Assembly (NCBI GenBank): GCA_963751345.1
Contig: CAVVUS010000018.1
Location: forward strand, 32,001 to 96,000
DNA length: 64,000 bases
Direction of reading: 5' to 3'
Source: an uncultured Chloroflexia bacterium
Lineage (GTDB): Bacteria > Chloroflexota > Anaerolineae > B4-G1 > SLSP01
Part shown: piece by piece, positions 1-64,000 of the stretch
Layout of the letters: every line of letters starts with the position of its first letter
Numbering within the stretch: position 1 is the first letter of the stretch
Made by a program: the position numbers and the translations under genes
The notes under the pieces: generated by a model
What the model was told of the DNA's origin: nothing
Databases searched by the model: none
What the model saw: the letters and a program-made list of their open reading frames with translations, nothing else

Positions 1-300
1 GACCAATATATGGCTCAGATGGACTATCCCGGCTTTCTCCGGGCGCTGCTCTCCACGATTCGTTACGGTCCGTTGGGCACGATGGCCGATGCCTACGCAC
101 GCGTCGGTAAGCAGGAGCGCCGGGTGCTCCTGATCTGGGGTCGCGAGGACAACACGGTGCCTTTTGCCGTGAGCGAGAACGTGGTGTCGCTGATGCCAAA
201 CGTGGACTTTCACCCCATCGATGACGCCGGACACGTGCCGCATCTGGAACAGCCTGGCCTGGTGAACCAACTGCTCGTCGATTTCCTGTCGAGGGCATAG
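1..300 (+). CDS. Alpha/beta hydrolase, C-terminal part (runs off window start)
   Basis: LLIWGREDNTVP and DAGHVPHLEQP are the typical catalytic Asp and His motifs. Confidence 0.85.
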   Translation, partial: DQYMAQMDYPGFLRALLSTIRYGPLGTMADAYARVGKQERRVLLIWGREDNTVPFAVSENVVSLMPNVDFHPIDDAGHVPHLEQPGLVNQLLVDFLSRA

Positions 301-430
301 CGCCCGGTGCTATGATTTACATACAGGTCGGTGGGCCCTCCGGTCCGGATACCTGTATACTAGGGCAGTGGACGATGCACATCTGACGAGGGCCGGCCAC
401 ACCGTGGGCGGCGAGAGAGGGAGGACAGGT

Positions 431-814
431 ATGGAGGTTGTGGGTTTCAGGATCATGCGTTACACGCGGCAGTTTGATGCCATGTTGCACTTCTACCGCG
501 ACTTATTGGAGATGCGCTGCATTCAGAACTGGAAGAACCCGGGTGTCACCGGCGCTGTGCTCACGCCGGGGCGAGCGGGTGGACATACGACGATCGAGAT
601 CCTCGATTCCAGGGATCGGCCCCTTCAGAAGGGCAAGCCGGCCAACGTCGACCTGAGCCTAGAGGTCAGAGACGCGGATGCCTGGGAAGATCGGCTTCGA
701 AGACAGGGCGTGCAGATCGCCGAGGAAATCGAGGACAAACCTTGGGGCCATCGTGCCTTCGGGATCGAGGACCCTGACGGCCTGCGGGTGACGCTCTACC
801 AGGTTATCGGTTAG
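431..814 (+). CDS. VOC/glyoxalase family protein
   Basis: FYRDLL, KPWGHRAFGIEDPDG motifs; ATG at 431 after GAGG. Confidence 0.85.
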   Translation: MEVVGFRIMRYTRQFDAMLHFYRDLLEMRCIQNWKNPGVTGAVLTPGRAGGHTTIEILDSRDRPLQKGKPANVDLSLEVRDADAWEDRLRRQGVQIAEEIEDKPWGHRAFGIEDPDGLRVTLYQVIG

Positions 815-833
815 GGCCAAGTGGGTCATTGCA

Positions 834-1877
834 ATGAGTCCGTCGTCTGACGCGCTGTTCGGTGAGATCGTCCATGGCCTGATGACGCTCTTCGGTCCCT
901 GGTCCGAGTATGTGGAAAAGAAGGAGTGGGTGACCGAGGGTCCGGTCGGGTTGCTGGCCGTGCGGACCGTGAACGGCTCGATCGTGGTCCACGGAGCAGA
1001 TCAGGACGGGGTGACAGCGACGTCCTGGGTGACAGTTCGGGGGCCGACGCGGGATCTGGCCGAGTATTTCGCCACGCGTGTCAAGGTGCATATGGATCAC
1101 AGGGGCGAAAACGTCTCCTTCTATACGCTTTATCCCCGCCCACCGCTCGGGTGCTCGGTCTTCGTGCGCTATGAACTCACCGTGCCCCGGGGTACCGACG
1201 CCGTTCTATTCACAGAGAATGGTGGCATTGACATTGACGCGACGGAGGGGGCCGTTGAGGCAGAGGCTTGGAGCGGCAACATCCGGCTCGTGGACTCGCT
1301 TGGGCCCGCGCAGCTCGTTACCTCCCAGGGCGCAATCTGGATATCGGGCTCCGAGGGATCTGTGGACGCCACGAGTGGTGGTGGCACGATTGAGGCGCGA
1401 GATGTCACGGGCCATATCAAGCTGAGAACGACCCGCGGGAATGTCCTCGTCCTAAGAAGCGACGGCGCCGTGCAGGTGCGGAGCCACAACGGCGACATCG
1501 ACCTCAGGGGAGGGCGCGGTGAGGTGACGCTCGAGACGACGCGGGGGGACATTCGTGCCACGCTCGAACGGCTCGATGGGCCGGGTGTATTCGCCAGTAA
1601 GACAGGCGATGTCATCGTCGCAGTGCACGAGGGTGGCCTGTCGATCGATGCCGAGTCCGTCCAGGGCAGCGTGGATCTGCGCCTGCCCGCTGGGTACAAC
1701 GGCGAACTTGAGGTGGAGACCGCCGGCGGCGCCATACAGTGCGAGCTTCCGGTCGATGCCAGAATTGCGTCCCCCAGCCTGTTGTTGGGACAACTGGGCG
1801 AAGGTGGCAGCGCGCTAGTCAGGGCGCGGGCCTTCGATGGAAGTGTTCGGCTGAGAAGCTGGCAGTCGGACTCCTGA
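834..1877 (+). CDS. DUF4097 family beta-strand repeat protein
   Basis: Repeated TxxGxI units (TVNGSI, TENGGI, TSQGAI, TTRGNV, TTRGDI, SVQGSV). Confidence 0.8.
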   Translation: MSPSSDALFGEIVHGLMTLFGPWSEYVEKKEWVTEGPVGLLAVRTVNGSIVVHGADQDGVTATSWVTVRGPTRDLAEYFATRVKVHMDHRGENVSFYTLYPRPPLGCSVFVRYELTVPRGTDAVLFTENGGIDIDATEGAVEAEAWSGNIRLVDSLGPAQLVTSQGAIWISGSEGSVDATSGGGTIEARDVTGHIKLRTTRGNVLVLRSDGAVQVRSHNGDIDLRGGRGEVTLETTRGDIRATLERLDGPGVFASKTGDVIVAVHEGGLSIDAESVQGSVDLRLPAGYNGELEVETAGGAIQCELPVDARIASPSLLLGQLGEGGSALVRARAFDGSVRLRSWQSDS

Positions 1878-1911
1878 TTGTGATGGCTCTGATGACGAGG
1901 TAACGTTGTCT

Positions 1912-2637
1912 ATGGTATATCAGTGGTTACTTCTTGATGCAGATGGCACGCTCTTCGACTATGATGCGGCCGAGCGCCAGGCGTTGGGGGCAACGCTGGC
2001 TCACTACGGGATTCCATTTACCCCCGATGTCCTGACAACATACCGCAGGGTCAACGGACAGTTGTGGCGTGACTTCGAGCAGGGCAAGATGACCTCGGAG
2101 CGCATTAAGACGGAGCGATTTGCCCTGCTTTTTGGGGAACTCGTTCTGACGCAGACTTCGCCGGATCCTCTTGGATTCAGCAATACATATCTGGCGAATC
2201 TTGGCACCTGCACCGCCATGATGCCCGGGGCCGAGGACGTGCTGCAGGCGCTCACCGGGCAGATCCATCTGGCCCTGATCACCAACGGACTCTCGAAAGT
2301 GCAGCGCGCGCGGTTGGCCAATTCCGGTGTCGGTCACTATTTCGAGGCCCTGGTAATCTCCGAGGAGGAGGGTGTTGCCAAGCCGGATCCTGGTATCTTC
2401 GACGTGATCTTCGCACGCATGGGCATGCCCGGGCGGGACGAGGTTTTGATGGTGGGGGATAGCTTGACATCAGACATCCGGGGAGCCAACCGATATGGCA
2501 TTGACGCCTGCTGGTACAACCCCTCAGGTCTCCCACGTGCCCCCGGCTTCGACGTTCGCTATGAGATTGCGGCCCTGCAGCAGCTTCTCGCTATCGTCGA
2601 CGTCCAGGAGAGAGATGGGCAAGATAGAACGTCATAG
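1912..2637 (+). CDS. yjjG: YjjG-family HAD noncanonical pyrimidine nucleotidase
   Basis: DADGTLFDY, ITNG, KPDPGIF, MVGDSLTSDI motifs. Confidence 0.85.
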   Translation: MVYQWLLLDADGTLFDYDAAERQALGATLAHYGIPFTPDVLTTYRRVNGQLWRDFEQGKMTSERIKTERFALLFGELVLTQTSPDPLGFSNTYLANLGTCTAMMPGAEDVLQALTGQIHLALITNGLSKVQRARLANSGVGHYFEALVISEEEGVAKPDPGIFDVIFARMGMPGRDEVLMVGDSLTSDIRGANRYGIDACWYNPSGLPRAPGFDVRYEIAALQQLLAIVDVQERDGQDRTS

Positions 2638-3448
2638 GCAGGACCTGATGCCACTGCTCGCCGCGTTTTTGGAGACTGGCGAATCGGCCGATCTACACGC
2701 CTATCTGGTGTCAAATAGTAACCTCCCTGGGCCTCGAGGTAACCTGGAGCTAGCGTCGGCGTTTGGTGATGTCGTGGGCGACATGGGAGAGGAGAATGTG
2801 GGCAGGCTCTGGGACCTGTGTCTCGAGATGACGCAGATTCCCGCGGAGGTGGCAGGGGTTAACAATCCCGAGTCGTTCCTCCCTTTCTGCGGCACCGTTG
2901 CACTCGGAGCGCTCGGAGCTGTCTCTGGGAATCATACCGACCCGGCACTCGCGCGGCTCCGGATCCTGGCCCGCGATCCACGCTGGCGCATCAGGGAGGC
3001 GATCAGTTTTGGCCTTTCACGGCTGATGGCAAGCCGGCCCACGAAGACGCTCGATGCGCTTGATGGGTGGGTGATCGGCGGTGACCCGCTTGAACTGCGA
3101 GCCGTAGCTGCCGGCGTTGCCGACCCACCTCTGCTGCAATCGAACGACGTAGCAGAAAGGGCTCTGGTTCTGCACGAGCGCATCCTGGCCCAAGTTGAAT
3201 CCTGGCCTGCGGCTTCTCGCAAGGCCGAGTCGTTCAAAGTCCTGCGGCAGGGGCTTGCCTTCACGCTCAGTGTCGTGGTGGCAGCCTCGCCCGAACGAGG
3301 CTTTCGCTTGATGCACCGGTTGGCGTCATCGTCGGATCGCGATATCCGTTGGATCCTCGCGCAGAACCTCAAGAAGAAGCGCTTGACCTCACCTTACCCC
3401 GATGAAGTGCAGGCATTGATCCTCGCCCTGCAACGCGGTCCTGTATAG
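2615..3448 (+). CDS. HEAT-repeat protein (possibly AlkD-like DNA alkylation repair family)
   Basis: SNLPGPRGNLELA N-terminus, DPRWRIREAI HEAT motif, all-helical pattern, ends WILAQNLKKKRL; overlaps the yjjG stop. Confidence 0.6.
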   Translation: MGKIERHRQDLMPLLAAFLETGESADLHAYLVSNSNLPGPRGNLELASAFGDVVGDMGEENVGRLWDLCLEMTQIPAEVAGVNNPESFLPFCGTVALGALGAVSGNHTDPALARLRILARDPRWRIREAISFGLSRLMASRPTKTLDALDGWVIGGDPLELRAVAAGVADPPLLQSNDVAERALVLHERILAQVESWPAASRKAESFKVLRQGLAFTLSVVVAASPERGFRLMHRLASSSDRDIRWILAQNLKKKRLTSPYPDEVQALILALQRGPV

Positions 3449-3451
3449 ACC

Positions 3452-3480
3452 TGTCACATTCCGACGCTCCCCGGTGTCTA
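3452..3480 (+). promoter_or_regulatory. Putative ECF autoregulatory promoter TGTCACA-N16-TGTCTA
   Basis: Lies directly upstream of the ECF sigma gene; resembles TGTCACA-N16-CGTC ECF promoters. Confidence 0.6.
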
Positions 3481-3484
3481 TATC

Positions 3485-4075
3485 ATGAAGGGCAGATGCA
3501 AAAAGATGGCGACAACGTGGGATGGGACCTCCGCAGAGCGTACGCTGCCGGGACAGGATGCCGAAAGGGTGCTTGAAAGGGCCCTGGAGGAGCACTGGCA
3601 CCGTGTCTGCGCGGTGCTCTATCGCTTGGTCGGCGACTGGGATGAGGCCGAAGATCTGGCGCTTGAGGTCTTCTATCGACTCCACAAGCGCCCCCCACGC
3701 GACGTCGAGAAGGTGGCGAGTTGGCTCTACCGCGTCGCTACAAACCTTGGCTACAATGCCATTCGCGCGCGTCGTCGTCGACGTCATTATGAGGAGGCTG
3801 CCGGCAAGCTGGAGTGCCAGCGCGTCGTCTCGATGGACCCCGAGCGAGAGGTAGAGCGTCGCCAGGCTCAGCGGCGAATCCGCGAGGTGCTGTCGGGGAT
3901 GCGGCCTCGCTTCGCCCGGCTGCTCGTCCTGCGGCAGTTCGGTCTATCTTACGCCGAACTGGCCGAGGCGCTGGGCATCGCGCCGGGATCCGTCGGGACG
4001 CTTTTGGCTCGTGCGGAAAGCGCGTTCGAAGCGGGCTATCTGGCCCTGGAGGGCAACGATGCGACACTTGAGTGA
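3485..4075 (+). CDS. ECF RNA polymerase sigma factor (start may be 3506)
   Basis: DEAEDLALEVF, SWLYRVATN, GLSYAELAEALGI..GSVGTLLARA (regions 2 and 4). Confidence 0.92.
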   Translation: MKGRCKKMATTWDGTSAERTLPGQDAERVLERALEEHWHRVCAVLYRLVGDWDEAEDLALEVFYRLHKRPPRDVEKVASWLYRVATNLGYNAIRARRRRRHYEEAAGKLECQRVVSMDPEREVERRQAQRRIREVLSGMRPRFARLLVLRQFGLSYAELAEALGIAPGSVGTLLARAESAFEAGYLALEGNDATLE

Positions 4076-5252
4076 AGGTCAACTTCGTGCTTATCACGAT
4101 GGCGCGCTGGGACCGCGGTCACGTGCACGCGTCCAAGCTCACCTTGGGAACTGCGCCCGTTGTGAACGACGGTCGCACCAGGTCGTCGAACGCGGCGCTC
4201 GGGTCGCCGCGTGGGTGGCAGCGCCCCAGCCTTCACCCCGGGAAGCCCACCCCATCATCTCTGTGCAGTCTGCCCGACTGAGACTTGAGAGATACGAAGA
4301 GAGCAGAGAGGAGGCCGAAGAGCCTATGGCTAAGCTAAAGAGAGGACTATCGCGCCGTATCAGCCCTGCCTGGGTCGCCGTGATCCTGTTGGTGATCCTG
4401 GGACTGAGCTTCACGCTGGAGCCGGTCCGCACGTTGGCGAGCAGCTTCCTGGGACTGTTCCGCGTGCAGAAGATAGAGTTTGTGGCGTTTGACCCGTCAT
4501 CCCTGCTCGACGGTCAGGGCGTGGAAACGGCAATGCAGTCGTTGGAAAAGATGATGGACGAACAGGTCGCCGTCGACGTCGACGGCGAGCCCCAGAACGT
4601 GGACGAGGCGACGCTTCGCTCGCTCTCGGCCTTCCGGGTGCGTCTACCGCAGGCCGTCGATGGCGAGCCGCACTACGCGCTGACGCCAGGCGCCACCATC
4701 GACGTCAAGGTGGATCTGCCGCGCATCAAGGCGCTGCTCTCCGAGCTGGGGTATCAGGATGTTCAACTACCAAGTGCCCTCGACGGGGCGGACGTGAGCG
4801 TGCAGTTGTCGCCGTCGGCCATCTCGTCCTACGGATCCTGTGAGCCGAACACCGAGGAATGGGCCGCTGCGCATGGCCCTTCCGATTTCAGTGGCGACTG
4901 CACGGCCCTCATGCAGATGGTCAGTCCTGACGTCTCGGCCCCCGAAGGGTTGGATCTGCAGCAGTTAGGGTTGGCCTATTTGCAGCTTCTCGGTATGAGT
5001 CCCAGCGAGGCGACGCAGTTCAGCCAGCACGTCGATTGGACGGCGACACTCGTGATCCCGGTCCCACAGTCCGAGGCAACGTACACCGACGTGAGCGTGG
5101 ATGGCGTCACTGGCGCGCTGATCCGGCCTACGCACAACCGTCTTCCCACTTCGGAGTATCTTCTGATGTGGATCAAGGACGACGTCGTTTACGCGCTTAT
5201 GGGAACGGGAAGTCAGGCTGAGGCGCTTCAGATCGCCAATTCGCTTCAGTAA
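4059..5252 (+). CDS. ZAS (zf-HC2) transmembrane anti-sigma factor
   Basis: N-terminal H..HLGNCARC, one TM helix, extracytoplasmic domain ending ALQIANSL; overlaps the sigma gene. Confidence 0.88.
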   Translation: MRHLSEGQLRAYHDGALGPRSRARVQAHLGNCARCERRSHQVVERGARVAAWVAAPQPSPREAHPIISVQSARLRLERYEESREEAEEPMAKLKRGLSRRISPAWVAVILLVILGLSFTLEPVRTLASSFLGLFRVQKIEFVAFDPSSLLDGQGVETAMQSLEKMMDEQVAVDVDGEPQNVDEATLRSLSAFRVRLPQAVDGEPHYALTPGATIDVKVDLPRIKALLSELGYQDVQLPSALDGADVSVQLSPSAISSYGSCEPNTEEWAAAHGPSDFSGDCTALMQMVSPDVSAPEGLDLQQLGLAYLQLLGMSPSEATQFSQHVDWTATLVIPVPQSEATYTDVSVDGVTGALIRPTHNRLPTSEYLLMWIKDDVVYALMGTGSQAEALQIANSLQ

Positions 5253-5291
5253 CACGTTGCTGGCTGGCTGGTAGCCGGTAGACATCGATCG

Positions 5292-5328
5292 CAAGACTAC
5301 CCCAAGGGTCGCCCCTGGGGTGGTCTTG
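5292..5328. terminator. Intergenic hairpin followed by a TACAAT -10 box
   Basis: CAAGACTACCCCA...TGGGGTGGTCTTG inverted repeat; TACAAT at 5331-5336. Confidence 0.5.
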
Positions 5329-5346
5329 TGTACAATCATAGGTGAT

Positions 5347-6379
5347 ATGGTCACGTCAACTCGTACGAGCCTTGCGATTGATGTTCAGCATCTGCACAAG
5401 ACCTTCGGTGAGCAAGTTGCCGTTGCTGACCTGACGCTGCAGGTCGAGCGGGGCGAGGTTTTCGGCTTCCTAGGGCCCAATGGCGCGGGAAAGACGACCT
5501 CGGTCAAGATGTTCCTGGGCCTGGTCGCGTCGACGGCGGGCACCGGACAGATTCTGGGGTTGCCGCTCGGCGATCCCCAGGGCCGTGCCAAGGTAGGGTT
5601 CCTGCCGGAGCATTTCCGTTTTCACGATTGGCTGACCGCCACGGAGTTCCTCCGCCTCCACGCGGATCTCTACAAGATCCCCGCGAGCGTGAGCCGCAAG
5701 CGCATCCCCGAGCTTCTGGACCTGGTAGGGCTATCGCCCCACGCCGGGAAGAAGCTGCGCGCCTTTTCAAAGGGGATGCTGCAGCGCATCGGCCTGGCCC
5801 AGGCGCTGCTCAATGAACCGGATCTCGTCTTCCTCGACGAACCCACCTCGGGGCTTGATCCGATGGGACGGCGGTTGGTGCGCGACATCATCCACGATCT
5901 GAAGAAGCGTGGCACCGCCGTCTTTCTTAACTCCCATCTGCTCAGCGAGGTCGAGGTGACGTGCGATCGCGTGGCCTTCATCCGCCACGGCGAGGTGGTC
6001 TACACCAGCGCGCTCAACACGCTCGTCGAGGGCGAGGAGCTCCTCGCCCGTGAGCTCACCGTCGCCATCGGGCGCACCCGCACGATGCCGCGTTGGGCTC
6101 TTCCTTTCCGCTCGAGGTGATCGCCGGGCTGGCCCGTTGGGGCGACAACATCCGCGCCGGCGGCGACGTCCGCGCCGACGGAGGCAACCGCCGTTCTGAC
6201 GGAGGCAACCCCGTTCTGACGGAGGCATGATCTCAATGACCGTGCACCGGGAGTCGGATCTTCCGGCTATCGCGCGATATCTGATGGATTGCGGGCTTGA
6301 CCTCTACGCCTTCTCGCCCCAGAGAATCTCGCTTGAGGATCTCTTCGTCGAGATCCTCGGCGCCGACAGCGAGGTGTGA
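5347..6379 (+). CDS. ABC transporter ATP-binding protein (frameshifted at about 6040-6220)
   Basis: GPNGAGKT, FSKGMLQR, LDEPTSGLD; typical C-terminus SLEDLFVEIL found in another frame ending at 6379. Confidence 0.85.
6177..6227 (+). repeat. Approximately 21-bp tandem repeat, 2.5 copies
   Basis: GACGGAGGCAACCGCCGTTCT / GACGGAGGCAACCCCGTTCT / GACGGAGGCA. Confidence 0.85.
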
Positions 6380-6383
6380 CGCG

Positions 6384-7223
6384 ATGACTACGTGGGTGAT
6401 TGCCCGGCTGACGTTCCGTGAGGCCTCACGGCGCAAGATCGTGTTTGCCGCGCTCGTGTTGGGCGTGGTCTTCCTGGGCGTCTACGGCGCGGGCCTCTAC
6501 TTCATCCGGCAGGATCTGGCGCGGTCGGGCGAGATAGGGAACCCCCTGATCAGCAACCAGATCTTCAACTTCCTGCTGCTGAGCGGGCTTTACGTCGTCA
6601 ACTTCCTCTTTGTCGTGATGGCGGTTCTGACCTCAGTGGACACTATCGCCGGTGAGATCAACTCCGGCACGATCCAGTCGTTGGTCGCCAAGCCGGTGCG
6701 CCGGTGGGAGATTCTGCTGGGCAAATGGTTCGGCTTCATCGTTATGCTGACCCTCTACCTGGCCCTGATGGCAGGCGGCGTGATCGCGATCAACCGGGCG
6801 ATCACCGGGTACCAAGCCTCGAACGTGTTTCGCGCGATGGCCTTGATTTGGCTCAACGGGTGCTTGCTGTTGAGCGTCAGCTTCCTCGGCGGCACGCGGC
6901 TCTCCACGCTGGCCAACGGCGTCCTCGCCTTTGCGGCCTACGGCGTCGCCTTCGTCGGGGGATGGATCGAGCAGATCGGGTCGTTCCTGGAGAGCACGAC
7001 AGCCATCAACGTGGGCATCGTCTCCAGCTTGCTGCTGCCCAGTGAGGCGCTGTGGAAGCGTGCGGCCTACGAGATGCGCTCCCCTATCGTAGACGTCATG
7101 GGATTCTCCCCGTTTACCTCCGGTAACTCGGTGCCCAGCGGTCTGATGGTGGGGTACGCCGTTGCCTATGCCGTCGTCGCGCTCGCGCTGGCAGTCTGGA
7201 GCTTCAGTCGTCGCGATCTGTAA
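6384..7223 (+). CDS. ABC-2 type transporter permease
   Basis: IARLTFREA start, EINSGTIQSLVAKPVRRWEILLGK, FSRRDL end; multiple TM helices. Confidence 0.9.
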   Translation: MTTWVIARLTFREASRRKIVFAALVLGVVFLGVYGAGLYFIRQDLARSGEIGNPLISNQIFNFLLLSGLYVVNFLFVVMAVLTSVDTIAGEINSGTIQSLVAKPVRRWEILLGKWFGFIVMLTLYLALMAGGVIAINRAITGYQASNVFRAMALIWLNGCLLLSVSFLGGTRLSTLANGVLAFAAYGVAFVGGWIEQIGSFLESTTAINVGIVSSLLLPSEALWKRAAYEMRSPIVDVMGFSPFTSGNSVPSGLMVGYAVAYAVVALALAVWSFSRRDL

Positions 7224-7235
7224 TGCCCGCATTTC

Positions 7236-7260
7236 GTAGAGACGGGTCACCGACCCGTCT
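7236..7260 (+). repeat. GTAG-type REP-like palindrome
   Basis: GTAG + AGACGGGTC-ACC-GACCCGTCT, just after the permease stop. Confidence 0.6.
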
Positions 7261-7376
7261 TCTGGTATGAACGCCCGTTGAATGTTGGTATGATCTTCGT
7301 CGTGAGGGTTCTGATTGAGCGGTGCATCTGCGCCCAGAGATGAGGCACGACCCAATCTACACGATCGCGCGCCGAG

Positions 7377-7404
7377 TTGTCCGATAGAACTTTTGTGCTA
7401 TCAT
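7377..7404 (+). promoter_or_regulatory. Sigma70 promoter with a putative LexA (SOS) box in its spacer
   Basis: TTGTCC-N16-TATCAT with extended TG; AGAAC-TTTT-GTGCT at 7386-7399 is one mismatch from AGAAC-N4-GTTCT. Confidence 0.65.
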
Positions 7405-7441
7405 GTGGGCTAGGAACGTCGTAGCCAAGTGAGGAGGTCGG

Positions 7442-8518
7442 ATGCCAGCCGATCCGTCCGCGTTGACCATTTGGACCACCCAACCCGACAGCCCGCTAGC
7501 ACGTCATCTGCGGGAGATGGGCTTCACTGTCGGCGCCATCGAGGAGGATGAGGGCGACATCGATCGCTACATCCTTGGCCCACAACTCGCGGTCGAGCGT
7601 CGTACGGCCCGCACCTTCCTGTTGGGCATCCAGGACAAGACGCTCTTCACCTCTGCTATCTATCTCCGCGAGCACTTTGAGATCCCGATTCTCATCGTCG
7701 AGGGTAGTATCGACTACGGGACCACGGGGTTTCATCCCCAGGCCGTGCGTGGCGCGCTGTCGTCCATGATGCTTGAATATGGCGTGAGCGTCCTTTCCAC
7801 TCCGGACGAGGGGGAGACTGCTCAGCTTCTGGCGATGATGGCGCGCCATGCCCAGGCGGGTATTCCCGAGATCTCCCTGGTCCCCAAGCGCAAAGCCGTG
7901 ATCTTGCCCGATCTACAGCGGCGCGTGGTGGAGATGCTGCCGGGCTGCGGACGGGTGACTGCAAGGGATCTGCTGCAGCATTTCGGCAGTGTCGAGCGCA
8001 TCGTCTCCGCGGGGCAGACGGAGCTGCAGCACGTCCGCGGCATCGGTAGGACGCGCGCCGCCGAAATCCACCGCGTCTTGCACGCAGATTATGAGGCGGT
8101 CGATACCGAACAGAACCTGGAGGACGCCATCACGGCTTCGCCGGAACTCCTCTTCGATCATGACGTTGAGTTCTTGGCACGACAACACCTTTTCACGACG
8201 GCGGCAGGTGAGCGCAATATCGTCGATCTTGCGTTCTTCGATGTCGCACGCGCCACCGTCGTTTTGGTTGAACTCAAGAGGGGTGGGCTGAACGCGGATC
8301 ACGAGGCACAGCTTCGACGCTATCTTGAGACGGCGGATGAGTCCCCGCTCTTCCACAGCTATCTGGTTCAGGGTGCCGGGCTTCGCGGGATTCTGGCTAC
8401 CGTGGACCGATGTGATTTTACTGCCAGCATCTCCGGACGTCGAGGCTGTTATCGTGGACGAGGCTGCGGTACAATCGAGGTGATCAAGGCGCTACGCCAC
8501 AAGAGACTAGGAGGATAG
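7442..8518 (+). CDS. ERCC4/XPF-like domain + (HhH)2 + NucS-like PD-(D/E)xK nuclease fusion
   Basis: LAVERRT..LF..PILIVEG (ERCC4); LPGCG..ARDLLQHFGS..VRGIG (HhH2); EQNLED..PELL..RQ..IVDL..VELKRG..QLRRY (NucS-like); SD GAGGAGG. Confidence 0.8.
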   Translation: MPADPSALTIWTTQPDSPLARHLREMGFTVGAIEEDEGDIDRYILGPQLAVERRTARTFLLGIQDKTLFTSAIYLREHFEIPILIVEGSIDYGTTGFHPQAVRGALSSMMLEYGVSVLSTPDEGETAQLLAMMARHAQAGIPEISLVPKRKAVILPDLQRRVVEMLPGCGRVTARDLLQHFGSVERIVSAGQTELQHVRGIGRTRAAEIHRVLHADYEAVDTEQNLEDAITASPELLFDHDVEFLARQHLFTTAAGERNIVDLAFFDVARATVVLVELKRGGLNADHEAQLRRYLETADESPLFHSYLVQGAGLRGILATVDRCDFTASISGRRGCYRGRGCGTIEVIKALRHKRLGG

Positions 8519-8522
8519 AGAA

Positions 8523-9452
8523 ATGGAGAAGCTGAGCCGGGCAGCACAGGCCAGAGCGCGGGCATTTGTCTTCGAGTATGGGCGTCCGTTGGAGCGGGCC
8601 AGGTTTCTCTATGCCTTGGAGGGTGGCGACGCGCAGAAGCTGTGCTCGACGAACTGGCGTCCTTCCGAGAACGAGGACGGAGGGTTCGGCCACGGGTTGG
8701 AGTCCGACCTGAGGCTGCCCGACTCGTCGGTGTTGGCCACGACGGTGGGGTTGCAGATCGCTTCGTGAGGTCGGCGCCGGCGCGGATCATCCCTTGGTCG
8801 AGGGGGCCATGCGCTACTTGATGGCGACCTATGACTCCGACCACGAAGTCTGGCCTATGACCCCCCCCAACGTCGACGACGCGCCGCACGCCCCGTGGTG
8901 GCACTATGATGAGGACGTGGCGACCGGTGGGGTGGATTCCTGGCCAATCCCCGTGCGGAGATCGTGGGCTACCTGCACGACTACGCCGATCTGGTGCCGC
9001 CGCAGATGCGGGATCATCTGACGGACGCAGTCATAGAGCATCTCGGGGACCTTGGGACATCTGTCGAGATGCACGAGGCCCTTTGCTATGTGCGCCTCGC
9101 CGAGAGCGAGGGGCTGCCGGAGGCCGCGCGTTTGGAACTGCTGCGCCTGCTGGTGCCGGTGGTGGATGCGACGGTGGCCAAGGACCCGGGCGCGTGGGGT
9201 GGATATGGGCTTACACCGGTCGAGGTCGCCAGCGGTCCGGACTCGCCCTTTGCGGCCCTGTTGGCCGAGCCGCTGTCGGCCAACCTCGATTACGAGATCG
9301 CGCAGCATGCCGAGAGCGGTATCTGGGAGCCCAAGTGGACGTGGGGTGGCGCGTATCCGGAGGCTTGGGAGCAGGCGAGAGAGGACTGGTCCGGAGTCAT
9401 TACCGTTCGGATGTTGGCGACGCTCAAACGTTTCGGGCGCCTGGAAGGGTAG
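8523..9452 (+). CDS. Prenyltransferase/terpenoid-cyclase-fold (alpha/alpha barrel) protein, frameshifted
   Basis: GRPLERARF..NEDGGFGHGLESDLR, APHAPWW, WSGVIT; split over ORFs 8523-8768, 8794-9021 and 8964-9452. Confidence 0.65.
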
Positions 9453-10604
9453 GTGCGGCCGGTGGAGATCTCGATTGCGACGGCTCGTCGACTGGCGCTC
9501 TATTGCCAGGGGCTCAACGGTGCTTCCGAGGGCCCTGCAGATAGAGCCCATATTGCTCAAATCATCGAGCAACTGGGTTATGTGCAGATTGACACGATCC
9601 ACGTCATTCAGCGGGCGCACCATCACGTGCTCTGGAGCCGCTGTCCGGGCTATCATCCACAGATGCTCCACGAGCTTCTGGTCGAGGATCGCAGCGTCTT
9701 CGAGTGGTGGACCCACGCCGCATCTTACATCCCGATGACCGACTTCCGCTTCTACGTGCCTCGGATGCGGGATATGGCGGACTCAGCACGACAGAAGGCG
9801 TGGCACGACGAACACCGTGAGGTTGTGGACCACGTCATCGCGCGCATCCGCGAGGAGGGGGCACTGGGCGCGGCGGACTTCGAGGCGCCGGAGGATTTTC
9901 AGGGCGGCACGTGGTGGAATTGGAAACCGGCAAAGCGGGCGCTGGAGTTCCTCTTCAACGCCGGTGTGGTGACCGTATCCGAACGCCGGAACTTCCAGCG
10001 GCTCTACGATCTCCGGGAGCGAATCATACCTGAGGATGCGCATCTTCCCGAACCGGATCGCGCTGACCGGGATGAGTTCATCATCCGGCGGTCGGTTGGC
10101 AGTTTGGGCGTACTTCCCAGAAGGGAGATCCGTTGGTGGCGGGCGACTCGCCCTAGCGCGGAAGCTCTCGAACGGGAAATTGATGCCGGAAGGATCACGC
10201 TCGTTTCGCTCGAGGGTGATGGGGACGAGCCCTGGTACGCCTGGACGGCGGCACTCGAAGCCATCGACACCGATAGCCGCGAGCCTGTCGCGCTCCACAT
10301 TCTCTCTCCCTTCGACAACCTGATCATCCGACGCCAGTGGATGGAACGACTCTTTGGTTACGACTATCGACTGGAATGCTATGTGCCCAAAGCCAAGCGG
10401 CAATATGGTTACTTCGCGCTGCCGATTCTCTATGGCGATCGATTCATCGGGCGGATGGACACGAAGGCGGACCGCGCCACCCGCACCTTGATCGTGCGCC
10501 AGCTCACGTTCGAGGCTGATTTCGACCCCGACGAGCGCGTCCTGTCGCTTCTGGTGGAGAAGCTGCGGGCTTTTGGCGCGTTCAACGGCTGTGAGTGCCT
10601 TTGA
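9453..10604 (+). CDS. ycaQ: YcaQ/AlkZ-family (HTH_42) crosslink-repair DNA glycosylase; C-terminus may extend to 10684
   Basis: VQIDTI (QxD), FEWWTHAAS, FQRLYDL, LSPFDNL, YRLECYVPKAKRQYGYF. Confidence 0.9.
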   Translation: MRPVEISIATARRLALYCQGLNGASEGPADRAHIAQIIEQLGYVQIDTIHVIQRAHHHVLWSRCPGYHPQMLHELLVEDRSVFEWWTHAASYIPMTDFRFYVPRMRDMADSARQKAWHDEHREVVDHVIARIREEGALGAADFEAPEDFQGGTWWNWKPAKRALEFLFNAGVVTVSERRNFQRLYDLRERIIPEDAHLPEPDRADRDEFIIRRSVGSLGVLPRREIRWWRATRPSAEALEREIDAGRITLVSLEGDGDEPWYAWTAALEAIDTDSREPVALHILSPFDNLIIRRQWMERLFGYDYRLECYVPKAKRQYGYFALPILYGDRFIGRMDTKADRATRTLIVRQLTFEADFDPDERVLSLLVEKLRAFGAFNGCECL

Positions 10605-10731
10605 GCGTCGAACAGGTCACGCCGGAGCGTTTGAAGCGTCCTCTCTCCCTTGCGCTGGCCTCCCCGGAATATGCCGAGAACTGACATCAATCCCCGGTAA
10701 GCTTGGATCGTGTCATATCAAAGGAGGCGAC

Positions 10732-11509
10732 GTGTCATCAGTAGATCGATTCCTTGAGGGACGCGTGGCCCTGGTTACCGGGTCGACGGGTGGGGGCATG
10801 GGGCGGAGCATCGCCCTGACGCTGGCTGCTCACGGCGCCGACATCGTGCTCAACCACGGCACACATCGTTGCGATAGCGAAGCCGACGCTGCGGCAGAGG
10901 CGATTGTCCAGGCGATCTATGCTATGGGAAGTCGTGCGCGCTTCGTCAAGGCTGACACGCGCAAGGCCGGTGAGGTCGAGGAGATGGTCCGCCAGGCGCA
11001 GGAGACCTTTGGGCGTATCGATATCCTCGTCAACAACGCCGGTGGCGCGTGGCTGCCAGGTGATATTACCGATGCCGACCCGGAGGCGTTCCGTGATGTC
11101 ATCGAGGCCGAGGCATTTGGCGCCTTCCTGTGTACCCGCGCATGCCTGCCGCTCATGCGCCAACAAGCCTGGGGCCGGATTGTCAGTCTGGGTGCTTATG
11201 ATGCCGGGATCTGGGCCGATGGCCCGCTCTCCTACGCCATCGGCAAGGGCTCGCGCGCGCTCATGACGCGTCACCTCGCTCTGCAGGAGCGCAAACACAA
11301 CATCACGGTGAACTTGGTCAATCCCGGGCCGGGTCATACCTTCGCCTTTGGGAGCCTGGATGTGCGCCTTGAGCTATGCGCGGCACGAAGCCGCGTGGCA
11401 AGAGCGACAGAAGGCAACGCCGCAGGATATCGCCGATGCCGTGCTCTTCCTCTGCCGCGAGGAGGCACGTTTCATCACCGGAAGCCACCTCGCCTTCTCC
11501 ATCGACTGA
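10732..11509 (+). CDS. SDR family oxidoreductase (frameshift near 11360-11390)
   Basis: TGSTGGGMG, DILVNNAG, YAIGK; C-terminus PQDIADAVLFL..FITG in another frame; SD AAGGAGG. Confidence 0.85.
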
Positions 11510-11638
11510 GGTTGCCCTCCGATCTTTCCCGAAGTTCCGGTTGCGGTTGCGGTATAATGCACCGGATCGAGGAAAGTTAGGCGGAAGGCCGAACGTTTTC
11601 TATGATGATGGCGTGACACCGCAAGGGGCAAACTACCT

Positions 11639-12853
11639 TTGGATGAGGATACGAAGCAACTGATCGAGGCGTCGCTTCTTGACGAGGAGACGCTGGTCAA
11701 GGCGACGTTCAGCGGACGCCGTCGGGGATACGAATTGCCTTGGCGGCGGGTAATCGTCCGTCCGGTGTTGATTCGAGACGACCGCTACCTGCAGATCTCG
11801 TACTTCGATGAGAAGCATGACATTACCAAGAACTACGTCGGACAGGATGCGCGCGACAAGGTGCATGAGTTGCTGGAGTTGCCCTTCAGCCAGATTCACG
11901 TCATGACCACCGAAGGCGAGATCCAGGTGCAGATCTCGCGGAAGGGCGTGGCCCGTGTCTCTCAACACAGGTCCTCGAAGGCCGCACCTGCTCTGGCCCA
12001 CGATCGTGAAAAGGCCTATCTTCTCCCTGGCACCGAGCCGGACGCCTTCCTGCAGGCCAAAGGCATCCAGACACCTGACGGTCGGATCCGGGCCAGCAAG
12101 CAGCGTAAGTTCCGGCAGATCAACGAGTTCCTGCGGCTCATTGCCGAGACCGAAATGTTGGACAAGCTGGTCCCCGCGGACGAGCCCAGACCCATCCGGA
12201 TCGTGGATTGCGGCTGCGGCAGTGCGGACCTGACCTTCGCCACTTACCATTATCTCAGTCACATCTACAACCATCCCGCCAAGGCTGTGGGCATCGACGT
12301 CAAGGCGGATCTGGTGGCCAAGCAGAATGCGATTGCGGCGGACTTGGGTTGGACAGACTTACGTTTCGAGGTCAGTCGCATTATCGACTACCAGCCGGTT
12401 GAAACCCCTGACATCGTCCTTGCTCTTCACGCGTGTGACACGGCGACGGACGAAGCGCTGGCACAGGCCGTGAAATGGGGCGCCAGGATGATCTTCAGCG
12501 CGCCGTGCTGCCACCACAACCTGCAGGCGCAGATGGCGGAGCAGGAGATGCCGCCGGTTTTCCAACCGGTGCTGCGGCACGGCATCCTCAGAGAGCGTGT
12601 GGGCGACGTTCTCACAGACAGCTTTCGCGCCCAGATCCTGCGTATCTTTGGTTACGCGACCGATGTCGTGCAGTTCATCTCCCCTGAGCACACCGCCAAG
12701 AACCTGATGATCCGGGGCATCAAGACGACGACACCCGGCGATCCTCAGATGATCGCGGAATACCGGGCATTGGTGGATTTCTGGCAGGTTCGTCCCTATC
12801 TGGCGCAGCTTCTCGACAAGCAGCTTTCAGTGTTTGCGGATGCTGTCGCCTGA
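11639..12853 (+). CDS. Class I SAM-dependent methyltransferase (Methyltransf_32-like)
   Basis: KFRQINEFL, IVDCGCGSADLTF, ALHACDTATD, PCCHH, EHTAKNLMI. Confidence 0.88.
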   Translation: MDEDTKQLIEASLLDEETLVKATFSGRRRGYELPWRRVIVRPVLIRDDRYLQISYFDEKHDITKNYVGQDARDKVHELLELPFSQIHVMTTEGEIQVQISRKGVARVSQHRSSKAAPALAHDREKAYLLPGTEPDAFLQAKGIQTPDGRIRASKQRKFRQINEFLRLIAETEMLDKLVPADEPRPIRIVDCGCGSADLTFATYHYLSHIYNHPAKAVGIDVKADLVAKQNAIAADLGWTDLRFEVSRIIDYQPVETPDIVLALHACDTATDEALAQAVKWGARMIFSAPCCHHNLQAQMAEQEMPPVFQPVLRHGILRERVGDVLTDSFRAQILRIFGYATDVVQFISPEHTAKNLMIRGIKTTTPGDPQMIAEYRALVDFWQVRPYLAQLLDKQLSVFADAVA

Positions 12854-13688
12854 GTCGACGCGCCTTCGACGGCTGCCGCGGATGGCCCTGGGATGCGGGG
12901 TCGTCGCGCTTCTCCTGGGATTGGGGGCTGTCGACGCGTTCCTCATCGAGCCTCACTGGCTCCAGGTGAACAGGCTGACCCTAGCCTCGGACAAGATCGC
13001 GCAGCCGGTCCGCATCGTAGTGTTGGCGGACGTGCAGACCGATCGCCCCGGCCCCTACGAAGCGCGCGTCTTCGAGACGGCGATGGCGCAATCGCCGGAT
13101 CTGATTCTCTTTGCCGGGGACTACGTACAGCTCGGGCGACGCAGTGGCAGCTATGAGACCGAGATTGAGGCGTTGAACGAGGTGATCCGCGCCGCAGGTC
13201 TCTCCGCGCCGCTGGGTATCTACGCGATCGCCGGGAACGTCGATCGGCCCGACGTATGGGCCCGAGTCTTTGACGGCCTCCCCGTGGTGACGATCGACGA
13301 CACAACCCGGTACGAAGTCGGACCTTTGGTACTGACAGGACTGGGTATGCAGGATTCGTTCCGACAGGATATTGTGGTGGAGCCCGAGGACGGCTTTCAC
13401 ATCGTGTTGGGCCACAGCCCCAACTTCAGCCTTGGCGCCATCGAGGGCGACCTGTTGATCGCGGGACATACGCACGGCGGTCAGGTACAGCTCCCATTGA
13501 TCGGGCCCCTGCTGACACTTTCCGCCGTGCCCCGGAGTTGGGCCTCCGGTGTGACGATGATCGCGCCCGGCAAGACGCTCGTCGTCTCCCGTGGTATCGG
13601 GATGGAGCGGGGTATCGCGCCCCGCATCCGGTTTCTCTGCCGTCCGGAGTTGGTGGTGATCGATCTGGTGCCGGAAAATGAACAATAG
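12834..13688 (+). CDS. Membrane-anchored metallophosphoesterase (YkuE-like)
   Basis: AGDYV, GNVD, GHSP, AGHTHGGQV, SRGIG, RFLCRPE. Confidence 0.85.
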   Translation: MRMLSPESTRLRRLPRMALGCGVVALLLGLGAVDAFLIEPHWLQVNRLTLASDKIAQPVRIVVLADVQTDRPGPYEARVFETAMAQSPDLILFAGDYVQLGRRSGSYETEIEALNEVIRAAGLSAPLGIYAIAGNVDRPDVWARVFDGLPVVTIDDTTRYEVGPLVLTGLGMQDSFRQDIVVEPEDGFHIVLGHSPNFSLGAIEGDLLIAGHTHGGQVQLPLIGPLLTLSAVPRSWASGVTMIAPGKTLVVSRGIGMERGIAPRIRFLCRPELVVIDLVPENEQ

Positions 13689-13835
13689 AGAATGGAGGAA
13701 TGCAGAATGAAGGAATAGGGAATCGGAGAATGGAGCAGATAGCAGCCGCGGCTGGTTAAGTCACTCGTGGCAGACAACGTCGTCATTCTCATTCTTCTTC
13801 TATTCTCATTCTCTATTCTTGATTCTGTATTGCCT
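13689..13835. repeat. Degenerate GAAT-rich tract followed by a complementary ATTC-rich tract
   Basis: GAGAATGGAGGAATGCAGAATGAAGGAATAGGGAAT ... CATTCTCATTCTTCTTCTATTCTCATTCTCTATTCTTGATTCT. Confidence 0.75.
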
Positions 13836-13849
13836 CTTGGAGCTGCACA

Positions 13850-16800
13850 TTGCGTATCACTATTCAGGGCGCCAACGAGCACAACCTGAAGGACGTCGAC
13901 GTCGAGATCGGCGACGGGCTGACGGTCGTCACCGGAGTCTCGGGCTCCGGCAAGACGTCGCTCGTCTTCGATACCCTCTACCACGAGGCACGTCGCCGGT
14001 TCCTGGAGGTCTTCTCGCTGGGCGAACGCCTCTCTCCGGCGGACGTGCGGGTGATCACCGGTCTGGGACCGGCGGTTGCCGTGGGCCAGAACCTCCTGAA
14101 TCGCAACCCAGGGTCCACGTTGGCGACGGCCTCAGGACTACATCCGTTTCTGCGGCTGCTCTACGCTCACTTCGGGGAGCGCGCCTGCGCGCAGTGTGGG
14201 GCACCCATCTCGGTTCATACGAATGATGAGATTATCGAGCGGCTGGCCTTCCTGGCCGAGACGGCGCCGCTCATGGTTATCGCGCCCATCGTGCGCCAGG
14301 CAGTCGGCAGCCATCGAACGTTGCTGGCGCTCCTGATCGAGGCCTTTGGTGCGAGTGCCGTGATCCTCGACGGCGCTGTGGCGACCCAGGCTCAGGTGGC
14401 GGCGCTCGATGCGACACAACTGCACGACATCGACATTGTGGTTGCCGAGCTACCCACCGCGGCGGGGACAGGCGAGATCCGCGATGCCCTGGAGCGCGTC
14501 TGGGCATTCGGGGCCAGCGCCGTAGCGGTGCGCCAGGGAGACCGGGTGACGACTCTATCCCGTGCGCCTGTCTGCTCACAGTGCGGTGCATGGTTCGGCG
14601 ATCTGTCTCCGGTGCGCTTTCACCAGCCCTGTCCTCACTGTGACGGCGCCGGCTGCGACCGCTGCGACCACACCGGCATGCATCCCGAGGCAGCCGCGGT
14701 CCGGTGGCAGGGCCTACGCCTTCCGGATCTGCTGGCTCTTCCGGTGACAGAGGTGCGCGGGCGTTTCGCCGAGGCCGAGCTTCCGTCGACGTCGGAACGC
14801 CTTGAGGCTGAGATCACGCGGCGTCTTGATGCCTTGGAGCGCGTCGGACTCGGCTACATTGCGCTAGATCGTTCTTCGCCCACGCTCTCCCGCGGGGAGT
14901 CTCAGCGGGTGCGGCTGGCTGTTGCGCTGACCAGCCGCCTCGAGGATATCGTCCACGTACTCGATGAGCCGACGATCGGGCAGCATCCTGCCGACGTCGC
15001 GCGGCTTCTACCCGCTTTCCGCGAACTGGGCGGCCCCGTGATCTACGTCGAGCATGATCGCGTCGCGGCGGCGGCGGCCGATCACGCGCTTGATCTGGGT
15101 CCAGGTGCAGGTCGTGCCGGCGGGACAGTCACGTTCGATGGTACGCCCGCCGGGCTCTGGCAGATGGATACGCCCACCGGTCGCTATTTCAGCCTCCGGG
15201 AGCGGGTGATGATTCCCGATCGCCGCCCTGAGCCGGAGGAGTTCCTGACTCTGCGAGGGGCCAACCTGCGCAACCTGCGGAGCATCGATGTCCCTATCCC
15301 TATGGGCCGGTTGACGGTTGTCACGGGCGTCTCGGGCTCGGGCAAGAGCACTTTCGTCGAGGATGTCCTCGCGGCTTCGCTCTCCGGTAGTGCCCCGGTG
15401 GGGTGCATTACCGTTGACGGGCCTCCGCTCAAAGCAGTGATGGTCGATCAGAGCCCGATTGGGCGGAACCCCCGGTCGAACCCGGCGACCTATACCAAGC
15501 TCTCCGACATCGTGCGCGACGGCTTCGCGGCGGCTACGGACCTCTCGCCGTCTCATTTCTCGTTCAATCGCCCCGAGGGTGCGTGCCCGGCCTGCAAGGG
15601 CATCGGCGCCGTCGAGGTCGCGATGCGCTATCTTCCCTCGACGTGGATCCCGTGCGCTGAATGTGAGGGCCACCGGTTCAGTGACGAAGTCCTGGCTGCG
15701 ACGGTCCCCTTCGGGGATGAAGCTCTATCCATCGCTGACTTCTACGAGCTCACCATTGCCGAGGTCGTGCCGCTACTCCGGTCGTCTCCGTATCTCTCCG
15801 AGCAGCAGAAACGGGCCGCCGGGCACATCCTGCACGCGCTTCGCGATATCGGCCTTGGCTATCTGCAACTGGGACAGCCGTCACCAACCCTGTCTGGCGG
15901 CGAAGCTCAGCGCGTCAAGTTGGCAAAGTACCTTGGACGGCCCAGGCTCCGGGGGCAGATGCTCATCCTGGACGAGCCCTCGACCGGCCTGCACCCCAAG
16001 GACATCTCCGGTCTTCTCAAGGTGTTGGATCGCCTGGTGCGGCGTGGTGCCTCGGTTGTGGTGGTCGAGCACAACACCGATATCATCCGTGCAGCTGATT
16101 GGGTCATCGATCTCGGTCCGGGTGCCGGGCCCAGGGGCGGCGACCTCGTCTATGCAGGTCCGCCCGATGGGCTGCTGCGGACAGCCGGCTCGGCCACCGG
16201 CCAGGCGCTGCGCGATGAGGCCCTGGTCACTCCGCGGGGTTCCCCGACCTCGCCCGGCACAGATGCAGTGGAAGAGCAATCTGCCGGTACGGTGGTTGGG
16301 GCCATTCGTATCCGCGGCGCAAAGGCCAACAATCTCAAAGACGTGAGTGTGGACTTCCCCAAGGGGCAGCTCACGGTCGTCACCGGTGTCTCCGGCTCGG
16401 GCAAGTCGAGCCTGGTGGGTGACGTACTCGAGTCCGAGGCGCGGCGTCGTTTCCTGGAGACCCTGTCGATGTACGAGCGCCAGGGCACGCGTGAGGGCCC
16501 AGAGGCCGACGCCGAGGCGATCACGGGCCTGGGTGTAGCCATCACCGTGGGCGGAGGGGGACGGGGACGCTTCGGGCGACGGAACACCGTGGGAACGGCG
16601 ACGGAACTCTCGCATCACCTGGCCATTCTTCTTTCGTGGCTCGGTGAACGTGACTGTCCGAACTGCGGCACCTCACTCCAGCGGATCTCGCCAAGCCGCC
16701 ACGTGGCAGGCCTGCGGCGCGGCGGCACCTGGCAGTGCCCAACGTGCGGGAGTCTCTATCCCATCGCGGCCCCGCGGCACTTCTCCCCGTCCGTCTACGC

Positions 16801-18806
16801 TGCAGCATGCACGACCTGTCACGGGGTGGGCACGCTGCGTGAGCCGAACCCCGACAAGCTGATTGTGCATCCTGAGTTGCCGCTGTGCAGCGGCGCAATG
16901 TACTCCCCGGGGTTTTTCCCCAAAGGCTATCTCTGCAAGCCGATGAATGGCGGATATGAGGTCGTTCAAGCGTTGGCCAAGGTGTTGGGTTTTGATCCTG
17001 CCACCACGCCCTGGAACGAGATGACGCGCGAGGCACAGCACGCGTTCCTCTTCGGTTATCCGGAGCCGCTGGAGGTCATCCACGAGAGCCGTAACGGCAC
17101 CACGAGCGTACATCGCCAACATCATCCTGGTTTCTACGGGTGGATACGTGACTGGGACGTCGGCGGTACCTATACCGATACCAAGGTGTGCCCGGCGTGT
17201 GGGGGCGTGCGGCTGCGCGCCGAATACGCGTCGGTTAGGGTTGCAGGCGAGACCTTCCATACGCTGAGCGAGATGACGTTGTCCAGGTTGGCCGATGTGC
17301 TGGACAAGGTGGAGACATCGTCTGTCACCGAACGTGACGGAACGCAGGTCGCCAGCACCGTCGCTGCCAGTCTCGATGCAGCGCGGAGACGGGTGCACTT
17401 CCTTTGCCAGGTCGGGTTGGGCTACCTTCACCTCAACCGCGACGCAGCGACGCTCTCCGCGGGTGAGGCGCAACGTGTCAAGCTGGCCGGCTTGCTGGGC
17501 AGCGGGCTGACTTCCTTGACAGTCCTCGTTGACGAGCCGACACGGGGTATGCATCCTTCCGAGGTCGAGGCGATGATCGGTGCCCTGATCAGCCTCCGCG
17601 CTGAGGGCAACACGGTGGTCGCGGTTGAACACGATCCGGACGTGATGCGCTCGGCCGATTACCTGGTGGATATGGGCCCTGGCGCAGGCGCGGCGGGAGG
17701 CATGGTGGTGGCAGCGGGCACCTTCGAGGAGGTGGTGCGATCAGAGACTCTCACTGCCCGTTGGCTCAGCGGCGCGCGTAGACTCGATCTGACGCAGCCT
17801 CGGCGCGAACCCAAGCAGTGGATGGTGATTCGAGGGGCCAGGGCGCACAACCTCAGAGGCGAGGATGTGCGTCTGCCGAAGGGTGTCCTCGTGGGGATCT
17901 GCGGGGTCTCCGGGTCCGGCAAGAGCACGCTCTTGATCGACACACTGGGCCGCGCCCTGGCGCCAAAGAAGCAGACGACATCCGTGGCCTATGAGCCCGT
18001 GGATCCAGGCGAGCACGATGCAATCGAGGGCTCCCCCCGGCGTGTCCTCCTGGTGGATCAGGTCAAGGCCGGGGTTACGAGTCCTGCTGACTTCCTGGGA
18101 TTGACAAAGCCCGTTCACGCCATCTACGCTGAAAGTGAGGACGCCCATATCTTGGGGCTGGATGCGAAGGCGTTGGGCCAGCGCTGCTCCGCCTGCGGTG
18201 GGCGCGGGACGGAGACCCTCGACATGGGATTTCTGCCTAACGTGTACGTGACGTGTGAGACTTGCCAGGGGACGGGCTATCGGCCCGAGGCGTGGGACGT
18301 GAGGTTGCACGGCGTGGCGCTGCCCGAGATCTTCGGCAGGACGATCGATGAGGTTGTTGAGTTGCTCCGGGACGATATCGACGCCGGTTCGAGCCTTGCT
18401 CGCAAGCTGGAGGCTGTCCGCGACGTGGGATTGGGATACCTGGTGCTCCGTCAGCCCGGCTATTCGCTCTCCGGAGGTGAGGCACAGCGACTGAAGATCG
18501 CGGATGAGCTCTGCAGGCAGAGTCGTTCTGAGACGCTCTACATTCTTGACGAACCCACGGTGGGCCAGCATCTGGAGGACGTCGCGCGCCTTGGCGGCGT
18601 GCTGCGCCGGCTGGTTGCCGAGGGCAACTCCGTCTTCGTCGTGGAGCATCACACGCATCCTCCTGGCGACGTGCGACTGGCTGGTGGAGCTGGGGCCCGG
18701 CGGTGGTCCCGATGGCGGTCGCGTCATCGCCCAGGGCACCCCTGAGGCCGTAGCGGCGGGTGACACGCCGACGGCGCGATACCTGCGGCGGGTGCTGGAG
18801 CGATGA
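13850..18806 (+). CDS. uvrA: Tandem-duplicated UvrA-like protein with four ABC ATPase modules (frameshift near 18655)
   Basis: Four GVSGSGK[ST] Walker A motifs, four LSxGExQR..DEP motifs, many CxxC Zn fingers; true C-terminus in ORF 18504-18806. Confidence 0.88.
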
Positions 18807-18977
18807 AGCGAGTGAGCGAGAAAGCGAAGGGGCGAATGCAGAATACAGAATGGGAGAATGTAAGCATGCAGAGCGGCCAATTCGAGATCGGACGCGTTTT
18901 CTCGCCTCTTCATCGTCTCGCTCACTCGCCTTTTCGCTTATTCTCCGATTCTTTAATTCTCTGATTCTTAGATTCTG
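18807..18977. repeat. Degenerate GCGA/GAAT tract and complementary TCGC/ATTCT tract
   Basis: GCGAGTGAGCGAGAAAGCGAAGGGGCGAATGCAGAAT ... TCGCTCACTCGCC...GATTCTTTAATTCTCTGATTCTTAGATTCTG. Confidence 0.75.
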
Positions 18978-20000
18978 ATGCTACCTCTCCTTCTTGCCGA
19001 TCGATCGCCTTGCTTGCGCTGGCTGGTGTTGACCGAGCTCCTGGGCAGGGCCGAGGACGACCCGGAGGTCCAGGAGCTTGCGGCGCTACGCGAGCGTGAC
19101 CCGTTGGTGGCACCGCTTCTGGCTGCTCAGGGGGCGGATGGTTCGTGGCGTCGAGGGGACCTGGCGTGGCGGGGCGATGCCCAGCGGATGACCATGCTGG
19201 CCTTGATGCGTCTCGGTTACCTGGGATTTGGCCCCGAGACGCCTACCGTGGCGCGCGGTGCAGCCTATCTCTTCTCGCTCCAGCGAGAGGATGGTGCCTG
19301 GGATCTCCCCCGGAGCCACGAGGGGACGGAGGAGAACGAGGGCTATTCGATGATGCCGCTTCAGACGGCGTTGCCCCTGCGGGCGCTGGCGATGTGTGGC
19401 TACGCCACGGATCCTCGCGCGGAGCGCGCCTACGGGTGGCTGCTTGCCCAGCGGCTGGAGGATGGCGCCTGGCCCACCGGCATCGCCGGGGGCGGCACCC
19501 GCGGCTACGTGGCAGGTTATCGGAGGCTGCCTCACTCGCGGTGGGGCTGTCGTTCCAACACCACGGGTGCGCTGCTGGCTCTGGCTCATCACCCTGAACG
19601 ACGTTCCGGACCAGAAGCGCGACGCGCGTTGGACCTCCTGCTGGGGCGCGAGACGCGGGAAACGGGCACGCTCGGCTTCGAGGTCGCGCGCCTGATTGGC
19701 GCTGAGCCGGCCCGCGGCTTCATTACCTTCTACGGGCGCTTCGACCTTTCCCAGGTCCTGCACCTGTGCCGATGCATCGGCGCTACGCAGGACGACCCGC
19801 GCGTCGCCGGCATTGTCACCTTCGTGCGTGATCTGCAGGGCCCCTACGGCCTGTGGGACGTCACGCCGCCTCAGGCCTCCCGCTGGGTCACCTTCGATCT
19901 GCTGCGCTCGCTCTCGCATCTGGATGCGGAAGGGGACTGGGTCAGCCGCGAGCCCCGCACACCCTTCCAGACCTATCCGAAACGACAGAGGCGGTACTAG
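18978..20000 (+). CDS. Prenyltransferase/squalene-cyclase repeat (QW motif) protein
   Basis: QGADGSW, QREDGAW, QRLEDGAW, QGPYGLW repeats. Confidence 0.75.
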   Translation: MLPLLLADRSPCLRWLVLTELLGRAEDDPEVQELAALRERDPLVAPLLAAQGADGSWRRGDLAWRGDAQRMTMLALMRLGYLGFGPETPTVARGAAYLFSLQREDGAWDLPRSHEGTEENEGYSMMPLQTALPLRALAMCGYATDPRAERAYGWLLAQRLEDGAWPTGIAGGGTRGYVAGYRRLPHSRWGCRSNTTGALLALAHHPERRSGPEARRALDLLLGRETRETGTLGFEVARLIGAEPARGFITFYGRFDLSQVLHLCRCIGATQDDPRVAGIVTFVRDLQGPYGLWDVTPPQASRWVTFDLLRSLSHLDAEGDWVSREPRTPFQTYPKRQRRY

Positions 20001-21367
20001 AGGAAAGCCGTCTGCTTCCTCCCAGGATCAGCTCGAGCAGCGGCACGAAGTCGGCGACGCGCTTGGCACGGATGACCAGATCCCACAGCGGCTCGAACTT
20101 CTTCCACCCGCCCGTGTAGGCGAGGTGGCGCAGCCGGGCAAGAGGCTGCTGCTTGGTTCCGGCGGCCTCCAGAATGTTGGGCCAACTGTAGAAGTCGTGG
20201 TAGGCCTGCCAATAGCCGGCCTCCAGTGCCTCCGCCGTCATCCTCGCCGGGCGGAAGACGGCGTGTCGGGTGTCGTAGAGGTCCCAATCCTCCGTCGTGA
20301 TGCGACCCTCTGCCGCCATTCTTCTGTGGAGCGCCGTGCCGGGGTAGGGCGTGAGGATGTGAAAGGTCGCCGTCTCGATCCCCTGCGCTACGGCCCAGCT
20401 TACCGTACGGTCGAAGACGCTGTCGTCGTCTTCGTCCATCCCGAAGACGAAGCTGCCGTTGATCATCACGCCCAGATCGTGAAGCTTGCGGATCGCAAGG
20501 TCGTAGTCGCGCTGAAGGTTGTGGAGCTTGTGCTGTGCCTTCAGGTTGGCCTGATTGAGGGTCTCGAAGCCAATGAAAAGGCTGCGCAGGCCGCACGCAA
20601 CGGCCTGTTCGATCAAGCCCGGTGTGAGCACGGCCTGCACCGTGCCGGCTGCTTGCCACAGACGACCCATCCCGCGCATACCCGTCGAACAGCGACCCTG
20701 CAAAGTGAGGGTTCCCAAAGAGGTTGTCGTCGAGGAAGAAGAGGTGGCGTCCGGGCAGCCTCTCGATCTCGGCGAGGGCCTCGTCCACAGGTTGGGTGTA
20801 GAAGGATTTGCCGCCCTCGAAGAAGGCTTCTTTGTAGCAGAAATCGCAGGCGTGCGGGCAGCCGCGCGAGACCACGATGCTGTTGGGCACCAGGTAGAGG
20901 CGGCGCCGGATCAGGTCGCGGCGTGGGCTGGGCGCGCCGGTCAGGCAGCGTTGGGTCGAGCGATAGATCGAGTGAGGGCTCCCGGCGCGGAAATCCGTGA
21001 GAAACAAAGGCCACGTGTCCTCGCCTGGGCCCAGGAAAATCGTGTCAGCGTGCTGGGCGGCCTCCTGCGGCAGTGCCGTGACGTGCAAGCCCCCGAGGGC
21101 AACGTGGGCACCCCGGCGGCGGTAGTGATCGGCAAGCTCGTAGGCGCGGTGAGCCGAGGTGATGTAGACCTCAATCGCGACAAGGTCCGGGGTGTCCTCC
21201 AGGTCGAGCGTCTGGACGTGCTCGTCTTCCAGCGTCACCTCATCGTCATCGCTGAGGTAGCCCGCCAGCGTCGCCAGACCCAGGGGAGGGAAGAGCGAGT
21301 ACTTGATGGGTCGCCAATATGGGCTCTTGGCCTCGGTCAGCGCAGGTAGGATCATCTTGACTTTCAT
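19942..21367 (-). CDS. B12-binding radical SAM protein (frameshift near 20680)
   Basis: PPLGLATLAGY, GGLHVT, SRGCPHACDFC, IGFETL, TPYPGT. Confidence 0.88.
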
Positions 21368-21438
21368 GAGCCCCATCTTAGCAGAGTTGACGTGCCTCAG
21401 TCCACGTCCCGCGCCCACGCATTGGCGCACTCAGGTGC

Positions 21439-21467
21439 TTGACAGCGCCCTCTGACATCACTACAGT
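21439..21467 (+). promoter_or_regulatory. Sigma70 promoter, probably giving a leaderless mRNA
   Basis: TTGACA-N17-TACAGT, 6 nt before ATG 21474; no SD. Confidence 0.65.
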
Positions 21468-21473
21468 CAGGCT

Positions 21474-22230
21474 ATGACGAACTTGCCTCTGCTGAGGGTC
21501 CTGCTCGTTGAGGATAATGACGCACTTCGCCGCGCGCTAAGCGTGGGATTGGCTGCCACCGGCGAGGTGCGTGTGGTCGGCGACGTGCCGAGTGGCGAGG
21601 CCGCGCTGCCTCTGTGCCTCGAGATGTCCCCCGACGCCGTCCTGATGGATGTCCAACTTGCCGGCACGCTGAACGGCATCCAGGCTACCGTGGCGCTACG
21701 TCGCGAAATCCCCCGGCTGCCCGTGGTCTTCTATTCCATCCAGGATGACGATGCCTATTACCGCGACTTCCTGGCATCAGGAATCCTCTCTCATTATGCT
21801 TACGTCCGCAAGACCAACTACTTGCTGCCGGAGAGCATCGTGCCTTTGCTCCGCGATGCCGCCGCCGGTCGAAGCTTTATTGACCCCGAGATCGAGGCCC
21901 GCGTCCAGGCCGTGCGGCAAAAGGATGCCCACGATCCCCTGGCGCTGTTGGAGCCCAACGAACAGGAGGTGGTCGCGCTTCTGGCGCTGGGGCTAACCAA
22001 CGAGCAGATCGCAGTTCGGTTGGGGTTTCGCGACAAGCGCGCCGTCAGCCGCACCAATGGCCAGATCTACACTGCGTGGGCTCTCAACGAGACCTCTACG
22101 GACGAGAAAGTGGCTCGGACTCGCGCCGCTCTCATCTATCAGAATCGTGAACTGCTGATTTGGGATGAGGAGGGGCAGGCTTACGCGATGGATAGGCGAC
22201 GGCCACTGGTCTCGGTGGGGGGCCGGATGA
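21474..22230 (+). CDS. NarL/LuxR-type response regulator (frameshift near 22195)
   Basis: LLVEDN, PDAVLMDVQL, GLTNEQIAVRL HTH; alternative frame stops at TGA 22228-22230 overlapping the next ATG. Confidence 0.8.
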
Positions 22231-24339
22231 GCGGCAGCGTCATCCTTGACTGGGCCCTTCTGACCGTTTCTCTCTTCAATACCATTCTGCTGCTCTGGCT
22301 GGGATTGGTCGTCCTGCTCACTGCCGAGCGCCGCACCTGGGGGATTTGGCTTGCCGGGGTCGGGCTGCTTATCGGGGCGGCTTTTTTCGTCAGCCACTCG
22401 ACGATCCTGAGCCACAACCTGACCTATCTTGGCGCGGGTACGGAGTTCTGGTGGCGCGTCGGGTGGACGGCCCTCGTGGTCCTGCCGTACGCCTGGTACA
22501 TTCTGATGCTGTGGTATGCGGGTTTCTGGGAGGCACGATCGTCAGCTTTGCGCCGGGGCCACCAGGTTTGGCTTCTGGTGACAGCCGCGATAACGCTGGG
22601 CCTGCTCATGCTCGTGGTCTTCCCCGAAACGCTGCCTGATTACTCGCAGACCGTCGAGCTCAACTTGGGAAGTGCCCTCGAGGTGGCGGGGGTTCCCATC
22701 ATGCTGATTGCCTTTCCACTTCATGCGATCCTCAACGTTAGTCTCGCCTTGGCCGGTCTGGCGCATCCCGAGCCCTCGCGCAGACGAATGGGCGCCCTGG
22801 CCCGTCGGCGGGCGCATCCATGGCTGGTCGGGGCCTCGATTGCCCTGCTTATGGCCAGCCTGCTGGTGGTGGCGATCCTGACGTGGATCGCCGTGGATGT
22901 ACGGCAGGCGCGCACCCTATTCGTCGATGCCACGATCGTTCTCGCGGTGGCGTGGTTCGACCTGGCGATTGCCACCACCATCGGTGTCGCCGTGGTCCTG
23001 TTGGGTCGGGCCATCGTGGCCTATGAGATCTTCACGGGGCACAATCTGCCTCGCCAGGGCTTTCTCCGTCACTGGCAGCGGATGATCATCCTGGCGGCAG
23101 GCTATAGTGTCGTCATGGCCGGGAGTCTCACAGCGGGGCTGCGGCCTATCTACAGCGTGCTCCTTACCGCCGCTATCATGACCATGTTCTTCGCTATGCT
23201 CGTCTGGCGGTCTTTCGATGAGCGGGAGCAAGCAATCCGGCAGCTCCGGCCCTTTGTGAGCAGTCAGGGGCTCTACGATCATCTGCTTGGCGGGGGCGCT
23301 GCGAGCTTTGCCGATGCGGACGTCTTTTTCGTTGCCCTCTGCGAGAACGTCCTGGGTGCAGGCCTCGCATACTTGATTCCTGCAGGCTCGTCGACAGCGC
23401 TTATGCGCTCGCCCATTGTGTATCCCGGAGGTAGCACCTCACCCAGTCTGTCGTCACAGGATCTGGTGCGGCGTATGAGCGAAGCAGAGGCTATGCCCCT
23501 GGCAATCGATCCTGACCGGTACGGCGGGGCGGCGTGGGCCGTGCCATTGTTGCGGGAGGGCGAGCTGAGCGGAGTGCTTGCTGTTGGGCGAGAAGCGCGA
23601 TGGGGGCCTCTACACGCAGGAGGAGATAGAAATCGCGCGTGCCGGCGGAGAGCGGGTGGTCGATATCCAGGTGGGTGCCGAGATGGCTCGTCGGCTCATG
23701 GCCCTTCAGCGTCAGAAGTTGGCTGAAGGCCAGATCATTGATCAGCGCCCACGGCGTGTCTTGCACGACGATGTGTTGCCTCGCTTGCATGCGGTCATGC
23801 TCGGCTTGAGCGCAGGTGAACCTACTTCAGAGGTGATGTCGCTCCTCGCCGAGACACATCGTCAGCTGTCGGACCTGCTGCACGAGATGCCCACGCGCCC
23901 TGCCCCTGAGGTGGCGCGTCTAGGCCTTGTCGGCGCATTGCAGCAGGAGCTGGCGGTCGAGCTACCGGATAGCTTCGACGATGTTATCTGGGAGATCGAG
24001 CCCGACGTAACGTTGAGGATCGCCGAGGTCCCGGATCTTGCCACCGAGGTCGTCTTCTATGCGGCTCGGGAGGCGATGCGTAACGCCGCACGTCACGGTC
24101 GAGGAGGGTCGGAAGCGTCACCGCTCGCCTTGCACGTTCGCGTGACCTGGGAGGCGGGGTTGATCGTGGAGGTCGAGGACAACGGTGCGGGCATCTGCCT
24201 TTCGGATGCCGAGACGTCCGGTAGCGGCCAGGGGCTCGCTCTGCACAGCACGCTGATGGCCGTCATCGGGGGGACACTGGAGGTCGACAGTGCAGCAGGG
24301 CGTGGGACGCGTGTAACGCTGCGGCTGCCGAGGGCGTAA
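22227..24339 (+). CDS. Polytopic membrane sensor histidine kinase, HisKA_3 type (frameshift near 23580)
   Basis: Many TM helices; LHDDVLP H-box, EAMRNAARH, EDNGAG, GSGQGL. Confidence 0.82.
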
Positions 24340-24437
24340 CGATTAGCGATCGATCGGAGTGACAGCCCCACGATCAACGTCAACCAGTGTGGAATCAGGA
24401 GAGCTTCTTGGGAACAGACCTTCACCTCGTTCCCGTT

Positions 24438-24495
24438 CAGGCGGATCTGTGATCCGCCGACTCTATTGAGGCCCGGCGGATCACAGATCCGCCTG
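24438..24495. repeat. REP-like doublet: perfect 22-bp inverted repeat whose arms are themselves palindromes
   Basis: CAGGCGGATCTGTGATCCGCCG-N14-CGGCGGATCACAGATCCGCCTG, between convergent genes. Confidence 0.85.
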
Positions 24496-24515
24496 GAACA
24501 TGCGCAGCCATTGCG

Positions 24516-25361
24516 CTAGGGTTCCGATGCCGTCACCCGGATCCTGTCCGGCGCGCCATCGATTCCTGGCACGAGGACGAGGTCGCGATAGGTGCCCACC
24601 GGGCTTCGCCATACGTTGCTGAACCCCCAGCCGTGCCAACGCCAGACGGCCAGGGTGGATGCCTCAGCGACAGCCTCGCCGGCATCCGCCTGCGCCTCGA
24701 GCACTACGAGGTCTTCTGCTCCATCGCCATCCACGTCGCCGAGCGCGACCTCCAGGATCGGCTCGGCGATCGGGGAGCCTCCCCAAAGGATGCGATATTG
24801 CCCCTGGCGGTAACCGACGATAAAGGGCTGGCTTCGCGGTACCCCCGCGGCATCATCGCGCCAGAACGCCACCAACAGCTCGTAGCGCCCATCCTGGTTG
24901 GGGTCGCCGAGCGCCACATCGACCACGGTCCAATCGGACGGGCTGCGCCAGGCTTCCGCTCCGTCCTGGATCGATGGTGACCGTGTCAGCCGTGAGCCGG
25001 ACGCTCTCCGGCACGCCATCCCCGGTCAGGTCAATCTCGCCGGTGGAGAAACTGCCCGGTATCGAACCGGCCGGCAGCTCCGTCTGACCCTCCCGCGATC
25101 TGCCAGCAGGTTTCGGTGTTGCACTGAAACTCTGCCGGACTCAGAGAGTGCCTGTGCATCCGCCGCAGATCCTGGGCCAGTCCGTTCTCGAGTCTGCGGA
25201 CATAGGGCCAACTCTTTCCCGACGACGAGGGCGATCGCGACAGATGCCCAGGGCGACCGCGCCGAGCCAGAGGAACCGGCGCGATCGCCCTGCTTGCGAT
25301 GCTGGGGGTGTTCCTCCGACGGTGGGTCGGGAGCGCTACCAGCTCGGAGGCGCATCCGCAT
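24516..25361 (-). CDS. FG-GAP/VCBS-like repeat protein (frameshifted N-terminus, start uncertain)
   Basis: GDPNQDGRYEL, GDVDGDGAEDLVVLE, WRWHGWGF. Confidence 0.6.
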
Positions 25362-28036
25362 AGACCGCGCTCGTCACCTGCCAGACGGTGCCGTAGGTAT
25401 AGGTCTCTTGCTCGATCGTGTAGGTCACGTCCAGACTATAGGGCCCGCGCTCCGCGCTGGGTGCTCGTCGTAAGATGGATAGTCGCCGGTGTAGGTGTAG
25501 AGGGCATCCTGCCACGTCTCACGCACCGTGACCACAGCCAGGGTCGGTGACTGAAGATCGTTGGAGCGAAAGTGCGTGTTCACCAACTGGTGGCCCATAT
25601 AGCTCTTCGCGTCACGCAGTGCCTGAATCTCGGGCGCGAACTGCATCAGAGCCGGTTCATCCTCCCGAATAGCCTCTCGCTGTTCCCAATAGGCCGACGT
25701 CACGGACTTCTCGAAGTTCAGGACCGCCTCCTGGAGCCCGCTGTACTCGCCGGACTGTGTGAAGAACGACGCCGTCCAATCCGGCGTCGAGGGTGCCGTC
25801 CCCTCGTCGAGCATCTGCCGCCATGCGTCGTCGGTCAGGCGGTCGTTCGCGGGCCACGGAAACTCATAGTAGGAGAAGGTGCCGCCCAGGGCGACCTGGA
25901 GGCTGACGCTGCCGTCGTCGGCGACCACAGGCACGATCGCGTGCAGCTCGTTGATGCGGCCGACCGCGACCTCCAGCGCGACGGGGCCGTCTGCGTGCTC
26001 GACCCGGATCGGTCGCGACGTCCGCGATAACGGCGGCCTGCGGCTCCTCATCCATGATGGGGCCGCCGCCGGGTCCCTCGGACTCGGTGTCTGCCGACGC
26101 CATCGTCAGGTTCTCCAGTTCCCCGCCATAGTATCGAATCCGGGTGTACTCGGCATCGGTCAGGGCCTCGCCCCGGAGCTCTTTCTCCGCCATCGTCTGG
26201 AAGGCGGTGGCGAGATCCTCAAGCTGGCGGAGGCTCGACGCGTCCTGGTCGTCGAGAAGCCCGCGGCTCTCCAAGCCCTCGACGGTCATCGCCGTGAGCG
26301 CGGCAAGGCGCGCGTAGAAGGTGGGCACCGGCTCGACGTAGCCCCTGGGCGGAAGAGGCGGCGGCGGTGGCGGCCCGGCCCCCATCTCCGCGTATACCTG
26401 CTTGGCGTAGAGGATGGTATCGTGTTTCAGCTCGGCCCAACTTCCCAGCGCCGTGTTTAGCTGTTTGTCGAGCCACGCCGGTGATTGCATGAAGGTGGGG
26501 TAGCCACTTCCCGGGACGTCCAGGAGGGGATGAAACGTATAGAGCCAGCTGTTGTATAGGGTCTCGGTCCAGTCGTCGACGGTGAGGCCGCTCAACCACG
26601 TCTGAACTTCCGCCATTTGCGACGGATAGTTGGCGTAGGATGTTTCTCCCATCTCGTCGAGGTGCTGGTAGGCGCGGTCGGATCCCATCGCGGCGAAGAC
26701 GTCCAGCCCCATGGGCAGCCCGCGACGGTCCTCTCGCGTTCCCACGTTGCGGTAGATCAGTTGGCGGAAGATATAGGCGTCGGGCACAAAGCGCTGGCCC
26801 ATAAAGCGCAGACCTTTCGTCATCGCCTCCTCGTCGTCGGTGTCCGCGATCACGATCCCCAGGATCTTGGGCGGCGGCAATTGGTCCGCCAGCGCGATGA
26901 AGGCATCGAGCTTTCCCTCATCCACCAGGGACGTCACCGAGGCATCGGTACCGTAGATGGCATCCATCACCGCCGCGTACTGATAGACCGTGAGATCGTC
27001 GCTGCGTCCGACGAAAAAGACGGTGGGGCTGTAGAGCTCATCCCAGACGTCCAGGGCCGGGCGCCCTCCGACGGTCGCCGCGCGCAGGGCGTGGACGAGG
27101 ATGAGCGCGCTACGAGACTCGGCGCGGCCAACCTCCGGGTCCGGTGGATTCAGGCGGAACGTCATCCGCCCGTACCACATCATGCTCTTGAAGTAGGCAG
27201 TGAGGTCCTCGCTGATCGTGTAGTGACCGCGCGGGATGTACTGTGTGTAATCCTCACCGTACGGAAGGCCGGGGAAGATAGGCGAGGGCAGCGTGCCGGC
27301 GGCATCCTCGATATTCGCTACCTCGGCGTTGACCAGGTCTTGTGCATATGGCGGGACGTCGAGGGTCGGATCGAGCAGCTTCCCCGCCACGGCGACAAAG
27401 GCGACCGTGCGCCGCGCGGCATCCTCCCACGGGGTGGTGCGAAGGGCCTGGTAGTCCGCGTCCGCTTGTGCGAGCAGACCCCGGTTGAGATCTCGAAGCA
27501 GCGGGATGAAGTAGGTAACTTCGGCCGTGCGGAGAACCTTGTCAAAGAGGAGGTGATAGGTGTGCAGGAGCGAGTCGCTGGTCACAAAGATGGGGACGTT
27601 GCGATAGCGAGCTTGCTCGTAGAGCATGAAGAATTCCTTCTCCGCGCCCGGGCTGACGGCGAAACCATCGGTGGTCAGCCGCTCGATCTGGTCCTGGGAG
27701 AGGACGAAAGGGATCGAGACGTTCTTCAGAGCCCGGAGACACTTTCTCCATGTCGAGGCTGGGGACGGTGGTGACCTTCTGCTCCTGGAAAACCGCAAAC
27801 ACCACCTTGTGTGCCTCGGGCACGTCGACTGCAGGCGGCGCTGTCGTGGGTGACGCTTCTCCGGTCGGTGCTGCCTGCTCGGTCGAGGCCGCAACCGGCG
27901 TAGAGGTTGCGGCTGGCGCATTTGTCGGCGGGATGTTCGTTGGTGACGCGGCCGGGGCTAGAAAGTTGCAGTTCATAGCCAACAGCGCAATCAAAACGGC
28001 AATCCATAGGGATCTCAGATTTCGGGGCTTGTTCAT
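25336..28036 (-). CDS. DUF3160 domain lipoprotein with an extra C-terminal domain (three frameshifts)
   Basis: Lipobox LAMNC, PT-rich linker, PIFVTSDSLLH, DYTQYIPRGHYT, WAELKHDTILYAKQ, FSYYEF..RLTDDAW; stop at 25336-25338. Confidence 0.82.
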
Positions 28037-28065
28037 CACTCACCTCCAGGCGGCTTGACACCCCC

Positions 28066-28094
28066 ATTATAGGGCCGGGAAGTGTTGTCAACAA
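28066..28094 (-). promoter_or_regulatory. Sigma70 promoter for the DUF3160 gene
   Basis: Minus strand TTGTTG-N17-TATAAT, overlapped by the palindrome TGTTGACAACA. Confidence 0.5.
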
Positions 28095-28125
28095 GCCACC
28101 GACGAGCGCGGGTGATTGCTTACCA

Positions 28126-28232
28126 AGTGCCGGGGACCTCGGAAGGCTCCCCGGCACTGCTCCCAATCCGCAAATGGTCTCAGCCAACGGCGTGCTGATC
28201 CGGTGCCGGGGACTTTCCGCAGTCCCCGGTAT
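28126..28232. repeat. Two GTGCCGGGGAC...TCCCCGG[C/T]A REP-like hairpins
   Basis: 28126-28158 and 28203-28232; a third copy lies at 40360-40404. Confidence 0.8.
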
Positions 28233-28251
28233 CATGCGGCGTGTCATTGTG

Positions 28252-30618
28252 CTATCTCGCGAGCCGATGGGCGGCGCCCGTCACGGTGTCCGCAACCACT
28301 CGGCCGACCCAGCGCAGGATCGCCAACGGCACCGAGGTCGAGCCCTGGGGCCGGACGTTGAGAGGCCCTCCGTTCCCCGGAACCATCTGGGTCGCATTTT
28401 GCGTCAGACTTGATCCTCCCGGCGCCTGCAGTTCAAACGCGGACTCCGGCGTATCCGGATCGACTACCTGGATGACCTTGCCCTTGTAGGAGAAAAGCAC
28501 GTTGTTGCCCGCCTGGAGGAAGGCCCTCGCTTCCGGATCCTTCGCCAGCTCGAAGTATGCAGCCGACCCGAAATCAATCCGTCGATCGACGCTGACGTTC
28601 TCCGCGATCCAGGCGTCGGTGATGGGAACGTCCTGATCCCCCTTGCCTTGGAGCAGCGTCAGGTCGACGTGCTGTGTGCTGATCTGGGCGAGGTTGCGGA
28701 ATCCGCTCTGGGTGACGTTGGCGCCGCTGGCGAGGTTGGCCTGTGCAGCTTGTTGGTAGATCTGGTTCTGCACGCGGGCTTGGACCGTAATCTGCCCGGC
28801 GGCCTGGTTGAGTGCCTGCTGATTGCCATACAGCGCCATGTTTTCGAGAGAGGCCGCACCTCCTGCCTGCGCGGCGATGACGAAGGTCGTGTAGGGTGTC
28901 ACCAGGCCGTAGGTGAGACCCAGATCGCGGATTCTGCTGACGAGGGCAGGGCTTTCGCCCTCAACGCGGACCTCGTCGAGCAACCGGCCGATCTCGCGCG
29001 TGGCCCAGAGCCTCGGGACGAAGGCTTCGTTGCCCGCGGCGTCGAGGTCGAAGACGTACTCGAAGGTGCGTTCTTGTGCACCGGCCTGACCGCTCACGTG
29101 GACGGTGACACTCCTGTCCGTGGCATAGAATCTGCCGGTCAGTAGCAGACTGGATCCGTCGAACATATCGGGCAGCATCTGGGGCTGGAGATCCTCAACC
29201 GTCATCCCCTCGAATGTCACCTTGAGATCCGTGAGCACTGGGCTGGCGACACGGTGGTAGAAGCTCGTAAGCACCCGTTCCAGATCCTCGCCAGGCTGGA
29301 CATAAGTGACCGAGCCACCGTTCTGCGCCGCCAATTGATCGAGCAGGTGGGTGTTCACATCGTAGCCGACGCCGAAGACGTGGAGACGCGCTTCAACGCG
29401 CCGGTTGTTTCGCTCAGCCTGCCTGGCGATGTCCACAGGGTCGGTCAGACCGGCGGTGGGCAGGCCATCGGTGAGGAAGACGACCAATCGCGTAGCGCCA
29501 TGCCGGGCCTCACTGTCGCGCAGGATGTCGAGACCGCGCTTCAGGGCTGCGTCGATATCGGTGCTCTCGCGAGCGTAGAGGTTGGCGGCGAAGTCGCGTG
29601 CCGCCCGTACCGTATCGGGCTTCACCGGCTGCAAGGTCGCGGCAAAGACGTCAAGCCGGTCGTCAAATCCCACGATGGAGAAGCGATCGTCCTCGTTGAG
29701 CTGGCCGAGGATGAACTGAATCGCCCTCTGCGCCTGCTCGATCTTCTCACCCTCCATACTTCCGGATCGGTCGATAACGAAGACGATGTCCTTGGGTAGC
29801 GCGGGGGCACTCTCCTGCGCGTGGTCAGGGGCGAAGAGGAACAGGAAGTGCCCCTCCGGCTCACCGTCGAGCCCAGGCTGCCGGCCCGTGATCAAACCAC
29901 TGCCGAACCCTCCTTCAGCCGGGGCGAAAAAGAGATGGAAATCCTCCGTGGGCTGAACGTACTCGGCTTTCCAGGTGACCTGGGCTCGACCGGCTTCCTG
30001 CCGCTCGGTCGTGATCGGGTGGGATGAGGAATAGATCGTGCTCAGTCCGCTCGACGAGGTCAGGTTGACGGTGATGGACGCTTCCTCCAGGAGGTCGGAG
30101 GTGTATCGCTCGGTGCTGAGCACGTAGCGATAGTGCAGCATTCCGGCTGTTGGGACAAGTACCTCCTCGTACTGGAGCGACATCTTGCGTGTTCCGTTCG
30201 CGGGGACCACGACCTCAAAGGTCAGCGTCTCCCAGTCTGCATACTGGAGCAACGAGGGATCGTGGCGCTCCGTGACCAGCCGATAGAGTGCAGCGTTGGT
30301 CACTGCGGCATCCTGCTTCCGGACAGTCTGGGGGCGCCCGTCCAGCGTGGCCTCAAAGGCGGTGACCATCGCCTCGGGGGGCACCGGAAAGATGTAAGAT
30401 GCCGTCACCTCGAATGGATGCGGGTTGTAGAAAGCCTGCTCGACGTGGGTGGTCGCGTGGGTCTCGTCGATGTCGACGGTCACGCGGTGATAAGGGACGA
30501 CGAGATAGCCGGTGCCGGCCTCCAATGGGAGGATCATGCCATCGGCCAGGACGGTCTGCGGCCACAGAATCGTCAGAAGCGCCAGCGACCATAGGATCAA
30601 GCGTTTTGTACGCATCAT
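28252..30618 (-). CDS. Secreted VIT + vWA domain protein (inter-alpha-trypsin inhibitor heavy chain-like)
   Basis: Signal peptide, VIT (THVEQAFYNP..YIFPVP), MIDAS DRSGSM, FLTDGLPT, LVTPYTTF. Confidence 0.9.
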   Translation of the reverse strand: MMRTKRLILWSLALLTILWPQTVLADGMILPLEAGTGYLVVPYHRVTVDIDETHATTHVEQAFYNPHPFEVTASYIFPVPPEAMVTAFEATLDGRPQTVRKQDAAVTNAALYRLVTERHDPSLLQYADWETLTFEVVVPANGTRKMSLQYEEVLVPTAGMLHYRYVLSTERYTSDLLEEASITVNLTSSSGLSTIYSSSHPITTERQEAGRAQVTWKAEYVQPTEDFHLFFAPAEGGFGSGLITGRQPGLDGEPEGHFLFLFAPDHAQESAPALPKDIVFVIDRSGSMEGEKIEQAQRAIQFILGQLNEDDRFSIVGFDDRLDVFAATLQPVKPDTVRAARDFAANLYARESTDIDAALKRGLDILRDSEARHGATRLVVFLTDGLPTAGLTDPVDIARQAERNNRRVEARLHVFGVGYDVNTHLLDQLAAQNGGSVTYVQPGEDLERVLTSFYHRVASPVLTDLKVTFEGMTVEDLQPQMLPDMFDGSSLLLTGRFYATDRSVTVHVSGQAGAQERTFEYVFDLDAAGNEAFVPRLWATREIGRLLDEVRVEGESPALVSRIRDLGLTYGLVTPYTTFVIAAQAGGAASLENMALYGNQQALNQAAGQITVQARVQNQIYQQAAQANLASGANVTQSGFRNLAQISTQHVDLTLLQGKGDQDVPITDAWIAENVSVDRRIDFGSAAYFELAKDPEARAFLQAGNNVLFSYKGKVIQVVDPDTPESAFELQAPGGSSLTQNATQMVPGNGGPLNVRPQGSTSVPLAILRWVGRVVADTVTGAAHRLAR

Positions 30619-30673
30619 TGAGTCTCCTCTCTGTCACAGGGTGTGGAATTACCACTCTCTTTGTACTGGATGA

Positions 30674-30692
30674 GTGTGACAGGGGAATGACA
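30674..30692 (-). promoter_or_regulatory. Pho-box-like direct repeat TGTCAT-N5-TGTCACAC
   Basis: Upstream of the VIT-vWA gene; the same motif occurs at 33104-33122. Confidence 0.6.
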
Positions 30693-30726
30693 GGAGACCG
30701 ATGGATGGGGGATAGACGCTCTCGCC

Positions 30727-30821
30727 AACTTTGCGAAGGTTACGTAGCGCCCTTATTTGCAGGTCGCTGCGCTTCCGCAGGCATCTGCGTTACACGACAC
30801 GGCACTAACCTTCCCAAGGTT
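30727..30821. repeat. Pair of AACCTTGCGAAGGTT-family palindromes
   Basis: AACTTTGCGAAGGTT (30727) and AACCTTCCCAAGGTT (30807); same family at 58560-58653. Confidence 0.7.
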
Positions 30822-30826
30822 CCCGG

Positions 30827-32371
30827 CTAGGCCACAGGCAGCGTGAAACGGACTTTCGTGCCCTCGCCCTCTTCGCTGTCGATGCGGAGGCTGCCGCCGT
30901 GAGCCTCGACGAGCGCGGCGGCGATGGAGAGGCCGAGGCCGCTGCCGCCCTGGTCCGTGCCTCTGGACCGCACCCTCGCCCTGTCTGCCCGGTAGAAGCG
31001 CTGCCCGATCTGCGGCAGGTCGTTGGCGGAGATGCCGATGCCGGTGTCCTCCACAGCGACCTGCACCATCTCGCCCATGCGCCCGACCTGCACGGTGACG
31101 GTGCCGCCGAGATGCGAGTACTTGATGGCGTTGTCCAGCAGGTTGACCAGGACCTGGGCAATGCGGTCGCCATCCGCCCACGCAAGGGGTGCGTCCGGCT
31201 CGGCCCTCAGGCTCATCTTGACGTCGCGCTCCGCAGCCCGCGGCCCCATCCGCTCGATCGTGTTCCGTGATAACTCGGCAAGGTCCTGCGGCTCGCGGCG
31301 GAGGTTCAGCCCTTCCGCATCGGCGCGGGTGAGGACTAACAGATCGTTGACGAGGCGGATCAGACGGTCGGTCTCGGTCTCCACCGTCTCCAGGAACCGG
31401 TCTCGGACGGCGGCGTCGTCGACCGCGCCGTCGCGGAGCGTTTCCACGGTCCCCTTGATCGCGGTCAGCGGCGTGCGGAGCTCGTGAGAGACGTTCGCCA
31501 CGAACGTGGTCTGGGTCTGCCGCGCGGCCATCAGACGGGCTGTCATATCATTGAAGGTGCGGCTGAGGCGGCCAAGTTCGTCGTTCGAGCGTACGGGCAC
31601 CTGATGATCGAATTGACCCTGCGCGATGGCACCGGCTGCCGTCGTCAGGCGCTGCAGCGGTCGGGTGATGGCCTGCGAGAGCAGCAGCGCGACCAGGCCG
31701 GAGAGCGCGAGGGCGATGGCGGTGGACCAGATCAAGCGCGTGCGCAGGTCGCCCAGGACGGCATCCACGTCGCGAAGCGGCTGGGTCAGGTAGACCACGC
31801 CCGCCAGGTTGCCGTCGACCATCACCGGCATCGCGACGGCCATCAGCGTCTGCTGCACGTCTTCCAGTGTGCTACTGCCGTAGTTGCCCTGCAGCGCCTG
31901 CACGACCAATGTGTCGTCGCTCAAGATCGTTCCCGCGGGTCCGCCGGCGGAATCGACCAGCACGGTGCCCGTCGTATCCAGTACCCGGATGCGTGTGTCG
32001 AGTTGGGTGCCCAGTTGGATCGAGGAATCCGCCAGGTAGCTCAGGTCGAGATCGCTCAGCGTCACGGCGTCGGAGGGCAGCGAGAGGTTCTCGGCCTGCA
32101 GGGCCAGGTTGCCGGTCTGCCGCTGTTGCACGGCGTTGGATAGCGGCGACTGCACCTCTGCCGATGGTCCGGCTGCAATCGCGCCCGGAATCAGGGTTTG
32201 GGCCGTGATACGGGCCTGAGCTACAAGGCTCTGCTCCGTCGACGTGAGGAAATAGCGGTGAAGAAAGGTCAGCAACAGAAGGCCGGCCAGTCCCATCGCC
32301 AGGATGATGAGACCGAGGTGACTCAACAGAAGCTTCAGCCGCAGGCTGGCCCGCACTGTATCGGTGCGCAT
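30827..32371 (-). CDS. HAMP-domain sensor histidine kinase (HisKA)
   Basis: Two TM helices, HAMP, ANVSHELRTPLT, NLLDNAIKY, GSGLGLSI. Confidence 0.93.
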   Translation of the reverse strand: MRTDTVRASLRLKLLLSHLGLIILAMGLAGLLLLTFLHRYFLTSTEQSLVAQARITAQTLIPGAIAAGPSAEVQSPLSNAVQQRQTGNLALQAENLSLPSDAVTLSDLDLSYLADSSIQLGTQLDTRIRVLDTTGTVLVDSAGGPAGTILSDDTLVVQALQGNYGSSTLEDVQQTLMAVAMPVMVDGNLAGVVYLTQPLRDVDAVLGDLRTRLIWSTAIALALSGLVALLLSQAITRPLQRLTTAAGAIAQGQFDHQVPVRSNDELGRLSRTFNDMTARLMAARQTQTTFVANVSHELRTPLTAIKGTVETLRDGAVDDAAVRDRFLETVETETDRLIRLVNDLLVLTRADAEGLNLRREPQDLAELSRNTIERMGPRAAERDVKMSLRAEPDAPLAWADGDRIAQVLVNLLDNAIKYSHLGGTVTVQVGRMGEMVQVAVEDTGIGISANDLPQIGQRFYRADRARVRSRGTDQGGSGLGLSIAAALVEAHGGSLRIDSEEGEGTKVRFTLPVA

Positions 32372-32373
32372 AC

Positions 32374-33057
32374 TCAGGGCTCCAGCTTGTAGCCCACGCC
32401 TCGTATGGTGACGATCAAGTCGCGGTCGGGGCTTGCTTCCCTCAGCTTTGCCCGCAGGCGCTTGATCACGGCATCCACGACCCGGTGATCGCCCAGGTAA
32501 TCGTACCCCCACACCTGCTGGAGGAGCTGTTCCCGCGTGAGCACGTGCTCACGATTCTCCGTCAGCGTATGGAGCATCTCGAACTCGAGCGTGGTCAGAT
32601 CTAGGGGGCGGCCTCCAAGTCGCGCCTCATAGCGGCCCTTGTCCACGAAGAGATCGCCTGCGCGAAGCACGGTCTCCACGCCGTCCGACCCCTGCTGTGT
32701 TCGGCGCAACACGGCCTTGACCCTCGCCAACAGTTCGCGCACGCTGAATGGCTTGACGACGTAATCGTCAGCCCCCAACTCCAACCCCAACACACGGTCG
32801 ATCTCCTCGTCTCGGGCGGTGAGCATGATGATCGGTACATCCTGCTCGTGCCGGATTTGGCGGCAGACCTCGATCCCATCGATCTTTGGCAGCATCAGGT
32901 CCAGGATGATGAGGTCGGGGCATTCGCGGCGGGCCAGGGCCAGCGCGTCCTCGCCGTCCCACGCGACCAGCACCTCATAGTGCGCTCGCTTGAGGTTATA
33001 GGTCAGCACATCAATGATGGGCTGTTCGTCGTCTACGATCAGGATTTTCGGTGGCAT
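32374..33057 (-). CDS. OmpR/PhoB-family response regulator
   Basis: ILIVDDE, LDLMLP, GADDYVVKPF, LRAKL..TIRGVGYK. Confidence 0.95.
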   Translation of the reverse strand: MPPKILIVDDEQPIIDVLTYNLKRAHYEVLVAWDGEDALALARRECPDLIILDLMLPKIDGIEVCRQIRHEQDVPIIMLTARDEEIDRVLGLELGADDYVVKPFSVRELLARVKAVLRRTQQGSDGVETVLRAGDLFVDKGRYEARLGGRPLDLTTLEFEMLHTLTENREHVLTREQLLQQVWGYDYLGDHRVVDAVIKRLRAKLREASPDRDLIVTIRGVGYKLEP

Positions 33058-33103
33058 GATGCAACTTCATTGTAGCAAGAACGCTGGCGTGGGTAAAGAG
33101 GAT

Positions 33104-33122
33104 GTGTGACAGCGGGATGACA
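33104..33122 (-). promoter_or_regulatory. Pho-box-like direct repeat upstream of the response regulator
   Basis: TGTCATCCCGCTGTCACAC on the minus strand; TGcTACAAT -10 box at 33069-33077. Confidence 0.6.
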
Positions 33123-33169
33123 AGATTGAGATATGTGGCGAACAGTCAGGGTCACTCGTCGCATCTCGT

Positions 33170-33197
33170 TTGACTCCTCCGCCTCGCATGGTATAGT
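33170..33197 (+). promoter_or_regulatory. Sigma70 promoter of the met leader
   Basis: TTGACT-N16-TATAGT with extended TG. Confidence 0.7.
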
Positions 33198-33207
33198 TGT
33201 CGCTTGG

Positions 33208-33339
33208 TTCTTATCGAGAGAGGTGGAGGGACCGGCCCTGTGAAACCTCGGCAACCCGGGCGTAGACGCGTCAAGCGCTGCGGCCCACGGTGCCAACTCC
33301 GACAGAAACCCTGCGGCAGCGGGTTCTGGAAGATGAGAG
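33208..33339 (+). ncRNA. SAM-I (S-box) riboswitch
   Basis: CTTATCGAGAGAGGTGGAGGGACCGGCCCTGTGAAACCTCGGCAACC...GGTGCCAACTCC...GAAGATGAG, upstream of met genes. Confidence 0.96.
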
Positions 33340-33359
33340 CGAAGCTATTTTGGCTTAGC

Positions 33360-33410
33360 GCCTCTTCAGATGCCCCGCAACAATGGGGCTGAGCTGAAGA
33401 GGCTTTTTGT
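33360..33410 (+). terminator. Intrinsic terminator (riboswitch expression platform)
   Basis: GCCTCTTCAG...CTGAAGAGGC followed by TTTTTGTT. Confidence 0.85.
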
Positions 33411-33487
33411 TGCCATCTCCTCTCGTGATTCGAACCTGTTGCGGAATGGTTGGATGGAATCGTTGGATCCAGTGGAGAGGAGCTGTC

Positions 33488-34698
33488 ATGACAACAGAAC
33501 ACGAAGCGACCCAGGCCGTACACGCGGGCGAGGAGAAGCGCAAGCCTTACGGAGCGCTGACCACGCCGATTGCCCAGACCTCAACCTACACCTTTGCGGA
33601 TACTGCCGAAGTTCTCGCGTATATGGCTCGTAAGGCTGAACGGACTGAAGCTCCGGGAGGCGGGAGGGGACCTCTCCCTGCGTGATGAGTACGGCCGCTA
33701 CAGCAACCCGACGCAGAAGGTCGTGGAGGGGAAGGTAGCGGCGCTGGAGGGCGCGGAGGGGGCCGTGCTCTTTGGTTCCGGGATGGCGGCGATCACGACG
33801 ACACTGCTCACGCTGCTCAAGGCCGGGGACCACGCTATCGTCGTCCGCGACGCTTACCGCAGGACGAAGGAGTTTGCCGCGGATTTCTTGCCCCGCTTCG
33901 GCGTCGAGACGACGTTGGTCCCGGTCGGTGACATCGACGGACTGGCCGCAGCCATCCGCCCTAACACACGCGTGATCTTTGGCGAGACGCCCACGAATCC
34001 CTATCTGCGGATCATGGACCTGGCTCGCGTGGCCGAGATGGCCAGACCCCGCGAGATCATCACCGTGGTCGACACTACCTTTGCCACCCCCATCAACCTA
34101 CGTCCGCTCTCGCTGGGGATCGATGTCGTCATCCACAGCGCGAGCAAGTACCTGGGGGGGCACAACGACCTGCTGGCCGGCGTGGTCGCCGGCGCCCACC
34201 GCTGGGTGACCGCAGTGGAGTACACACGCGGGTTGCTGGGATGCGTGGGCGGGCCGCAAGATGCCTACCTCCTATCGCGCGGGCTCAAGACGCTGGTGCT
34301 CCGCGTCCGACAGCAGAACGAAAATGGGATGCGCGTGGCGCAATTCCTTGAAGGGTCACCCGAAGGTGGCCCGCGTCTTCTATCCGGGGCTGCCCAGCCA
34401 CCCGGACTATGAAATCGCCCGGCGGCAGATGACGGGCTTTGGCGGTGTGGTCAGCTTCGAGATCGCCGGCGACAAGGAGCAGACCTCGCGCTTTGTCGAT
34501 GCTCTCCGGATTCCCTACATCGGGCCGACCTTGGGCGGTGTGGAGAGCATCATCCAGCAACAGGCGCTCTTCGTGTCGCTGGATCCGCAGGAGCGCCGGG
34601 CCTCGGGCGTCAGCGACAGCCTGGTGCGCTACGCCCTGGGGATCGAGGATGCGGACGATCTCATCGCCGACCTGGACCAGGCGCTGCGCGCGGTGTGA
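33488..34698 (+). CDS. metB: Cystathionine gamma-synthase family PLP enzyme (frameshifts near 33660 and 34350)
   Basis: [53 protein letters not shown]. Confidence 0.85.
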
Positions 34699-34815
34699 GA
34701 TTGGATGTCGGATGGTGGATACCGGATGCCAGAAGCCGGGCGGAATGCCGACGTCTCGATTCTGCATTCTTCCATTCTTGATTCTCTGATTCTCGAATCC
34801 CTGACTCGGAGCCCT
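34699..34815. repeat. Degenerate GGAT heptamer tract and ATTCT tract
   Basis: TTGGATGTCGGATGGTGGATACCGGATG ... GATTCTGCATTCTTCCATTCTTGATTCTCTGATTCTCG. Confidence 0.7.
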
Positions 34816-34817
34816 CA

Positions 34818-36235
34818 ATGATCGTACACAAGTTTGGCGGCACGTCGGTGGGCAGTGCGGAGAGGTTCGCCGCAGTGGCCGATATCGTGGCCGATCGCCA
34901 TCGGGCGGCATTGCGCACGTCTCAAGCCGGTTCGGTGGTCGTGGTCTCGGCGATGAGCGGCGTGACCAATCGGCTCCTCGCCGGCGCGTGGGCGGCTGCC
35001 GAGGGGCGCGAGGACGATTGCCGCGAAGCCGAGGGCGGAGATCCTGGACCCGCCATATGCGTGTGGTGGAGGCGCTTTTCTCGGACGACGACGAGCGAAC
35101 AGAGCTTGGCGCCTGGATCGAGGATCGTCTGCGCGAGTTGGCGCGGCTCTACCGGAGCATCGGTGTACTCGGTGAGCTCACGGCGCGGGGACGTGACCAC
35201 GTGGCTGCGTTTGGCGAGCAACTCTCAGTTCACATCCTCGCAGCAGCCCTCCGCGCTCACGGGCTGCGTTCACGGGCATTGCTGGCTACCGAGTTGATCG
35301 TGACCGACGATCACTTCGAAGCCGCAGTGCCCCTGATGGAGCTGACGCGGTCGAGGCTGCAGACCAGGGTCAAGCCCCTGGTAGATCGGGACATCATACC
35401 GGTGATCACAGGCTTTATCGCGGCGACGGAGGACGGGGTGACGACGACGCTGGGTCGTGGCGGCAGCGACTACACCGCCGCCATCGTCGGCTCGGGTCTG
35501 GACGCCGACGAAGTGTGGATCTGGAGCGACGTGAACGGCATCCTCACCGCCGACCCCAACCTGGTGCCAAGGGCCAGGACGCTGCGCGAGCTGTCGTATG
35601 CCGAGGCCTCGGACCTCGCCTATTACGGCGCGGACGTACTCCATCCCAAGACGATCCGCCCCGTTATCGAGCACAGCATCCCACTGCGTATCCTGAACAG
35701 CTTCGATCCGGCGGATCCCGGCACCCTGATCGTGGAGACGCCTCATCCGGGGCGGGTGCATCTGCCCGCGATCATCTCCACGACTGGGCTGAGCCTGATT
35801 GCGATCGGCAGCCAGGATGACTCCTGGTCGCTCACGATGGTGGCTCGCGCTCTGCAGGGGCTGAGCGAGGGCGGGATCGACGTGCTGATGTTCTCGCAGT
35901 CCTTCTCGGAGCACAGCCTCAACCTCATTGTCCGGCGCCAGGACCAGGAGCGTTGTCTCAGGACGCTCCGCGCGACCTTCGCGGTGGATCTCGAGAGCGG
36001 CGCCTGTGTCCTCGGCATCAAGGAGCAGGTCGCAACTGTCTCTGTGGTAGGGGTACCCGGCTGGAATGAGACGGGGATCGTCTCGCATGCTTTCGCTGCT
36101 CTGGGGGCGCACGGGACCCGGGTCATTGCGGTGGCCCAGGCTGCGACCGAATACAGCGTCTCTTTCTGTATCCCCGAGGATCAGGTGGGGGACACGGTGC
36201 GCTTCCTGCATCGCGATCTGGGGTTGGAGGACTAG
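34818..36235 (+). CDS. lysC: Monofunctional aspartate kinase (frameshift near 35035)
   Basis: HKFGGTSVG, VVSAMSGVTN, TTLGRGGSDY, DVNGILTADP, two ACT domains. Confidence 0.9.
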
Positions 36236-36239
36236 CAGT

Positions 36240-36300
36240 ACCTTCCGGGTTGCTGCAGGTGGAGTGCCGCCGCAGACGGCGTGCCAGCAACCCGGAAGGT
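36240..36300. terminator. 16-bp inverted repeat between convergent genes
   Basis: ACCTTCCGGGTTGCTG...CAGCAACCCGGAAGGT. Confidence 0.7.
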
Positions 36301-36309
36301 GATTTGCCT

Positions 36310-37742
36310 CTACTCGCCGATCTCCATCCGCGTGACGGTGATCTGCGCGTTGTAGGCGTCGGGGACGTTCGTGCGCAGGAGCCCCCAGACGTGGATCACG
36401 GTGCCGGTGTCGCGAAGCGCCACGATCTGCTCGCCCAGCGCGCCCTCGGCCCAGATGCCAAAGCGGCTGCCGTTCTGGTCCATCATCTGGAAGTAGTCGT
36501 CCACCTGCGCCATCTCCGGCGTGCTCACGACGACGCCGACCCAGTCCTCGACCGGTTGGGTGACGACCTCGGGGGCCTCCGGCCGCTCGTCGACGTCGAT
36601 TCGCGTCACGACGATCTGGCGACCGCCGGCGTCGGGCACGTCATTGACCAGCCGGCCCCACACGTGCACCTGCCGGCCCGAGTCGCGCAGGGCCACGATC
36701 TGTTGCCGCAGCGCCTCGTCTTGCGCGTCGATGCCGTAGGTGCCCGCGTCGAAGCTCAGGCGCTCGAAGCTGTCGTCGAACTGGGCGCCGCTCGGGCATG
36801 CCCTTGATCAGCCCGACCCAGTCGTTCACGCCCGTGACGTTAGGGCCCTCGGGCAGGTCCGCCGCTGCGAGAGCCTCACCGCCCTCGACGCGGCTGACCC
36901 GGATCTGGCATCCGTTGACGTCGGGGACGCCGCAGGTCAGCTCGCCGAAGACGAGACGACGGTGCCGGTGTCGCGAAGCGCCTCGATCTGCCGGGCGACC
37001 TCCGCGTCCGGCGCGTCGATCCCGTAGCGGACCGGGAAGGATGGGTCGATCCAGCACGAAGACGTCGTCGAACTGCGCGCCTGCCGGGAGGCTCTCGATC
37101 GTCCCGTGCCATGCCTCGACGGGGTCCGGGGCGAGGATGTCGCCGGGGCCGTCGGGCCGCACGCGGGTCACCTCGACCTGGCAGCCGTCGAACTCGGCGA
37201 CGTCGCAGGACAGAGTCCCCCAGATGTGGGCGGCCGTCCCGCTGTCGCGCAGCCTCACCAGGGTGGTCGCGACCTCGTCATTCGCCGGGATCAGGCCGGC
37301 ATTCCCGGACTCCTTGGGGCTCAGGACGAGGTAATACGTCAAAAGGCTGCCCCGCGGGCGGCGTGATCACGAAGCCGCACCAGCCGTCGACCGGCTGCAC
37401 GGCTACTTCGGGTACAACTGCCTCAGATGCGGCCGCCTCGGGCGCATTCGCCTCACACTCACCGCGGAAGAAGGCCCACTCGTCGCACTCGCTGCCGTCG
37501 GCGAAGACGCAGACTCCGTATTGGCCACCATCGGCGTCCGTGCGGATGTCCAGTGTCCCGCCCTGCTCCCCGCAGAAGACTGAAGCCGGATTTGCCATGC
37601 CCGCGCCGGTCGCTTCCACGGCTGTTGGCTCAGTGTTGATCTCAACCTCCGGTGCCGATTGGGCTGCGACGGCCGTGCAGCCGCTGATGATTAGGGCACA
37701 GAGTGCCAGCAATGACGTGACCCATCGTAGTTTACCGTTCAT
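36310..37742 (-). CDS. Lipoprotein with DUF333 and four tandem 90-100 aa repeats (frameshifted)
   Basis: Lipobox ISGC, MANPASVFC..GG..GVC..DGSECDEWAFFRGEC, four W-x-G..AQFDD..ALRD[ST]G..WG.L repeats. Confidence 0.8.
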
Positions 37743-37832
37743 CTTTGACCTCTTTCACATGTATAGGGGAAGGGATGCCTGTCTTTGTACTTTTCGTCGT
37801 CGAGGCACCGTTATTTCGTGGGCCTCGATATG

Positions 37833-37860
37833 AAGACGACGTATCCCTGCGGGAGGTTCC
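37833..37860 (-). promoter_or_regulatory. ECF-type promoter GGAACC-N16-CGTCTT
   Basis: Minus strand, upstream of the DUF333 lipoprotein. Confidence 0.6.
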
Positions 37861-38017
37861 GCTATAGTTGGGAGGTCTATGGAAACCGGCCATGTGGCCA
37901 GGGGGCGAGGCGGAGCTGAGGATCGCGCCCGCGATTTTCGGCCACGGCCTATGGCGATGGAGTCGTCGCCAATGGCGGCGCCGGTGAACGGGGCCGGATC
38001 GGTTGCAGTTGTTGTGA

Positions 38018-38068
38018 AGCCCGATTGATCGGGCGCAGCTCTTGTAGCCCGGCAATTGATTGCCGGGC
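38018..38068. repeat. Two REP-like palindromes
   Basis: GCCCGATTGATCGGGC and GTAGCCCGGCAATTGATTGCCGGGC. Confidence 0.7.
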
Positions 38069-38093
38069 AGGGCAGGTCGGGAGCGGTGCTAGC

Positions 38094-38841
38094 TCACAGG
38101 CTTCCCGCGAGGAAGGCGTCGCAGACGGTGCGGAACTGCTTCGCGTGGCTCCACATCATCGGGTGGCCGCCGCCCTTGGCCAGGACGAGGCGTGCGTCGG
38201 GGATCTGGCACGCCATCTCGGGTAACTGGCCCGCGACGTCGGGCAACAGCTCGTCGTCCAACAGCGCCGTGAGCAGGACAGGGCACGCGATCAGCCCGAG
38301 GGCCTCGGGCACCATCCGTCCGCCCCGCCGAGCGAGGCGCCGCAGCATATCGCTGTCGGCATCGACCACCTGTGCCCAGTCGTCCCCCTGGGCGCCTTGC
38401 CAGAACGCGACTTGATCCGGCGTGCGCCGTTCGCGATCCGCCATCTCGGCCAGGAGCGCCTCAGGTGGATAGGTGGCGATCGTGCTGTCCGCGACGACGG
38501 CCTTGACCCGATGCGGGTGGAGCACCGCCATCCAGAGGGCGACCACGGCCCCTCCGCTGGTGCCCATCACGACCGCCTCCTCTTCGTCGAGATGCGCCAC
38601 CAGCGCGGCGGCATCGTGGGCCGCCTGCTCGAACCAGTCGTCGGGCCATCTGATCCAGCCGGTCCGATTGGCCGGTGCCCCAGAAATCCAGCGAAACGGT
38701 GTGATAGCGCGCCCCAAAGTGGGCCAGTTCGCCTTCGTGGCACGCTGACGTGGCGGTGTTGCCCGGCAGGATCAGAAGCAGCGGGCCGTCGCCGCGCTCG
38801 CGGTAGAAAAGCCGGTGATTGGTATGGGTGAACTCTGGCAT
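38094..38841 (-). CDS. Alpha/beta hydrolase (frameshift near 38650)
   Basis: GDGPLLLILPG, DFWGTGQS, GTSGG nucleophile elbow, GGHP. Confidence 0.85.
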
Positions 38842-39009
38842 AGAGACTCCTGGGGCGTGCTCGCATCGCTCGTCTGGCGGGAGCAGCGTATTCTATACGC
38901 TTGATTATATCACGCGTGTCGGATGCTTGTTAGCCTTTGACCTCAACGACGGCTGCGAGTATGCTGGAGCGTAAGGCGCCACGTTATCGGCCAGATGTAA
39001 GGAGTGCAT

Positions 39010-40240
39010 ATGGAGACAAACACGGACCCGGCCCTCGGCCTCCTTGCGGGTCAACCGGACCTCGACACAATCCTCGCCCTATATCCTCGACCGACGGGAG
39101 AGCCTGCGCTGGACCCCGACGATATCTCCCGGCGGGTCGACCGGCTCAAGACGACGCCCGATGTCGATACAGGACATCCGCTTCTGGACCGATCGGTAAG
39201 GGTCGGTCTCGCCTCGATCGACGCGACGTTTGAGGGCGATCATCCGAAGTATGGCGTGGGCGTCTATGGTCAGCCGGAGCACGATGGCTTTCCCGCCGAC
39301 GATCATCGCGTCCGTCGACGCGCTCTCGGCCTGGGGGCTCAGCGAACGCGCCGCGCAGCTCTTCCGCTATTGGCTCGTCACCTTTGTGCGGGATGATGGC
39401 ACGTTCGACTACTACGGGCCCGCGATCAGCGAGTACGGGCAACTGCTCCATACAGGTGCGCTGCTCTTCGAGCGCGCGGGGACCGACGGATGGTGGTCGG
39501 ACGCGTATGACCGCCTCGCACGTATCGCCGACTACCTGTTGGCACTCCGGTCTGAGGCTGCTGCTCAGGACCGGTTGATCGCCGGATCGCCCGAGGCGGA
39601 CACGCGGAACGACACCGCCCAGTATTTCCACAACAACGCCTGGGTGGCGCGGGGGCTGATGCGGTGGGCAGAACTGTGCGAGCGGATCGGGGTGTCTCCG
39701 TCGACGCCTCTGCCCGTCTTACGCGAGGCCGCTGACACGCTGGCCCGCGATACGCTGCGGGCGATTCGTGAAACGTGGCCTGATGATGCGTCAGGCAGAC
39801 CTAACGATGCGTCGGACTGGTGGCTCTCGCCGCAGGTGGAGCCGGTTGAGAGACCGGATAGCCTCACTGCCACGGAGAAGGCGTCGTACACCAACTATCG
39901 CTACTGGCCCGAGCTGCTCTCCAGCGGCCTCCTGCCGCCGGCGATGGCACATCGCCTGGTGGCGGCGCGCGTCGCCGGGGGTGGGCAGTTCTGCGGGATG
40001 ACCCGGTTCGCGGATCACCTGGACGACTGGCCGCTGGCCGACTACCTCTACGGCCTCTGGTCCCTGGGCCGGCGCGACGACTTTCTGCTCAGTCTCTACG
40101 GTCACGTTGCCTACCATCAGGCGGAGGGGCATCTGACGGCATATGAGCAGGTCAGCCTCCCGCCGGGAAGGCCGAAAGCCGACTACTGCCTGCCGTGCCA
40201 GTTGGTTGCGGCGAGGGCAGCCAGGCTGCTGGTGACGTAG
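39010..40240 (+). CDS. Hypothetical protein, possible six-hairpin glycosidase-like fold (frameshift near 39290)
   Basis: HPKYGVGVY..DGFPPT, YFHNNAW, YTNYRYWPE; helical and aromatic-rich. Confidence 0.55.
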
Positions 40241-40359
40241 AACGCGCCCGCAGAACTATCTTTGACTTTGCTCCGGAAAAGTAAGGGGTCTCCCAGGGCG
40301 ACGGACTGCGTTGACCGAGAGTCTGAAGGCAGCACCGGGTCCATAGTCCGATGAAGCCA

Positions 40360-40404
40360 AGTGCCGGGGACCGCAAACGCCTTCCGACGTGCGTCCCCGG
40401 CACT
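40360..40404. repeat. REP-like hairpin, same family as 28126
   Basis: AGTGCCGGGGAC...GTCCCCGGCACT. Confidence 0.8.
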
Positions 40405-40415
40405 GCAGATACTAT

Positions 40416-41366
40416 CTACTCGTGCACGTTCACCAGCGTGCCGACATCCGCGAAGCCGAAGAGCCATTCGGCCATGTCATTCGGCTGGTTGATGCAGCCG
40501 TGGCTCATCGGGTGACCCCAATTGGCGTGCCACCAGACCCCGTGAAGCCCGTACCCCTGGTAGAAGTACATGACAAACGGCACATCCTTCAGATAGTAGT
40601 CCGGACCTTCCATATCGTCGTAGCGATACTTGACGTAGATCCTGAACTGCCCCACCGGCGTCGGCGTGCCCGGCAACCCGGTCGAGACGAGGTAGCTCTG
40701 GACGGGTGTCTGCCCCTCATATGCTGTCAGCCGCTGCGCGGAGAGGTCGATGTCGATCCAGCGATCCTCGGTGATCGATCCGGCGGGCGCGGGCTCGAAG
40801 ATCGGCGCCGTGACGGTGGGACCCGGCAGATCGGTCGCGGGCACCTCCGGCACGCCTTCGATGTCGAAGGCCGTCGCGAAGTCGCCCGAGACGTAGGCGG
40901 TCTCGCCCTGATACTCAACCCGCCACCAACTCCCGTACCATCCGGTGACCGGCACCTCGGTGCCCGGGTCGAGGAAACCGACCTTGTCGTAGTCGGTGCT
41001 CGGCCCGCGACGCACGTTCACACCACCATCGCCGGCGACAAGCCGGGGGCTCGGCGGAACGGGTGTGGGCGGAAGTGGCGTGGGTGTCACGGTGGGCGTC
41101 GGAAGAGGCGTGGAGGTCGGCACCGCGGTTGCCGGTACCACCGTGGGAGCGACCGTCGCGGGAGCGGTCTCCGGTGGCAGCGGCGTCGCCGTCGCGATAG
41201 GAGCGGCGTCGGCTTCCTCGGGCGCGAGCACCGCGACCAGGCCGTAGCCTGTGCGGACGGCGAGCCCGAGGACGAAGAGGACCACGGTCACGGTCAGGAT
41301 CAGGGTCAAGACCGCGCTGAGGCGGTCAAGTCCGGTTGGTCGATGGTTGGCGTTATGTTCGTTCAT
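40416..41366 (-). CDS. L,D-transpeptidase with SH3b domain and PT-rich linker
   Basis: TM anchor, VNVRRGPSTDY, WIDIDLSAQRL, LHG..SHGCIN. Confidence 0.92.
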   Translation of the reverse strand: MNEHNANHRPTGLDRLSAVLTLILTVTVVLFVLGLAVRTGYGLVAVLAPEEADAAPIATATPLPPETAPATVAPTVVPATAVPTSTPLPTPTVTPTPLPPTPVPPSPRLVAGDGGVNVRRGPSTDYDKVGFLDPGTEVPVTGWYGSWWRVEYQGETAYVSGDFATAFDIEGVPEVPATDLPGPTVTAPIFEPAPAGSITEDRWIDIDLSAQRLTAYEGQTPVQSYLVSTGLPGTPTPVGQFRIYVKYRYDDMEGPDYYLKDVPFVMYFYQGYGLHGVWWHANWGHPMSHGCINQPNDMAEWLFGFADVGTLVNVHE

Positions 41367-41412
41367 CGGTTTCCCTTTTTCTTTTCTTGTCGTCGCTTAT
41401 ATAGTCGCACCT

Positions 41413-41440
41413 ATGACGCGAAGGTAACAGGGAAAGTTCC
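41413..41440 (-). promoter_or_regulatory. ECF-type promoter GGAACT-N16-CGTCAT
   Basis: Minus strand, upstream of the L,D-transpeptidase. Confidence 0.6.
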
Positions 41441-41487
41441 ATCTCCCGCCAAAACTCTCGCGAAAAGCTCTCTATAAGACTATTTTT

Positions 41488-41515
41488 ATCATAATTATAT
41501 TCGTAAATATGTCAA
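41488..41515 (-). promoter_or_regulatory. Sigma70 promoter TTGACA-N16-TATGAT in an AT-rich patch
   Basis: Minus strand, upstream of the L,D-transpeptidase. Confidence 0.55.
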
Positions 41516-41636
41516 GCGCTCGACGGGCAGTGGCTCATTCAAGGATCCGGCAAGGTGTGTATTGGTGCAGATCGGTGTAGAATCGACCGGATGAGTTGGC
41601 TGTGAGGTGTCCGGCTTCAGCGTTCCGGGAGGGGGC

Positions 41637-42762
41637 GTGTTCGTGAAAAGTGTTGGACTGATTGTGAACCCCATCGCCGGGATGGGAGGCAGCGTCGGGC
41701 TCAAGGGCACGGACGGGGAGATGGCCCGGCGCGCGCGAGAGCTCGGTGCGGAGCCGGTGACCCCTGACCGTACCCGCGCCTTCCTGGCGCGAATCGAGCA
41801 CCTCGGCGACGTCCGCTGGGTCGCCGCGCCGGGCGCAATGGGTGCCGACTATCTGGTCTCCTTGAGGCGTGACGCCTGGTGGTCGTGGGCGAGCTCGATC
41901 CGGACGGCGCGACGACGGCCGAGGACACCCGCCGCATCGCTGCCGCGATGGCCGATGCCGGTGTGGATCTGCTGGCCTTCGTCGGCGGGGATGGGACCGC
42001 GCGCGATATCTGCGATGCGGTCGACGCGCGCCTGCCCGTGGTCGCCGTCCCGGCGGGCGTCAAGGCCTACAGCGGTGCCTTTGCGCTCAGCCCCGGTGCC
42101 GCGGCCGCAATGGTGGACGCCTTCGTCGAGGGCGTCGACGTTACCGAGGTCGAGGTGCTGGACATCGACGAGGACGCCTTCCGCGAGGGGCGGCTGGCGG
42201 CGCGTTCCTACGGCTTCTTGCTCGCGCCCAACGTCCAATCGCAGATCCAGCCGGGCAAGGAGGGCGCTCATATGACCCCCGACGCACTGGAGAACAAGCG
42301 CGAGATCGCCGGCGGCCTTCGTCGAGCAGATGGACGACGACGTGCTCTATCTTCTCGGGCCGGGCACGACGGTGCGCGCCGTCGCCGACGCGCTTGGGTG
42401 TGGAGAAGACGCTGCTGGGCATCGACGCCGTCCTTGGCGGCGAGCGTGGTCGGGCGCGACCTCAACGAGCGCGGGATCCTGGCCCTGCTGGCGACCTACA
42501 TCCCCAGAGCGAGATCGTGGTGACGCCGTTGGGCGGCAACGGTTTCATCTTCGGGCGCGGCAACAAGCCCTTCACGCCGGCGGTGATCCGCCGCGTCGGG
42601 CTCGATCGGATCATGGTGATCGCGACCGAGGAGAAGGCGCGCCAGGTCGGCGTCCTGCGGGTGGACACCGGCGATCCGGCGCTCGATGCGCAGTTGAGCG
42701 GATATCGACAGGTGATGATCGGGTACGATATCGCCCGAGCGATGAAGGTCGTCGCGGTATAG
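41637..42762 (+). CDS. ATP-NAD kinase family protein (several frameshifts)
   Basis: GLIVNPIAGMGGSVGLKGTDG, GGDGTARD, PAGVK, LGPGTT, TPLGGNGFIFGRGN. Confidence 0.85.
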
Positions 42763-42791
42763 TCATAAGCGCTTCAACCATAGGAGGATCG

Positions 42792-44111
42792 ATGCCAGCC
42801 ACTTCCGAACGTCCGAACATTCTCTATCTGCATACCCACGACATCGGCCGGTACGTGCAGCCCTATGGCTACGCCGTGCCGACCCCGCATCTGCAGGCGC
42901 TCGCCGAGGAGGGCGTGCTCTTCCGCCAGGCGTTCTGCGCGAACCCCACCTGTTCGGCGAGCCGCGCGACGCTGCTGACCGGGATGTATCCCCACAACAA
43001 CGGCATGACCGGGCTGGCACACCGGGGATGGGCGCTTGAATGACTACAACCAGCACATCGTGCACACGCTGCGGGACGCCGGCTACGAGACGGTGCTGAC
43101 CGGCGTGCAGCACGTGGCCTCGCACCAAGAGGGGGAGCCGTGGCAGACGATCGGCTACGACAAGTGGCTTGGCGGCGAGAACCCGCACGACCGCGCCGTC
43201 GAGTACCTTGAGGTCGGACGCCCGCACAGCCCTTCTTCCTCTCCGTGGGCTTCGGCGACACACACCGCGAATACGGGCCGATCACCGACGCGGGCGATCC
43301 GCGCTATTGCCGTCCGCCCGAGCCGATTGCTGATACGCCTGAGACCCGCGAGGATATGGCGCACTTCATGACCAGCGCACGGGAGGTCGACGCCAAGATG
43401 GGCGCGGTCCTGGCGGCGCTCGATCGGACCGGGTTGGCCGAAAACACGCTCGTCATCTGCACGACCGACCACGGGGTGGCCTTCCCGCGGATGAAGTGCA
43501 CGCTCACCGACAGCGGGATCGGCATCATGTTGATCGTGCGGGGGCCAGGTGGCTTCAAGGGTGGGCGCGTGATCGACAGCATGGTCGGCCACATCGACCT
43601 CTTCCCCACCGTCTGCGATCTCCTGGGGATCGAGCCCCCGCCATGGCTGCAGGGTGTCTCGCTGATGCCCATGATCCGCGGCGAAGCCGAGGCCGTGCGC
43701 GACGAGATCTTCACCGAGGTGAACTACCACGCCGCCTACGAGCCGATGCGCTCGATCCGCACCAAGCGCTGGAAGTACATCCGCCGCTACGACGACCGCG
43801 ACGCGCCCGTGCTGCCCAACTGCGACGACAGCCCCAGCAAGACGCTCTGGCTCGACAACGGGTGGGCGGAGCTCGCGCCCGACAGGGAGGCGCTCTTCGA
43901 CCTTGTCTTCGATCCGAACGAAGCGCACAACCTGGTGGGCGACCCCAGGGCGGACGATGTCCTGTCGGACCTCCGCGCCCGGCTCGACCGGTGGATGGAG
44001 GCCACCGACGATCCCTTGCTCAAGGGCAGGATTCCCGCTCCGGCGGGGGCTGTCGTCAATGACCCGGATGGCCTCTCACCGCGGGAGGAGCCCCGGCTGG
44101 TCGCCGATTGA
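42792..44111 (+). CDS. Cys-type sulfatase (frameshifts near 43035 and 43215)
   Basis: PNILYL, CSASRATLLTG, TTDHG, IDLFPT, DPNEAHNL. Confidence 0.88.
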
Positions 44112-44812
44112 TGAAGCTGCTCATCTGGGACTTCGACGGCACGTTGGGCTATCGTGCCGGTGGCGCCTGGACGGCCTCGCTCTTGGAGGTCGTGCAGCGG
44201 GAAGTGCCGAACAGCCCCGTCACGCCGGATGATCTGTGGCCCTATACGCAGTCGGGCTTTCCGTGGCTCGAGCCGGAGGTATCCCATCCCCAGCTGACCT
44301 CGGCCGACGGCTGGTGGGCGGCCTTGGAGGAAATCTTCGAGGCCGCCTATCGTGGAGTCGGGTTCTCCGCCGTGCAGGCGCACGACCTGGCGCGGCAGGT
44401 ACGTGCCACTTATCTGGCACCGGATCGCTGGCGGCTCTATGACGATGTGGTTCCCACGCTTACAAGGCTGCGCAAGGACGGTTGGACCCACGCCATGCTC
44501 ACAAACCACGTCCCCGAGCTGCCCGAGATCGCCGTCCGGTTGGGGCTGGCGCACCACTTCGCCCGGATCTTCAACTCGGCCCAGACGGGGTATGAGAAGC
44601 CGCATCCGCAGGCCTTCCGGCAGGTATTGGAGGCCTTCGCGGGCGCCGGCCCGCGCTGGATGATCGGTGACAGTTACAACGCCGACATCCTCGGCGCTAC
44701 GGCTGCCGGCATCCCGGCAGTGCTCGTCCGTCGCCATCACTCCGACGTAGAGCACTTCGTCGAGACGCTCGACGAGTTGCCTCGCATCATCGCAGGAGGA
44801 GAACTCTCGTGA
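44111..44812 (+). CDS. HAD family hydrolase
   Basis: WDFDGTL, EKPHPQAF, MIGDSYNADI. Confidence 0.88.
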   Translation: MKLLIWDFDGTLGYRAGGAWTASLLEVVQREVPNSPVTPDDLWPYTQSGFPWLEPEVSHPQLTSADGWWAALEEIFEAAYRGVGFSAVQAHDLARQVRATYLAPDRWRLYDDVVPTLTRLRKDGWTHAMLTNHVPELPEIAVRLGLAHHFARIFNSAQTGYEKPHPQAFRQVLEAFAGAGPRWMIGDSYNADILGATAAGIPAVLVRRHHSDVEHFVETLDELPRIIAGGELS

Positions 44813-46035
44813 CCGTCAAAGACTTCGCCATTCTGCGTGACTTGGCCGAGCGTTACATCGAGATCGCTGCCGACCCCGTGATGGATGTGCGGCGAGATCT
44901 CTGGCGGCGTCACAACAGCCTCAAGCGGACGCGTCCGCTCATCTACGTGCGCGCCTTCGCCTGGCAGGAGATGCCTGAGTCGCGGCTCCATTGCGATGAT
45001 CCCTTCTATCGCGGCTACGAGGATTTCTTTCGCCAGAGTCTCTTCCGCTACACCTTCAACGATGACTTCATCTTCGAGCCGTGGGTGACCGTGCGCGCGG
45101 CGTGCGTCACACCTCCCGAAGGCGTCTGGGGGTTGGCCTCGCCGCGCACGCACAGCGCCGAACCGCGGGGCTCCTTCGTCTGGGATCCGCCGATCAAGGC
45201 GGAGGCCGACATCGACCGGCTGATCGAGCCGCATCACGTCATCGATGAGGCCGAGACGGCGCGCCGGGTGGAGAAGCTAGACGATGCCATCGGCGACCTC
45301 GTCACCATTGACGTCGACCGGCAGCCCGCGTACGTCATGTGGGATGGCGACATCTCGACCCAGCTTGCTTACTTGCGCGGGCTCGAGCAGATCATGTGGG
45401 ATATGATGGACCGTCCCGTATGGCTGCACCGGCTGCTTACGCGGATGCGCGATGGGATCCTCCGCACCCACGAGGAGGCGGAGCGCGTGGGCGATTGGTC
45501 GCTGAGCTCGCACCAGAACCAGGCGATGCCGTACGCCGAGGAGTTGCCGAGTCCTGCGCCCAACAGCGATCCCGTCCACCGCGACCAGCTCTGGATCTTC
45601 GTCGCCTCTCAGGAGACCACGGCGGTAGGTCCCAAGCAGTTCGACGAGTTCATGCTGCAGTACCAGATTCCGATCATGGCACCCTTTGGCTTGGCGGCCT
45701 ACGGCTGCTGCGAGGACCTGACGCGCAAGATCGACGTCCTCCGCCAGATCCCCAACCTCCGCCGCATCGCCGTCTCCCCGATGGCGGACGTCGCGAAGTG
45801 CGCCGAGCAAATCGGCCAGGACTATGTCCTTAGCTATCGTCCGAGCCCCACGGACATGGTCGGCTACGGCTTCGACCCGGCCAAGGCCCGTGATATGCTG
45901 ATGCGCGACCTCGACGCCTGCGGCGACTGCCACGTCGACATCACGCTCAAGGACGTGGAGACGGTCCAGGGCGACCGGGAGCGGATCCGCCGCTGGACCG
46001 AGGTCACGCGGGAGGTGATTGCGCGGCGAGGGTGA
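44809..46035 (+). CDS. Uroporphyrinogen decarboxylase/MtaA-like superfamily protein
   Basis: LRGLEQIMWDMMDRP..LH, YGCCEDL, ITLKDVETV. Confidence 0.65.
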   Translation: MTVKDFAILRDLAERYIEIAADPVMDVRRDLWRRHNSLKRTRPLIYVRAFAWQEMPESRLHCDDPFYRGYEDFFRQSLFRYTFNDDFIFEPWVTVRAACVTPPEGVWGLASPRTHSAEPRGSFVWDPPIKAEADIDRLIEPHHVIDEAETARRVEKLDDAIGDLVTIDVDRQPAYVMWDGDISTQLAYLRGLEQIMWDMMDRPVWLHRLLTRMRDGILRTHEEAERVGDWSLSSHQNQAMPYAEELPSPAPNSDPVHRDQLWIFVASQETTAVGPKQFDEFMLQYQIPIMAPFGLAAYGCCEDLTRKIDVLRQIPNLRRIAVSPMADVAKCAEQIGQDYVLSYRPSPTDMVGYGFDPAKARDMLMRDLDACGDCHVDITLKDVETVQGDRERIRRWTEVTREVIARRG

Positions 46036-46078
46036 CAATTGACCGGACGTGCATCAAAAGGACTGAGCTGAACGGCTC

Positions 46079-46115
46079 TTGACTTATACGTACGTATAGT
46101 GTAGATTTGTACGTA
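46079..46115 (+). promoter_or_regulatory. TA promoter with palindromic operator
   Basis: TTGACT-N17-TAGATT; perfect palindrome TATACGTACGTATA at 46085-46098, extra TACGTA at 46110. Confidence 0.7.
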
Positions 46116-46129
46116 TTAGGAGGACGCCA

Positions 46130-46381
46130 ATGGACGCAAAGCTGACGCTAAAACTGGATGAGGATGTCATCGAGCAGGCCAAGGCGTATGCTCGTGATCA
46201 TCAGGAGAGCCTTTCGTCGCTGGTTGAGCGGTATTTTCGCCTTCTCGTCGATCAGGGCCAGGGGCCAGCAGACTTGGAGATTTCCTCGACGGTCTGGGAG
46301 CTATCCGGCATCATCCGGCTTGACGAAGCGGATGATAGGCGTGAGGCTTACACCGACTATCTTCTTGAGAAGTACAGCTAA
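46130..46381 (+). CDS. DUF6364-like ribbon-helix-helix antitoxin
   Basis: MDAKLTLKLDEDVIEQAKAYA..SLSSLVERYF..YLLEKY; overlaps the PIN gene. Confidence 0.85.
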   Translation: MDAKLTLKLDEDVIEQAKAYARDHQESLSSLVERYFRLLVDQGQGPADLEISSTVWELSGIIRLDEADDRREAYTDYLLEKYS

Positions 46382-46818
46382 TGTCCCCGGTCTTCCTCGA
46401 CGCCGACGTCATCCTGGACGTGCTTGCCGAGCGGCATCCCTTCTATACCCCTGCGGCAAGGTTGATGACGTTGATCGAGGCACAGGAGACCGCAGGCTAT
46501 ACGTCCTCGCTGATCTTCGCCAACCTCTATTACATCCTGCGGAGACTTCGCGATCGGGAGACCGCCCTGGCCTCTCTGCGGCGCCTGCACACGCTGTTAG
46601 GCATTTTACCCGTCGATGATCGCTGCATCGCGTTTGCTCTCGACTCGCCCTTTGTCGACTTCGAGGACGCGATCCAATACTACACAGCCTTTCAGCACGA
46701 GATAGGATATCTGGTCACTCGAAACGTGAAGGACTATCGGCAGGCTGACGATAGCGCGGTGACGGTGTGCACGGCAGAGGACTATCTAGGCTTGTGGCTT
46801 GTCAGTAGGTCTCTCTGA
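46381..46818 (+). CDS. vapC: PIN domain toxin (VapC-like)
   Basis: FLDADVILD, DFEDAIQY, VTRNVKDY. Confidence 0.85.
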   Translation: MSPVFLDADVILDVLAERHPFYTPAARLMTLIEAQETAGYTSSLIFANLYYILRRLRDRETALASLRRLHTLLGILPVDDRCIAFALDSPFVDFEDAIQYYTAFQHEIGYLVTRNVKDYRQADDSAVTVCTAEDYLGLWLVSRSL

Positions 46819-46854
46819 ATCCCCGTACGTCTCGCCTGGATGATATGATGGCTA

Positions 46855-48315
46855 CTACGGGTACGGCGAACTGCTACGTCGACGACGAATGCGGCAGTCG
46901 TATACCGCGTGCAGGTCGGATTCGACGGCGTTGGCCACGTGTGCGTCGAGGAGGGCCTCGAGACGAGACCGTACTGCCTGATACGCGGGATCGGCGGCGA
47001 CGTTGGTGCTCTCAAGCGGATCGCTGCGGACGTCATAGAGCGCGACATCCACCTCCGCGGGCTCTGGCGCACGCCCATTGACGCGGACGGTCCGGTCCAG
47101 CCGGTAATCAGCCGTCCGTACGCACGCTCGCCGCGGCCAACCGCCCGTCCCCGGATAGTTGCCCACTCTCAGGTTGGGGAAGGCGCGGCTTGGACGCTCC
47201 CCAAAGCCTATCGTCGCGTAGACGGCCTCAGGCGGCGCGTCTCTGAACAGATCCCTGCCCCGGAAGCTGTCTGGCGCCTCAATGCCACAGAGCCCGAAGA
47301 GCGTCCGTGCCAGGTCCAGGCTCTCGGACAGATCCTCGCGCCGGACGCCGGCGGGCAGTGTGTTCCGCCACTGAATCAACCGCGGCACCCGGTGGACCTG
47401 TGGTGCGAAGATGTGCTTTGCCCACCATCCATTCTCTCCCAGCGACGCGCCGTGATCGGCGTCAAAGACGATGATGGTGTCCTCCGTCAGCCCGGCGCGG
47501 TCAAGGTAGTCCAGCACCCGGCCCACCTGACCGTCGATCCAGGCCACGAGCCCATAGTAGTAGGACTGGGCAAGCTGAATCTCCCTCGGGCTGAGATTGT
47601 CTGCTTTGAGGACACCGGCGAAGGCAGCCTCAAACTCGCTTGTGCTCCCCGCCGGTGTTGGGTTGTGCCCTGGTTCGCGACGGTCCGGGAACGCCTCCGG
47701 ATCGTACAGCGTGTCGAAGGGCGGGGGCGGGAAGACGGGTGTGTGGGGCTCCAGGAAGCTGAGGCGCACCAGGAAGGGCCGATCCGCCTGCGCCATCCAG
47801 GCCAGGGCGTTGTCGACCAGCACCGTGTGGGGATAGGGCACACCCGGGGGGAAGGCGCCACCCAGATAGGTGGGCACGCCCTCAGGCACGATCAGGCTGG
47901 GATCGTCCCGGGGGACGATGGCGAAGAGATCGTCCATCCCAGACCCGTCCGAGTCGCAGACGTCCCAGCGGTTCATCTCCGGCGGAACGTGCCACTTCCC
48001 GAAGTTGGCAGTGGTGTAGCCGTTTTCCGCGAAGACCTGTGGGAACGTGATGACCTCGGTAGGCATCCTGTAGCCGCGCCACGCGCCCTCGTTATGATAG
48101 ACGCCGGTCTCCTCAGGGGGACGTGCTGTCAGAGTCGAGACCCGCGATGGCACACATACCGGTGAGTTGCAGAAGCACTCCTCAAAGAGCGTCCCGTTTT
48201 CGGCGAGCGAATCGAGATAGGGGGTCTGCGGCTGAATCAAGGGGTGCCCGTAGCAGCCCAGCGCATCGGTCCGCAGTTCGTCACAATAGATCCATACGAT
48301 GTTGGGTTTGTTCAT
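46855..48315 (-). CDS. Cys-type sulfatase
   Basis: KPNIVWI, SPVCVPSR, FGKWH, EPHTP, ADHG. Confidence 0.9.
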   Translation of the reverse strand: MNKPNIVWIYCDELRTDALGCYGHPLIQPQTPYLDSLAENGTLFEECFCNSPVCVPSRVSTLTARPPEETGVYHNEGAWRGYRMPTEVITFPQVFAENGYTTANFGKWHVPPEMNRWDVCDSDGSGMDDLFAIVPRDDPSLIVPEGVPTYLGGAFPPGVPYPHTVLVDNALAWMAQADRPFLVRLSFLEPHTPVFPPPPFDTLYDPEAFPDRREPGHNPTPAGSTSEFEAAFAGVLKADNLSPREIQLAQSYYYGLVAWIDGQVGRVLDYLDRAGLTEDTIIVFDADHGASLGENGWWAKHIFAPQVHRVPRLIQWRNTLPAGVRREDLSESLDLARTLFGLCGIEAPDSFRGRDLFRDAPPEAVYATIGFGERPSRAFPNLRVGNYPGTGGWPRRACVRTADYRLDRTVRVNGRAPEPAEVDVALYDVRSDPLESTNVAADPAYQAVRSRLEALLDAHVANAVESDLHAVYDCRIRRRRSSSPYP

Positions 48316-48365
48316 ACGTCCTCGTCAAAAGATGTTGTCACAGAGATGGGGGTCGCCCTATACGC

Positions 48366-48980
48366 TCACGGGGACGGCACAGCCCGGAACGGCGCCACCT
48401 TGAGTTGGCTGAGTACGTCATCCCGCAGAGCCTCCGGAAGACCTGCCGCTGAGATCCCCTGCTGGACGAAGTCCAGATCGCAACCCTGCGTCTGCATGAA
48501 CTCGATTAGGGGGCGATAGCGGTCGGGGCGATTGCGGTACAGCTCGGTGATCAGCCGAAGCTCAAGCGCTACGGTGGGTACGCTGTAGCGACCACAGGGG
48601 ATCAGCACGTAGTGCTCCCAAGGGCCACGCCCGAAGGTCTCAATCGTGTCCGCATCGGAGTCGATCTCCACCGTGCTGAGTTCTACCTCTACACCTTGCA
48701 CGTCATAGCCGGCGTAGTACTGGCGCGAATCGGGGAGCCAGACGGGCGGCACCAGGCAGGGATACGCCGAGAGCGTGGCATCGAGCGCGTCCACGTCGGC
48801 GCGCTCCTTCACCAGGATGTCGATGTCAGCCGCGGGAAGCGGCACGCCGTGCAACAGCGCCGCCCCGGTGCCGACTACACGGTAGACCACGTGCGCGCAG
48901 GTGGGCATGGTGGCGTCGAGGAAGGCGATTAACGTCTCCCGGAGTCGTTCGAGGCTCAGTGTCGGTTCCGGATGTTCCAT
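48366..48980 (-). CDS. Nucleotidyltransferase-fold hypothetical protein
   Basis: YRVVGTGAALLHG..ADIDIL motif. Confidence 0.6.
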   Translation of the reverse strand: MEHPEPTLSLERLRETLIAFLDATMPTCAHVVYRVVGTGAALLHGVPLPAADIDILVKERADVDALDATLSAYPCLVPPVWLPDSRQYYAGYDVQGVEVELSTVEIDSDADTIETFGRGPWEHYVLIPCGRYSVPTVALELRLITELYRNRPDRYRPLIEFMQTQGCDLDFVQQGISAAGLPEALRDDVLSQLKVAPFRAVPSP

Positions 48981-49013
48981 TTCAGACCTCCTCAAATGCC
49001 GACATAGACGCGA

Positions 49014-51035
49014 TCACGGCGTGCGCCGCGGGAGATTTCCTTGGTCCGTGGCCGTCCGTAGTCTCAGGATGAGCGGCGTCAGCGTCGGGGCGCTCACCTC
49101 GCAGTGCAGGCTTCCATCCTCGAAACTGAATCCAACCGGGGCCCAGGTGCCGTCCGGCAACAGGCGTTCGACCTCGCGTACGGGCGCTCCCGGAAACCGG
49201 ACGGTGAGCCCCTCCAACGTATCGGGGTTGAGGTTGAAGACGCAGAGGTATGCCCGCCCCGCGTCGGATGTATCCCGCCCGTGGAGGACAAAGACGTCGA
49301 GGTCCGTCTCCACCCAGACGGGCGGGCGCCCTTCTGCCAGCCAGGTGAGCGTCTCGATGAGCTGGGTCTTGCGCTTGGCGTTGTAGAAGATCCACTCCAG
49401 CGGCGCCTGCATCGAGAGCCCATAGACCGCGACGCGCCCGCCGAGCGCGTTCTCGTACCAGGTCAGCCCGGGCGCGACCGGAGCGAGCGCCCCGACGGTC
49501 CCCGTCACAAAGCTGGAGACAACGCGGGTGTCGACCGACTTGGGCGTCAGGCGGTAGCGCCCGGAGCCGGTCATGCCGACCGTCTGCTCCCGCGAGCGCG
49601 TCGACTCCGGGATCATGTGCAATATCTCGGCGGTGCAGGCGAAGGGAGCGTCGTCGACCGTCACGCCGAGGAGGTCGCCGAATCCGCGTTGACCCAGAAG
49701 CCAAGCCGCCTCCCCGTCGAGCAGCAATGAGCCGGCGAGCAGGTCGCGCAGTTCGTCATCGTCAAAGGCGTACGACGCGGTGCGGCAGAGCGCTCGCGGC
49801 GCGTCCGGCAGACCCGTGCCCGCGAGGTCCTCGCCGCTCCCGACCGTGAAGGGGATGCCCAGCCTACCGAAGACGCGCCACCCCCAGTCATCAGTGGGGA
49901 AGTCGAGCGCTCTCTGCTGATCCCACGGCTTCTGTACGATCTCCTCGATGCGTCCCAACACCTGCGGCCCGAGCCACGTCACGTGATCCCTGATTCGCCC
50001 GACCTCGTCGAGGAAGGGCCGCGCCCGCTTGAGCGCGTCCATAAACGGCATCGTCTCGCGCCAGCCGTCCTCATCGGTCTTGATAAACCAATACTTGCCG
50101 CCCCGGCATCCCACCAGCGTCGTCGCCGTGAGGTGTGCCAAGTGTGAGCGGACCGAGAGGCTGTGGCGGTTGTGGGGGCACGTGTCGGCCTCGGTGAGCA
50201 CGGTGGTGGCGGGGGATAGCGCCGCGATCTCGCGCTGCGTGCGGGTGACGCGTTCGGGGAAGTCCTTGAGCCCGTGCTCCAGGTAGATCGCGTTGTGGAC
50301 CCGCACCAGCGGCGGGTGATCGCTCGCGAGCGTCTCGGCGATGTCCTGAGCGAAGTGCACCTCTGCCGCGACGCAGGCCAGCGAACCGGGGATCGAGGGA
50401 TCGACGACGTCGACCGCGGCGCGGATCACACCGGCGAGTTCGACGAGGCTCCGGCGCTTTAGCTCCTCCCATTGTGTCCGCAGCGCCGTATCCCCGGCTG
50501 CAAAGCGGGCCACCAGCGCCTCGCGGGACAGATCGAGTCCCGTCATCTCCACAAAACGCGCCAGGTGGAGCGGGCACATACAGCCTCGATGGGCCGGGTC
50601 GTGCGACGCGAGGCGGAAGTCGTCGTCGATCATAAAGAACGCCGGTGCCTCGCGGGCCAGCGTCGTCATCAGCGTCGTGGTATAGGCCTGAAAGTCGGGG
50701 TCGAGCGGACAGAAGCTCTCGCGGGACACGACACCGTCGGCACCGACGAGGGGCTGGAAGGGTACCTCCCCGGCAAGACGACCGCGGTCACCGTGGCCGA
50801 TCAGCGCCTGGATCAGCAGACCGGCCCGCGCGGGCGTCCCCTCCAGCCCCACCTTGAGCAACCGGAAGCGATGCACCCAGTCGCGCAGGCGGTCCGCGAG
50901 CGGCTCCTCGTTGGGCACCGCCGTGACCATAAAGGCGAGGTCGCGGGCGCCGGTCTGGGCGACGAGATCCCGGATGCGCGCGATGGAGGCTGCTTCGTCG
51001 CCCGGCGCTACGTCTACGATGAAGATGTCGTGCAT
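49014..51035 (-). CDS. Hypothetical protein, probable glycoside-hydrolase-like TIM barrel with a glutamine-amidotransferase-like C-terminal domain
   Basis: FCPLDPDF, MIDDDFRL..GCMCPLHL, LLDGEAA, YENALGGRVAV. Confidence 0.55.
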   Translation of the reverse strand: MHDIFIVDVAPGDEAASIARIRDLVAQTGARDLAFMVTAVPNEEPLADRLRDWVHRFRLLKVGLEGTPARAGLLIQALIGHGDRGRLAGEVPFQPLVGADGVVSRESFCPLDPDFQAYTTTLMTTLAREAPAFFMIDDDFRLASHDPAHRGCMCPLHLARFVEMTGLDLSREALVARFAAGDTALRTQWEELKRRSLVELAGVIRAAVDVVDPSIPGSLACVAAEVHFAQDIAETLASDHPPLVRVHNAIYLEHGLKDFPERVTRTQREIAALSPATTVLTEADTCPHNRHSLSVRSHLAHLTATTLVGCRGGKYWFIKTDEDGWRETMPFMDALKRARPFLDEVGRIRDHVTWLGPQVLGRIEEIVQKPWDQQRALDFPTDDWGWRVFGRLGIPFTVGSGEDLAGTGLPDAPRALCRTASYAFDDDELRDLLAGSLLLDGEAAWLLGQRGFGDLLGVTVDDAPFACTAEILHMIPESTRSREQTVGMTGSGRYRLTPKSVDTRVVSSFVTGTVGALAPVAPGLTWYENALGGRVAVYGLSMQAPLEWIFYNAKRKTQLIETLTWLAEGRPPVWVETDLDVFVLHGRDTSDAGRAYLCVFNLNPDTLEGLTVRFPGAPVREVERLLPDGTWAPVGFSFEDGSLHCEVSAPTLTPLILRLRTATDQGNLPRRTP

Positions 51036-51089
51036 AGGATTTGTCCTATCCGTTGTGTTTTGGCGCGATATTACGGCTTTGAGGCGTAG

Positions 51090-52525
51090 TTAGCGTTCGT
51101 GGTGTAGGACCACGCCCTGCCGCCGTAGCTCGGCCTGCACCTCCGCGACGTCGACCGCGCGCGGGGTGACGTGGTGCCGGGACGCGATGGCCGCAGCCGC
51201 GCCTGCGCCCTGGCCGACCACCATCGTCAGCGCCATGACGCGGAGAAGGTAGGGATCCTCCGCGCTGAGGCTCCGGCCCGCGCCCATCGAGCAGTCCCTC
51301 GACCTGGCGTGGCAGGAGACAGCGGTAGGGGACGTCGAAGGTGGCGTCGGTGAAGGTCTGGACGCCCCACGCTCGCTCTCCCCGGTGTTTCCGCACGTCG
51401 CGCTCGACCACGCCCCGCCCCACGGCATCGTCGAACGTCGTGGGGTGTTCTCTCATCGCGCGGGTGAAGGTGAACTCGCCGTCGATCCAGCGTGAGGCCC
51501 GGATGCCCAGGTCGTCGGCGGTGGCGACGACGAACGCGCGGTCGAACCCCGGCACGTGGCCGCGGAAGAAGTCGGCGACGACGTAGGCCATGCGCCGCCC
51601 GTCGACCATCGACCGGGTGATCGTCTCGATATCCAGGTCGTCGAAGTGGGCGAACCCGGTGATCAGGTGGACCACGCCCTTGTCCCGCAGCGCGTGCATC
51701 TGGCAGGCATCGAGCGTGTCGTGCACGCCGACCACCTCCGGGTACTCACCCTTCGCGCGTGCCGCCTTGAAGATGTCCATCTGCATCGCGCCGCCGTGCG
51801 GGAAGAGGAACGTGCCGGTGTCGCGATACTGGGCCAGCGCCTCCTCGAACGTCCAATCGACGTCCATGTAGGCGGGGTACTGGTCGGGATGGTCGAACGA
51901 AATACTCGACGAGGCGGTCGACGTCGACGTTGCCCAGGCGGAAGCAGAAACTGTGACCTGCCCCCGGTGCACGGGTATGGATCGGCGCGCCGGCCCGTGC
52001 CGCGACGTCGGCATCGCCCGTCGCATCCACGACCACGTCGGCCAGGAGCGCCTCGCGCCCGGACTTGCTCTCGACGATCACGCCGCGGAGCGTGTCGCCG
52101 TCCATCACGACGTCGGAGACGACGGTGTCGTAGAGGATCTGCGCGCCGGCCTCTTGCACCAGTCTGCTGAACACCAGCTTGGCTTGCTCGACGTCGTAGA
52201 TGATGTGGCCCTTGTGGGCGTGCCACTTCTTGCCGTAGCCCTCGGCCTCGGCCAATGCATCGGCGATCTCGACGGCGTTGCCCGTGATGCCCAGCCGGTG
52301 GTCGGCGGTGTAGTAGCAGTTGAAGATGGAGCAGACCATGCCCGCGGTCGCCACACCTCCGAGAAAGCCGTTGCGCTCGATGAGCAGCGTCTTTGCCCCG
52401 GCGCGCGCGGCGGCGATGGCGGCGGAGATCCCGCCGAGCCCGCCGCCGGCGATGATGACGTCCACTTTGTCGCGTACAGGGATATCCCGTGCCGGTTCCG
52501 ATAGGGTTCGCGAGTTAGGGTGCAT
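51090..52525 (-). CDS. FAD-dependent oxidoreductase (PF12831-like; frameshifts near 51900 and 51290)
   Basis: DVIIAGGGLGGISAA, VDATGDAD, VPYRCLLP, AGRSLS, GQGAGAAA. Confidence 0.85.
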
Positions 52526-52646
52526 GCGTTCGGCTCCTCGTGGGTGGCACGATCCCTATGTCCAGGGCCATTTCGACGACCTGTGGCAGATCATCGCGAC
52601 GAGACCGCCGGTCTCACAGATCTCCTTCTTCGTCGAGTGACGTCGT

Positions 52647-53081
52647 TCAGCGAACATAGCTGACCACATAGACCGCCACGCCGACGATGACCGTGAGCAG
52701 CCAGAGGATGATCGTCGTTCGCATGAGCCAGATTGGCTTCCTTGGGGGTAGTCGCTTGATCAGATACATGCGGGTCACCGTGTAGGTCATCAGAAGTTGG
52801 GTTACAGCCCCGAATATGCCGTGGAGGAAGGGTATCTTCTGGAACGGCCCGGCGGCAAGCACGATCTTACCGCTCGCAATCGCAAGCCATTCCGGAATCA
52901 TGAGCAGGACCAACGGTATCCAGTTGAGGAATGCCGCGGTGGCCATCACCGGGCAGTGGGTCGAGAACCGCCGCCGGCGAGCTTGTATGCCGCCGAAGCC
53001 GGCCACTATGGCAAGTGTCAGGATGAATATCAACGACAAGTCGGACAATCGGGGCGCCGCCGTACCCAGAAAACCGGCCAT
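52647..53081 (-). CDS. DUF420-like membrane protein
   Basis: Four hydrophobic helices with His residues (HCPVM, LHGIFG). Confidence 0.6.
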   Translation of the reverse strand: MAGFLGTAAPRLSDLSLIFILTLAIVAGFGGIQARRRRFSTHCPVMATAAFLNWIPLVLLMIPEWLAIASGKIVLAAGPFQKIPFLHGIFGAVTQLLMTYTVTRMYLIKRLPPRKPIWLMRTTIILWLLTVIVGVAVYVVSYVR

Positions 53082-53477
53082 CTATCCCTCTCTTCTGCCA
53101 GGTGCTCGCTCCCTGGCGTGCTGTGAGGGCACTATAGCCCCTCTGCCGACGAGCACAAGGGCCGCGGCATCCCGATCCAGGCTATGCCTGCCGTGGAAGA
53201 CGTCTTTGACAGCCGGGCTGACGACTCTATACTGGACCAACGTGGGCAGGGCATGGCTTGGGTATGGCGTTCATCTGCACGGCTTCCTGTCTCCCTGGGT
53301 GGATGCGCCGCACGCGCGGCGATGTTCCAAGAGTATGACAACAATGAGTTCATGCCGTCGATCTTCGAGTGGGCCCCTGATGGGCAGACATGTGCCTCGC
53401 TTGCGGTCTATCTATCGATCGCGCTCCGGTGATTCCCCTGGCTTGACGGATCTCCCGGGCCGGTGCCTCGTAATTCG

Positions 53478-55046
53478 ATGACAGATCCATCGCCGCTGGT
53501 GCTCGGGATCGATGCCAGTACCACGGCATGCAAGGCTATCGTCTGGAATCTGCACGGCGAGGCGGTAGCCGAGGGCCGGGCTTCCGCTACCGCTCCTGAA
53601 ACCCCGACCGCTATGGCACGAGCAGCCCGCCGAGGCGTGGTGGTCAGCGCTGGTGGCGGCGGTCCGTGAGGCCGTTGGCGGTCGCGAGGAGGTGGGCCGC
53701 CGCATCGCTGCGCTCTGCATCGCCCCACAGCGCGAGACCTTCGTCCCGGTGGATCGAACGGGCGTACCCCTGCGCAACGCCATCGTCTGGATGGACGAGC
53801 GGGCGGGCGCGCTGTTGCCGCGCATCGCGCAGGAGTATGGCGCGGAGCGCATCCACCGGGAGACCGGCAAGCCGCTCTCGGGCAACCTCTCCCTGGGCAA
53901 GATCGCCTGGTTGCGCGAGAACGAGCCGGAGGTCTTCGCTCGGACGGCGAAGTTCCTCGACGTTGGCGCCTTCCTTACGCACAGGCTGACGGGTGAGTAT
54001 CGCACCGGCTGGGGCTGTGTGGACCCGATGGGGCTCTTCGATATGCAGCGCGACGCCTGGGATGAGCCGCTGCTCGACTACCTGGGCGTCTCGGTCGAAC
54101 GGATGCCGGAGGCCTATCCGCCCGGGACCGTGCGTGGGCAGGCTGACGGGTGCTGCGGCAGAGGCGTGTGGGCTGCCGCTCGGGCTGCCGGTCGTCGCGG
54201 GGGTTGGCGATGGGCAGGCCGGTGGGTTAGGGGCCGGTGTCGTTGGCCCCGGGCAGACCTACCTCAACCTCGGTACCGCTGTCATTACCGGCACCTATGC
54301 CGACCGCTACCTGACGGATCGCGCCTTCCGGACGATGTATGGCGCCGTCCCGGGCTCTTACAGTTTGGAGACCGTGCTGTTAGGCGGGACCTATACGGTC
54401 ACCTGGTTCATCGACACGTTCATGGGGGCCCGTGGGGATGAGGCTGCGCGCTTGCTCGACAGGTTTGATAGGTCTCTCGATCGGACGCCGGTTGGCGCAG
54501 AGGGGCTCATGCTGGTTCCGTACTGGAATAGCGCGATGAGTCCCTATTGGGACGCAAGAGCGAGCGGCATGGTAGTTGGATGGCGTGGTGTGCATACGCC
54601 TGAGCATCTGTACCGAGCGATCCTTGAGGGTATTGCATTTGAGGCGCGGCTTCATACCGAGGGTGTGGAAGCCGCTCTCAACCGGCCCGTACTGCGCTAT
54701 ACTGTGATGGGAGGTGGAGCGCGGAGTGAGCGCTGGCGCCAGATCATCGCGGACGTTACCGGCAAGCCGGTGGGGCTCTCAGATCATGACAGAAGCAGCG
54801 GCTCTCGGTGCCGGAATCCAGGCTGCCGCAGGAATCGGCCTCTTTGCCGATGTGCGTCAAGCCGCGTCAGCTATGGCACCCGACACCGCCGAGGTCACGA
54901 TGCCCGATCGTGGACGCCACTCGTTCTATACTCGGCTCTACGAAGATACCTACCAGTACCTGTTTCCTTCCGTTCGTTCCTATCTCGATCGTTTAACCAC
55001 CCTTACCACAAACCAGGAGGAACCCGATGACCCCAGATCTCGCTGA
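53478..55046 (+). CDS. FGGY-family carbohydrate kinase, xylulokinase-like (three frameshifts)
   Basis: LGIDASTTACKA, NAIVWMDER, GDGQAG, RAILEGIAF, GGGARS, EAAALGA. Confidence 0.85.
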
Positions 55047-56141
55047 CGGAAAGCCCGCATCAAGCAACGTCCGCGATGCCGCGTTCCCGCGCGTTCATTC
55101 AGATCTCCGGGTAACTTTCCGCTTTGAGGCGCCAACCGTCCAATCGGTGCAGGTGGAGGGCGGCGACGGCCTGGGGGCAGGTCCGTTTGAGATGGCGCGT
55201 GACGACGAGGGCGTCTGGACCGTGACCACGCCGCCGGTCGTGCCCGGATTCCATTACTACTGGCTGTTGGTCGATGGCGTCGCCGTCAACGACCCCTCCA
55301 GCCAGACTTACTTCGGCTACGGCAAGCCGACGAGCGGCATAGATGTTCCCGAGCCGGGGGTGGATTTCTACGACCCCCACGATGTACCCCACGGAGAGGT
55401 GCGCTCGCACTGGTACTATTCCCGGATTTCGGGCAAGTGGCGGCGATCCAACGTCTACACGCCCCCTGGCTATGACAGGGGAATTGAACAGCGATATCCG
55501 GTCCTCTATCTGCAGCATGGCGCCGGTGAGGATGAGACAGGTTGGGTCCGGCAGGGCCGGGCGAACTTCATTCTGGACAATCTGATCGCAGCCGGAGAGG
55601 CTCGGCCCATGATCGTCGTGATGGATTGCGGCTACACGGTCCCCGTCACGTCTCGACCCGCAGGACCTCCCGACCCCCAGCGCATCAAGCAGATCGTGGA
55701 TGCGTTTGATGACTTCGTCATCAGCGAACTTGTGCCAACGATCGACGCGACCTATCGCACGATAGCCGATCGGGAGCATCGTGCGATCGCCGGGCTGTCG
55801 ATGGGTGGTATGCAGGCGCTCAACGTGGGCCTGCACCATCTCGACACCTTTGCATCCATCGCCGCGCTCAGTGGGATGCCGATCTCTCCAGCTGGATCCG
55901 GAGACTGCGTACGATGGCGCGTTCAGCGATCCGGAGGCGTTCAACCGGCGCGTGCAAGCTGTTCTGGATGAGCGCCGGCACCGCCGAGCCGCAGCCTCTT
56001 GAGAGGGCTCAGCGATTCTGGGAGATGCTCGACGCGCTCGGGATTGCCTACGAATCCTACGTGTCGCCGGGCACCGCCCACGAATGGCAGACGTGGCGGA
56101 GAAGCCTGTACGTGCTCGCCCCCCGGCTTTTTCCGGATTAG
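55027..56141 (+). CDS. CE1-like esterase with N-terminal E-set domain (frameshifted near 55890-55950)
   Basis: VYTPPGY, YPVLYLQHGAGEDETGW, AGLSMGG, HEWQTWR. Confidence 0.88.
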
Positions 56142-56150
56142 GGAGGTCCG

Positions 56151-57134
56151 ATGATCAGGATCGTCCACTATGATGGCAAGCGCGTGCGCACCGACCTGAC
56201 GTCGGACGATCTCCCCGACCTCCTGAAGGATCTTCAGGGCGTCCTGTGGGTCGACCTGGTGGAGACGCCGGTGGCAGAGGCGCGGCCACTGCTGGAGCAG
56301 ACCTTCGGCTTCCACCCTCTGGCTGTGGACGATGCGCTCGAGGAGACTCACATCCCCAAGGTCGATGATTGGGGTGACTATCTCTACCTCACCATGTACG
56401 GCATTCGTGCCGATTGGACGCAAGAGGACCTCGTCGAACTCCCGGAACTGGACTGTTTCCTCACGCCTAACTGCATGGTCACCTACGAGGTCCGCGCTGC
56501 GAGCGCAATGGATCGGCTTTGGCAGACCGTCCAGGCGGACCCTCGCGCGTTCAGCCAGGGCGCACCGCACCTGCTCTATCAGCTACTGGATGGCTTGGTG
56601 ATCGACTACATGGCTATCCTGGAGGAGCTGGACGATCGGGTCGAGACCGTGGAGGACACCATCTTCTTGCAGCCGTCGGAGAAGCTGCTGGGTGAGATCT
56701 TCAATTACAGACGTGTCCTGTTGCAGCTACGGCGGTCGCTGGCGCCGCAGCGCGAGGTGATGAACAAGCTTTCGCGGGGGACCGTCTCCGTCGTCGAGCG
56801 TGACTACGGCGTCTACTTCCGCGATATCTACGACCATATGGTGCGACTCTACGATATCACCGACACGATGCGTGACGTGGTCAGCGGCACGTTGGAGATG
56901 TATCTCTCGGTGGTCAACAATCGTATGAACGACGTGATGAAGACCCTCACCGTGATCACGACGCTCTTCATGCCCCTGACGTTCCTGACGGGCTTCTTCG
57001 GTATGAACTTCTTCCAGGTGACTTTTCCCCTGGCTGCGTGGACGGGCCCGGTGGCGTTCGGCCTGATGCTGTTGGCCATGATCTTGGTGCCGGTTGTCAT
57101 GTATGTGTGGATGCACAGACGCTCGTGGCTCTAG
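56151..57134 (+). CDS. corA: Mg2+/Co2+ transporter CorA
   Basis: FHPLAVDD, RDIYDH, MPLTFLTGFFGMNF. Confidence 0.93.
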   Translation: MIRIVHYDGKRVRTDLTSDDLPDLLKDLQGVLWVDLVETPVAEARPLLEQTFGFHPLAVDDALEETHIPKVDDWGDYLYLTMYGIRADWTQEDLVELPELDCFLTPNCMVTYEVRAASAMDRLWQTVQADPRAFSQGAPHLLYQLLDGLVIDYMAILEELDDRVETVEDTIFLQPSEKLLGEIFNYRRVLLQLRRSLAPQREVMNKLSRGTVSVVERDYGVYFRDIYDHMVRLYDITDTMRDVVSGTLEMYLSVVNNRMNDVMKTLTVITTLFMPLTFLTGFFGMNFFQVTFPLAAWTGPVAFGLMLLAMILVPVVMYVWMHRRSWL

Positions 57135-57182
57135 CGCCGCGTGATCTGTGCAAGCTACGGAGTATATAAACGGAGTGACAGT

Positions 57183-57725
57183 ATGCATGATCGTCGATTC
57201 CCTGGTGGTCCCGCGTTCCTGCGTGATCCCCGTCGAGTGGCAGAGTTGGAGCCGGAGCGTGTGGTGGATCTCTGTCTGGAGGGCATCGCACCGGCTTCCG
57301 TTCTCGATGTCGGCACGGGCAGCGGTCTTTTTGCCGGGGTCTTTGCCCGGCGGGGCCTGACAGCCGCCGGTGTGGACGTGCGACCGGACATGGTCGATGC
57401 GGCACGGCAGAATGTGCCCGAGGGCGAATTCCGTCTTGCTCCTGCCGAGGTGCTCCCCTATCCGGATGGCGCGTTCGATCTCGTCTTCATGGGCGTGGTG
57501 CTGCACGAGGCCGACGATCGTCTGAAGGCCCTCGGGGAGGCTGCACGTGTCGCGCGGCTGCGCATTGCCGTGCTGGAGTGGCCCTATGAGGATGCTGCGT
57601 ACGGACCGCCGCGTCGTCACCGGCTCACCGAGGAGCAAATCGAGGGCTGGGCCCAGCAGCTCGGACTCCTGAAGGTGGATGTAACCCGTCTGGAACACAC
57701 CGTGCTGTTCCTGATGGATCGTTGA
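57183..57725 (+). CDS. Class I SAM-dependent methyltransferase
   Basis: VLDVGTGSG, AEVLPYPDGAFDLV, LHE. Confidence 0.85.
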   Translation: MHDRRFPGGPAFLRDPRRVAELEPERVVDLCLEGIAPASVLDVGTGSGLFAGVFARRGLTAAGVDVRPDMVDAARQNVPEGEFRLAPAEVLPYPDGAFDLVFMGVVLHEADDRLKALGEAARVARLRIAVLEWPYEDAAYGPPRRHRLTEEQIEGWAQQLGLLKVDVTRLEHTVLFLMDR

Positions 57726-57763
57726 TTCTACGTGCAAACGTACGCGACAGGGGAGGTAACACA

Positions 57764-58555
57764 ATGGGCACAACCATTCAGGCGGTGATCGATACGATCT
57801 TGGGGCAGATTCAGAGCGGGCGGTTGGCGGAGACCGTGGACACGGTCAAGTGTGGCGACCCCACGCAGGAGGTCAAGGGCATCGTCACGACCTTCCTGGC
57901 CAGCTACGAGGTGATCAGGAAGGCGGTGGACCTTGGCGCCAACTTTATCATCACCCACGAGCCGACCTTCTATAACCACCTCGATACGGTCAATCAGCTT
58001 GCGGGTGATCCTGTCTACGAGGCTAAGCGCCGGCTGCTTGACGACAACGGCATCGTAGTCTGGCGTTTCCACGACCACTGGCACCGTCACCAGCCCGATG
58101 GCATCGACACGGGCGTGATCCTGGCGCTCGGCTGGGGGCCGTACGTGGTGGCGGGGGACACGTCAAGGATCAAGCTGCCGCTTACGACCGTGGGCGAGCT
58201 TGCCCGCATCTTGAAGGCGGGGCTGGGGATTGACGTCGTACGCGTCGTCGGGGATCTGGCGATGCCCTGCCAAAACGTCGCCTTGATGGTGGGTGCGCCC
58301 GGCAGTGAGTGGCAGATGAAAGCCGTGAGCCGCGACGACGTCGATGTGTTGCTGACCGGCGAGGTGCGCGAGTGGGAGACGTCCGAATACGTCAGGGACG
58401 CCATCGCGCAGGGGCGGAAGAAGGCGTTGATCGTGCTGGGCCACGCCAACAGCGAGGAGCCCGGCATGAACTACCTCGTGGCATGGCTGGGCTCGCTGGT
58501 GCCTGACGTGAAGATCACGCACGTGCCCGTCGGCGACGCGTTCACGTTCGTGTAG
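57764..58555 (+). CDS. Nif3-like dinuclear metal centre protein
   Basis: ITHEPTFY, RFHDHWH, GHANSEEPGM. Confidence 0.88.
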   Translation: MGTTIQAVIDTILGQIQSGRLAETVDTVKCGDPTQEVKGIVTTFLASYEVIRKAVDLGANFIITHEPTFYNHLDTVNQLAGDPVYEAKRRLLDDNGIVVWRFHDHWHRHQPDGIDTGVILALGWGPYVVAGDTSRIKLPLTTVGELARILKAGLGIDVVRVVGDLAMPCQNVALMVGAPGSEWQMKAVSRDDVDVLLTGEVREWETSEYVRDAIAQGRKKALIVLGHANSEEPGMNYLVAWLGSLVPDVKITHVPVGDAFTFV

Positions 58556-58559
58556 TCGG

Positions 58560-58653
58560 AACCTTGCGAAGGTTACGCGATGCCTGCACAAGCGGGTGCC
58601 TGCGTATGCGCAGGCACCCGCAGTACGTAGCACGTCGCAACCTTCGCAAGGTT
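58560..58653. repeat. Composite REP-like element: inverted pair of palindromes around a central hairpin
   Basis: AACCTTGCGAAGGTT ... GCGGGTGCCTGCGTATGCGCAGGCACCCGC ... AACCTTCGCAAGGTT. Confidence 0.8.
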
Positions 58654-58663
58654 AGGACTTGCG

Positions 58664-60398
58664 CTACTCCACCTCCGCCAGTTCGAGCTGCCGCTGGTAG
58701 AGCTGGCTGTAGAGCCCGCCGCGGGCGAGAAGCTCGCGGTGGTCGCCGACCTCGCGGATGTGCCCGTCCTCGAGCGCGATGATCTTGTCGGCACTGCGAA
58801 TCGTGCTCAGCCGGTGGGCAATCACCAACGCCGTGCGCCCCCTCATAACCTCCTCCAGGGCTTGCTGGATGAGATACTCGGCCTCCGCATCCACCGAGGA
58901 TGTGGCCTCGTCCAGGATAAGGATCCGCGGGTCGGTGATGATCGCGCGTGCCAGGGCCAGCCGCTGCTTCTGCCCCCCGCTCAAGCGCACGCCTCTCTCC
59001 CCGATCTCGGTGTCATAGCCGGCAGGTAAATCGGCGATGAACTCGTGAGCGTGGGCCGCTTTGGTTGCGGCGATCATCACCTCATCGGTCGCCTTGAGGG
59101 TTCCCGTAGCAGATGTTCTCACGCACCGTCGTGTTGAAGAGAAAAGTGTCCTGCAGGACGACGGCGATATGCTGGCGCAGCGACTGCAACTCCAGGTCGC
59201 GAAGATCGTGACCGTCGAGCAGGATGCGACCATGCCCGGGGTCGTAGAAGCGGCAGAGCAGGCTGGCGATGCTGGTCTTGCCCGCGCCACTTGGGCCGAC
59301 GAGCGCGACCACCTCGCCGGGTGCGATGTGGAAGTCGATGTCGTGCAGCACCTCGTCGCCCTCGCCGTAGCGGAAGTGAACGTCCTCAAACTGCACCTCA
59401 CCACGGGTCTCGGTCAGGCTCATCGCACCTGGCGCGCTCTTGACTTCGGAGTCGACGTCCAGGATCTCGAAGATGCGCTCCCCGGCTGCGATGGCCTGCT
59501 GGAACGTATTGTCCACCTCGGTCAGCCGCCGGAGAGGTTCGTAGAACGATGCGATATAGGCCAGGAAAGCCACCAACGTCCCGAGCGTGATGCCGTTCGC
59601 CACGACCGCGCGGGCGCCAAAGCCCAGAACGAGGGCCCCGCCTACAGCAGTGAGAAACTGGAGCGCAGGGAAGAAAACCGACCACGTCCGAATCGCCTTG
59701 ATCTGCTGGCGGTAATACTCTTCACTCACGTTACGGAAAGCTCTGAGCTCGTTTTCCTCTTGCTCGAATGCCTGGATCACACGGATGCCGGCGAGGTTGT
59801 CCTGAAGCCGCGAGTTGATGTCGCCCAGCCGGTCCCGCACCTGCCGATAGATGGGGCGGGCGCGCTCGTTGAACATACGCAATCCCACTGCCATCAGTGG
59901 CAAGGGGATCAGCACAACCAGGGCCAGACGCCAATCGAGCGTCAGTAGGACGATGGAGGCGCCGACCAGGCGCATCAGATCGACCACCGTTAGCGGGACG
60001 CCGTGGGTGATGAACTGCTCCATCGCATTGACGTCGTTGGTCACGCGGGACATTAGCTCGCCGGTGGAGGTCGATTCGAAGAATGAGAGCGAGAGTCGCT
60101 GCACGTGGTTGTAGATGCGCACGCGGAGGTCGAGGATAAAGCGCTCGCCCAACGCGTGCCGGATGAAGTTCTCTCCGAAGTCGGTGAGATGCATGACGGC
60201 GTAGATGCCAATGAGCAACAGCACCAGGCGGACCAGGAGTTGCAGGTCCCCATTCTGAATGACTTTGTCGATGATCGCGCGCTCGATCAGCGGCGGTGTC
60301 AGGTTCAGCCCGGTCCTGACGAGCAGCAGCAGGGCCGTCACGATGAGGGTCTTCCAGTACGGATATAGGTAGGCGAAGAGCCGCTTGAGTACGGTCAT
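58664..60398 (-). CDS. ABC exporter, fused permease/ATPase (MsbA-like; frameshift near 59095)
   Basis: TM domain, [30 protein letters not shown]. Confidence 0.9.
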
Positions 60399-60609
60399 GG
60401 GTGGTTTCCTTGTGACATGGTCTCGGCAGAGGCCGGCATAGATCTGAAGTCTAGCATCGATCTGGTCAGAGACCATCTGCACGCCGCGAGTTTATCCAAA
60501 ATGGGATTGTGGACTAGAATGTGGTCCAAGGTAGCAACCCTTAGCTACGTTTCTCGTCCGGTTGGCAGCCCAGACCAGGGCGCCTTTGTTTGCGAAAGGA
60601 GAGATTGTG

Positions 60610-62778
60610 ATGTCGTCAGGTTTCGATACCGACACCCCACTGTATCTGGATCCCGATCAGCCATTGGAGGCGCGTGTCGCCGACCTTGTTTCGAAGATGA
60701 CGTTGGAGGAGAAGATCTCACAGATGGTGCACGGCGCCCCGGCGATCCGGCGACTGGGTGTTCCTGCGTATAACTGGTGGAACGAATGCCTGCACGGGGT
60801 GGGGCGGGCCGGCATCGCCACCGTCTTCCCGCAGGCCATTGGGATGGCCGCGACGTGGGATACGGAGTTGATGCACCGCACCGCAGTCGCCATCTCGGAC
60901 GAGGCGCGCGCCAAGCATCACGCCGCCCTGGGTGACAACGGTGATGTCGAGCAATACTACGGTCTGACCTTCTGGACCCCCAACATCAACATCTTCCGGG
61001 ACCCTCGCTGGGGCCGTGGGCAGGAGACCTATGGCGAGGATCCTTACCTGACGGCGCGGATGGGCGTTGCTTTTGTGACAGGTCTGCAGGGCGACGATCC
61101 GACCTACCTCAAGACGGTGGCGACGCCCAAGCACTACGCCGTCCACAGCGGGCCGGAGGCGGAGCGCCATCATTTCAATGCCGAGGCCGACGAACGGGAT
61201 CTGCGCGAGACGTATCTGCCCGCCTTCGAAGCAACCGTGCGAGAGGCCGGTGCGTTCTCCGTGATGGGCGCTTACAACCGCACCAATGGAGAGCCCTGCT
61301 GTGCGCACACAGTTCTTCTGGGGAAGATCCTCCGCGACGAGTGGGGTTTCGAGGGCTACGTCGTCTCGGACTGCGGCGCCATTCGCGACATTTACGCTCA
61401 CCATCAGGTCGTGGATTCGCCCGAGGCCGCGGCAGCGCTGGCGGTCAAGAATGGCTGCGAGCTCAACTGTGGCGAGGTCTACCGCGCGCTGCTTGTGGCT
61501 GCCGAGAAGGGCCTGATCGACGAGGCGACGATCGATCTTGCTGTGACGCGGCTCTTCACGGCCCGCTTCCGCCTCGGTATGTTCGATCCCCCCGATCGCG
61601 TGCCCTACTCGCGGATTCCCATCGAGGTGAACGATTCTGCCGACCACCGGGCGCTGGCCCTGAAGATGGCCCAGGAATCGGTCGTTCTGCTCAAGAACGC
61701 AGATGGCTTTCTGCCTCTGACGCGAGATCTGAAGAAGATTGCGGTCGTCGGCCCCAATGCCGATGACTCTATCGTGCTGTTGGGCAACTACAACGGTTTC
61801 CCGTCGGCGTCGGTGACGCCGCTTGAGGGCATCAAGCGCAAGGTGGGGGATGCGGTCGAGGTCGTCTATGCCAGGGGATGTGCCATCCGCAGCTCAGACA
61901 CGTCGGGTTTCGACGAGGCCGTGGCCGTCGCGAAAGACGCTGACGTGATCATCGCCGTGATGGGTCTCTCGCAGCTCATCGAGGGAGAGGAGGGTCAGCA
62001 GGAAGGCGTCGAGGCAGGCGAGCGCAGCACCGGTGACCGGGATGCCCTGGACCTGCCGGGTGTGCAGGAGGACCTGCTCAAGGCGCTGCACGCAACCGGC
62101 AAGCCGCTGGTCGTGGTGCTGCTCAACGGCAGTGCGGTCGCCGTCAACTGGGCGGAAGCAAACGCGGCGGCCGTGGTGGAGCTCTGGTATCCGGGGGAAG
62201 AGGGTGGCACGGCGCTGGCCGACGTGCTCTTCGGGGACGTCAATCCTGCGGGGCGCCTGCCGGTGACCTTCTACACCTCGGTCGACGATCTACCGCCCTT
62301 CCGGGATTACGCTATGGAAGGGCACACCTACCGTTACTTCCGCGGCGTGCCGCTCTACCCCTTCGGCTACGGGTTGAGCTACACGACCTTTGCCTACGGC
62401 GACCTGGAGCTCAGTAGCCTGAACCTCGCACCTGGCAAGCCGCTCACGCTCTCCGTGATGGTGGAGAACACCGGCGACCGCCCAGGCGACGAGGTCGTGC
62501 AGCTCTATATCAAGGATCAGCAAGCTTCGGTGCCCGTGCCCGCGCAGCAACTCGCGGGGTTCCGCCGTATCCACCTGGCACCCGGTGAGACCGAATGCGT
62601 CAGCTTTACGGTGTCGCCGAAGCAAATGAGCCTCATCCTCGACGACGGGCGCCGCGCGATCGAGCCGGGCGTCTTCGAGGTCTTTGTGGGGGGTGGTCAA
62701 CCGGCGACGGATGCTGCCGGCACCTTCGCCACGTTCGCGGTCGCGGGCGAGACGCCGTGGGAGGTGCCCGTCGCTTAA
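60610..62778 (+). CDS. GH3 beta-glucosidase/beta-xylosidase
   Basis: WWNECLHG, RDPRWGRGQETYGEDP, KHYAVH, VVSDCGA, YPFGYGLSYT; no signal peptide. Confidence 0.95.
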   Translation: MSSGFDTDTPLYLDPDQPLEARVADLVSKMTLEEKISQMVHGAPAIRRLGVPAYNWWNECLHGVGRAGIATVFPQAIGMAATWDTELMHRTAVAISDEARAKHHAALGDNGDVEQYYGLTFWTPNINIFRDPRWGRGQETYGEDPYLTARMGVAFVTGLQGDDPTYLKTVATPKHYAVHSGPEAERHHFNAEADERDLRETYLPAFEATVREAGAFSVMGAYNRTNGEPCCAHTVLLGKILRDEWGFEGYVVSDCGAIRDIYAHHQVVDSPEAAAALAVKNGCELNCGEVYRALLVAAEKGLIDEATIDLAVTRLFTARFRLGMFDPPDRVPYSRIPIEVNDSADHRALALKMAQESVVLLKNADGFLPLTRDLKKIAVVGPNADDSIVLLGNYNGFPSASVTPLEGIKRKVGDAVEVVYARGCAIRSSDTSGFDEAVAVAKDADVIIAVMGLSQLIEGEEGQQEGVEAGERSTGDRDALDLPGVQEDLLKALHATGKPLVVVLLNGSAVAVNWAEANAAAVVELWYPGEEGGTALADVLFGDVNPAGRLPVTFYTSVDDLPPFRDYAMEGHTYRYFRGVPLYPFGYGLSYTTFAYGDLELSSLNLAPGKPLTLSVMVENTGDRPGDEVVQLYIKDQQASVPVPAQQLAGFRRIHLAPGETECVSFTVSPKQMSLILDDGRRAIEPGVFEVFVGGGQPATDAAGTFATFAVAGETPWEVPVA

Positions 62779-62797
62779 GCCGTCGGCACAGGACGTT

Positions 62798-62830
62798 GGG
62801 TGGGGGCGAGATGACCTTGCCCCCATCCCC
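62798..62830 (+). terminator. Hairpin after the GH3 gene
   Basis: GGGTGGGGGCGAG...CTTGCCCCCATCC; weak U tail. Confidence 0.5.
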
Positions 62831-62920
62831 ATCTTCGAATTGACATTCTACTCCGGCGGTGCTTAAATGGATGTGACTGATGCAGCACGCCGAATTCTCG
62901 GCGTTTTGTTGTGTGACGTA

Positions 62921-62968
62921 TGGTAACGTTATCATGCATCGGGGGAGGACGTTGGAACGTTCCGACGT
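62921..62968. promoter_or_regulatory. Two AACGTT-centred palindromes (LacI-type operator candidates)
   Basis: TGGTAACGTTATCA (62921-62934) and ACGTTGGAACGTTCCGACGT (62949-62968). Confidence 0.5.
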
Positions 62969-63020
62969 TTTGGCATTACGGTGCAAGAGAGCATCACATA
63001 ATCACTGATCAGGAGGTCCT

Positions 63021-64000
63021 ATGGCTAACGTGAGGACGATGAAAAAGAATCAGCCCGCCAATCGGCTCATCGGCGATATGCCCAAGATCGGCATTCGCCC
63101 AACCATCGACGGTCGATGGAACGGTGTGCGGGAATCATTGGAAGACCAGACGATGGGTATGGCGAAGAACGTCGCGCGTTTTCTTAGCGAGAATCTGCGC
63201 CATCCCAACGGCATGCCGGTGGAATGTGTGATCGCCGACCAGTGCATTGGGGGTGCGGCGGAGGCCGCGATGGCTGCGGAGAAGTTCCGCAAGGAGAATG
63301 TGGGCCTCTCGCTGACCGTGACGCCGTGTTGGTGCTACGGTTCGGAGACGATGGACATGGATCCGCTGATCCCGAAAGCCATCTGGGGCTTCAATGGGAC
63401 CGAACGACCCGGCGCGGTTTACCTGGCAGCCGTGGGCGCGGCGCACACGCAGAAGGGCCTGCCCGCCTTCACGATCTACGGGCGTGATGTGCAGGACGCC
63501 GGCGACGAGTCGATCCCGGCGGATGTGCAGGAGAAGCTTCTGCGCTTCGCACGAGCAGGGTTAGCCGTTGCCCGGATGCGCGGGAAGTCGTATCTTTCGA
63601 TGGGCAGTGTATCTATGGGCATCGCCGGCTCGATCGTGCAGCCAACCTTCCTTGAGCAGTTCCTTGGGATGCGCGCCGAATCCATCGATATGACCGAGTT
63701 CGTTCGCCGCTTCGAGGAGGGCATCTACGACCCCGAGGAATTCGAGCAGGCCATGACCTGGGTCAAGGAGATGTGCCGGGAGGGTGAGGACCACAATCCG
63801 CCCGAGGCACAGCGGACGCGTGAGCAGAAGAATGACGATTGGGAGCTGTCGGTCAAGATGGCGTTGATCGCTCGCGACCTGATGGTTGGCAATCCACGCC
63901 TGGCCGAACTTGGGTTTGGCGAAGAGGCCATGGGACACAACGCGATTGCCAGCGGATTCCAGGGACAACGGCAGTGGACGGACCACTTCCCCAACGGTGA
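63021..64000 (+). CDS. fucI: L-fucose isomerase, N-terminal part (runs off window; absent from the ORF track)
   Basis: SD AGGAGG; [62 protein letters not shown]. Confidence 0.95.

Follow-up and report, generated by a model that had tools for sequence, protein, structure and literature searches.

Does an uncultured Chloroflexia bacterium couple a DNA glycosylase and an archaeal-style nuclease in one damage-inducible operon, and would such an operon act on interstrand crosslinks? The locus that raises this question lies in a 64,000-nt stretch of DNA (the window), where a first-pass annotation had proposed, at 7377..10684, an SOS-controlled crosslink-repair operon made up of an XPF/ERCC4-NucS fusion (gene 1), a barrel protein (gene 2), and YcaQ (gene 3). 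To our knowledge, bacterial interstrand-crosslink repair outside UvrABC is represented by a few recent cases only (YcaQ/AlkX, AlkZ, MrfAB, and MmcB). MmcB and MrfAB constitute crosslink repair that is independent of nucleotide excision repair. The annotation knew of no described system with the composition of the locus, and our literature search likewise found no account of a nuclease–toroid–glycosylase operon. We favor, at a probability of roughly 0.55, an operon repressed by LexA (SOS) that deals with bulky alkylation damage or interstrand crosslinks. Features are collected in Table 1.

Table 1. Features of the locus and its downstream context, in window coordinates or gene 1 residues
Feature	Position	Strand	Remarks
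-35 hexamer TTGTCC	7377..7382	+	consensus scan
LexA-type operator GATAGAAC-TTTT-GTGCTATC	7383..7402	+	matrix score 26.16
-10 hexamer TATCAT	7399..7404	+	consensus scan; TG at 7396-7397 before -10 (extended -10)
Gene 1 ribosome-binding site GAGGAGG	7431..7437	+	read from sequence
Gene 1, 358 aa	7442..8518	+	ERCC4, (HhH)2, and NucS-C-like PD-(D/E)XK
Gene 1 ERCC4 domain	residues about 8-140		ERR in place of ERK
Gene 1 (HhH)2	residues about 151-219		
Gene 1 NucS-C-like PD-(D/E)XK domain	residues about 222-342		D262, E277, K279
Gene 2, (alpha/alpha)6 toroid, unnamed family	8523..9452	+	308-312 aa when intact
Gene 3, AlkZ-family DNA glycosylase, 383 aa as assembled	9453..10604	+	QxD: Q45-I-D47
Methyltransf_32-type protein (context)	11639..12853	+	downstream of gene 1 in 6/6 relatives' loci reaching far enough
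Metallophosphoesterase (context)	12834..13688	+	conserved neighbor
Tandemly duplicated UvrA-like ABC ATPase (context)	13850..18745	+	open, 1631 aa

Results

Three tightly coupled genes with frame breaks in the assembled copy

The tight coupling of the three genes was confirmed: the ATG of gene 2 (8523) lies 4 nt after the end of gene 1, and the GTG start of gene 3 (9453) follows the gene 2 stop (9450-9452) by 0 nt. No terminator was predicted. In the assembled copy, however, frame 0 of gene 2 from 8523 to 9452 contains four internal stops, and the open reading frames in this region of the window encode only 81, 75, and 162 aa. Relative to the closest intact ortholog, gene 2 carries indels of +2 near 8634, +1 near 8669, +1 near 8760, and -1 near 8924, and from about 8760 to 8924 the conserved reading is in frame +1. 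Gene 1 carries +1 near 8421 and +2 near 8462, which put a stretch of 14 residues (about 327-341) out of register. Gene 3 stops at 10604 in the window because of a +2 near 10601, and its last ~27 codons are missing; the intact form ends at 10682-10684. The gene identities assigned at first pass stand, gene 2 as one open frame does not, and 10684 is the stop of an intact gene 3 only.

The frame breaks are probably consensus errors rather than real decay. A decaying, nonfunctional operon, in which all seven indels are real mutations that have made gene 2 a pseudogene and damaged genes 1 and 3, is the less likely reading, although gene 2 has its four stops, the indels fall outside homopolymer runs, and they are grouped in 8421-8924 and near 10601 while the nearby 4.9-kb UvrA-like frame is open. 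The shifted stretches are 81-86% identical to the G002 ortholog, versus 75-82% in the unshifted parts, and hence give no sign of relaxed selection. Contigs from other public runs (90-99% alike) are free of the indels at the sites that they cover, all four in gene 2 and both in gene 3, as are the relatives. The lhr gene and a second AlkZ-like gene of the same genome are also split across frames, and the UvrA-like gene is likewise split in two of six relatives' assemblies, which indicates consensus errors.

Gene 3 is a YcaQ/AlkX-type glycosylase and gene 2 a predicted toroid

Gene 3 aligns with the whole of the AlkZ-like domain PF06224 (3.1e-67, 228 bits, positions 1-329 of 329) and with Thermobifida fusca AlkX (9ZD6; 2.2e-51), whose Q56 and D58 align with Q45 and D47. 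The available excerpts of PMC9040887 and PMC13303869 give QxD as the motif of the YQL branch, versus (Q/H)xQ for AZL, and E. coli YcaQ requires both QxD residues (PMC7367128, in excerpt). The full domain and the QxD motif are shared with E. coli YcaQ and with the AlkX proteins of A. baumannii and T. fusca (YQL branch, AlkZ-like/HTH_42), in accord with the original assignment of gene 3 as YcaQ. Like gene 3, YQL genes lie outside obvious biosynthetic clusters, whereas those of Streptomyces occupy a different fixed neighborhood (both from the excerpted PMC9040887). E. coli ycaQ is described in the PMC7367128 excerpt as constitutive, not damage-induced, and part of an msbA-lpxK operon, whereas gene 3 is coupled to a nuclease gene behind a LexA-type operator.

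The predicted structure of gene 2 (pLDDT 93.9) is an alpha/alpha barrel, as the term barrel protein had implied. The toroid fold is shared with the (alpha/alpha)6 toroids of class II terpene cyclases, prenyltransferases, and thioester domains. Structural matches include 8zg0 (Z 14.8), 6sbb (Z 13.4), and C3d/C4d-type domains (Z 11-12), Z values of a size common for helical repeats; Foldseek gave E values of 3e-4 to 1e-2 with TM scores of 0.4-0.57. No match to gene 2 was found in Pfam, NCBIfam, or PADLOC, and the closest named clusters to it in the Atlas are SQHop_cyclase, at only 0.86.

The operator before gene 1 fits the LexA motif of the genome

A sigma70-like promoter with a 16-nt spacer precedes gene 1. 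Two promoter-like sites were found in 7000-11000, against 0.8 +/- 0.8 in shuffled sequences, and the promoter match taken alone is weak evidence. The operator takes up the entire -35/-10 spacer and overlaps the -10 hexamer. Its core comprises AGAAC (7386-7390), TTTT, and GTGCT (7395-7399), so that the promoter at 7377-7404 and the AGAAC-N4-GTGCT element reported in its spacer are both present. None of the RNA runs contains this stretch.

We scanned the 5.4-Mb genome with a symmetrized matrix derived from nine AGAAC-N4-GTTCT sites and the lexA and recA operators, with the candidate excluded. The candidate box ranked 9 genome-wide, above the operators of recA (24.51, rank 19) and lexA (20.75, rank 28). 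Sites scoring at least 20 numbered 28 in the real genome and 0 in three Markov-1 simulated genomes; the candidate is far above chance expectation. Genes by other sites scoring at least 16 encode an ImuB-like polymerase, RecA, LexA, UvrA, Lhr, an XPD-like helicase, and a radical-SAM/HhH protein. A LexA-type box precedes lhr, and one also precedes the second AlkZ-like gene of this genome.

Placement of the operator in the promoter is the same at recA (TTGTAC-TGGTAGAACGTTTGTAC-TATAAT), lexA (TTGACA-TAGAACAAATGTGCGAC-TATAAT), lhr, and others, and in 7 of the 12 promoters listed, the candidate included, the box lies between the -35 and -10 elements. A LexA-type box, mostly CATAGAACAAATGTGCGACT, was found within 250 nt upstream of lexA in 20 of 23 relatives, and the GTGC half of the candidate is the half-site form upstream of lexA in the genus. 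The box therefore fits the genome's own LexA motif, in the GAAC-N4-GTGC form of the lexA operator, as had been proposed from the Firmicutes and Chloroflexi consensus. SOS (LexA) control of the operon is strongly supported by these sequence comparisons. For an uncultured Anaerolineae-type lineage, these data also define the LexA operator and a portion of the SOS regulon.

Gene 1 and the gene 2–gene 3 pair are partly independent

Co-occurrence of the three genes, on which the idea of a module depends, was borne out in part. The full trio recurs in four other genomes, all in the same genus, and was found only there. Outside the genus, a YcaQ-like neighbor was detected at 2 of 37 gene 1 loci; the other 35, many of them short, had none with the query used. 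Among 21 genomes of the genus, gene 1 is full-length in six and partial in a seventh; in 19 other relatives, no full-length copy was found. Of the 14 genus genomes with a gene 3 ortholog, 11 have genes 2 and 3 side by side, and gene 1 lies upstream in only 4 of these 11. This commoner pair often lacks the box: at least four genomes (G012, G016, G018, and G011) have the pair with neither gene 1 nor any upstream box scoring at least 12 in the 4 kb or more examined. The UvrA-like ABC ATPase follows the same cluster in all six relatives' loci that reach far enough downstream. Elsewhere in the phylum, relatives of gene 2 stand beside gene 1 or gene 3 at 0 of 28 loci.

Upstream of the cluster, boxes scoring at least 18 were found in G002 (28.3), G013 (29.3), G020 (18.9), and L089 (18.1). 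The box is conserved upstream of gene 1 orthologs, with three exceptions (the G015 trio, and gene 1 in G004 and G021), and it appears to accompany gene 1, so that the transcription of genes 2 and 3 along with gene 1 may be incidental. In an alternative reading, SOS control is real but the genes do not form one pathway: gene 1 would be a general branched-DNA or fork-processing nuclease with its own LexA promoter, inserted, or retained by some strains only, ahead of an older gene 2–gene 3 pair within a variable island of genotoxin-resistance-type genes, and co-transcription would be a by-product of position. The frequencies of the pair with and without gene 1 and the box are consistent with this account. 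So are the flanks, which vary (G012 and G010 have Glyoxalase/VOC, HAD, and APH-like genes, the window an ABC-2 exporter), and the absence of repair neighbors at most gene 1 loci elsewhere.

We nevertheless regard this alternative as unlikely. Adjacency of gene 1 to a gene 3-type gene occurs in three lineages, namely the genus and, outside it, L089 and L084, where gene 2 is missing or replaced by a different middle gene. In G010, a box scoring 28.5 directly precedes gene 2–gene 3 without gene 1, and gene 1 alone therefore does not account for SOS control of the glycosylase. Gene 1 also recurs next to an AlkD-type gene (L088) and beside MrfB-like and MrfA-like genes, counterparts of Bacillus MrfAB (L090 and L103). 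Among 29 gene 1 loci scanned outside the genus, six have repair neighbors and one a defense neighbor; most of the 104 neighboring ORFs scanned are unrelated to repair.

Gene 1 joins a degenerate ERCC4 module to a NucS-C-like domain

The domains of the proposed fusion were recovered. Gene 1 matches the Pfam families ERCC4 (PF02732, 1.3e-13) and HHH_2 (2.3e-8), and its family profile matches Aeropyrum pernix XPF (5e-28). Its model superposes on two Hef domains, the nuclease (Z 18.6, rmsd 1.7, 129 residues) and the HhH (Z 12.8). For the C-terminal domain, NucS ranks first among the structural matches (Pyrococcus abyssi residues 126-233, 2vld_B; Z 11.9, rmsd 2.5, 105 residues). At the sequence level this domain matches YhcG_C/DUF1016 weakly (25.3 bits versus a cut-off of 32.5), and NCBIfam NucS covers profile positions 121-211 only (28.2 bits versus a cut-off of 216); the L084 homolog reaches the NucS_C cut-off (24.2 versus 24).

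Archaeal-style XPF catalysis did not hold up. The XPF-type active-site signature is GDXnERKX3D (PMC6320978). All 120 gene 1 relatives read ERR at this position; 108 of them have S, T, or G at +4, and none has D. Distant members of the fusion vary further (ERR, DRR, HRK, TRL, ERL, and one DRK..D). We therefore rejected a catalytic XPF/Mus81/Hef-type ERCC4 site; gene 1 is not simply an XPF, and the argument that XPF incises crosslinks is not simply transferable to it. The D262/E277/K279 triad, by contrast with the XPF site, is invariant (120/120). Gene 1 was also rejected as a whole-protein equivalent of NucS: its N terminus is ERCC4, and the NucS DNA-binding/dimerization domain is absent.

Residues about 8-219 share fold and domain order with archaeal XPF/Hef, from which gene 1 differs by the ERR without Asp at +4, the added third domain, and its bacterial host. 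With NucS/EndoMS it shares the fold of the catalytic half and the D...ExK triad, but it has ERCC4-(HhH)2 where NucS has its N-terminal DNA-binding domain. FANCM-FAAP24 and ERCC1 carry an ERCC4-(HhH)2 module with a degenerate site like that of gene 1 (profile 5e-11, model Z 15.0). In those proteins, the degenerate module serves DNA recognition or dimerization. They are, unlike gene 1, eukaryotic heterodimers with no second nuclease domain in the chain. The gene 1 family comprises 566 clusters at 90% identity, reducing to about 8 full-length clusters at 50%, in many phyla; the excerpted 2012 PD-(D/E)XK census lists ERCC4 as archaeal and eukaryotic only (PMC3424549).

It is quite improbable that gene 1 is a nuclease of the defense or restriction type and not a repair enzyme. 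Such a role would agree with the weak YhcG_C/DUF1016 match, a family that co-occurs with restriction-modification domains (Steczkiewicz et al., PMC3424549, in excerpt), with a weak match to the PADLOC candidate PDC-S02 (1e-6), and with the GmrSD_N and ORC-CDC6-like neighbors at locus L068. It agrees poorly with NucS as the top structural match of the domain, the ratio of repair to defense neighbors (6/29 versus 1/29), the lack of a methyltransferase partner specific to gene 1, and an operator of the same class as those of recA and lexA. That the match of this operator is itself fortuitous, or that some regulator besides LexA binds it instead, is very improbable, since its one deviation from GAAC-N4-GTTC is the form at lexA itself across the genus, its score exceeds any in the simulated genomes, and the genes around such sites are a typical SOS set.

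Discussion

We propose that in the undamaged cell LexA would bind the operator, cover the spacer and the -10 hexamer, and block RNA polymerase, as the position and motif of the site suggest; LexA control of this promoter is highly probable. After damage, RecA-stimulated self-cleavage of LexA would free the promoter, and joint transcription of genes 1 to 3 would very likely follow. A role of the products in alkylation or crosslink repair is plausible. By family membership, gene 3 would remove N7-alkylguanines and unhook crosslinks, generating abasic sites; its activity on crosslinks is inferred from that membership only. Gene 1 probably dimerizes, recognizes branched or distorted DNA with its ERCC4-(HhH)2 part, and cuts through the NucS-C-like PD-(D/E)XK domain. 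Its target may be the unhooked intermediate or a stalled fork, or it may provide an incision route parallel to the glycosylase; we hold this view of gene 1 by a modest balance of likelihood. Gene 2 would be an accessory toroid, possibly binding a small molecule and dispensable for the gene 1–gene 3 pairing, and its action in the same pathway is doubtful.

The operon would place a YcaQ-type glycosylase under direct SOS control, in contrast to the constitutive E. coli gene. The SOS-regulated nuclease MmcB of Caulobacter confers protection against mitomycin C (PMC13705206, in excerpt), and its likeness to gene 1 is in concept only. Neither MmcB nor MrfB is related to gene 1 in sequence, and only the unit described here includes a glycosylase.

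A broader and distinctly speculative reading makes the fusion the founding member of a UvrABC-independent bacterial incision pathway for crosslinks and bulky adducts. An XPF/FANCM-like junction reader and a NucS-type cutter would be combined in one chain, cooperate with partners specific to the lesion (glycosylases like YcaQ or AlkD, or helicase-exonuclease pairs like MrfAB), and be LexA-controlled in this lineage. If true, this operon would be a one-operon bacterial analog of the eukaryotic choice between unhooking by the NEIL3 glycosylase and by the XPF-ERCC1 nuclease. The locus also gives a functional lead for an uncharacterized, highly conserved bacterial ERCC4-domain family, in which the pairing of a degenerate XPF site with an intact NucS-like one yields a clear, testable prediction of the cutting domain.

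Layout and predicted SOS control of the cluster

Gene 1, gene 2, and gene 3 are co-directional. Their frames open at 7442, 8523, and 9453 with intergenic gaps of 4 and 0 nt, and the coordinates and spacing proposed in the first-pass annotation were therefore right. Upstream, a 218-nt spacer separates the end of an ABC-2 exporter gene (7223) from the ATG of gene 1 and holds a promoter-like site with a LexA-type box. A search of 7000-11000 found no terminator-like site. Five public sequencing runs contained the stretch, each with a small share (0.06-0.17), and none of them was an RNA run.

Coordinates of the cluster and of related features (window positions unless a contig or locus is named; C18 is the host contig that bears the window)
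Feature	Position	Length or sequence	Remarks
Promoter-like site	7377-7382; 7399-7404	TTGTCC, 16 nt, TATCAT	TG preceding -10
Candidate LexA-type box	7383-7402	GATAGAAC-TTTT-GTGCTATC	in promoter spacer
Gene 1	7442..8518	358 aa	ERCC4-(HhH)2-NucS-C-like fusion
Gene 2 stretch	8523-9452		toroid protein
Gene 3	9453..10604	383 aa as assembled	YcaQ-type
Short-chain dehydrogenase gene	10738-11580		between gene 3 and methyltransferase
Methyltransf_32 protein and metallophosphoesterase	11639-13688		precede UvrA-like ABC ATPase
UvrA-like ABC ATPase	13850-18745	open for 1631 aa	tandemly duplicated
lhr (locus L142)	C18:22700-28000		4-9 kb before first base of window
Second AlkZ-like gene (locus L143)	C18:248746-249801	178 and 181 aa	split into two frames
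Three-gene form, other middle gene	L084:41-3919		labelled Planctomycetaceae
Cheo-like box	L103:554-573	GGTTGAACGTATGTTCGATA	another phylum

LexA of Dehalococcoides binds GAAC-N4-GTTC. The same sequence is the LexA box of Gram-positives (PMC3323433). The host genome carries one lexA, at C10:27013-27600, and one recA, with promoters TTGACA-TAGAACAAATGTGCGAC-TATAAT and TTGTAC-TGGTAGAACGTTTGTAC-TATAAT, respectively, and AGAAC-N4-GTTCT occurs in it 9 times (about 2 expected from composition). We built a symmetrised 20-nt matrix from these 9 sites and the lexA and recA sites, leaving the candidate out. The first-pass annotation had named agreement with the host's own LexA motif in advance as one of the points on which its proposal turned, and the two agree: the candidate scored 26.16, the 9th best among all positions in 5.4 Mb, above recA (24.51, 19th) and lexA (20.75, 28th) in the same scan. 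The real genome held 53 sites scoring at least 12, 38 at least 16, and 28 at least 20, compared with 14-17, 1-2, and none in three size-matched genomes simulated with a first-order Markov model.

ORFs adjoining sites that score at least 16 include those for an ImuB-like polymerase (IMS + DUF6504), RecA, LexA, UvrA, an XPD-like helicase, a GyrB-like protein, two FtsK-like fragments, and a radical-SAM/HhH protein; a DEAD helicase beside such a site turned out to be the start of lhr. The genes around high-scoring boxes are thus a recognisable SOS set. Within this draft regulon the box of the ImuB-like polymerase scores 33.4, and several member ORFs belong to no family. In the candidate, as in recA, lexA, lhr, and the XPD-like, radical-SAM, and GyrB-like genes, the box sits in the promoter spacer and its 3′ flank forms the -10 element.

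Of 23 relatives, 20 carry a box of at least 12 no more than 250 nt upstream of lexA. Within the genus these lexA boxes mostly read CATAGAACAAATGTGCGACT, so the GTGC half is a natural form of the lexA operator. The box had been read as departing from the motif by one mismatch; its match to the genome's motif holds, but the supposed mismatch is lexA's own operator form. Boxes of at least 12 stand upstream of the cluster in the window and in the relatives' genomes G002 (28.3), G013 (29.3), and G020 (18.9); in G010, where gene 1 is absent, a box of 28.5 lies directly before gene 2. No box of at least 12 was found upstream of the genes in G012, G016, G018, G011, and G015, and the contigs of G007 and G009 were too short upstream to count. 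Because of operator quality, matching promoter position, and conservation in five further loci, predicted SOS control of the operon by a LexA-type operator is our strongest result, with a probability of roughly 0.85.

Gene order within the genus

We surveyed 40 relatives and found full-length gene 1 in 6 of the 21 that belong to the genus (plus one partial copy) and in none of the 19 others. The order gene 1-2-3 is found in G002, G020, and G013. G015 (L024/L064) has gene 1-2-2′-3, with tandem gene 2 copies that share 59% and 61% identity with the protein of G002; G019 has gene 1-3; in G021 3 kb separate gene 1 from gene 2; and in G004 gene 1 stands alone. Orthologues of gene 3 occur in 14 of the 21 genus genomes and adjoin gene 2 in 11 of these 14; gene 1 lies upstream of the adjacent pair in just 4 of the 11.

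These arrangements also fit a LexA-driven gene 1 inside a variable island of genotoxin-resistance-type genes, its co-transcription with genes 2 and 3 being positional. The island contains an ABC-2 exporter, VOC/glyoxalase, APH-like, and HAD genes, the YcaQ-like gene, and a UvrA-like gene. Further downstream, the 6 relatives with long enough loci encode a Methyltransf_32 protein and a metallophosphoesterase and then carry a duplicated UvrA-like gene; the G013 contig, which ends after gene 3, was not counted. No LexA-type box precedes this triplet. In the UvrA-like protein of the window, one half bears the UvrA_inter domain and the other UvrA_DNA-bind.

Frame breaks in the window copy

In the window, gene 2 has no single open frame: frame 0 contains four internal stops, and the conserved protein reads in frame +1 from about 8760 to 8924. 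We located indels against the closest intact orthologue, in G002, where gene 2 encodes 312 aa in one frame. L064 and L066 also have intact orthologues of genes 1 and 3. Gene 2 differs by +2 nt near 8634, +1 near 8669, +1 near 8760, and -1 near 8924. Gene 1 differs by +1 near 8421 and +2 near 8462, which swaps ~14 residues for an unrelated stretch; this stretch is conspicuous in the family alignment, the +1 frame gives the family consensus, and the structural model has its lowest confidence at residues 331-339, exactly the shifted stretch. Gene 3 carries +2 near 10601 and ends prematurely by ~27 codons, the intact stop corresponding to 10682-10684. The proposed three-gene operon ending at 10684 is accordingly right in its spacing and in its end, that of the intact form, but as assembled gene 2 is frame-broken and gene 3 ends at 10604.

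The frame breaks are probably consensus errors. Wherever contigs from four further public runs (90-99% alike) cover the affected places (8634, 8665, 8760, 8921, 10596/7, and 10606-9), they are free of the indels, and the shifted parts remain 81-86% identical to G002 at the protein level, much like the unshifted parts. The host genome has further frame-split genes, namely lhr and the second AlkZ-like gene. In relatives, the UvrA-like gene next door is split in L063 and L100 and whole in L064-L066 and L070. Recent genuine decay is a possible alternative, since the intact covering contigs come from other strains. Programmed frameshifting of gene 2 was rejected because a +1 shift would have to be followed by one of -1, and because the near-identical contigs have none of the indels. 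The 3′ part of the neighbouring short-chain dehydrogenase gene may be out of frame too, since its Pfam match spans just profile positions 7-183 of 236.

Gene 1 combines ERCC4, (HhH)2, and NucS-like domains

Gene 1 matched Pfam ERCC4 (1.3e-13) and HHH_2 (2.3e-8), with YhcG_C below threshold. Against NCBIfam, residues 16-218 align to the nuclease part at the C-terminus of Hef, whereas the alignment of residues 214-318 to NucS is weak; the family profile matched A. pernix XPF (5e-28) and the Hef nuclease domain (2e-20), with FANCM, FAAP24, and ERCC1 weaker. In an AlphaFold model (pLDDT 83.7), the best matches were the Hef nuclease domain for residues 8-140 (Z 18.6, rmsd 1.7), the Hef HhH domain for residues 151-219 (Z 12.8, rmsd 0.9), and the catalytic half (126-233) of P. 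abyssi NucS for residues 222-342 (Z 11.9, rmsd 2.5).

From these superpositions, the earlier label of an XPF/ERCC4-NucS fusion is fair at the domain level, but the XPF active-site signature, described as GDXnERKX3D (PMC6320978), is not kept. In 120 of 120 relatives Arg stands in place of the Lys of ERK and no Asp occupies position +4; the C-terminal D262, E277, and K279 are kept in all 120. Distant full-length members have DRR, HRK, TRL, ERL, and one DRK..D at the ERK position, whereas short XPF-type proteins retain ERKx3D. The ERCC4-(HhH)2 part would serve in DNA reading and binding and in dimerisation, as in FANCM or ERCC1, and the NucS-like domain would be the cutting part. A length-limited search gave 566 family clusters at 90% identity; at 50% these merge into some 8 full-length clusters. 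Members are named just "ERCC4-type nuclease," "DUF1016 family protein," or "hypothetical."

Genes 2 and 3

Searches of Pfam, NCBIfam, and PADLOC gave no match to gene 2, and fold searches returned a generic toroid fold and nothing narrower. The model of the intact orthologue (pLDDT 93.9) is an (alpha/alpha)6 toroid, so that "barrel protein" was a correct description; its predicted likeness to class II terpene cyclases and thioester domains is at the common-fold level only. The family comprises 2393 clusters, all "hypothetical." Of 300 further Chloroflexota genomes, 26 have homologues, at 28 loci, none of which adjoins gene 1 or gene 3, and their neighbours vary (WYL regulators three times, PhyH three times, HAD twice). 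A fixed partnership of gene 2 with AlkZ-like genes was rejected outside the genus (0/28 loci). At 3 of 14 loci scanned (L126, L128, and L129), distant gene 2 homologues (28-30% identity) adjoin WYL-domain (PafBC-like) regulators. In Actinobacteria, such regulators govern the response to damage.

Gene 3 is securely YcaQ-type at the sequence level, as first annotated. PF06224 covers its entire length (3.1e-67), it matches the solved T. fusca AlkX (9ZD6) at 2.2e-51, and Q45-I-D47 aligns to the catalytic QxD (Q56/D58). QxD is described as the mark of the YcaQ-like branch, (Q/H)xQ as that of the AlkZ-like one (PMC9040887), and both QxD residues are reported as essential in E. coli YcaQ (PMC7367128). 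According to the same report E. coli ycaQ is constitutive, whereas gene 3 lies behind a LexA-type box. The report also describes YcaQ overexpression as toxic by way of abasic sites.

Neighbours of gene 1 outside the genus

Outside the genus, gene 1 was found at 37 loci in many phyla, 2 of them (L089 and L084) also with a nearby YcaQ-like gene. At L089 the two genes are 39 nt apart, and a box, AATAGAACAGGTGTGCTAAG, lies 81 nt before the start. At L084 an unrelated 425-aa gene stands between them; it was rejected as a gene 2 relative (hhalign probability 1%, no Pfam match). L084 is thus another three-gene form, whose middle protein belongs to no known family. Its gene 1 is longer at the N-terminus by ~90 residues, with a weak match there to the DprA winged helix.

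A neighbour scan of 29 loci (104 ORFs) found an AlkD-type gene at L088, MrfB-like and MrfA-like genes at L090, two MrfA-like helicases at L103, an RNase_H_2 protein at L078, a DinB_2 protein at L083, and defence-type genes at L068; the remaining neighbours were unrelated. At L103 the Cheo-like box lies 35 nt before an MrfA-like helicase gene that precedes the gene 1 homologue; it scores 19.3 with the host genome's matrix, which may not fit the LexA motif of that phylum.

Proposed role of gene 1

We lean towards gene 1 working on alkylation or crosslink damage, because in several phyla, at a recurrent minority of loci, it is paired with one of three kinds of genes for the repair of bulky lesions and because, in the same genome, LexA-type boxes precede lhr and the second AlkZ-like gene. 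In mycobacteria, Lhr is described as helping cells to resist mitomycin C and cisplatin (PMC9841417). Supplements aside, our literature search found no paper combining ERCC4 with AlkZ, and the portions covered of the work on bacterial ERCC4/XPF held no description of such a fusion. A 2026 review of bacterial crosslink repair has 0 occurrences of ERCC4 or XPF and no LexA-controlled YcaQ. We rate SOS-regulated repair of bulky or crosslink lesions as already known and the uncharacterised nuclease family as the new element.

The lhr gene encodes DEAD, DEAD_assoc, and WH_Lhr domains and an AlkZ-like C-terminal domain; it is preceded by the box GATGGAACATATGTGCTATT (24.75) and is split in the assembly into overlapping frames of 553 and 1438 aa. 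The second AlkZ-like gene has the box AATAGAACAAAAGATCTATT (24.72) about 57 nt upstream, and its N-terminal motif region reads LQDS, outside the published QxD, QxQ, and Hx(S/T)(D/E) forms.

Follow-up and report, generated by a model that had tools for sequence, protein, structure and literature searches.

A gene for a three-domain protein

The window, by which we mean the whole 64-kb stretch of DNA analysed here, carries on its forward strand (to which all coordinates below refer) a gene at 7442..8518 that encodes a protein of 358 amino acids with a degenerate ERCC4 domain, an (HhH)2 domain and a NucS/YhcG-like PD-(D/E)xK nuclease domain. Pfam, the structural model and Foldseek place the catalytically degenerate ERCC4-fold domain at residues 9–139 (7466..7858). 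It is followed by an inter-domain linker, P-E-I-S-L-V-P-K-R-K-A (residues 142–152; 7865..7897), by the (HhH)2 domain with the hairpins G168-C-G170 and G200-I-G202 (residues 155–214; 7904..8083), and by the C-terminal PD-(D/E)xK domain of the RecB/NucS/YhcG-like type (residues 221–358; 8102..8515).

Upstream of the gene, a promoter-like site at 7377..7404 combines a −35 element TTGTCC, a 16-nt spacer and a TG-extended −10 element TATCAT, as judged by consensus match only; two such sites were found in 7150–10800, compared with 0.7 expected. A 16-bp near-palindrome, TAGAAC-N4-GTGCTA (7385..7400), lies in the promoter spacer and overlaps the −10 element, and is a candidate operator resembling a LexA box. 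Downstream, at 8523..9452, lies a gene that we call F6 (~308 aa, alpha/alpha-toroid-like), whose reading frame is shifted twice in the window, leaving three separate ORFs. F6 belongs to no Pfam or PADLOC family, and a fold comparison with the PDB gave nothing significant, the top hits being complement TED domains and terpene synthases (best E 3.1e-3). An AlkZ-like (HTH_42) DNA glycosylase gene (9453..10604; Pfam PF06224, E 3.1e-67) starts directly after F6, and therefore probably belongs to the same operon.

The domain assignments rest on several independent searches. Pfam ERCC4 (PF02732) matched residues 21–133 with an E-value of 1.3e-13 and a score of 51.5 bits (cut-off 24), HHH_2 matched residues 167–214 (E 2.3e-8) together with HHH_5, and PF12826 and PF14520 both exceeded their Pfam cut-offs. 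The NCBIfam models for the C-terminal part of Hef (1.1e-47), for archaeal Xpf (4.3e-26) and for NucS (E 9.2e-7 over residues 214–318) also matched, all of them under the equivalog cut-offs. The AF2 model had a mean pLDDT of 85.4, mostly >90 in the ERCC4 domain, and Foldseek aligned it with XPF 2bgw at an E-value of 1.5e-15. Taken separately, the ERCC4 domain superimposed on the Hef nuclease 1j24 with a TM(target) of 0.88 and an rmsd of 2.3 Å, and the (HhH)2 domain on the Hef HhH domain 1x2i with a TM(target) of 0.93, an rmsd of 0.9 Å and 50% identity. The fusion of ERCC4, (HhH)2 and PD-(D/E)xK domains that an earlier note had read from the letters at this position was thus confirmed by Pfam, NCBIfam, the model and Foldseek.

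The GhG hairpin glycines of the (HhH)2 domain (G170, G200 and G202) are invariant in 36/36 family members. The linker is nearly invariant, with I144, S145, P148, K149, R150 and K151 unchanged across the family alignment, and a similar motif occurs in close short XPFs; it is predicted to be flexible, and residues 143–149 have a pLDDT <50 in the AF2 model.

A decayed ERCC4 site and an invariant PD-(D/E)xK site

Three short segments mark the former ERCC4 active site. T-Q-P at residues 13–15 (7478..7486) occupies the place of the first-strand D-x-R-E of active XPF/Hef. D41-R42-Y43 (7562..7570) replaces G-D-Y, and the position of the metal-ligand Asp is an Arg, as seen both with HMMER against A. 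pernix XPF and with MAFFT against Hef. E52-R53-R54-T-A-R-T58 (7595..7615) replaces ERKxxxD. The ERRTART reading of this motif in the earlier note, with K>R and D>T, holds at residues 52–58, and the decay goes further than was noted there, as the first-strand D..E and the GDY Asp have also been lost.

Across the family, four parts of the signature have been lost relative to archaeal Hef and short XPFs in the alignment: VDxRE has become T-x-(K/Q)-P, GDY has become DRY, ERK has become ERR, and the last Asp has become variable. The canonical GDXnERKX3D signature is present in 0/52 aligned family sequences, and the same count (0/52) holds for GDY or the first-strand D..E. Position 13 is T or S in 51/53 sequences, position 15 is P in 50/53, and R42 is kept in 48/52. 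The conservation of the ERRT segment among homologues, which the earlier note had raised as a point to check, is partial: R54 is found in 43 of the 52 sequences (K in 5, F/I/L in 4), and the replacing residues vary further in divergent branches; just two of the 52 have Asp at position 58. On the other hand, [GA]D[YF] and ERKxxxD are intact in all seven of the closest short XPFs fetched, as well as in five archaeal Hef proteins and one Pseudomonas megaplasmid ERCC4 protein. Because the XPF/Mus81 catalytic signature is absent in 52/52 sequences, we regard the domain as a member of the fold family but a pseudo-nuclease.

The C-terminal domain behaves very differently. Its first acidic residue, E227 in helix 1 (8120..8122), which we take to be RecB-like motif I in the usual motif numbering, is present in 54/55 rows of the alignment, the exception being a fragment (L054). 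D262, the 'D' of PD-(D/E)xK (8225..8227), is present in 55/55 rows, of which that of the same fragment is unreliable. E277-L278-K279 (8270..8278) forms the '(D/E)xK' element, with E277 and K279 each in 54/54, and Q290-L-R-R-Y294 (8309..8323) forms a QxxxY motif as in RecB-like nucleases, with Q290 and Y294 each in 54/54. In all, E227, D262, E277, K279, Q290 and Y294 are kept in every complete sequence (54/54 covering them), and R247 and Q248 are likewise each found in 54/54. The D..ELK..QxxRY series that had been described as intact is indeed complete in the window protein (D262, E277-L278-K279, Q290..R293-Y294). That 54 sequences show no change in the PD-(D/E)xK residues speaks for catalytic activity in the family. 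A C-terminal helix, L-K-x-L-R-x-x-R-L, is conserved in the family as well.

Could the ERCC4 domain nevertheless still cut? Both nuclease domains would then be active, the ERCC4 domain through a re-wired site (D41, E52, R54/K66), giving four active sites per dimer that might serve, for example, in dual incision. Several residues in the region of the former site are well conserved, namely D41, which adjoins R42 (Asp in 46/52 and Glu in 5/52), E52 (47/52), R53 (51/52) and K66 (52/53), and two divergent Armatimonadota members (L042 and L043) still read ERKxxxD or DRKxxxD. However, according to a passage of a review of this family, the acidic residues of GDXnERKX3D bind the metal and its Lys activates water (PMC6320978), and here none of the 52 sequences has the first-strand D..E or the GDY Asp, while the canonical Lys is mostly Arg and is hydrophobic in four sequences. 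Furthermore, the ERCC4 site drifts in divergent branches, whereas the C-terminal site never does, which is the pattern of a relaxed site beside a constrained one. We therefore consider two active nuclease domains very improbable.

The type of the C-terminal nuclease is indicated by profile, fold and feature searches. Pfam YhcG_C PDDEXK matched residues 239–300 (E 1.6e-5, 25.3 bits, under the cut-off of 32.5), spanning only positions 40–100 of the 157 in the profile, and NucS_C gave an E-value of 0.06 for the window protein. Among 36 family members, YhcG_C matched 34 at E<=0.01 (best E 5.4e-7) and NucS_C matched 11; some relatives carry a prior PF06250 annotation. Foldseek found NucS 2vld_B (E 1.7e-5) and EndoMS 5gke_A (E 8.9e-5), and the language-model neighbours of the domain were NucS_C clusters (score 0.92). 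A phmmer search of PDB sequences with the C-terminal domain alone returned two chance-level matches (E >1) and no NucS chain, so the link to NucS rests on the profile, fold and feature searches. Fold, profile and language-model neighbours together support the earlier description of this domain as PD-(D/E)xK and NucS-like. A NucS_N half-barrel domain was found by neither Pfam nor NCBIfam in the 358-aa protein, the N-terminal 220 residues being ERCC4-(HhH)2 instead, and the protein is therefore not a NucS.

The window copy of the gene contains a disturbance near its 3′ end. Compared with the copies at loci L001 and L002, it has one additional base near 8422 and two near 8473–8474, which put ~17 codons (8422..8474) out of frame; read in the +1 frame, this stretch resembles the family consensus. 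The protein of L001 and the homologue P0002 are free of this disturbance. The out-of-frame codons fall over the region of the predicted last strand, and residues 331–336 have a pLDDT <50 in the AF2 model. The frame is restored after 8474 and the ORF runs to full length, and the catalytic residues are unaffected because they lie upstream of 8422. The compensated frameshift is probably an assembly error; if it is real, the window copy may be impaired.

This stretch and the broken gene that follows would fit a different reading, in which the protein is a non-cutting DNA-binding or regulatory protein with both sites inactive in vivo, or in which the window copy is a decaying pseudogene. We find this most improbable, given the restored frame, the full-length ORF and the PD-(D/E)xK residues that do not vary across 54 sequences. 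Moreover, many further genes of the window appear cut short when set against their Pfam profiles, which points to assembly indels rather than to decay of this locus.

The dimer prediction that the earlier note had proposed gave an XPF-like homodimer. Its score was 0.58 compared with 0.00 for the best control, although similar complexes have been solved, XPF homodimers among them, and the pass may reflect memory of these. In the calibration of the score, 20 of 30 proteins with a homodimeric solved structure reached the mark, as did one of 23 whose solved structure is a single chain. The runs agreed in at least 59% of contacts, with a partner pLDDT of at least 72. The predicted interface comprises residues 99–137 of the ERCC4 domain and 155–220 of the HhH2 domain, the same two dimer interfaces as in archaeal XPF. 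With a pTM of only 0.48, the AF2 model does not define how scaffold and nuclease domain are arranged.

A family in uncultured bacteria and its relatives

A protein search returned 566 proteins at E<=1e-3. The best 120 of these 566 matches, one of which is the window's own protein, are 334–406 aa long and cover 89–100% of the query, so that at least 119 other full-length proteins have the same three-domain build. In addition, 54 other genome loci encode the family, all of them from MAGs and spread over about ten phyla. With these homologues and loci, an assembly chimaera or fusion artefact can be ruled out and the fusion is real; the concern that it might vanish after read polishing proved unfounded, and the probable change would be confined to 8422–8474.

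Members from different phyla are 55–60% identical, and a set of 1.84 billion representatives contains only ~7 full-length clusters of the family at 50% identity. Phyla are intermingled in the protein tree, whose resolution is low (19 of 48 inner branches open). A search for longer forms gave 11 proteins, of which ten are of the Hef type and one is an 823-aa protein with Mur-ligase domains (P0121), which is probably a mis-call or a rare fusion. A search for shorter forms with residues 215–330 gave 19 short proteins, most of them on contigs <3 kb and therefore probably truncated, and hence no evidence of a stand-alone gene. No match was found in 50,697 phage records and no full-length match in 72,556 plasmids, where 0/155 matching records cover at least 80% of the query. 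Literature term searches found no paper describing an ERCC4 + NucS/PDDEXK fusion. The gene most likely represents an undescribed family, confined to uncultured bacteria in these searches and derived from a short XPF (ERCC4 + (HhH)2).

The closest known proteins, by both sequence and fold, are A. pernix XPF (2bgw/2bhn) and the nuclease-HhH2 part of Hef (1j22–1j25, 1x2i), with a sequence E-value of 1.6e-23. Compared with short archaeal XPF/Hef, the window protein lacks the catalytic signature, its family resides in bacterial hosts, and it carries an extra nuclease domain of ~140 aa after HhH2. Compared with Hef itself it has no helicase domain, and the long Hef-type proteins cover only 49–61% of the query. 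Bacterial proteins with ERCC4 and HhH2 domains are encoded on Pseudomonas/Variovorax megaplasmids (for example, pQBR103 WP_011922936.1) and share 32–35% identity over residues ~8–240. These, however, have kept VDSRE, GDY and ERKxxxD, are plasmid-borne and lack the C-terminal nuclease domain.

An ERCC4 fold with decayed catalytic residues, joined to (HhH)2, is also found in ERCC1, FAAP24, the FANCM C-terminus and EME1, and the family profile matched a FANCM chain (E 1e-11) and a FAAP24 chain (E 7e-6). In eukaryotes, the pseudo-nuclease domains of ERCC1, FAAP24 and FANCM serve in dimerization and in the binding of DNA junctions or distortions. The eukaryotic pseudo-nucleases act in heterodimers, either alongside an active ERCC4 partner or in its place, whereas the window protein is predicted to form a homodimer and to cut in cis with a different fold.

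With NucS/EndoMS (2vld, 5gke), the protein shares the RecB-like PD-(D/E)xK domain with its E, D, ExK and QxxxY elements. In NucS/EndoMS, too, a module that dimerizes and senses DNA precedes the nuclease domain, which lies on the outer side of the dimer (PMC8228993), an overall plan like that predicted for the window protein. NucS/EndoMS additionally has a C-terminal motif for sliding-clamp binding. On the other hand, ERCC4-(HhH)2 stands in place of the N-terminal beta-barrel sensor, the similarity is remote and the mismatch specificity of NucS should not be assumed. The C-terminal domain is also like that of YhcG/DUF1016 (PF06250), under the Pfam cut-off in the window protein, while the N-terminal parts are unrelated.

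Neighbourhood, candidate operator and a possible role in repair

We found an AlkZ-like gene downstream on the same strand in 8/55 loci, namely the window, L001–L004, L030, L054 and L023 (Planctomycetaceae), and seven of the eight are Chloroflexota (Anaerolineae-like). On the protein tree, this neighbour needs three changes. As L001–L004 group closely with the window copy in the tree, much of the AlkZ link may be inherited synteny. At L029, an AlkD-like gene (PF08713) lies directly downstream. We also scanned 62 genes that directly adjoin the family gene at 36 other loci; the majority either fall in no Pfam family or have functions without relation to it, and one is defence-like. At L006, the copy adjoins a GmrSD-type gene. 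Among neighbours of assigned function in the loci scanned, only DNA-alkylation glycosylases recur. AziN, a nuclease encoded near alkZ in Streptomyces, was rejected as a relative, since it has a VOC/glyoxalase fold and is unrelated (PMC7145581).

The near-palindrome upstream of the gene is kept in five Anaerolineae loci, the window included. In the other four it lies 55–103 bp upstream, with the exact TAGAAC-N4-GTGCTA core in L001, L004 and L030 and one mismatch in L003, and in the window it is the sole match at up to two mismatches. It agrees with 7/8 core bases of GAAC-N4-GTTC, given as the LexA-box consensus in a passage of PMC3323433, and the one deviating position is shared by all five loci. 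The window contains no lexA or recA promoter with which the site could be compared. GAAC-N4-GTTC itself at no more than one mismatch occurs 19 times in the window compared with 21.7 expected, which is not above chance; canonical LexA boxes were accordingly rejected, and only the conserved upstream variant is of interest.

Might the protein instead be a single-gene nuclease of anti-phage or anti-plasmid defence, whose XPF-like module recognizes the invader's replication or recombination intermediates and whose NucS-like domain destroys them? A NucS-like domain is used by Shedu. The family is spread patchily over about ten phyla with a tree that does not follow them, one copy adjoins the GmrSD-type gene mentioned above, and YhcG/DUF1016 domains have been reported, in a section of PMC3424549, to co-occur with restriction-modification genes. 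PADLOC-DB v2 also gave weak partial matches (E ~1e-6) to the candidate system PDC-S02, but these are confined to residues 222–300 of the C-terminal domain, and no system model matches the whole protein. The conservation across phyla, with so few clusters, is unusually high for a defence gene, only one of the 62 neighbours is defence-like, phage and full-length plasmid matches are absent from the records searched, and the neighbours that recur encode alkylation glycosylases. We consider defence improbable, and a role in DNA repair rather than in defence fairly probable.

We lean towards a homodimeric structure-specific repair endonuclease in which a dead XPF module senses DNA and a NucS-like domain cuts it. 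The ERCC4 domain without its metal-binding residues and the intact (HhH)2 domain would form a module for dimerization and for binding DNA junctions or distortions; by homology, this module may be a sensor of branched DNA. The appended NucS/RecB-like PD-(D/E)xK domain, one per protomer, would cleave the phosphodiester, so that a dimer could nick either a single strand or both, close to the structure it has bound. In terms of NucS, the mismatch-sensing N-terminal domain would have been swapped for an XPF-type sensor. The division of labour between ERCC4/(HhH)2 sensing and C-terminal cutting, which the earlier note had proposed, is predicted from sequence, fold and the dimer model; every computational test run agrees with it, and we regard it as quite likely.

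In the Anaerolineae-like Chloroflexota, the gene would head a probable operon with the alpha/alpha-toroid protein F6 and an AlkZ-like glycosylase putatively acting on interstrand crosslinks, behind a candidate operator resembling a LexA box. It is plausible that in this lineage the enzyme takes part in a damage-inducible repair that deals with alkylation or crosslink lesions, or with stalled or broken intermediates arising from them. Such a specific link to crosslink or alkylation repair is possible but doubtful. Still more tentatively, and rather unlikely as a whole, the family may be the first bacterial XPF-family repair enzyme in which catalysis has moved in cis to another nuclease fold, and in Anaerolineae the nuclease arm of a LexA-type-regulated, damage-inducible operon with an AlkZ-type crosslink-unhooking glycosylase and a toroid protein. 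If true, this would be a bacterial counterpart of the eukaryotic unhooking by glycosylases and nucleases that is paired with XPF/FANCM-type proteins, and would add a pathway that present accounts of bacterial crosslink repair lack. The protein is small (~360 aa) and soluble-looking, and therefore a biochemical test would be cheap.

XPF-family proteins are textbook repair nucleases of archaea and eukaryotes. A passage of a 2018 review describes the family as without direct orthologues in bacteria (PMC6320978), and in a 2026 review of bacterial crosslink and alkylation repair, a term search found no occurrence of XPF, ERCC4 or NucS (PMC13705206). The family described here shows that uncultured bacteria from about ten phyla widely carry XPF-type modules, and indicates that an ERCC4 domain became a pseudo-nuclease separately from those of eukaryotes and that lost ERCC4 activity was replaced in evolution by fusing on a NucS-like domain. 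It would thus be a natural experiment on the uncoupling of sensing from cutting in structure-specific nucleases. Furthermore, if the link to AlkZ and the LexA-like box holds, the family would point to a nuclease step, so far unrecognized, in the way bacteria repair crosslinks or alkylation damage.

A three-domain protein and its family

The nuclease gene (7442–8518, + strand) encodes 358 amino acids, in which Pfam places ERCC4 at residues 21–133 (E 1.3e-13) and HHH_2/HHH_5 at residues 165–214, followed by sub-threshold PD-(D/E)xK matches at 223–300 (YhcG_C, E 1.6e-5; NucS_C, E 0.06). In NCBIfam, residues 16–218 resemble the C-terminal nuclease–HhH part of Hef (1.1e-47) and archaeal Xpf (4.3e-26), and residues 214–318 resemble NucS (9.2e-7); since each of these matches falls well short of its equivalog cut-off, none of the curated families describes the protein from end to end. 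Of the solved structures, A. pernix XPF comes closest in sequence (E 1.6e-23, residues 17–218). The AlphaFold2 model, built with 36 homologues (mean pLDDT 85.4, pTM 0.48), is predicted as three confident domains whose mutual placement is uncertain. Foldseek matched it to XPF (2bgw, E 1.5e-15), the Hef nuclease domain (1j24, target TM 0.88, rmsd 2.3 Å) and the Hef (HhH)2 domain (1x2i, target TM 0.93, 50% identity), and matched the C-terminal domain to NucS (2vld_B, E 1.7e-5) and EndoMS (5gke_A, E 8.9e-5). When the last 140 residues of the nearest homologue were used as query, the language-model neighbours were stand-alone bacterial NucS_C-domain clusters (score 0.92). The three-part build read by the earlier note, ERCC4, (HhH)2 and a PD-(D/E)xK-like C-terminus, was thus borne out by Pfam, NCBIfam and Foldseek.

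Relative to two orthologues (L001 and L002), the window copy carries a compensated frameshift at 8422–8474 (+ strand), with one extra base at about 8422 and two at about 8473–8474. The reading frame is shifted for about 17 codons, over which the +1 frame approximates the family consensus, and model confidence is low at residues 331–336, exactly within this stretch. The unnamed gene directly downstream, F6, is split into three ORFs (8523–8768, 8794–9021 and 8964–9452), the first and last of which share a frame, again indicating a pair of frame changes; its orthologues have a single 308-aa ORF (L001:9079–10005). Several other window genes match Pfam profiles only in part, and an indel-rich assembly is the simplest reading. 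Part-matching ORFs lie at 33570–34409, 53993–55027, 59085–60482 and elsewhere, and such matches include Cys_Met_Meta_PP (45–271 of 381), FGGY_C only and ABC_tran (1–79 of 137).

Is the fusion itself genuine? With a cut-off of E ≤ 1e-3, a word-indexed search returned 566 proteins, of which the best 120, one of them the window's own, are 334–406 aa long and cover 89–100% of the query; the other 119 are 56–85% identical to it, and their sources call those 119 no more than "ERCC4-type nuclease", "hypothetical" or "DUF1016 family". When 1.84 billion cluster representatives were searched exhaustively with a profile, 191 proteins came out at E ≤ 1e-30, with only about seven full-length three-domain representatives (P0151, P0152, P0154, P0155, P0156, P0157 and P0160), which indicates a compact, well-conserved family. 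The remaining family matches were fragments, and next below came short XPFs (~220 aa) and Hef (~750 aa), matching profile positions 1–220 only. Scanning a single genome for each species yielded 54 loci, all from metagenome-assembled genomes (MAGs), in Chloroflexota, Planctomycetota (including Brocadiia), Armatimonadota, Poribacteria, Lentisphaerota, Verrucomicrobiota, Hydrogenedentota, Thermodesulfobacteriota and one Heimdallarchaeota-binned contig. Judged from these sequences, the fusion of ERCC4-(HhH)2 with a nuclease domain is real and defines a family, as the 89–100% coverage among the best 120 of 566 and the 54 loci attest.

The Heimdallarchaeota member (L038, 48% identity) lies on a 5.5-kb contig binned as the Asgard archaeon AB_125 and falls among bacterial sequences in the tree, so that mis-binning or transfer is possible. 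An 823-aa protein (P0121) joins Mur-ligase domains to the full three-domain nuclease (55% identity, 92% coverage) and could reflect either read-through in gene calling or an uncommon fusion. No phage record matched the nuclease, and no plasmid matched it in full length, with 155 plasmid records matching residues ~8–240 only. Megaplasmids of Pseudomonas and Variovorax commonly carry short ERCC4-(HhH)2 proteins whose catalytic signature is canonical throughout, as in plasmid pQBR103 (L055:1447–2148, WP_011922936.1) and 154 other plasmid records, where they are annotated merely as "ERCC4 domain-containing protein".

Two nuclease sites on a scaffold predicted to dimerise

In the XPF family signature GDXnERKX3D, acidic residues bind metal and the lysine activates water, according to part of a 2018 review (PMC6320978). 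We aligned the window protein with A. pernix XPF and five archaeal Hef proteins: the first-strand D-x-R-E of the active enzymes reads T13-Q-P15, their G-D-Y reads D41-R42-Y43, their E-R-K reads E52-R53-R54, and their final Asp is T58. The earlier note had seen the K>R and D>T changes, which stand; the loss is broader than it described. Conservation was counted over the window and 54 loci, the ERCC4-site region being covered by 52–53 sequences. T or S occupies position 13 in 51/53 and P position 15 in 50/53; R42 is kept in 48/52, E52 in 47/52 and R53 in 51/52, and none of the covering sequences has GDY. At position 54, R stands in 43 sequences, K in 5 and F/I/L in 4. Asp at position 58 occurs in only 2 of 52 sequences, the divergent Armatimonadota L042 and L043, which retain ERKxxxD or DRKxxxD but have neither GDY nor the first-strand D..E, the other acidic positions; they may represent stages on the way to loss of the site. 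The canonical motifs are retained in the seven closest short XPFs compared and in one Pseudomonas megaplasmid ERCC4 protein. A re-wired ERCC4 site is conceivable, as D41 (D or E in 51/52) and E52 remain in the region.

The C-terminal site, D..ELK..QxxRY, is intact as the earlier note proposed. D262 is present in 55/55 alignment rows, and all 54 covering sequences have E277, K279, Q290, Y294, R247 and Q248. The few exceptions at E227 and E223 (54/55 each) and D221 (53/55) trace to L054, which is a fragment, and to L040, where one D is replaced by E. This drifting ERCC4 site set against an unvarying C-terminal site is the strongest evidence that catalysis would reside in the C-terminal domain. 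Foldseek and NCBIfam agree that this domain is NucS-like. Nevertheless, among 36 members Pfam YhcG_C matches 34 and NucS_C 11, which places the domain in the RecB-like branch as NucS/YhcG-like rather than NucS proper, whose N-terminal sensor domain the window protein lacks.

Both hairpins of the (HhH)2 scaffold are conserved among 36 aligned sequences (G168 in at least 90%; G170, G200 and G202 invariant), and a nearly invariant linker motif between the domains, P-E-I-S-L-V-P-K-R-K-A, is predicted by the model to be flexible. The dimer prediction suggested by the earlier note scored 0.58 against 0.00 for the best control; similar complexes are already solved, so the score speaks of likeness and is not proof. 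In calibration, 20 of 30 proteins whose solved structures pair one chain with itself attained the homodimer mark, as did 1 of 23 solved as single chains. Contact agreement between runs was at least 59% and partner pLDDT at least 72. The confident predicted interface comprises residues 99–137 and 155–220, the same ERCC4 and (HhH)2 surfaces as in archaeal XPF homodimers, and leaves the nuclease domains outside.

Gene neighbourhood and a candidate operator

Directly upstream lie an ECF sigma/anti-sigma pair and then a DrrA-like ABC transporter (3485–7223: ECF sigma factor, zf-HC2 anti-sigma, DrrA-like ABC ATPase and ABC-2 permease, in the same order in L001). Downstream, a 4-bp gap is followed by F6 (~308 aa) and, abutting it, an AlkZ-like (HTH_42) DNA glycosylase gene (9453–10604; PF06224, E 3.1e-67), which probably belongs to one operon with the nuclease gene. 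Of the 55 loci, 8 have an AlkZ-like gene downstream in the same orientation: the Anaerolineae-like Chloroflexota window, L001, L002, L003, L004, L030 and L054, and the Planctomycetaceae locus L023. A quick ML tree of 51 proteins, built after four fragments were set aside, requires three changes for this adjacency. At the Dehalococcoidales locus L029, the next gene encodes an AlkD-like "DNA alkylation repair" protein. AlkZ/YcaQ and AlkD/YtkR2 are the two glycosylase families known for removing bulky and crosslinking adducts (PMC8934636, in part), and opposed AP sites left by YcaQ and AlkZ can turn into double-strand breaks (PMC13705206, in part). The 62 immediate neighbours scanned at 36 other loci mostly have unrelated functions or no Pfam family, so the glycosylase link is suggestive and not general.

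Next to the nuclease gene, F6 occurs in the window, L001, L002 (as two tandem copies), L004, L054 and L012, and in L044 it lies 3 kb away; its recurrence beside that gene extends to a Zipacnadia MAG. Its model is an alpha/alpha toroid (pLDDT 87.5) with an invariant N-x-D-G-G-F-G motif and Trp-rich motifs, and it gave no significant PDB match and no Pfam or otherwise named family. Five kilobases downstream of the nuclease gene, 13850–18745 encodes a 1631-aa double-length UvrA paralogue with duplicated UvrA-like ABC ATPase features (UvrA_inter, UvrA_DNA-bind and several ABC_tran stretches). An RNase_H_2-superfamily gene (PF13482) adjoins or nears the nuclease gene at four Verrucomicrobiota and Planctomycetota loci (L031:9077–10039, L017, L047 and L053).

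The sole promoter-like site upstream of the nuclease gene holds in its spacer a 16-bp near-palindrome, TAGAAC-N4-GTGCTA (7385–7400), which overlaps the TG-extended −10 and is unique within the 64-kb window at ≤2 mismatches. The same palindrome lies 55–103 bp 5' of the orthologue in L001, L004 and L030, with one mismatch in L003. Chloroflexi use the Gram-positive-type LexA box. The palindrome has 7/8 core bases of that box, whose consensus is GAAC-N4-GTTC (PMC3323433, in part). Possible SOS control is a lead rather than a result, because the 64-kb window holds no lexA or recA for comparison.

Proposed division of labour and likely role

The best-supported reading is the one that the earlier note put forward, in which the XPF part would sense and the NucS-like domain would cut. 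A short XPF would have lost its own catalytic centre and become a dimeric DNA-structure sensor, and would have gained a NucS/RecB-like nuclease domain to cut in its place. The sensor part mirrors the pseudo-nuclease partners of the eukaryotic XPF family, and in NucS, too, the nuclease domains are C-terminal, lie at the outside of the dimer and are directed by an N-terminal domain that senses and dimerises (PMC8228993, in part).

Could the protein serve defence instead? The patchy phyletic pattern and weak PDC-S02 matches give this some weight. We favour a role in DNA repair because conservation is high, defence context and mobile-element matches are absent, no functional neighbours recur apart from DNA-alkylation glycosylases, and the candidate operator resembles an SOS box.

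All parts are known folds, and a term search of open-access papers and preprints found no description of an ERCC4 plus NucS-like fusion. A 2012 PD-(D/E)xK survey lists ERCC4 as "Archaea & Eukaryota" in a table (PMC3424549), the 2018 review describes XPF as without direct bacterial orthologues (PMC6320978), and a 2026 review of bacterial crosslink repair contains no occurrence of XPF, ERCC4 or NucS (PMC13705206). The finding is of solid interest for DNA-repair specialists and cheap to test.

Follow-up and report, generated by a model that had tools for sequence, protein, structure and literature searches.

Class I UvrA (TIGR00630 / NF001503; solved structures 2r6f/3uwx, 3pih, 3zqj, 9gxk and 9ga2-5) is a homodimer of two identical ~940-aa chains. 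In each class I unit, the stem with zinc modules 1 and 2 bears two accessory domains, the UvrB-binding domain and the insertion domain (PMC3167621). According to the cryo-EM work on the UvrA2-UvrB1-DNA complex of M. tuberculosis, UvrB at the UvrB-binding domain and contact of the insertion domain with DNA are mutually exclusive within a protomer, and each UvrB touches both protomers, one at its UvrB-binding domain and the other at its SIG-II (PMC11985968). Class II proteins (D. radiodurans UvrA2, 2vf7; Ecm16, 7sh1; DrrC) are single units which have an insertion domain and no UvrB-binding domain; as the Ecm16 paper puts it, class IIa UvrAs have neither the first zinc module nor a UvrB-binding domain (PMC9328131). 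Head-to-tail double UvrAs have been described as well, namely the Chlamydia-type fusions (NF001885 / PRK00635) and those of Planctomycetes (PMC8567305, Fig. 13). These families measure ~1800-2300 aa, and the part of PMC8567305 that deals with them mentions neither a reciprocal domain loss nor a toroid partner.

The window analysed here, a stretch of 64,000 nucleotides from a soil bacterium, encodes on its + strand (13850-18806) a double UvrA of ~1650 aa with four ABC ATPase modules. The parts of the chain are as follows.

13850..16219, + strand: half 1 (aa 1-790; NBD-I and NBD-II), from TIGR00630, Walker A motifs at aa 29 and 493 and alignment with a canonical UvrA of this genome
14198..14572, + strand: UvrB-binding-type domain of half 1 (aa 117-241), from PF17760, between C113/C116 and C242/C245 of zinc module 1
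14630..14665, + strand: zinc module 2 of half 1, which has lost its insertion domain (aa 261-272), from alignment (CxxC, 4 residues, CxxC; C261..C272)
16220..16303, + strand: linker between the halves (aa 791-818; 28 residues), in frame and with no stop between the halves
16304..18659, + strand: half 2 (aa 819-1603; NBD-III and NBD-IV), from TIGR00630 and Walker A motifs at aa 846 and 1352
16655..16747, + strand: zinc module 1 of half 2, in which a 23-residue loop (C936..C966) stands where the UvrB-binding domain would be, from alignment
16820..17188, + strand: insertion domain of half 2 (aa 991-1113), from PF17755, between C987/C990 and C1114/C1117

An earlier note, made from the sequence alone, had described a single-chain double UvrA with four ATPase modules, the first half having a UvrB-binding-like insert but no insertion domain and the second half the reverse. 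This description holds. The four Walker A motifs lie at the positions listed above, and one reading frame passes through the linker. Mapping of the Pfam domains, as the earlier note had proposed, gave one accessory domain per half, with single matches in the whole chain for PF17760 (UvrA_inter; aa 124-228, E 7.4e-10, 39.1 bits, cut-off 23.3) and PF17755 (UvrA_DNA-bind; aa 1001-1099, E 3.7e-6, 27.6 bits, cut-off 23.2). Half 1 matches TIGR00630 positions 1-284 and 406-921 and is thus missing the insertion domain, whereas half 2 matches positions 2-134 and 252-890 and is missing the UvrB-binding domain; alignment gives the same result. All three zinc modules are retained in both halves, and the step from CPHCDG directly to CDRCDHTG, noticed earlier in half 1, consists of two CxxC pairs 4 residues apart.

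The layout of the accessory domains is a family-wide constant. Among 120 listed relatives, of which three were dropped, all 117 full-length sequences checked have the UvrB-binding-type domain in half 1 and the insertion domain in half 2. The gap in zinc module 2 of half 1 measures 4 residues in 113 of the 117, 9 in three and 15 in one, and the loop in zinc module 1 of half 2 measures 11-40 residues in 115/117. Compared with class I UvrA, each half has the same double-NBD core with three zinc modules, and Walker A, Walker B and the H-loop occur at all four sites; Walker B (DEP) is conserved in 116-117 and the H-loop in 108-117 of the 117 relatives, depending on the site. The signature motifs are LSRGE (SIG-I) and LSGGE (SIG-II) in half 1, and LSAGE and LSGGE in half 2. 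In place of the LSGGE of class I, SIG-I thus reads LSRGE in half 1 (110/117 relatives) and LSAGE in half 2 (102/117), and the SIG-II of half 2 aligns without the canonical stretches DQSPIGR.PRSNPATY and FSFN..GG. The insertion domain of half 2, homologous to that of class I, is highly conserved (mean column identity 0.79) with invariant aromatic and Gly motifs. The UvrB-binding-type domain of half 1, also homologous to its class I counterpart, shows the lowest conservation of all domains in the family (0.58). The Pro/Ser/Thr-rich linker is variable (0.21), and since these 28 residues connect the halves, intramolecular folding into a pseudo-dimer is plausible. What is two identical chains in class I is one chain here, with one accessory domain lost per unit.

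The earlier note had brought up the chlamydial fusions and class II proteins such as DrrC for comparison; read as membership, these comparisons do not stand. The model of the Chlamydia-type fusion (NF001885, 1809 positions) gives 767 bits against a cut-off of 3054. Half 1 is no class II UvrA, as it has a UvrB-binding-type domain. Half 2 resembles class II in its accessory domains, but it keeps the cysteines of zinc module 1 (both CxxC pairs, 115/117 relatives), which are missing in an aligned Deinococcus plasmid copy and, according to PMC9328131, in class IIa, and it appears to fall outside the sampled class II clade. Class I in its definition has both accessory domains in each unit, where the halves have one each. 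The halves remain below the class I cut-offs both for TIGR00630 (651.8 and 585.7 bits; cut-off 729.8) and for NF001503 (659.5 and 580.7 bits; cut-off 1147), which only the whole fusion passes by summing its halves. The best PDB matches are all class I (half 1, 541-525 bits; half 2, 508-481 bits), and half 2 scores lower with the class II structures (414 and 404 bits). In a phylogeny of the halves, another check that had been suggested, half-1 sequences form one clade and half-2 sequences another (SH-aLRT 100 each) on long stems (1.05 and 0.86), with matching branching orders inside the two clades; judging from these sequences, the halves are old, separate UvrA lineages. Of the five class II-type plasmid proteins sampled, so labelled from their length and gaps, four form a further clade (100), with a weak backbone between the groups (54, 80), and the fifth (L110) is left unplaced on a long branch.

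Downstream of the double uvrA, two further features were found.

18807..18977, + strand: spacer of 171 nt with a long imperfect inverted repeat (predicted hairpin, -58.1 kcal/mol)
18978..20000, + strand: partner gene for a 340-aa alpha/alpha-toroid protein, SQHop_cyclase_C-like (PF13243, E 8e-9, 35.4 bits, cut-off 26.1)

The toroid gene is absent from the earlier note's account of the locus. It lies directly downstream of the double uvrA in 5/5 related loci extending that far, a pairing which class I UvrA does not have. In a sample of 121 genomes of the class, four have ortholog-level matches to the toroid protein, each adjoining a double uvrA and none elsewhere; the double uvrA itself occurs in five, and the fifth locus ends at a contig end. 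The two genes abut or overlap in four relatives, and in the nearest one (L011), which has no spacer, the partner starts at or just before the uvrA stop. Apart from two short partial matches, the spacer sequence does not recur in the genome, and part of it was found in a relative's contig (X6 record 13).

The fold of the toroid protein was modelled with a pLDDT of 77.3 and a pTM of 0.81. Its best Foldseek matches are drimenyl diphosphate synthase, squalene-hopene cyclase and C3d-type domains (E 1e-6, TM 0.4-0.5), and the comparison with 8zg0 and 3sqc gave an E of 1.4e-6 at a low TM (0.37-0.43). The family profile matches squalene-hopene cyclase over 97 residues (E 4e-13). Class II terpene cyclases, including squalene-hopene cyclase, have a catalytic DxDD acid motif. 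The toroid protein shares with them the alpha/alpha-barrel fold and QW-type repeats (Q...G.W, three copies), but it has a single domain of 340 aa where they have two domains and ~500-630 aa, and DxDD was found neither in the protein of the window nor in 36 of 38 family members. By its sequence, it is a non-catalytic-looking protein.

Excision repair is otherwise complete in this organism. The check for a canonical uvrA elsewhere in the genome returned two, together with uvrB and uvrC; thus the module supplements excision repair and does not replace it. The absence of uvrB and uvrC from the window, as reported before, is correct, uvrB being on another contig and uvrC on the same contig, ~24 kb past the window end. 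Likewise, no LexA box was seen, with 0 matches to GAACN4GTTC in the window versus 0.6 expected by chance. Just upstream of the module, in the window and in two relatives, lie genes for an ERCC4-type nuclease and an AlkZ-like glycosylase (PF06224, E 3e-67); this synteny was not found in either of the two more distant loci having upstream DNA. For the AlkZ family, links to the repair of interstrand crosslinks and to self-resistance are known. Among the neighbours scanned, no biosynthetic gene cluster was seen.

In models of the complex, the toroid docks on the UvrB-binding-like domain of half 1. The ipSAE was 0.76 (runs 0.77, 0.75, 0.76), and the best of three controls reached 0.17; this score is the model's own confidence, and its mark is reached by 116/157 solved complexes and 2/215 mismatched pairs, figures which are only rough for the self-made alignments used here. 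The runs have at least 94% of contacts in common, with a partner pLDDT of at least 81. The predicted contact surface on half 1 comprises aa 147-158, 161-162, 165, 188-189, 194, 218-221, 239 and 241. Conservation at these positions exceeds that in the remainder of aa 100-270 (mean 0.76 vs 0.62; Mann-Whitney p 0.011), and 11/26 contacts versus 33/145 others are conserved at 90% or above (Fisher p 0.05). On the partner side, conservation at the contacts does not exceed that at the other positions of the toroid (11/21 vs 147/319, p 0.65). Going by the model, the toroid protein is likely a ligand of the docking domain of half 1, in place of or beside UvrB. UvrB stays a possible ligand as well, since uvrB scores above its family cut-off in all five carrier genomes examined.

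On balance, we consider it probable that 13850-20000 of the window is a conserved two-gene module, formed by a lopsided UvrA2-like fused UvrA and its toroid ligand and serving, next to a complete UvrABC, as an additional sensor of damage or adducts, and that the frame break described below is most likely an assembly error. The architecture with its conservation and the pairing and co-occurrence of the two genes are direct results; for the fold as a pseudo-dimer, the toroid docking and a possible output in repair, we infer the following course. The first gene joins in tandem two UvrA-type units of ancient divergence, with four ABC ATPase sites, and its chain would fold upon itself like a UvrA2 dimer, permanently lopsided. 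It would resemble the UvrA2-UvrB1-DNA intermediate of excision repair, in which the partner-bound protomer has released its insertion domain while that of the other protomer holds the lesion. The toroid encoded by the second gene would occupy the docking domain of half 1, instead of or alongside UvrB, and the module would act as an additional sensor next to UvrABC. As far as the intermediate is described in PMC11985968, it has one unit engaged through its UvrB-binding domain without an active insertion domain and another whose insertion domain holds DNA, as the double UvrA would; however, the asymmetry of the intermediate is transient and induced by UvrB, whereas that of the double UvrA is encoded in the gene and its predicted ligand is the toroid.

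The frame break lies near the 3′ end of the double uvrA.

18656..18660, + strand: frame break through a single extra base, in the simplest reading the A at 18657, from frame comparison
18660..18806, + strand: conserved C-terminal 48 residues of NBD-IV in the +1 frame, stop at 18804-18806

As assembled, the open frame comprises 1631 codons (13850-18745, + strand) and ends, past the break, with 28 unrelated residues. The end at 18806 assigned previously is right in that the conserved C-terminus ends there, but it is reached only through the break. The +1-frame tail matches the C-termini of the relatives P0003 and P0004 as well as TIGR00630 positions 895-924, and relatives read HHTLLLAACDW at the site. 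Since all three short-read contigs spanning the break, which stem from near relatives 3-4% diverged and not from the source organism, have one base missing at 18657 or 18659, the extra base at ~18657 is probably a consensus error of the assembly. Further, related long-contig assemblies break the gene elsewhere (P0009 at ~aa 1155, L011 at ~aa 950) and three short-read assemblies have it intact (1615, 1657 and 1634 aa), which is the pattern of consensus indel errors. It is a possible but somewhat unlikely alternative that the gene is a true pseudogene in this organism, in which a real mutation removes the last ~48 residues of NBD-IV, insertion of the hairpin uncouples the partner and the module is decaying. 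The break is, after all, present in the assembly and outside any homopolymer, no read from a likely source sample contradicts it, the best-matching run (X1) leaving the site uncovered, the two genes are parted by a palindromic spacer unlike in the nearest relative, and with a full UvrABC set the loss would be tolerable. Against decay stand, besides the short-read contigs and the differing break points, the out-of-frame tail, which is about as conserved as the rest of the protein, and the absence of a second lesion in 4.9 kb.

The double UvrA could also be an alternative damage sensor of ordinary UvrABC, half 1 recruiting a single UvrB in an A2B1-type complex and the toroid being an accessory or unrelated neighbour. 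Along its entire length, the domain of half 1 is truly homologous to the class I UvrB-binding domain, aligning end to end with residues 129-303 of 9gxk (E 3e-14) and weakly with the solved class I UvrAs 3fpn and 4dfc. Both halves score 481-541 bits with solved class I UvrAs and 400-418 with class II, uvrB accompanies the module in 5/5 carrier genomes examined, and the A2B1 intermediate as published has an equal asymmetry (PMC11985968). However, the strict pairing with the toroid and the docking model speak for a different ligand, the docking domain is divergent, with QAVGSH in place of the canonical RGRKGE-type stretch, and the opposite unit (half 2), whose SIG-II would be needed for a full UvrB site, has this SIG-II remodelled. 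We therefore regard this reading as unlikely.

Going further than the preferred reading of an additional sensor, the pair might form a self-contained DNA-surveillance system, with the fused UvrA as a hard-wired version of the asymmetric hand-off intermediate, the toroid in the seat of UvrB, the aromatic-rich and unusually conserved insertion domain of half 2 flipping out a damaged base, an adduct or a bound drug and the toroid cavity capturing or verifying it, so that UvrB and UvrC would not be needed; we consider this quite doubtful. Still less probable is UvrB-independent protection against DNA-binding small molecules or crosslinks by ATP-driven clearing of drugs from DNA, as in the class II UvrAs DrrC and Ecm16: class IIa UvrAs act without other repair proteins according to the Ecm16 paper (PMC9328131), the module follows the ERCC4-type and AlkZ-like genes and the toroid fold is typically a binder of hydrophobic ligands, but the apparent position of half 2 outside the sampled class II clade with zinc module 1 kept, the lack of a biosynthetic gene cluster among the neighbours scanned and the missing synteny in the more distant loci argue against it.

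The double UvrA family is common in Anaerolineae metagenomes, and 25 of the 120 listed relative fragments bear archaeal names (Asgard, Bathyarchaeia); thus it is not a one-genome curiosity. No paper on this family, or on the pair of double UvrA and toroid, was found in the literature searched. How the symmetric UvrA dimer picks a strand and passes the lesion to a single UvrB is debated, as set out in PMC11985968. A natural protein of fixed asymmetry, with one docking domain, one insertion domain and four ATP sites that can all be distinguished by sequence, would be a ready tool for this question. The obligatory pairing with the toroid suggests an output other than UvrB, through which prokaryotic excision repair would gain a new branch. 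If the pair were indeed a self-contained surveillance system, damage sensing would be connected to processing by a route independent of UvrB and UvrC.

The two UvrA halves of the fused protein (aa 1-790 and 819-1603) each carry only one of two accessory domains, and the gene is followed by a second gene for a predicted toroid protein. The parts of this module and the spacer between them are:

13850-18745 (+): fused uvrA, open frame of 1631 codons as assembled
18807-18977: spacer of 171 nt, a long imperfect hairpin (-58.1 kcal/mol)
18978-20000 (+): partner gene, 340 aa

The TTG start of the fused uvrA agrees with the N-termini of relatives, and in profile searches the protein scores as UvrA twice over. 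Four Walker A motifs (aa 29, 493, 846 and 1352) bear out the four ATPase modules which the earlier note had read from the sequence, and its proposal of asymmetric accessory domains, with UvrB binding only in half 1 and insertion only in half 2, is upheld by three analyses in agreement. In Pfam, the UvrB-binding domain PF17760 matched once (aa 124-228) and the insertion or DNA-binding domain PF17755 also once (aa 1001-1099), both above the curated cut-off. In a six-frame scan, half 1 corresponded to positions 1-284 and 406-921 of the model TIGR00630, half 2 to positions 2-134 and 252-890. When both halves were aligned to the host genome's own canonical UvrA, intact zinc-module cysteines were found to enclose short stubs in place of the missing domains, 4 residues for the insertion domain in half 1 and 23 residues for the UvrB-binding domain in half 2. 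The second signature domain (SIG-II) of half 2 additionally lacks two stretches kept in canonical UvrA. The motif GAACN4GTTC is absent from the whole window, in line with the claim that no LexA box lies directly upstream, and no matches to a sigma-70-type promoter or an intrinsic terminator were found at 13400-14000 or 18700-20200.

Protein databases were searched for relatives of the fused UvrA. Among the 120 listed, 119 are 1611-1764 aa long, with 61-77% identity at 97-98% query coverage; their named sources are mostly metagenome bins of Anaerolineae or Chloroflexi, and they are annotated only as "ATP-binding cassette domain-containing protein" or "excinuclease ABC subunit A". When half 1 was the query and proteins of 440-1400 aa were considered, the best 120 were fragments of the fused family, a result that is neutral on standalone forms; 25 of these fragments bear archaeal names (23 Asgard lineages, 2 Bathyarchaeia). 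A related-locus search with the single protein yielded 4 true family loci among 80, the remainder being canonical uvrA, some of which were taken as outgroups. One locus, in a Paracoccaceae bin (JBNGCX010000116.1, 3788 bases), consists wholly of a 71%-identical piece of a Chloroflexota/Asgard-type fused uvrA, and this contig is probably mis-binned. Conservation was assessed in 117 of the 120 listed relatives, namely those of full length with four Walker A motifs by pattern, leaving out P0009 (truncated) as well as P0050 and P0109 (three pattern matches each).

Domain sites and motifs in the 117 relatives
Half 1, insertion-domain site, 4 residues: 113/117
Half 1, insertion-domain site, 9 residues: 3/117
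Half 1, insertion-domain site, 15 residues: 1/117
Half 2, UvrB-binding-domain site, 11-40 residues: 115/117 (the other 2 have no countable fourth CxxC)
Half 1, retained domain, span 120-159 residues: 116/117
Half 2, retained domain, span 120-139 residues: 115/115
Signature motif of module 1, LSRGE (aa 346-353, 14885-14908): 110/117
Signature motif of module 2, LSGGE: 116/117
Signature motif of module 3, LSAGE (aa 1202-1209, 17453-17476): 102/117
Signature motif of module 4, LSGGE: 112/117
Walker B (DEP), each module: 116-117/117

Conservation is strong in the insertion domain of half 2 (mean column identity 0.79); the UvrB-binding-type domain of half 1 (aa 117-241; in the following, docking domain) has the lowest value of the domains (0.58), and the linker between the halves is unconserved (0.21). 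The first signature motif of either half deviates from LSGGE. By UvrA site geometry, these two motifs belong to the distal ATP sites, and the distal sites of the fused UvrA may behave unlike the proximal ones.

The earlier note had placed the gene at 13850..18806. The conserved C-terminus does end at 18806, but this position is the stop of another frame, as the assembled frame ends at 18745. Following VVEHHTH, the assembled frame reads 28 unrelated residues, where relatives have HHTLLLAACDW, and the conserved C-terminus resumes in a frame shifted by one base, as a single extra base at about 18657 would explain. We compared four public sequencing runs over 18300-19100. Three short-read contigs of 151 nt, which come from three runs and three studies (X6, X2, X3), span the break site, and all three miss one base at 18657 or 18659; each also has 4-5 other letter differences from the window. 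In the best-matching run (X1, 0.20 of sampled words), the break site lies outside the coverage. Among the matching runs listed, none was of RNA. Frames are interrupted in related long contigs as well: P0009 (98% identical, 1.69-Mb contig) terminates near aa 1155, and the fused uvrA of L011, the closest related locus (1.14-Mb contig), changes frame at about aa 950. In three short-read assemblies the gene is uninterrupted, with open frames of 1615, 1657 and 1634 aa. The different break sites in the two contigs of over 1 Mb suggest indel errors of long-read consensus in a GC-rich group, and the break at about 18657 is probably such an error of the assembly. Alternatively, the extra base may be a very recent real mutation in the host organism. 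In L011 (10001-14972), the adjoining response-regulator and B12-binding genes are also each found in two tblastn pieces.

A phylogeny of the halves (IQ-TREE, LG+G4, quick mode, SH-aLRT support; 60 rows, 661 shared columns) contained 17 half-1 and 17 half-2 sequences, 21 canonical UvrAs including both host copies, and 5 plasmid-borne single UvrAs without a UvrB-binding domain. The latter were picked from 914 plasmid records by a one-piece match over 99% of half 2, and "class II" is a label we assigned to them here. In this tree, which the earlier note had suggested building, each half forms its own clade (support 100 in both cases), as do the canonical UvrAs (99). The class II-type plasmid sequences also form a clade (100), except for one of the five (L110), which sits unplaced on a long branch. 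The backbone between the groups is weak (54, 80), including the relationship of the two halves to each other. The half-1 and half-2 clades have long stems (1.05 and 0.86 changes per column) and agree in their internal branching orders, so that the fusion and the reciprocal domain losses are older than the spread of the family. Solved structures of class I UvrA score higher with both halves than do the class II structures 2vf7 and 7sh1. An NCBIfam model for the Chlamydia fused UvrA exists (NF001885), but the fused UvrA is far from reaching it (767 vs 3054 bits). Goosen and Moolenaar reportedly spoke in 2008 of a "class III" fused UvrA.

The product of the partner gene has a weak SQHop_cyclase_C match, and it is modelled as an alpha/alpha toroid (pLDDT 77.3, pTM 0.81). 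Among solved structures, this model most resembles drimenyl diphosphate synthase, squalene-hopene cyclase and complement C3d-type domains (E about 1e-6, TM 0.4-0.5); three QW-type repeats are present and the DxDD motif is absent. Using tblastn, the partner was found directly 3' of the double uvrA in all five loci long enough to contain it (L011, L014, L115, L116, L117), while three further double-uvrA loci end at a contig edge before the partner position. Among 121 genomes of the host's class, five carry the double UvrA; four of these have an ortholog-level partner (E <= 1e-137), always adjacent to the double uvrA, and the double uvrA copy of the fifth ends at a contig edge. The other 116 genomes have distant toroid paralogues only, or none. 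The partner family is compact, with 77 representatives (50% clustering) at E <= 1e-30, many of them fragments. Wherever a source gives a name for a family member, it is "hypothetical protein". A B12-binding-domain gene (19997-21430, -) is convergent with the partner, overlaps it by 4 bases at its stop and is syntenic in L011. As for the spacer, its matches in the rest of the genome are limited to two short partial copies (C18:101050-101093 and C34:86713-86766). L011 has no spacer and L117 one of about 215 nt; part of the element, with a 7-nt insertion at 18846, is present on the relative's contig from X6.

Complex prediction was applied to residues 100-270 of the fused UvrA (36-row alignment) together with the partner (38-row alignment). 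The median docking score was 0.76 (runs 0.77, 0.75 and 0.76), compared to 0.17 for the best of three controls; 116 of 157 solved complexes attain this mark, as do 2 of 215 mismatched pairs, a calibration that is only rough for our own alignments. At least 94% of contacts were common to the runs, with a partner pLDDT of at least 81. On the UvrA side, contacts are predicted at aa 147-158, 161-162, 165, 188-189, 194, 218-221, 239, 241, 246 and 248, including the family-invariant G153, S154, H155 and L158, and on the partner side in the N-terminal helices (aa 2-40) and at aa 289-299. Conservation is somewhat higher at the UvrA-side contacts than in the remaining fragment (Fisher p 0.05, Mann-Whitney p 0.011); no excess conservation over the rest of the partner was detected for the partner-side contacts (p 0.65). 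The predicted complex supports a putative binding of the toroid to the docking domain of half 1.

In class I UvrA, a stem carrying two zinc modules joins both accessory domains to NBD-I (PMC3167621). A cryo-EM study of the M. tuberculosis UvrA2UvrB1-DNA complex (2025, PMC11985968) describes that the insertion domain of the UvrB-bound protomer is lost from the DNA, that the UvrB-bound state and the state with the insertion domain on DNA are sterically exclusive, and that each UvrB contacts both protomers, one at its binding domain and the other at its SIG-II. The fused UvrA resembles a permanent version of this state, in which half 1 would dock the partner and half 2 would hold the DNA; the SIG-II completing the docking site would be that of half 2, which is remodelled in the fused UvrA. 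Based on this likeness, we propose that the chain folds on itself as an intramolecular pseudo-dimer, which is plausible given the 28-residue linker. Such a pseudo-dimer would sense distorted DNA with its single insertion domain and then present it to the toroid protein.

The host genome (5.40 Mb, 49 contigs, 93% complete, 5.6% contamination) was searched for further uvr genes. In answer to the earlier note's question about a canonical uvrA elsewhere, two full-length copies were detected, at C30:272178-275021 (1400 bits) and C47:67658-70453 (1356 bits), in addition to one uvrB and one uvrC. Consequently, the module is an addition to these genes. A uvrB gene is likewise present in each of the other carriers (4/4) from the sampled genomes of the class. 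In the tree, the C30 copy, unlike the C47 copy, falls together with canonical UvrAs from the same class; C47 has a GC content of 0.647 vs 0.628 for the genome. Considering tree position, GC content and contamination, the C47 copy may be foreign or mis-binned. Upstream of the module, a run of genes at 7442-13688, which also includes a short-chain dehydrogenase gene, was found:

7442-8518: ERCC4-type nuclease (ERCC4+HhH)
9453-10604: AlkZ-like DNA glycosylase (E 3e-67)
11639-12853: methyltransferase (Methyltransf_32)
12834-13688: metallophosphoesterase

L011 (76-84% identity) and L013 (57-66%) share this upstream gene order, and the phosphoesterase also occurs in L014. The nuclease, glycosylase, methyltransferase and phosphoesterase genes are absent near the fused gene in L115 and L116, and they were rejected as a general part of the module; we treat the run as local synteny.

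Fused UvrAs are known, in Planctomycetes for instance (PMC8567305), and so are class II UvrAs. Our literature searches, which did not cover the class scheme of Marszalkowska 2013 (cited in PMC9328131), returned no paper on a fused UvrA with reciprocal domain loss or on a UvrA-toroid pair; the reciprocal loss and the obligatory toroid partner were thus not found in the literature searched. What the window newly shows is a bacterium that has the module in addition to a complete UvrABC set, and a copy of the module whose reading frame is broken, probably by the assembly, and which contains an inserted hairpin spacer.
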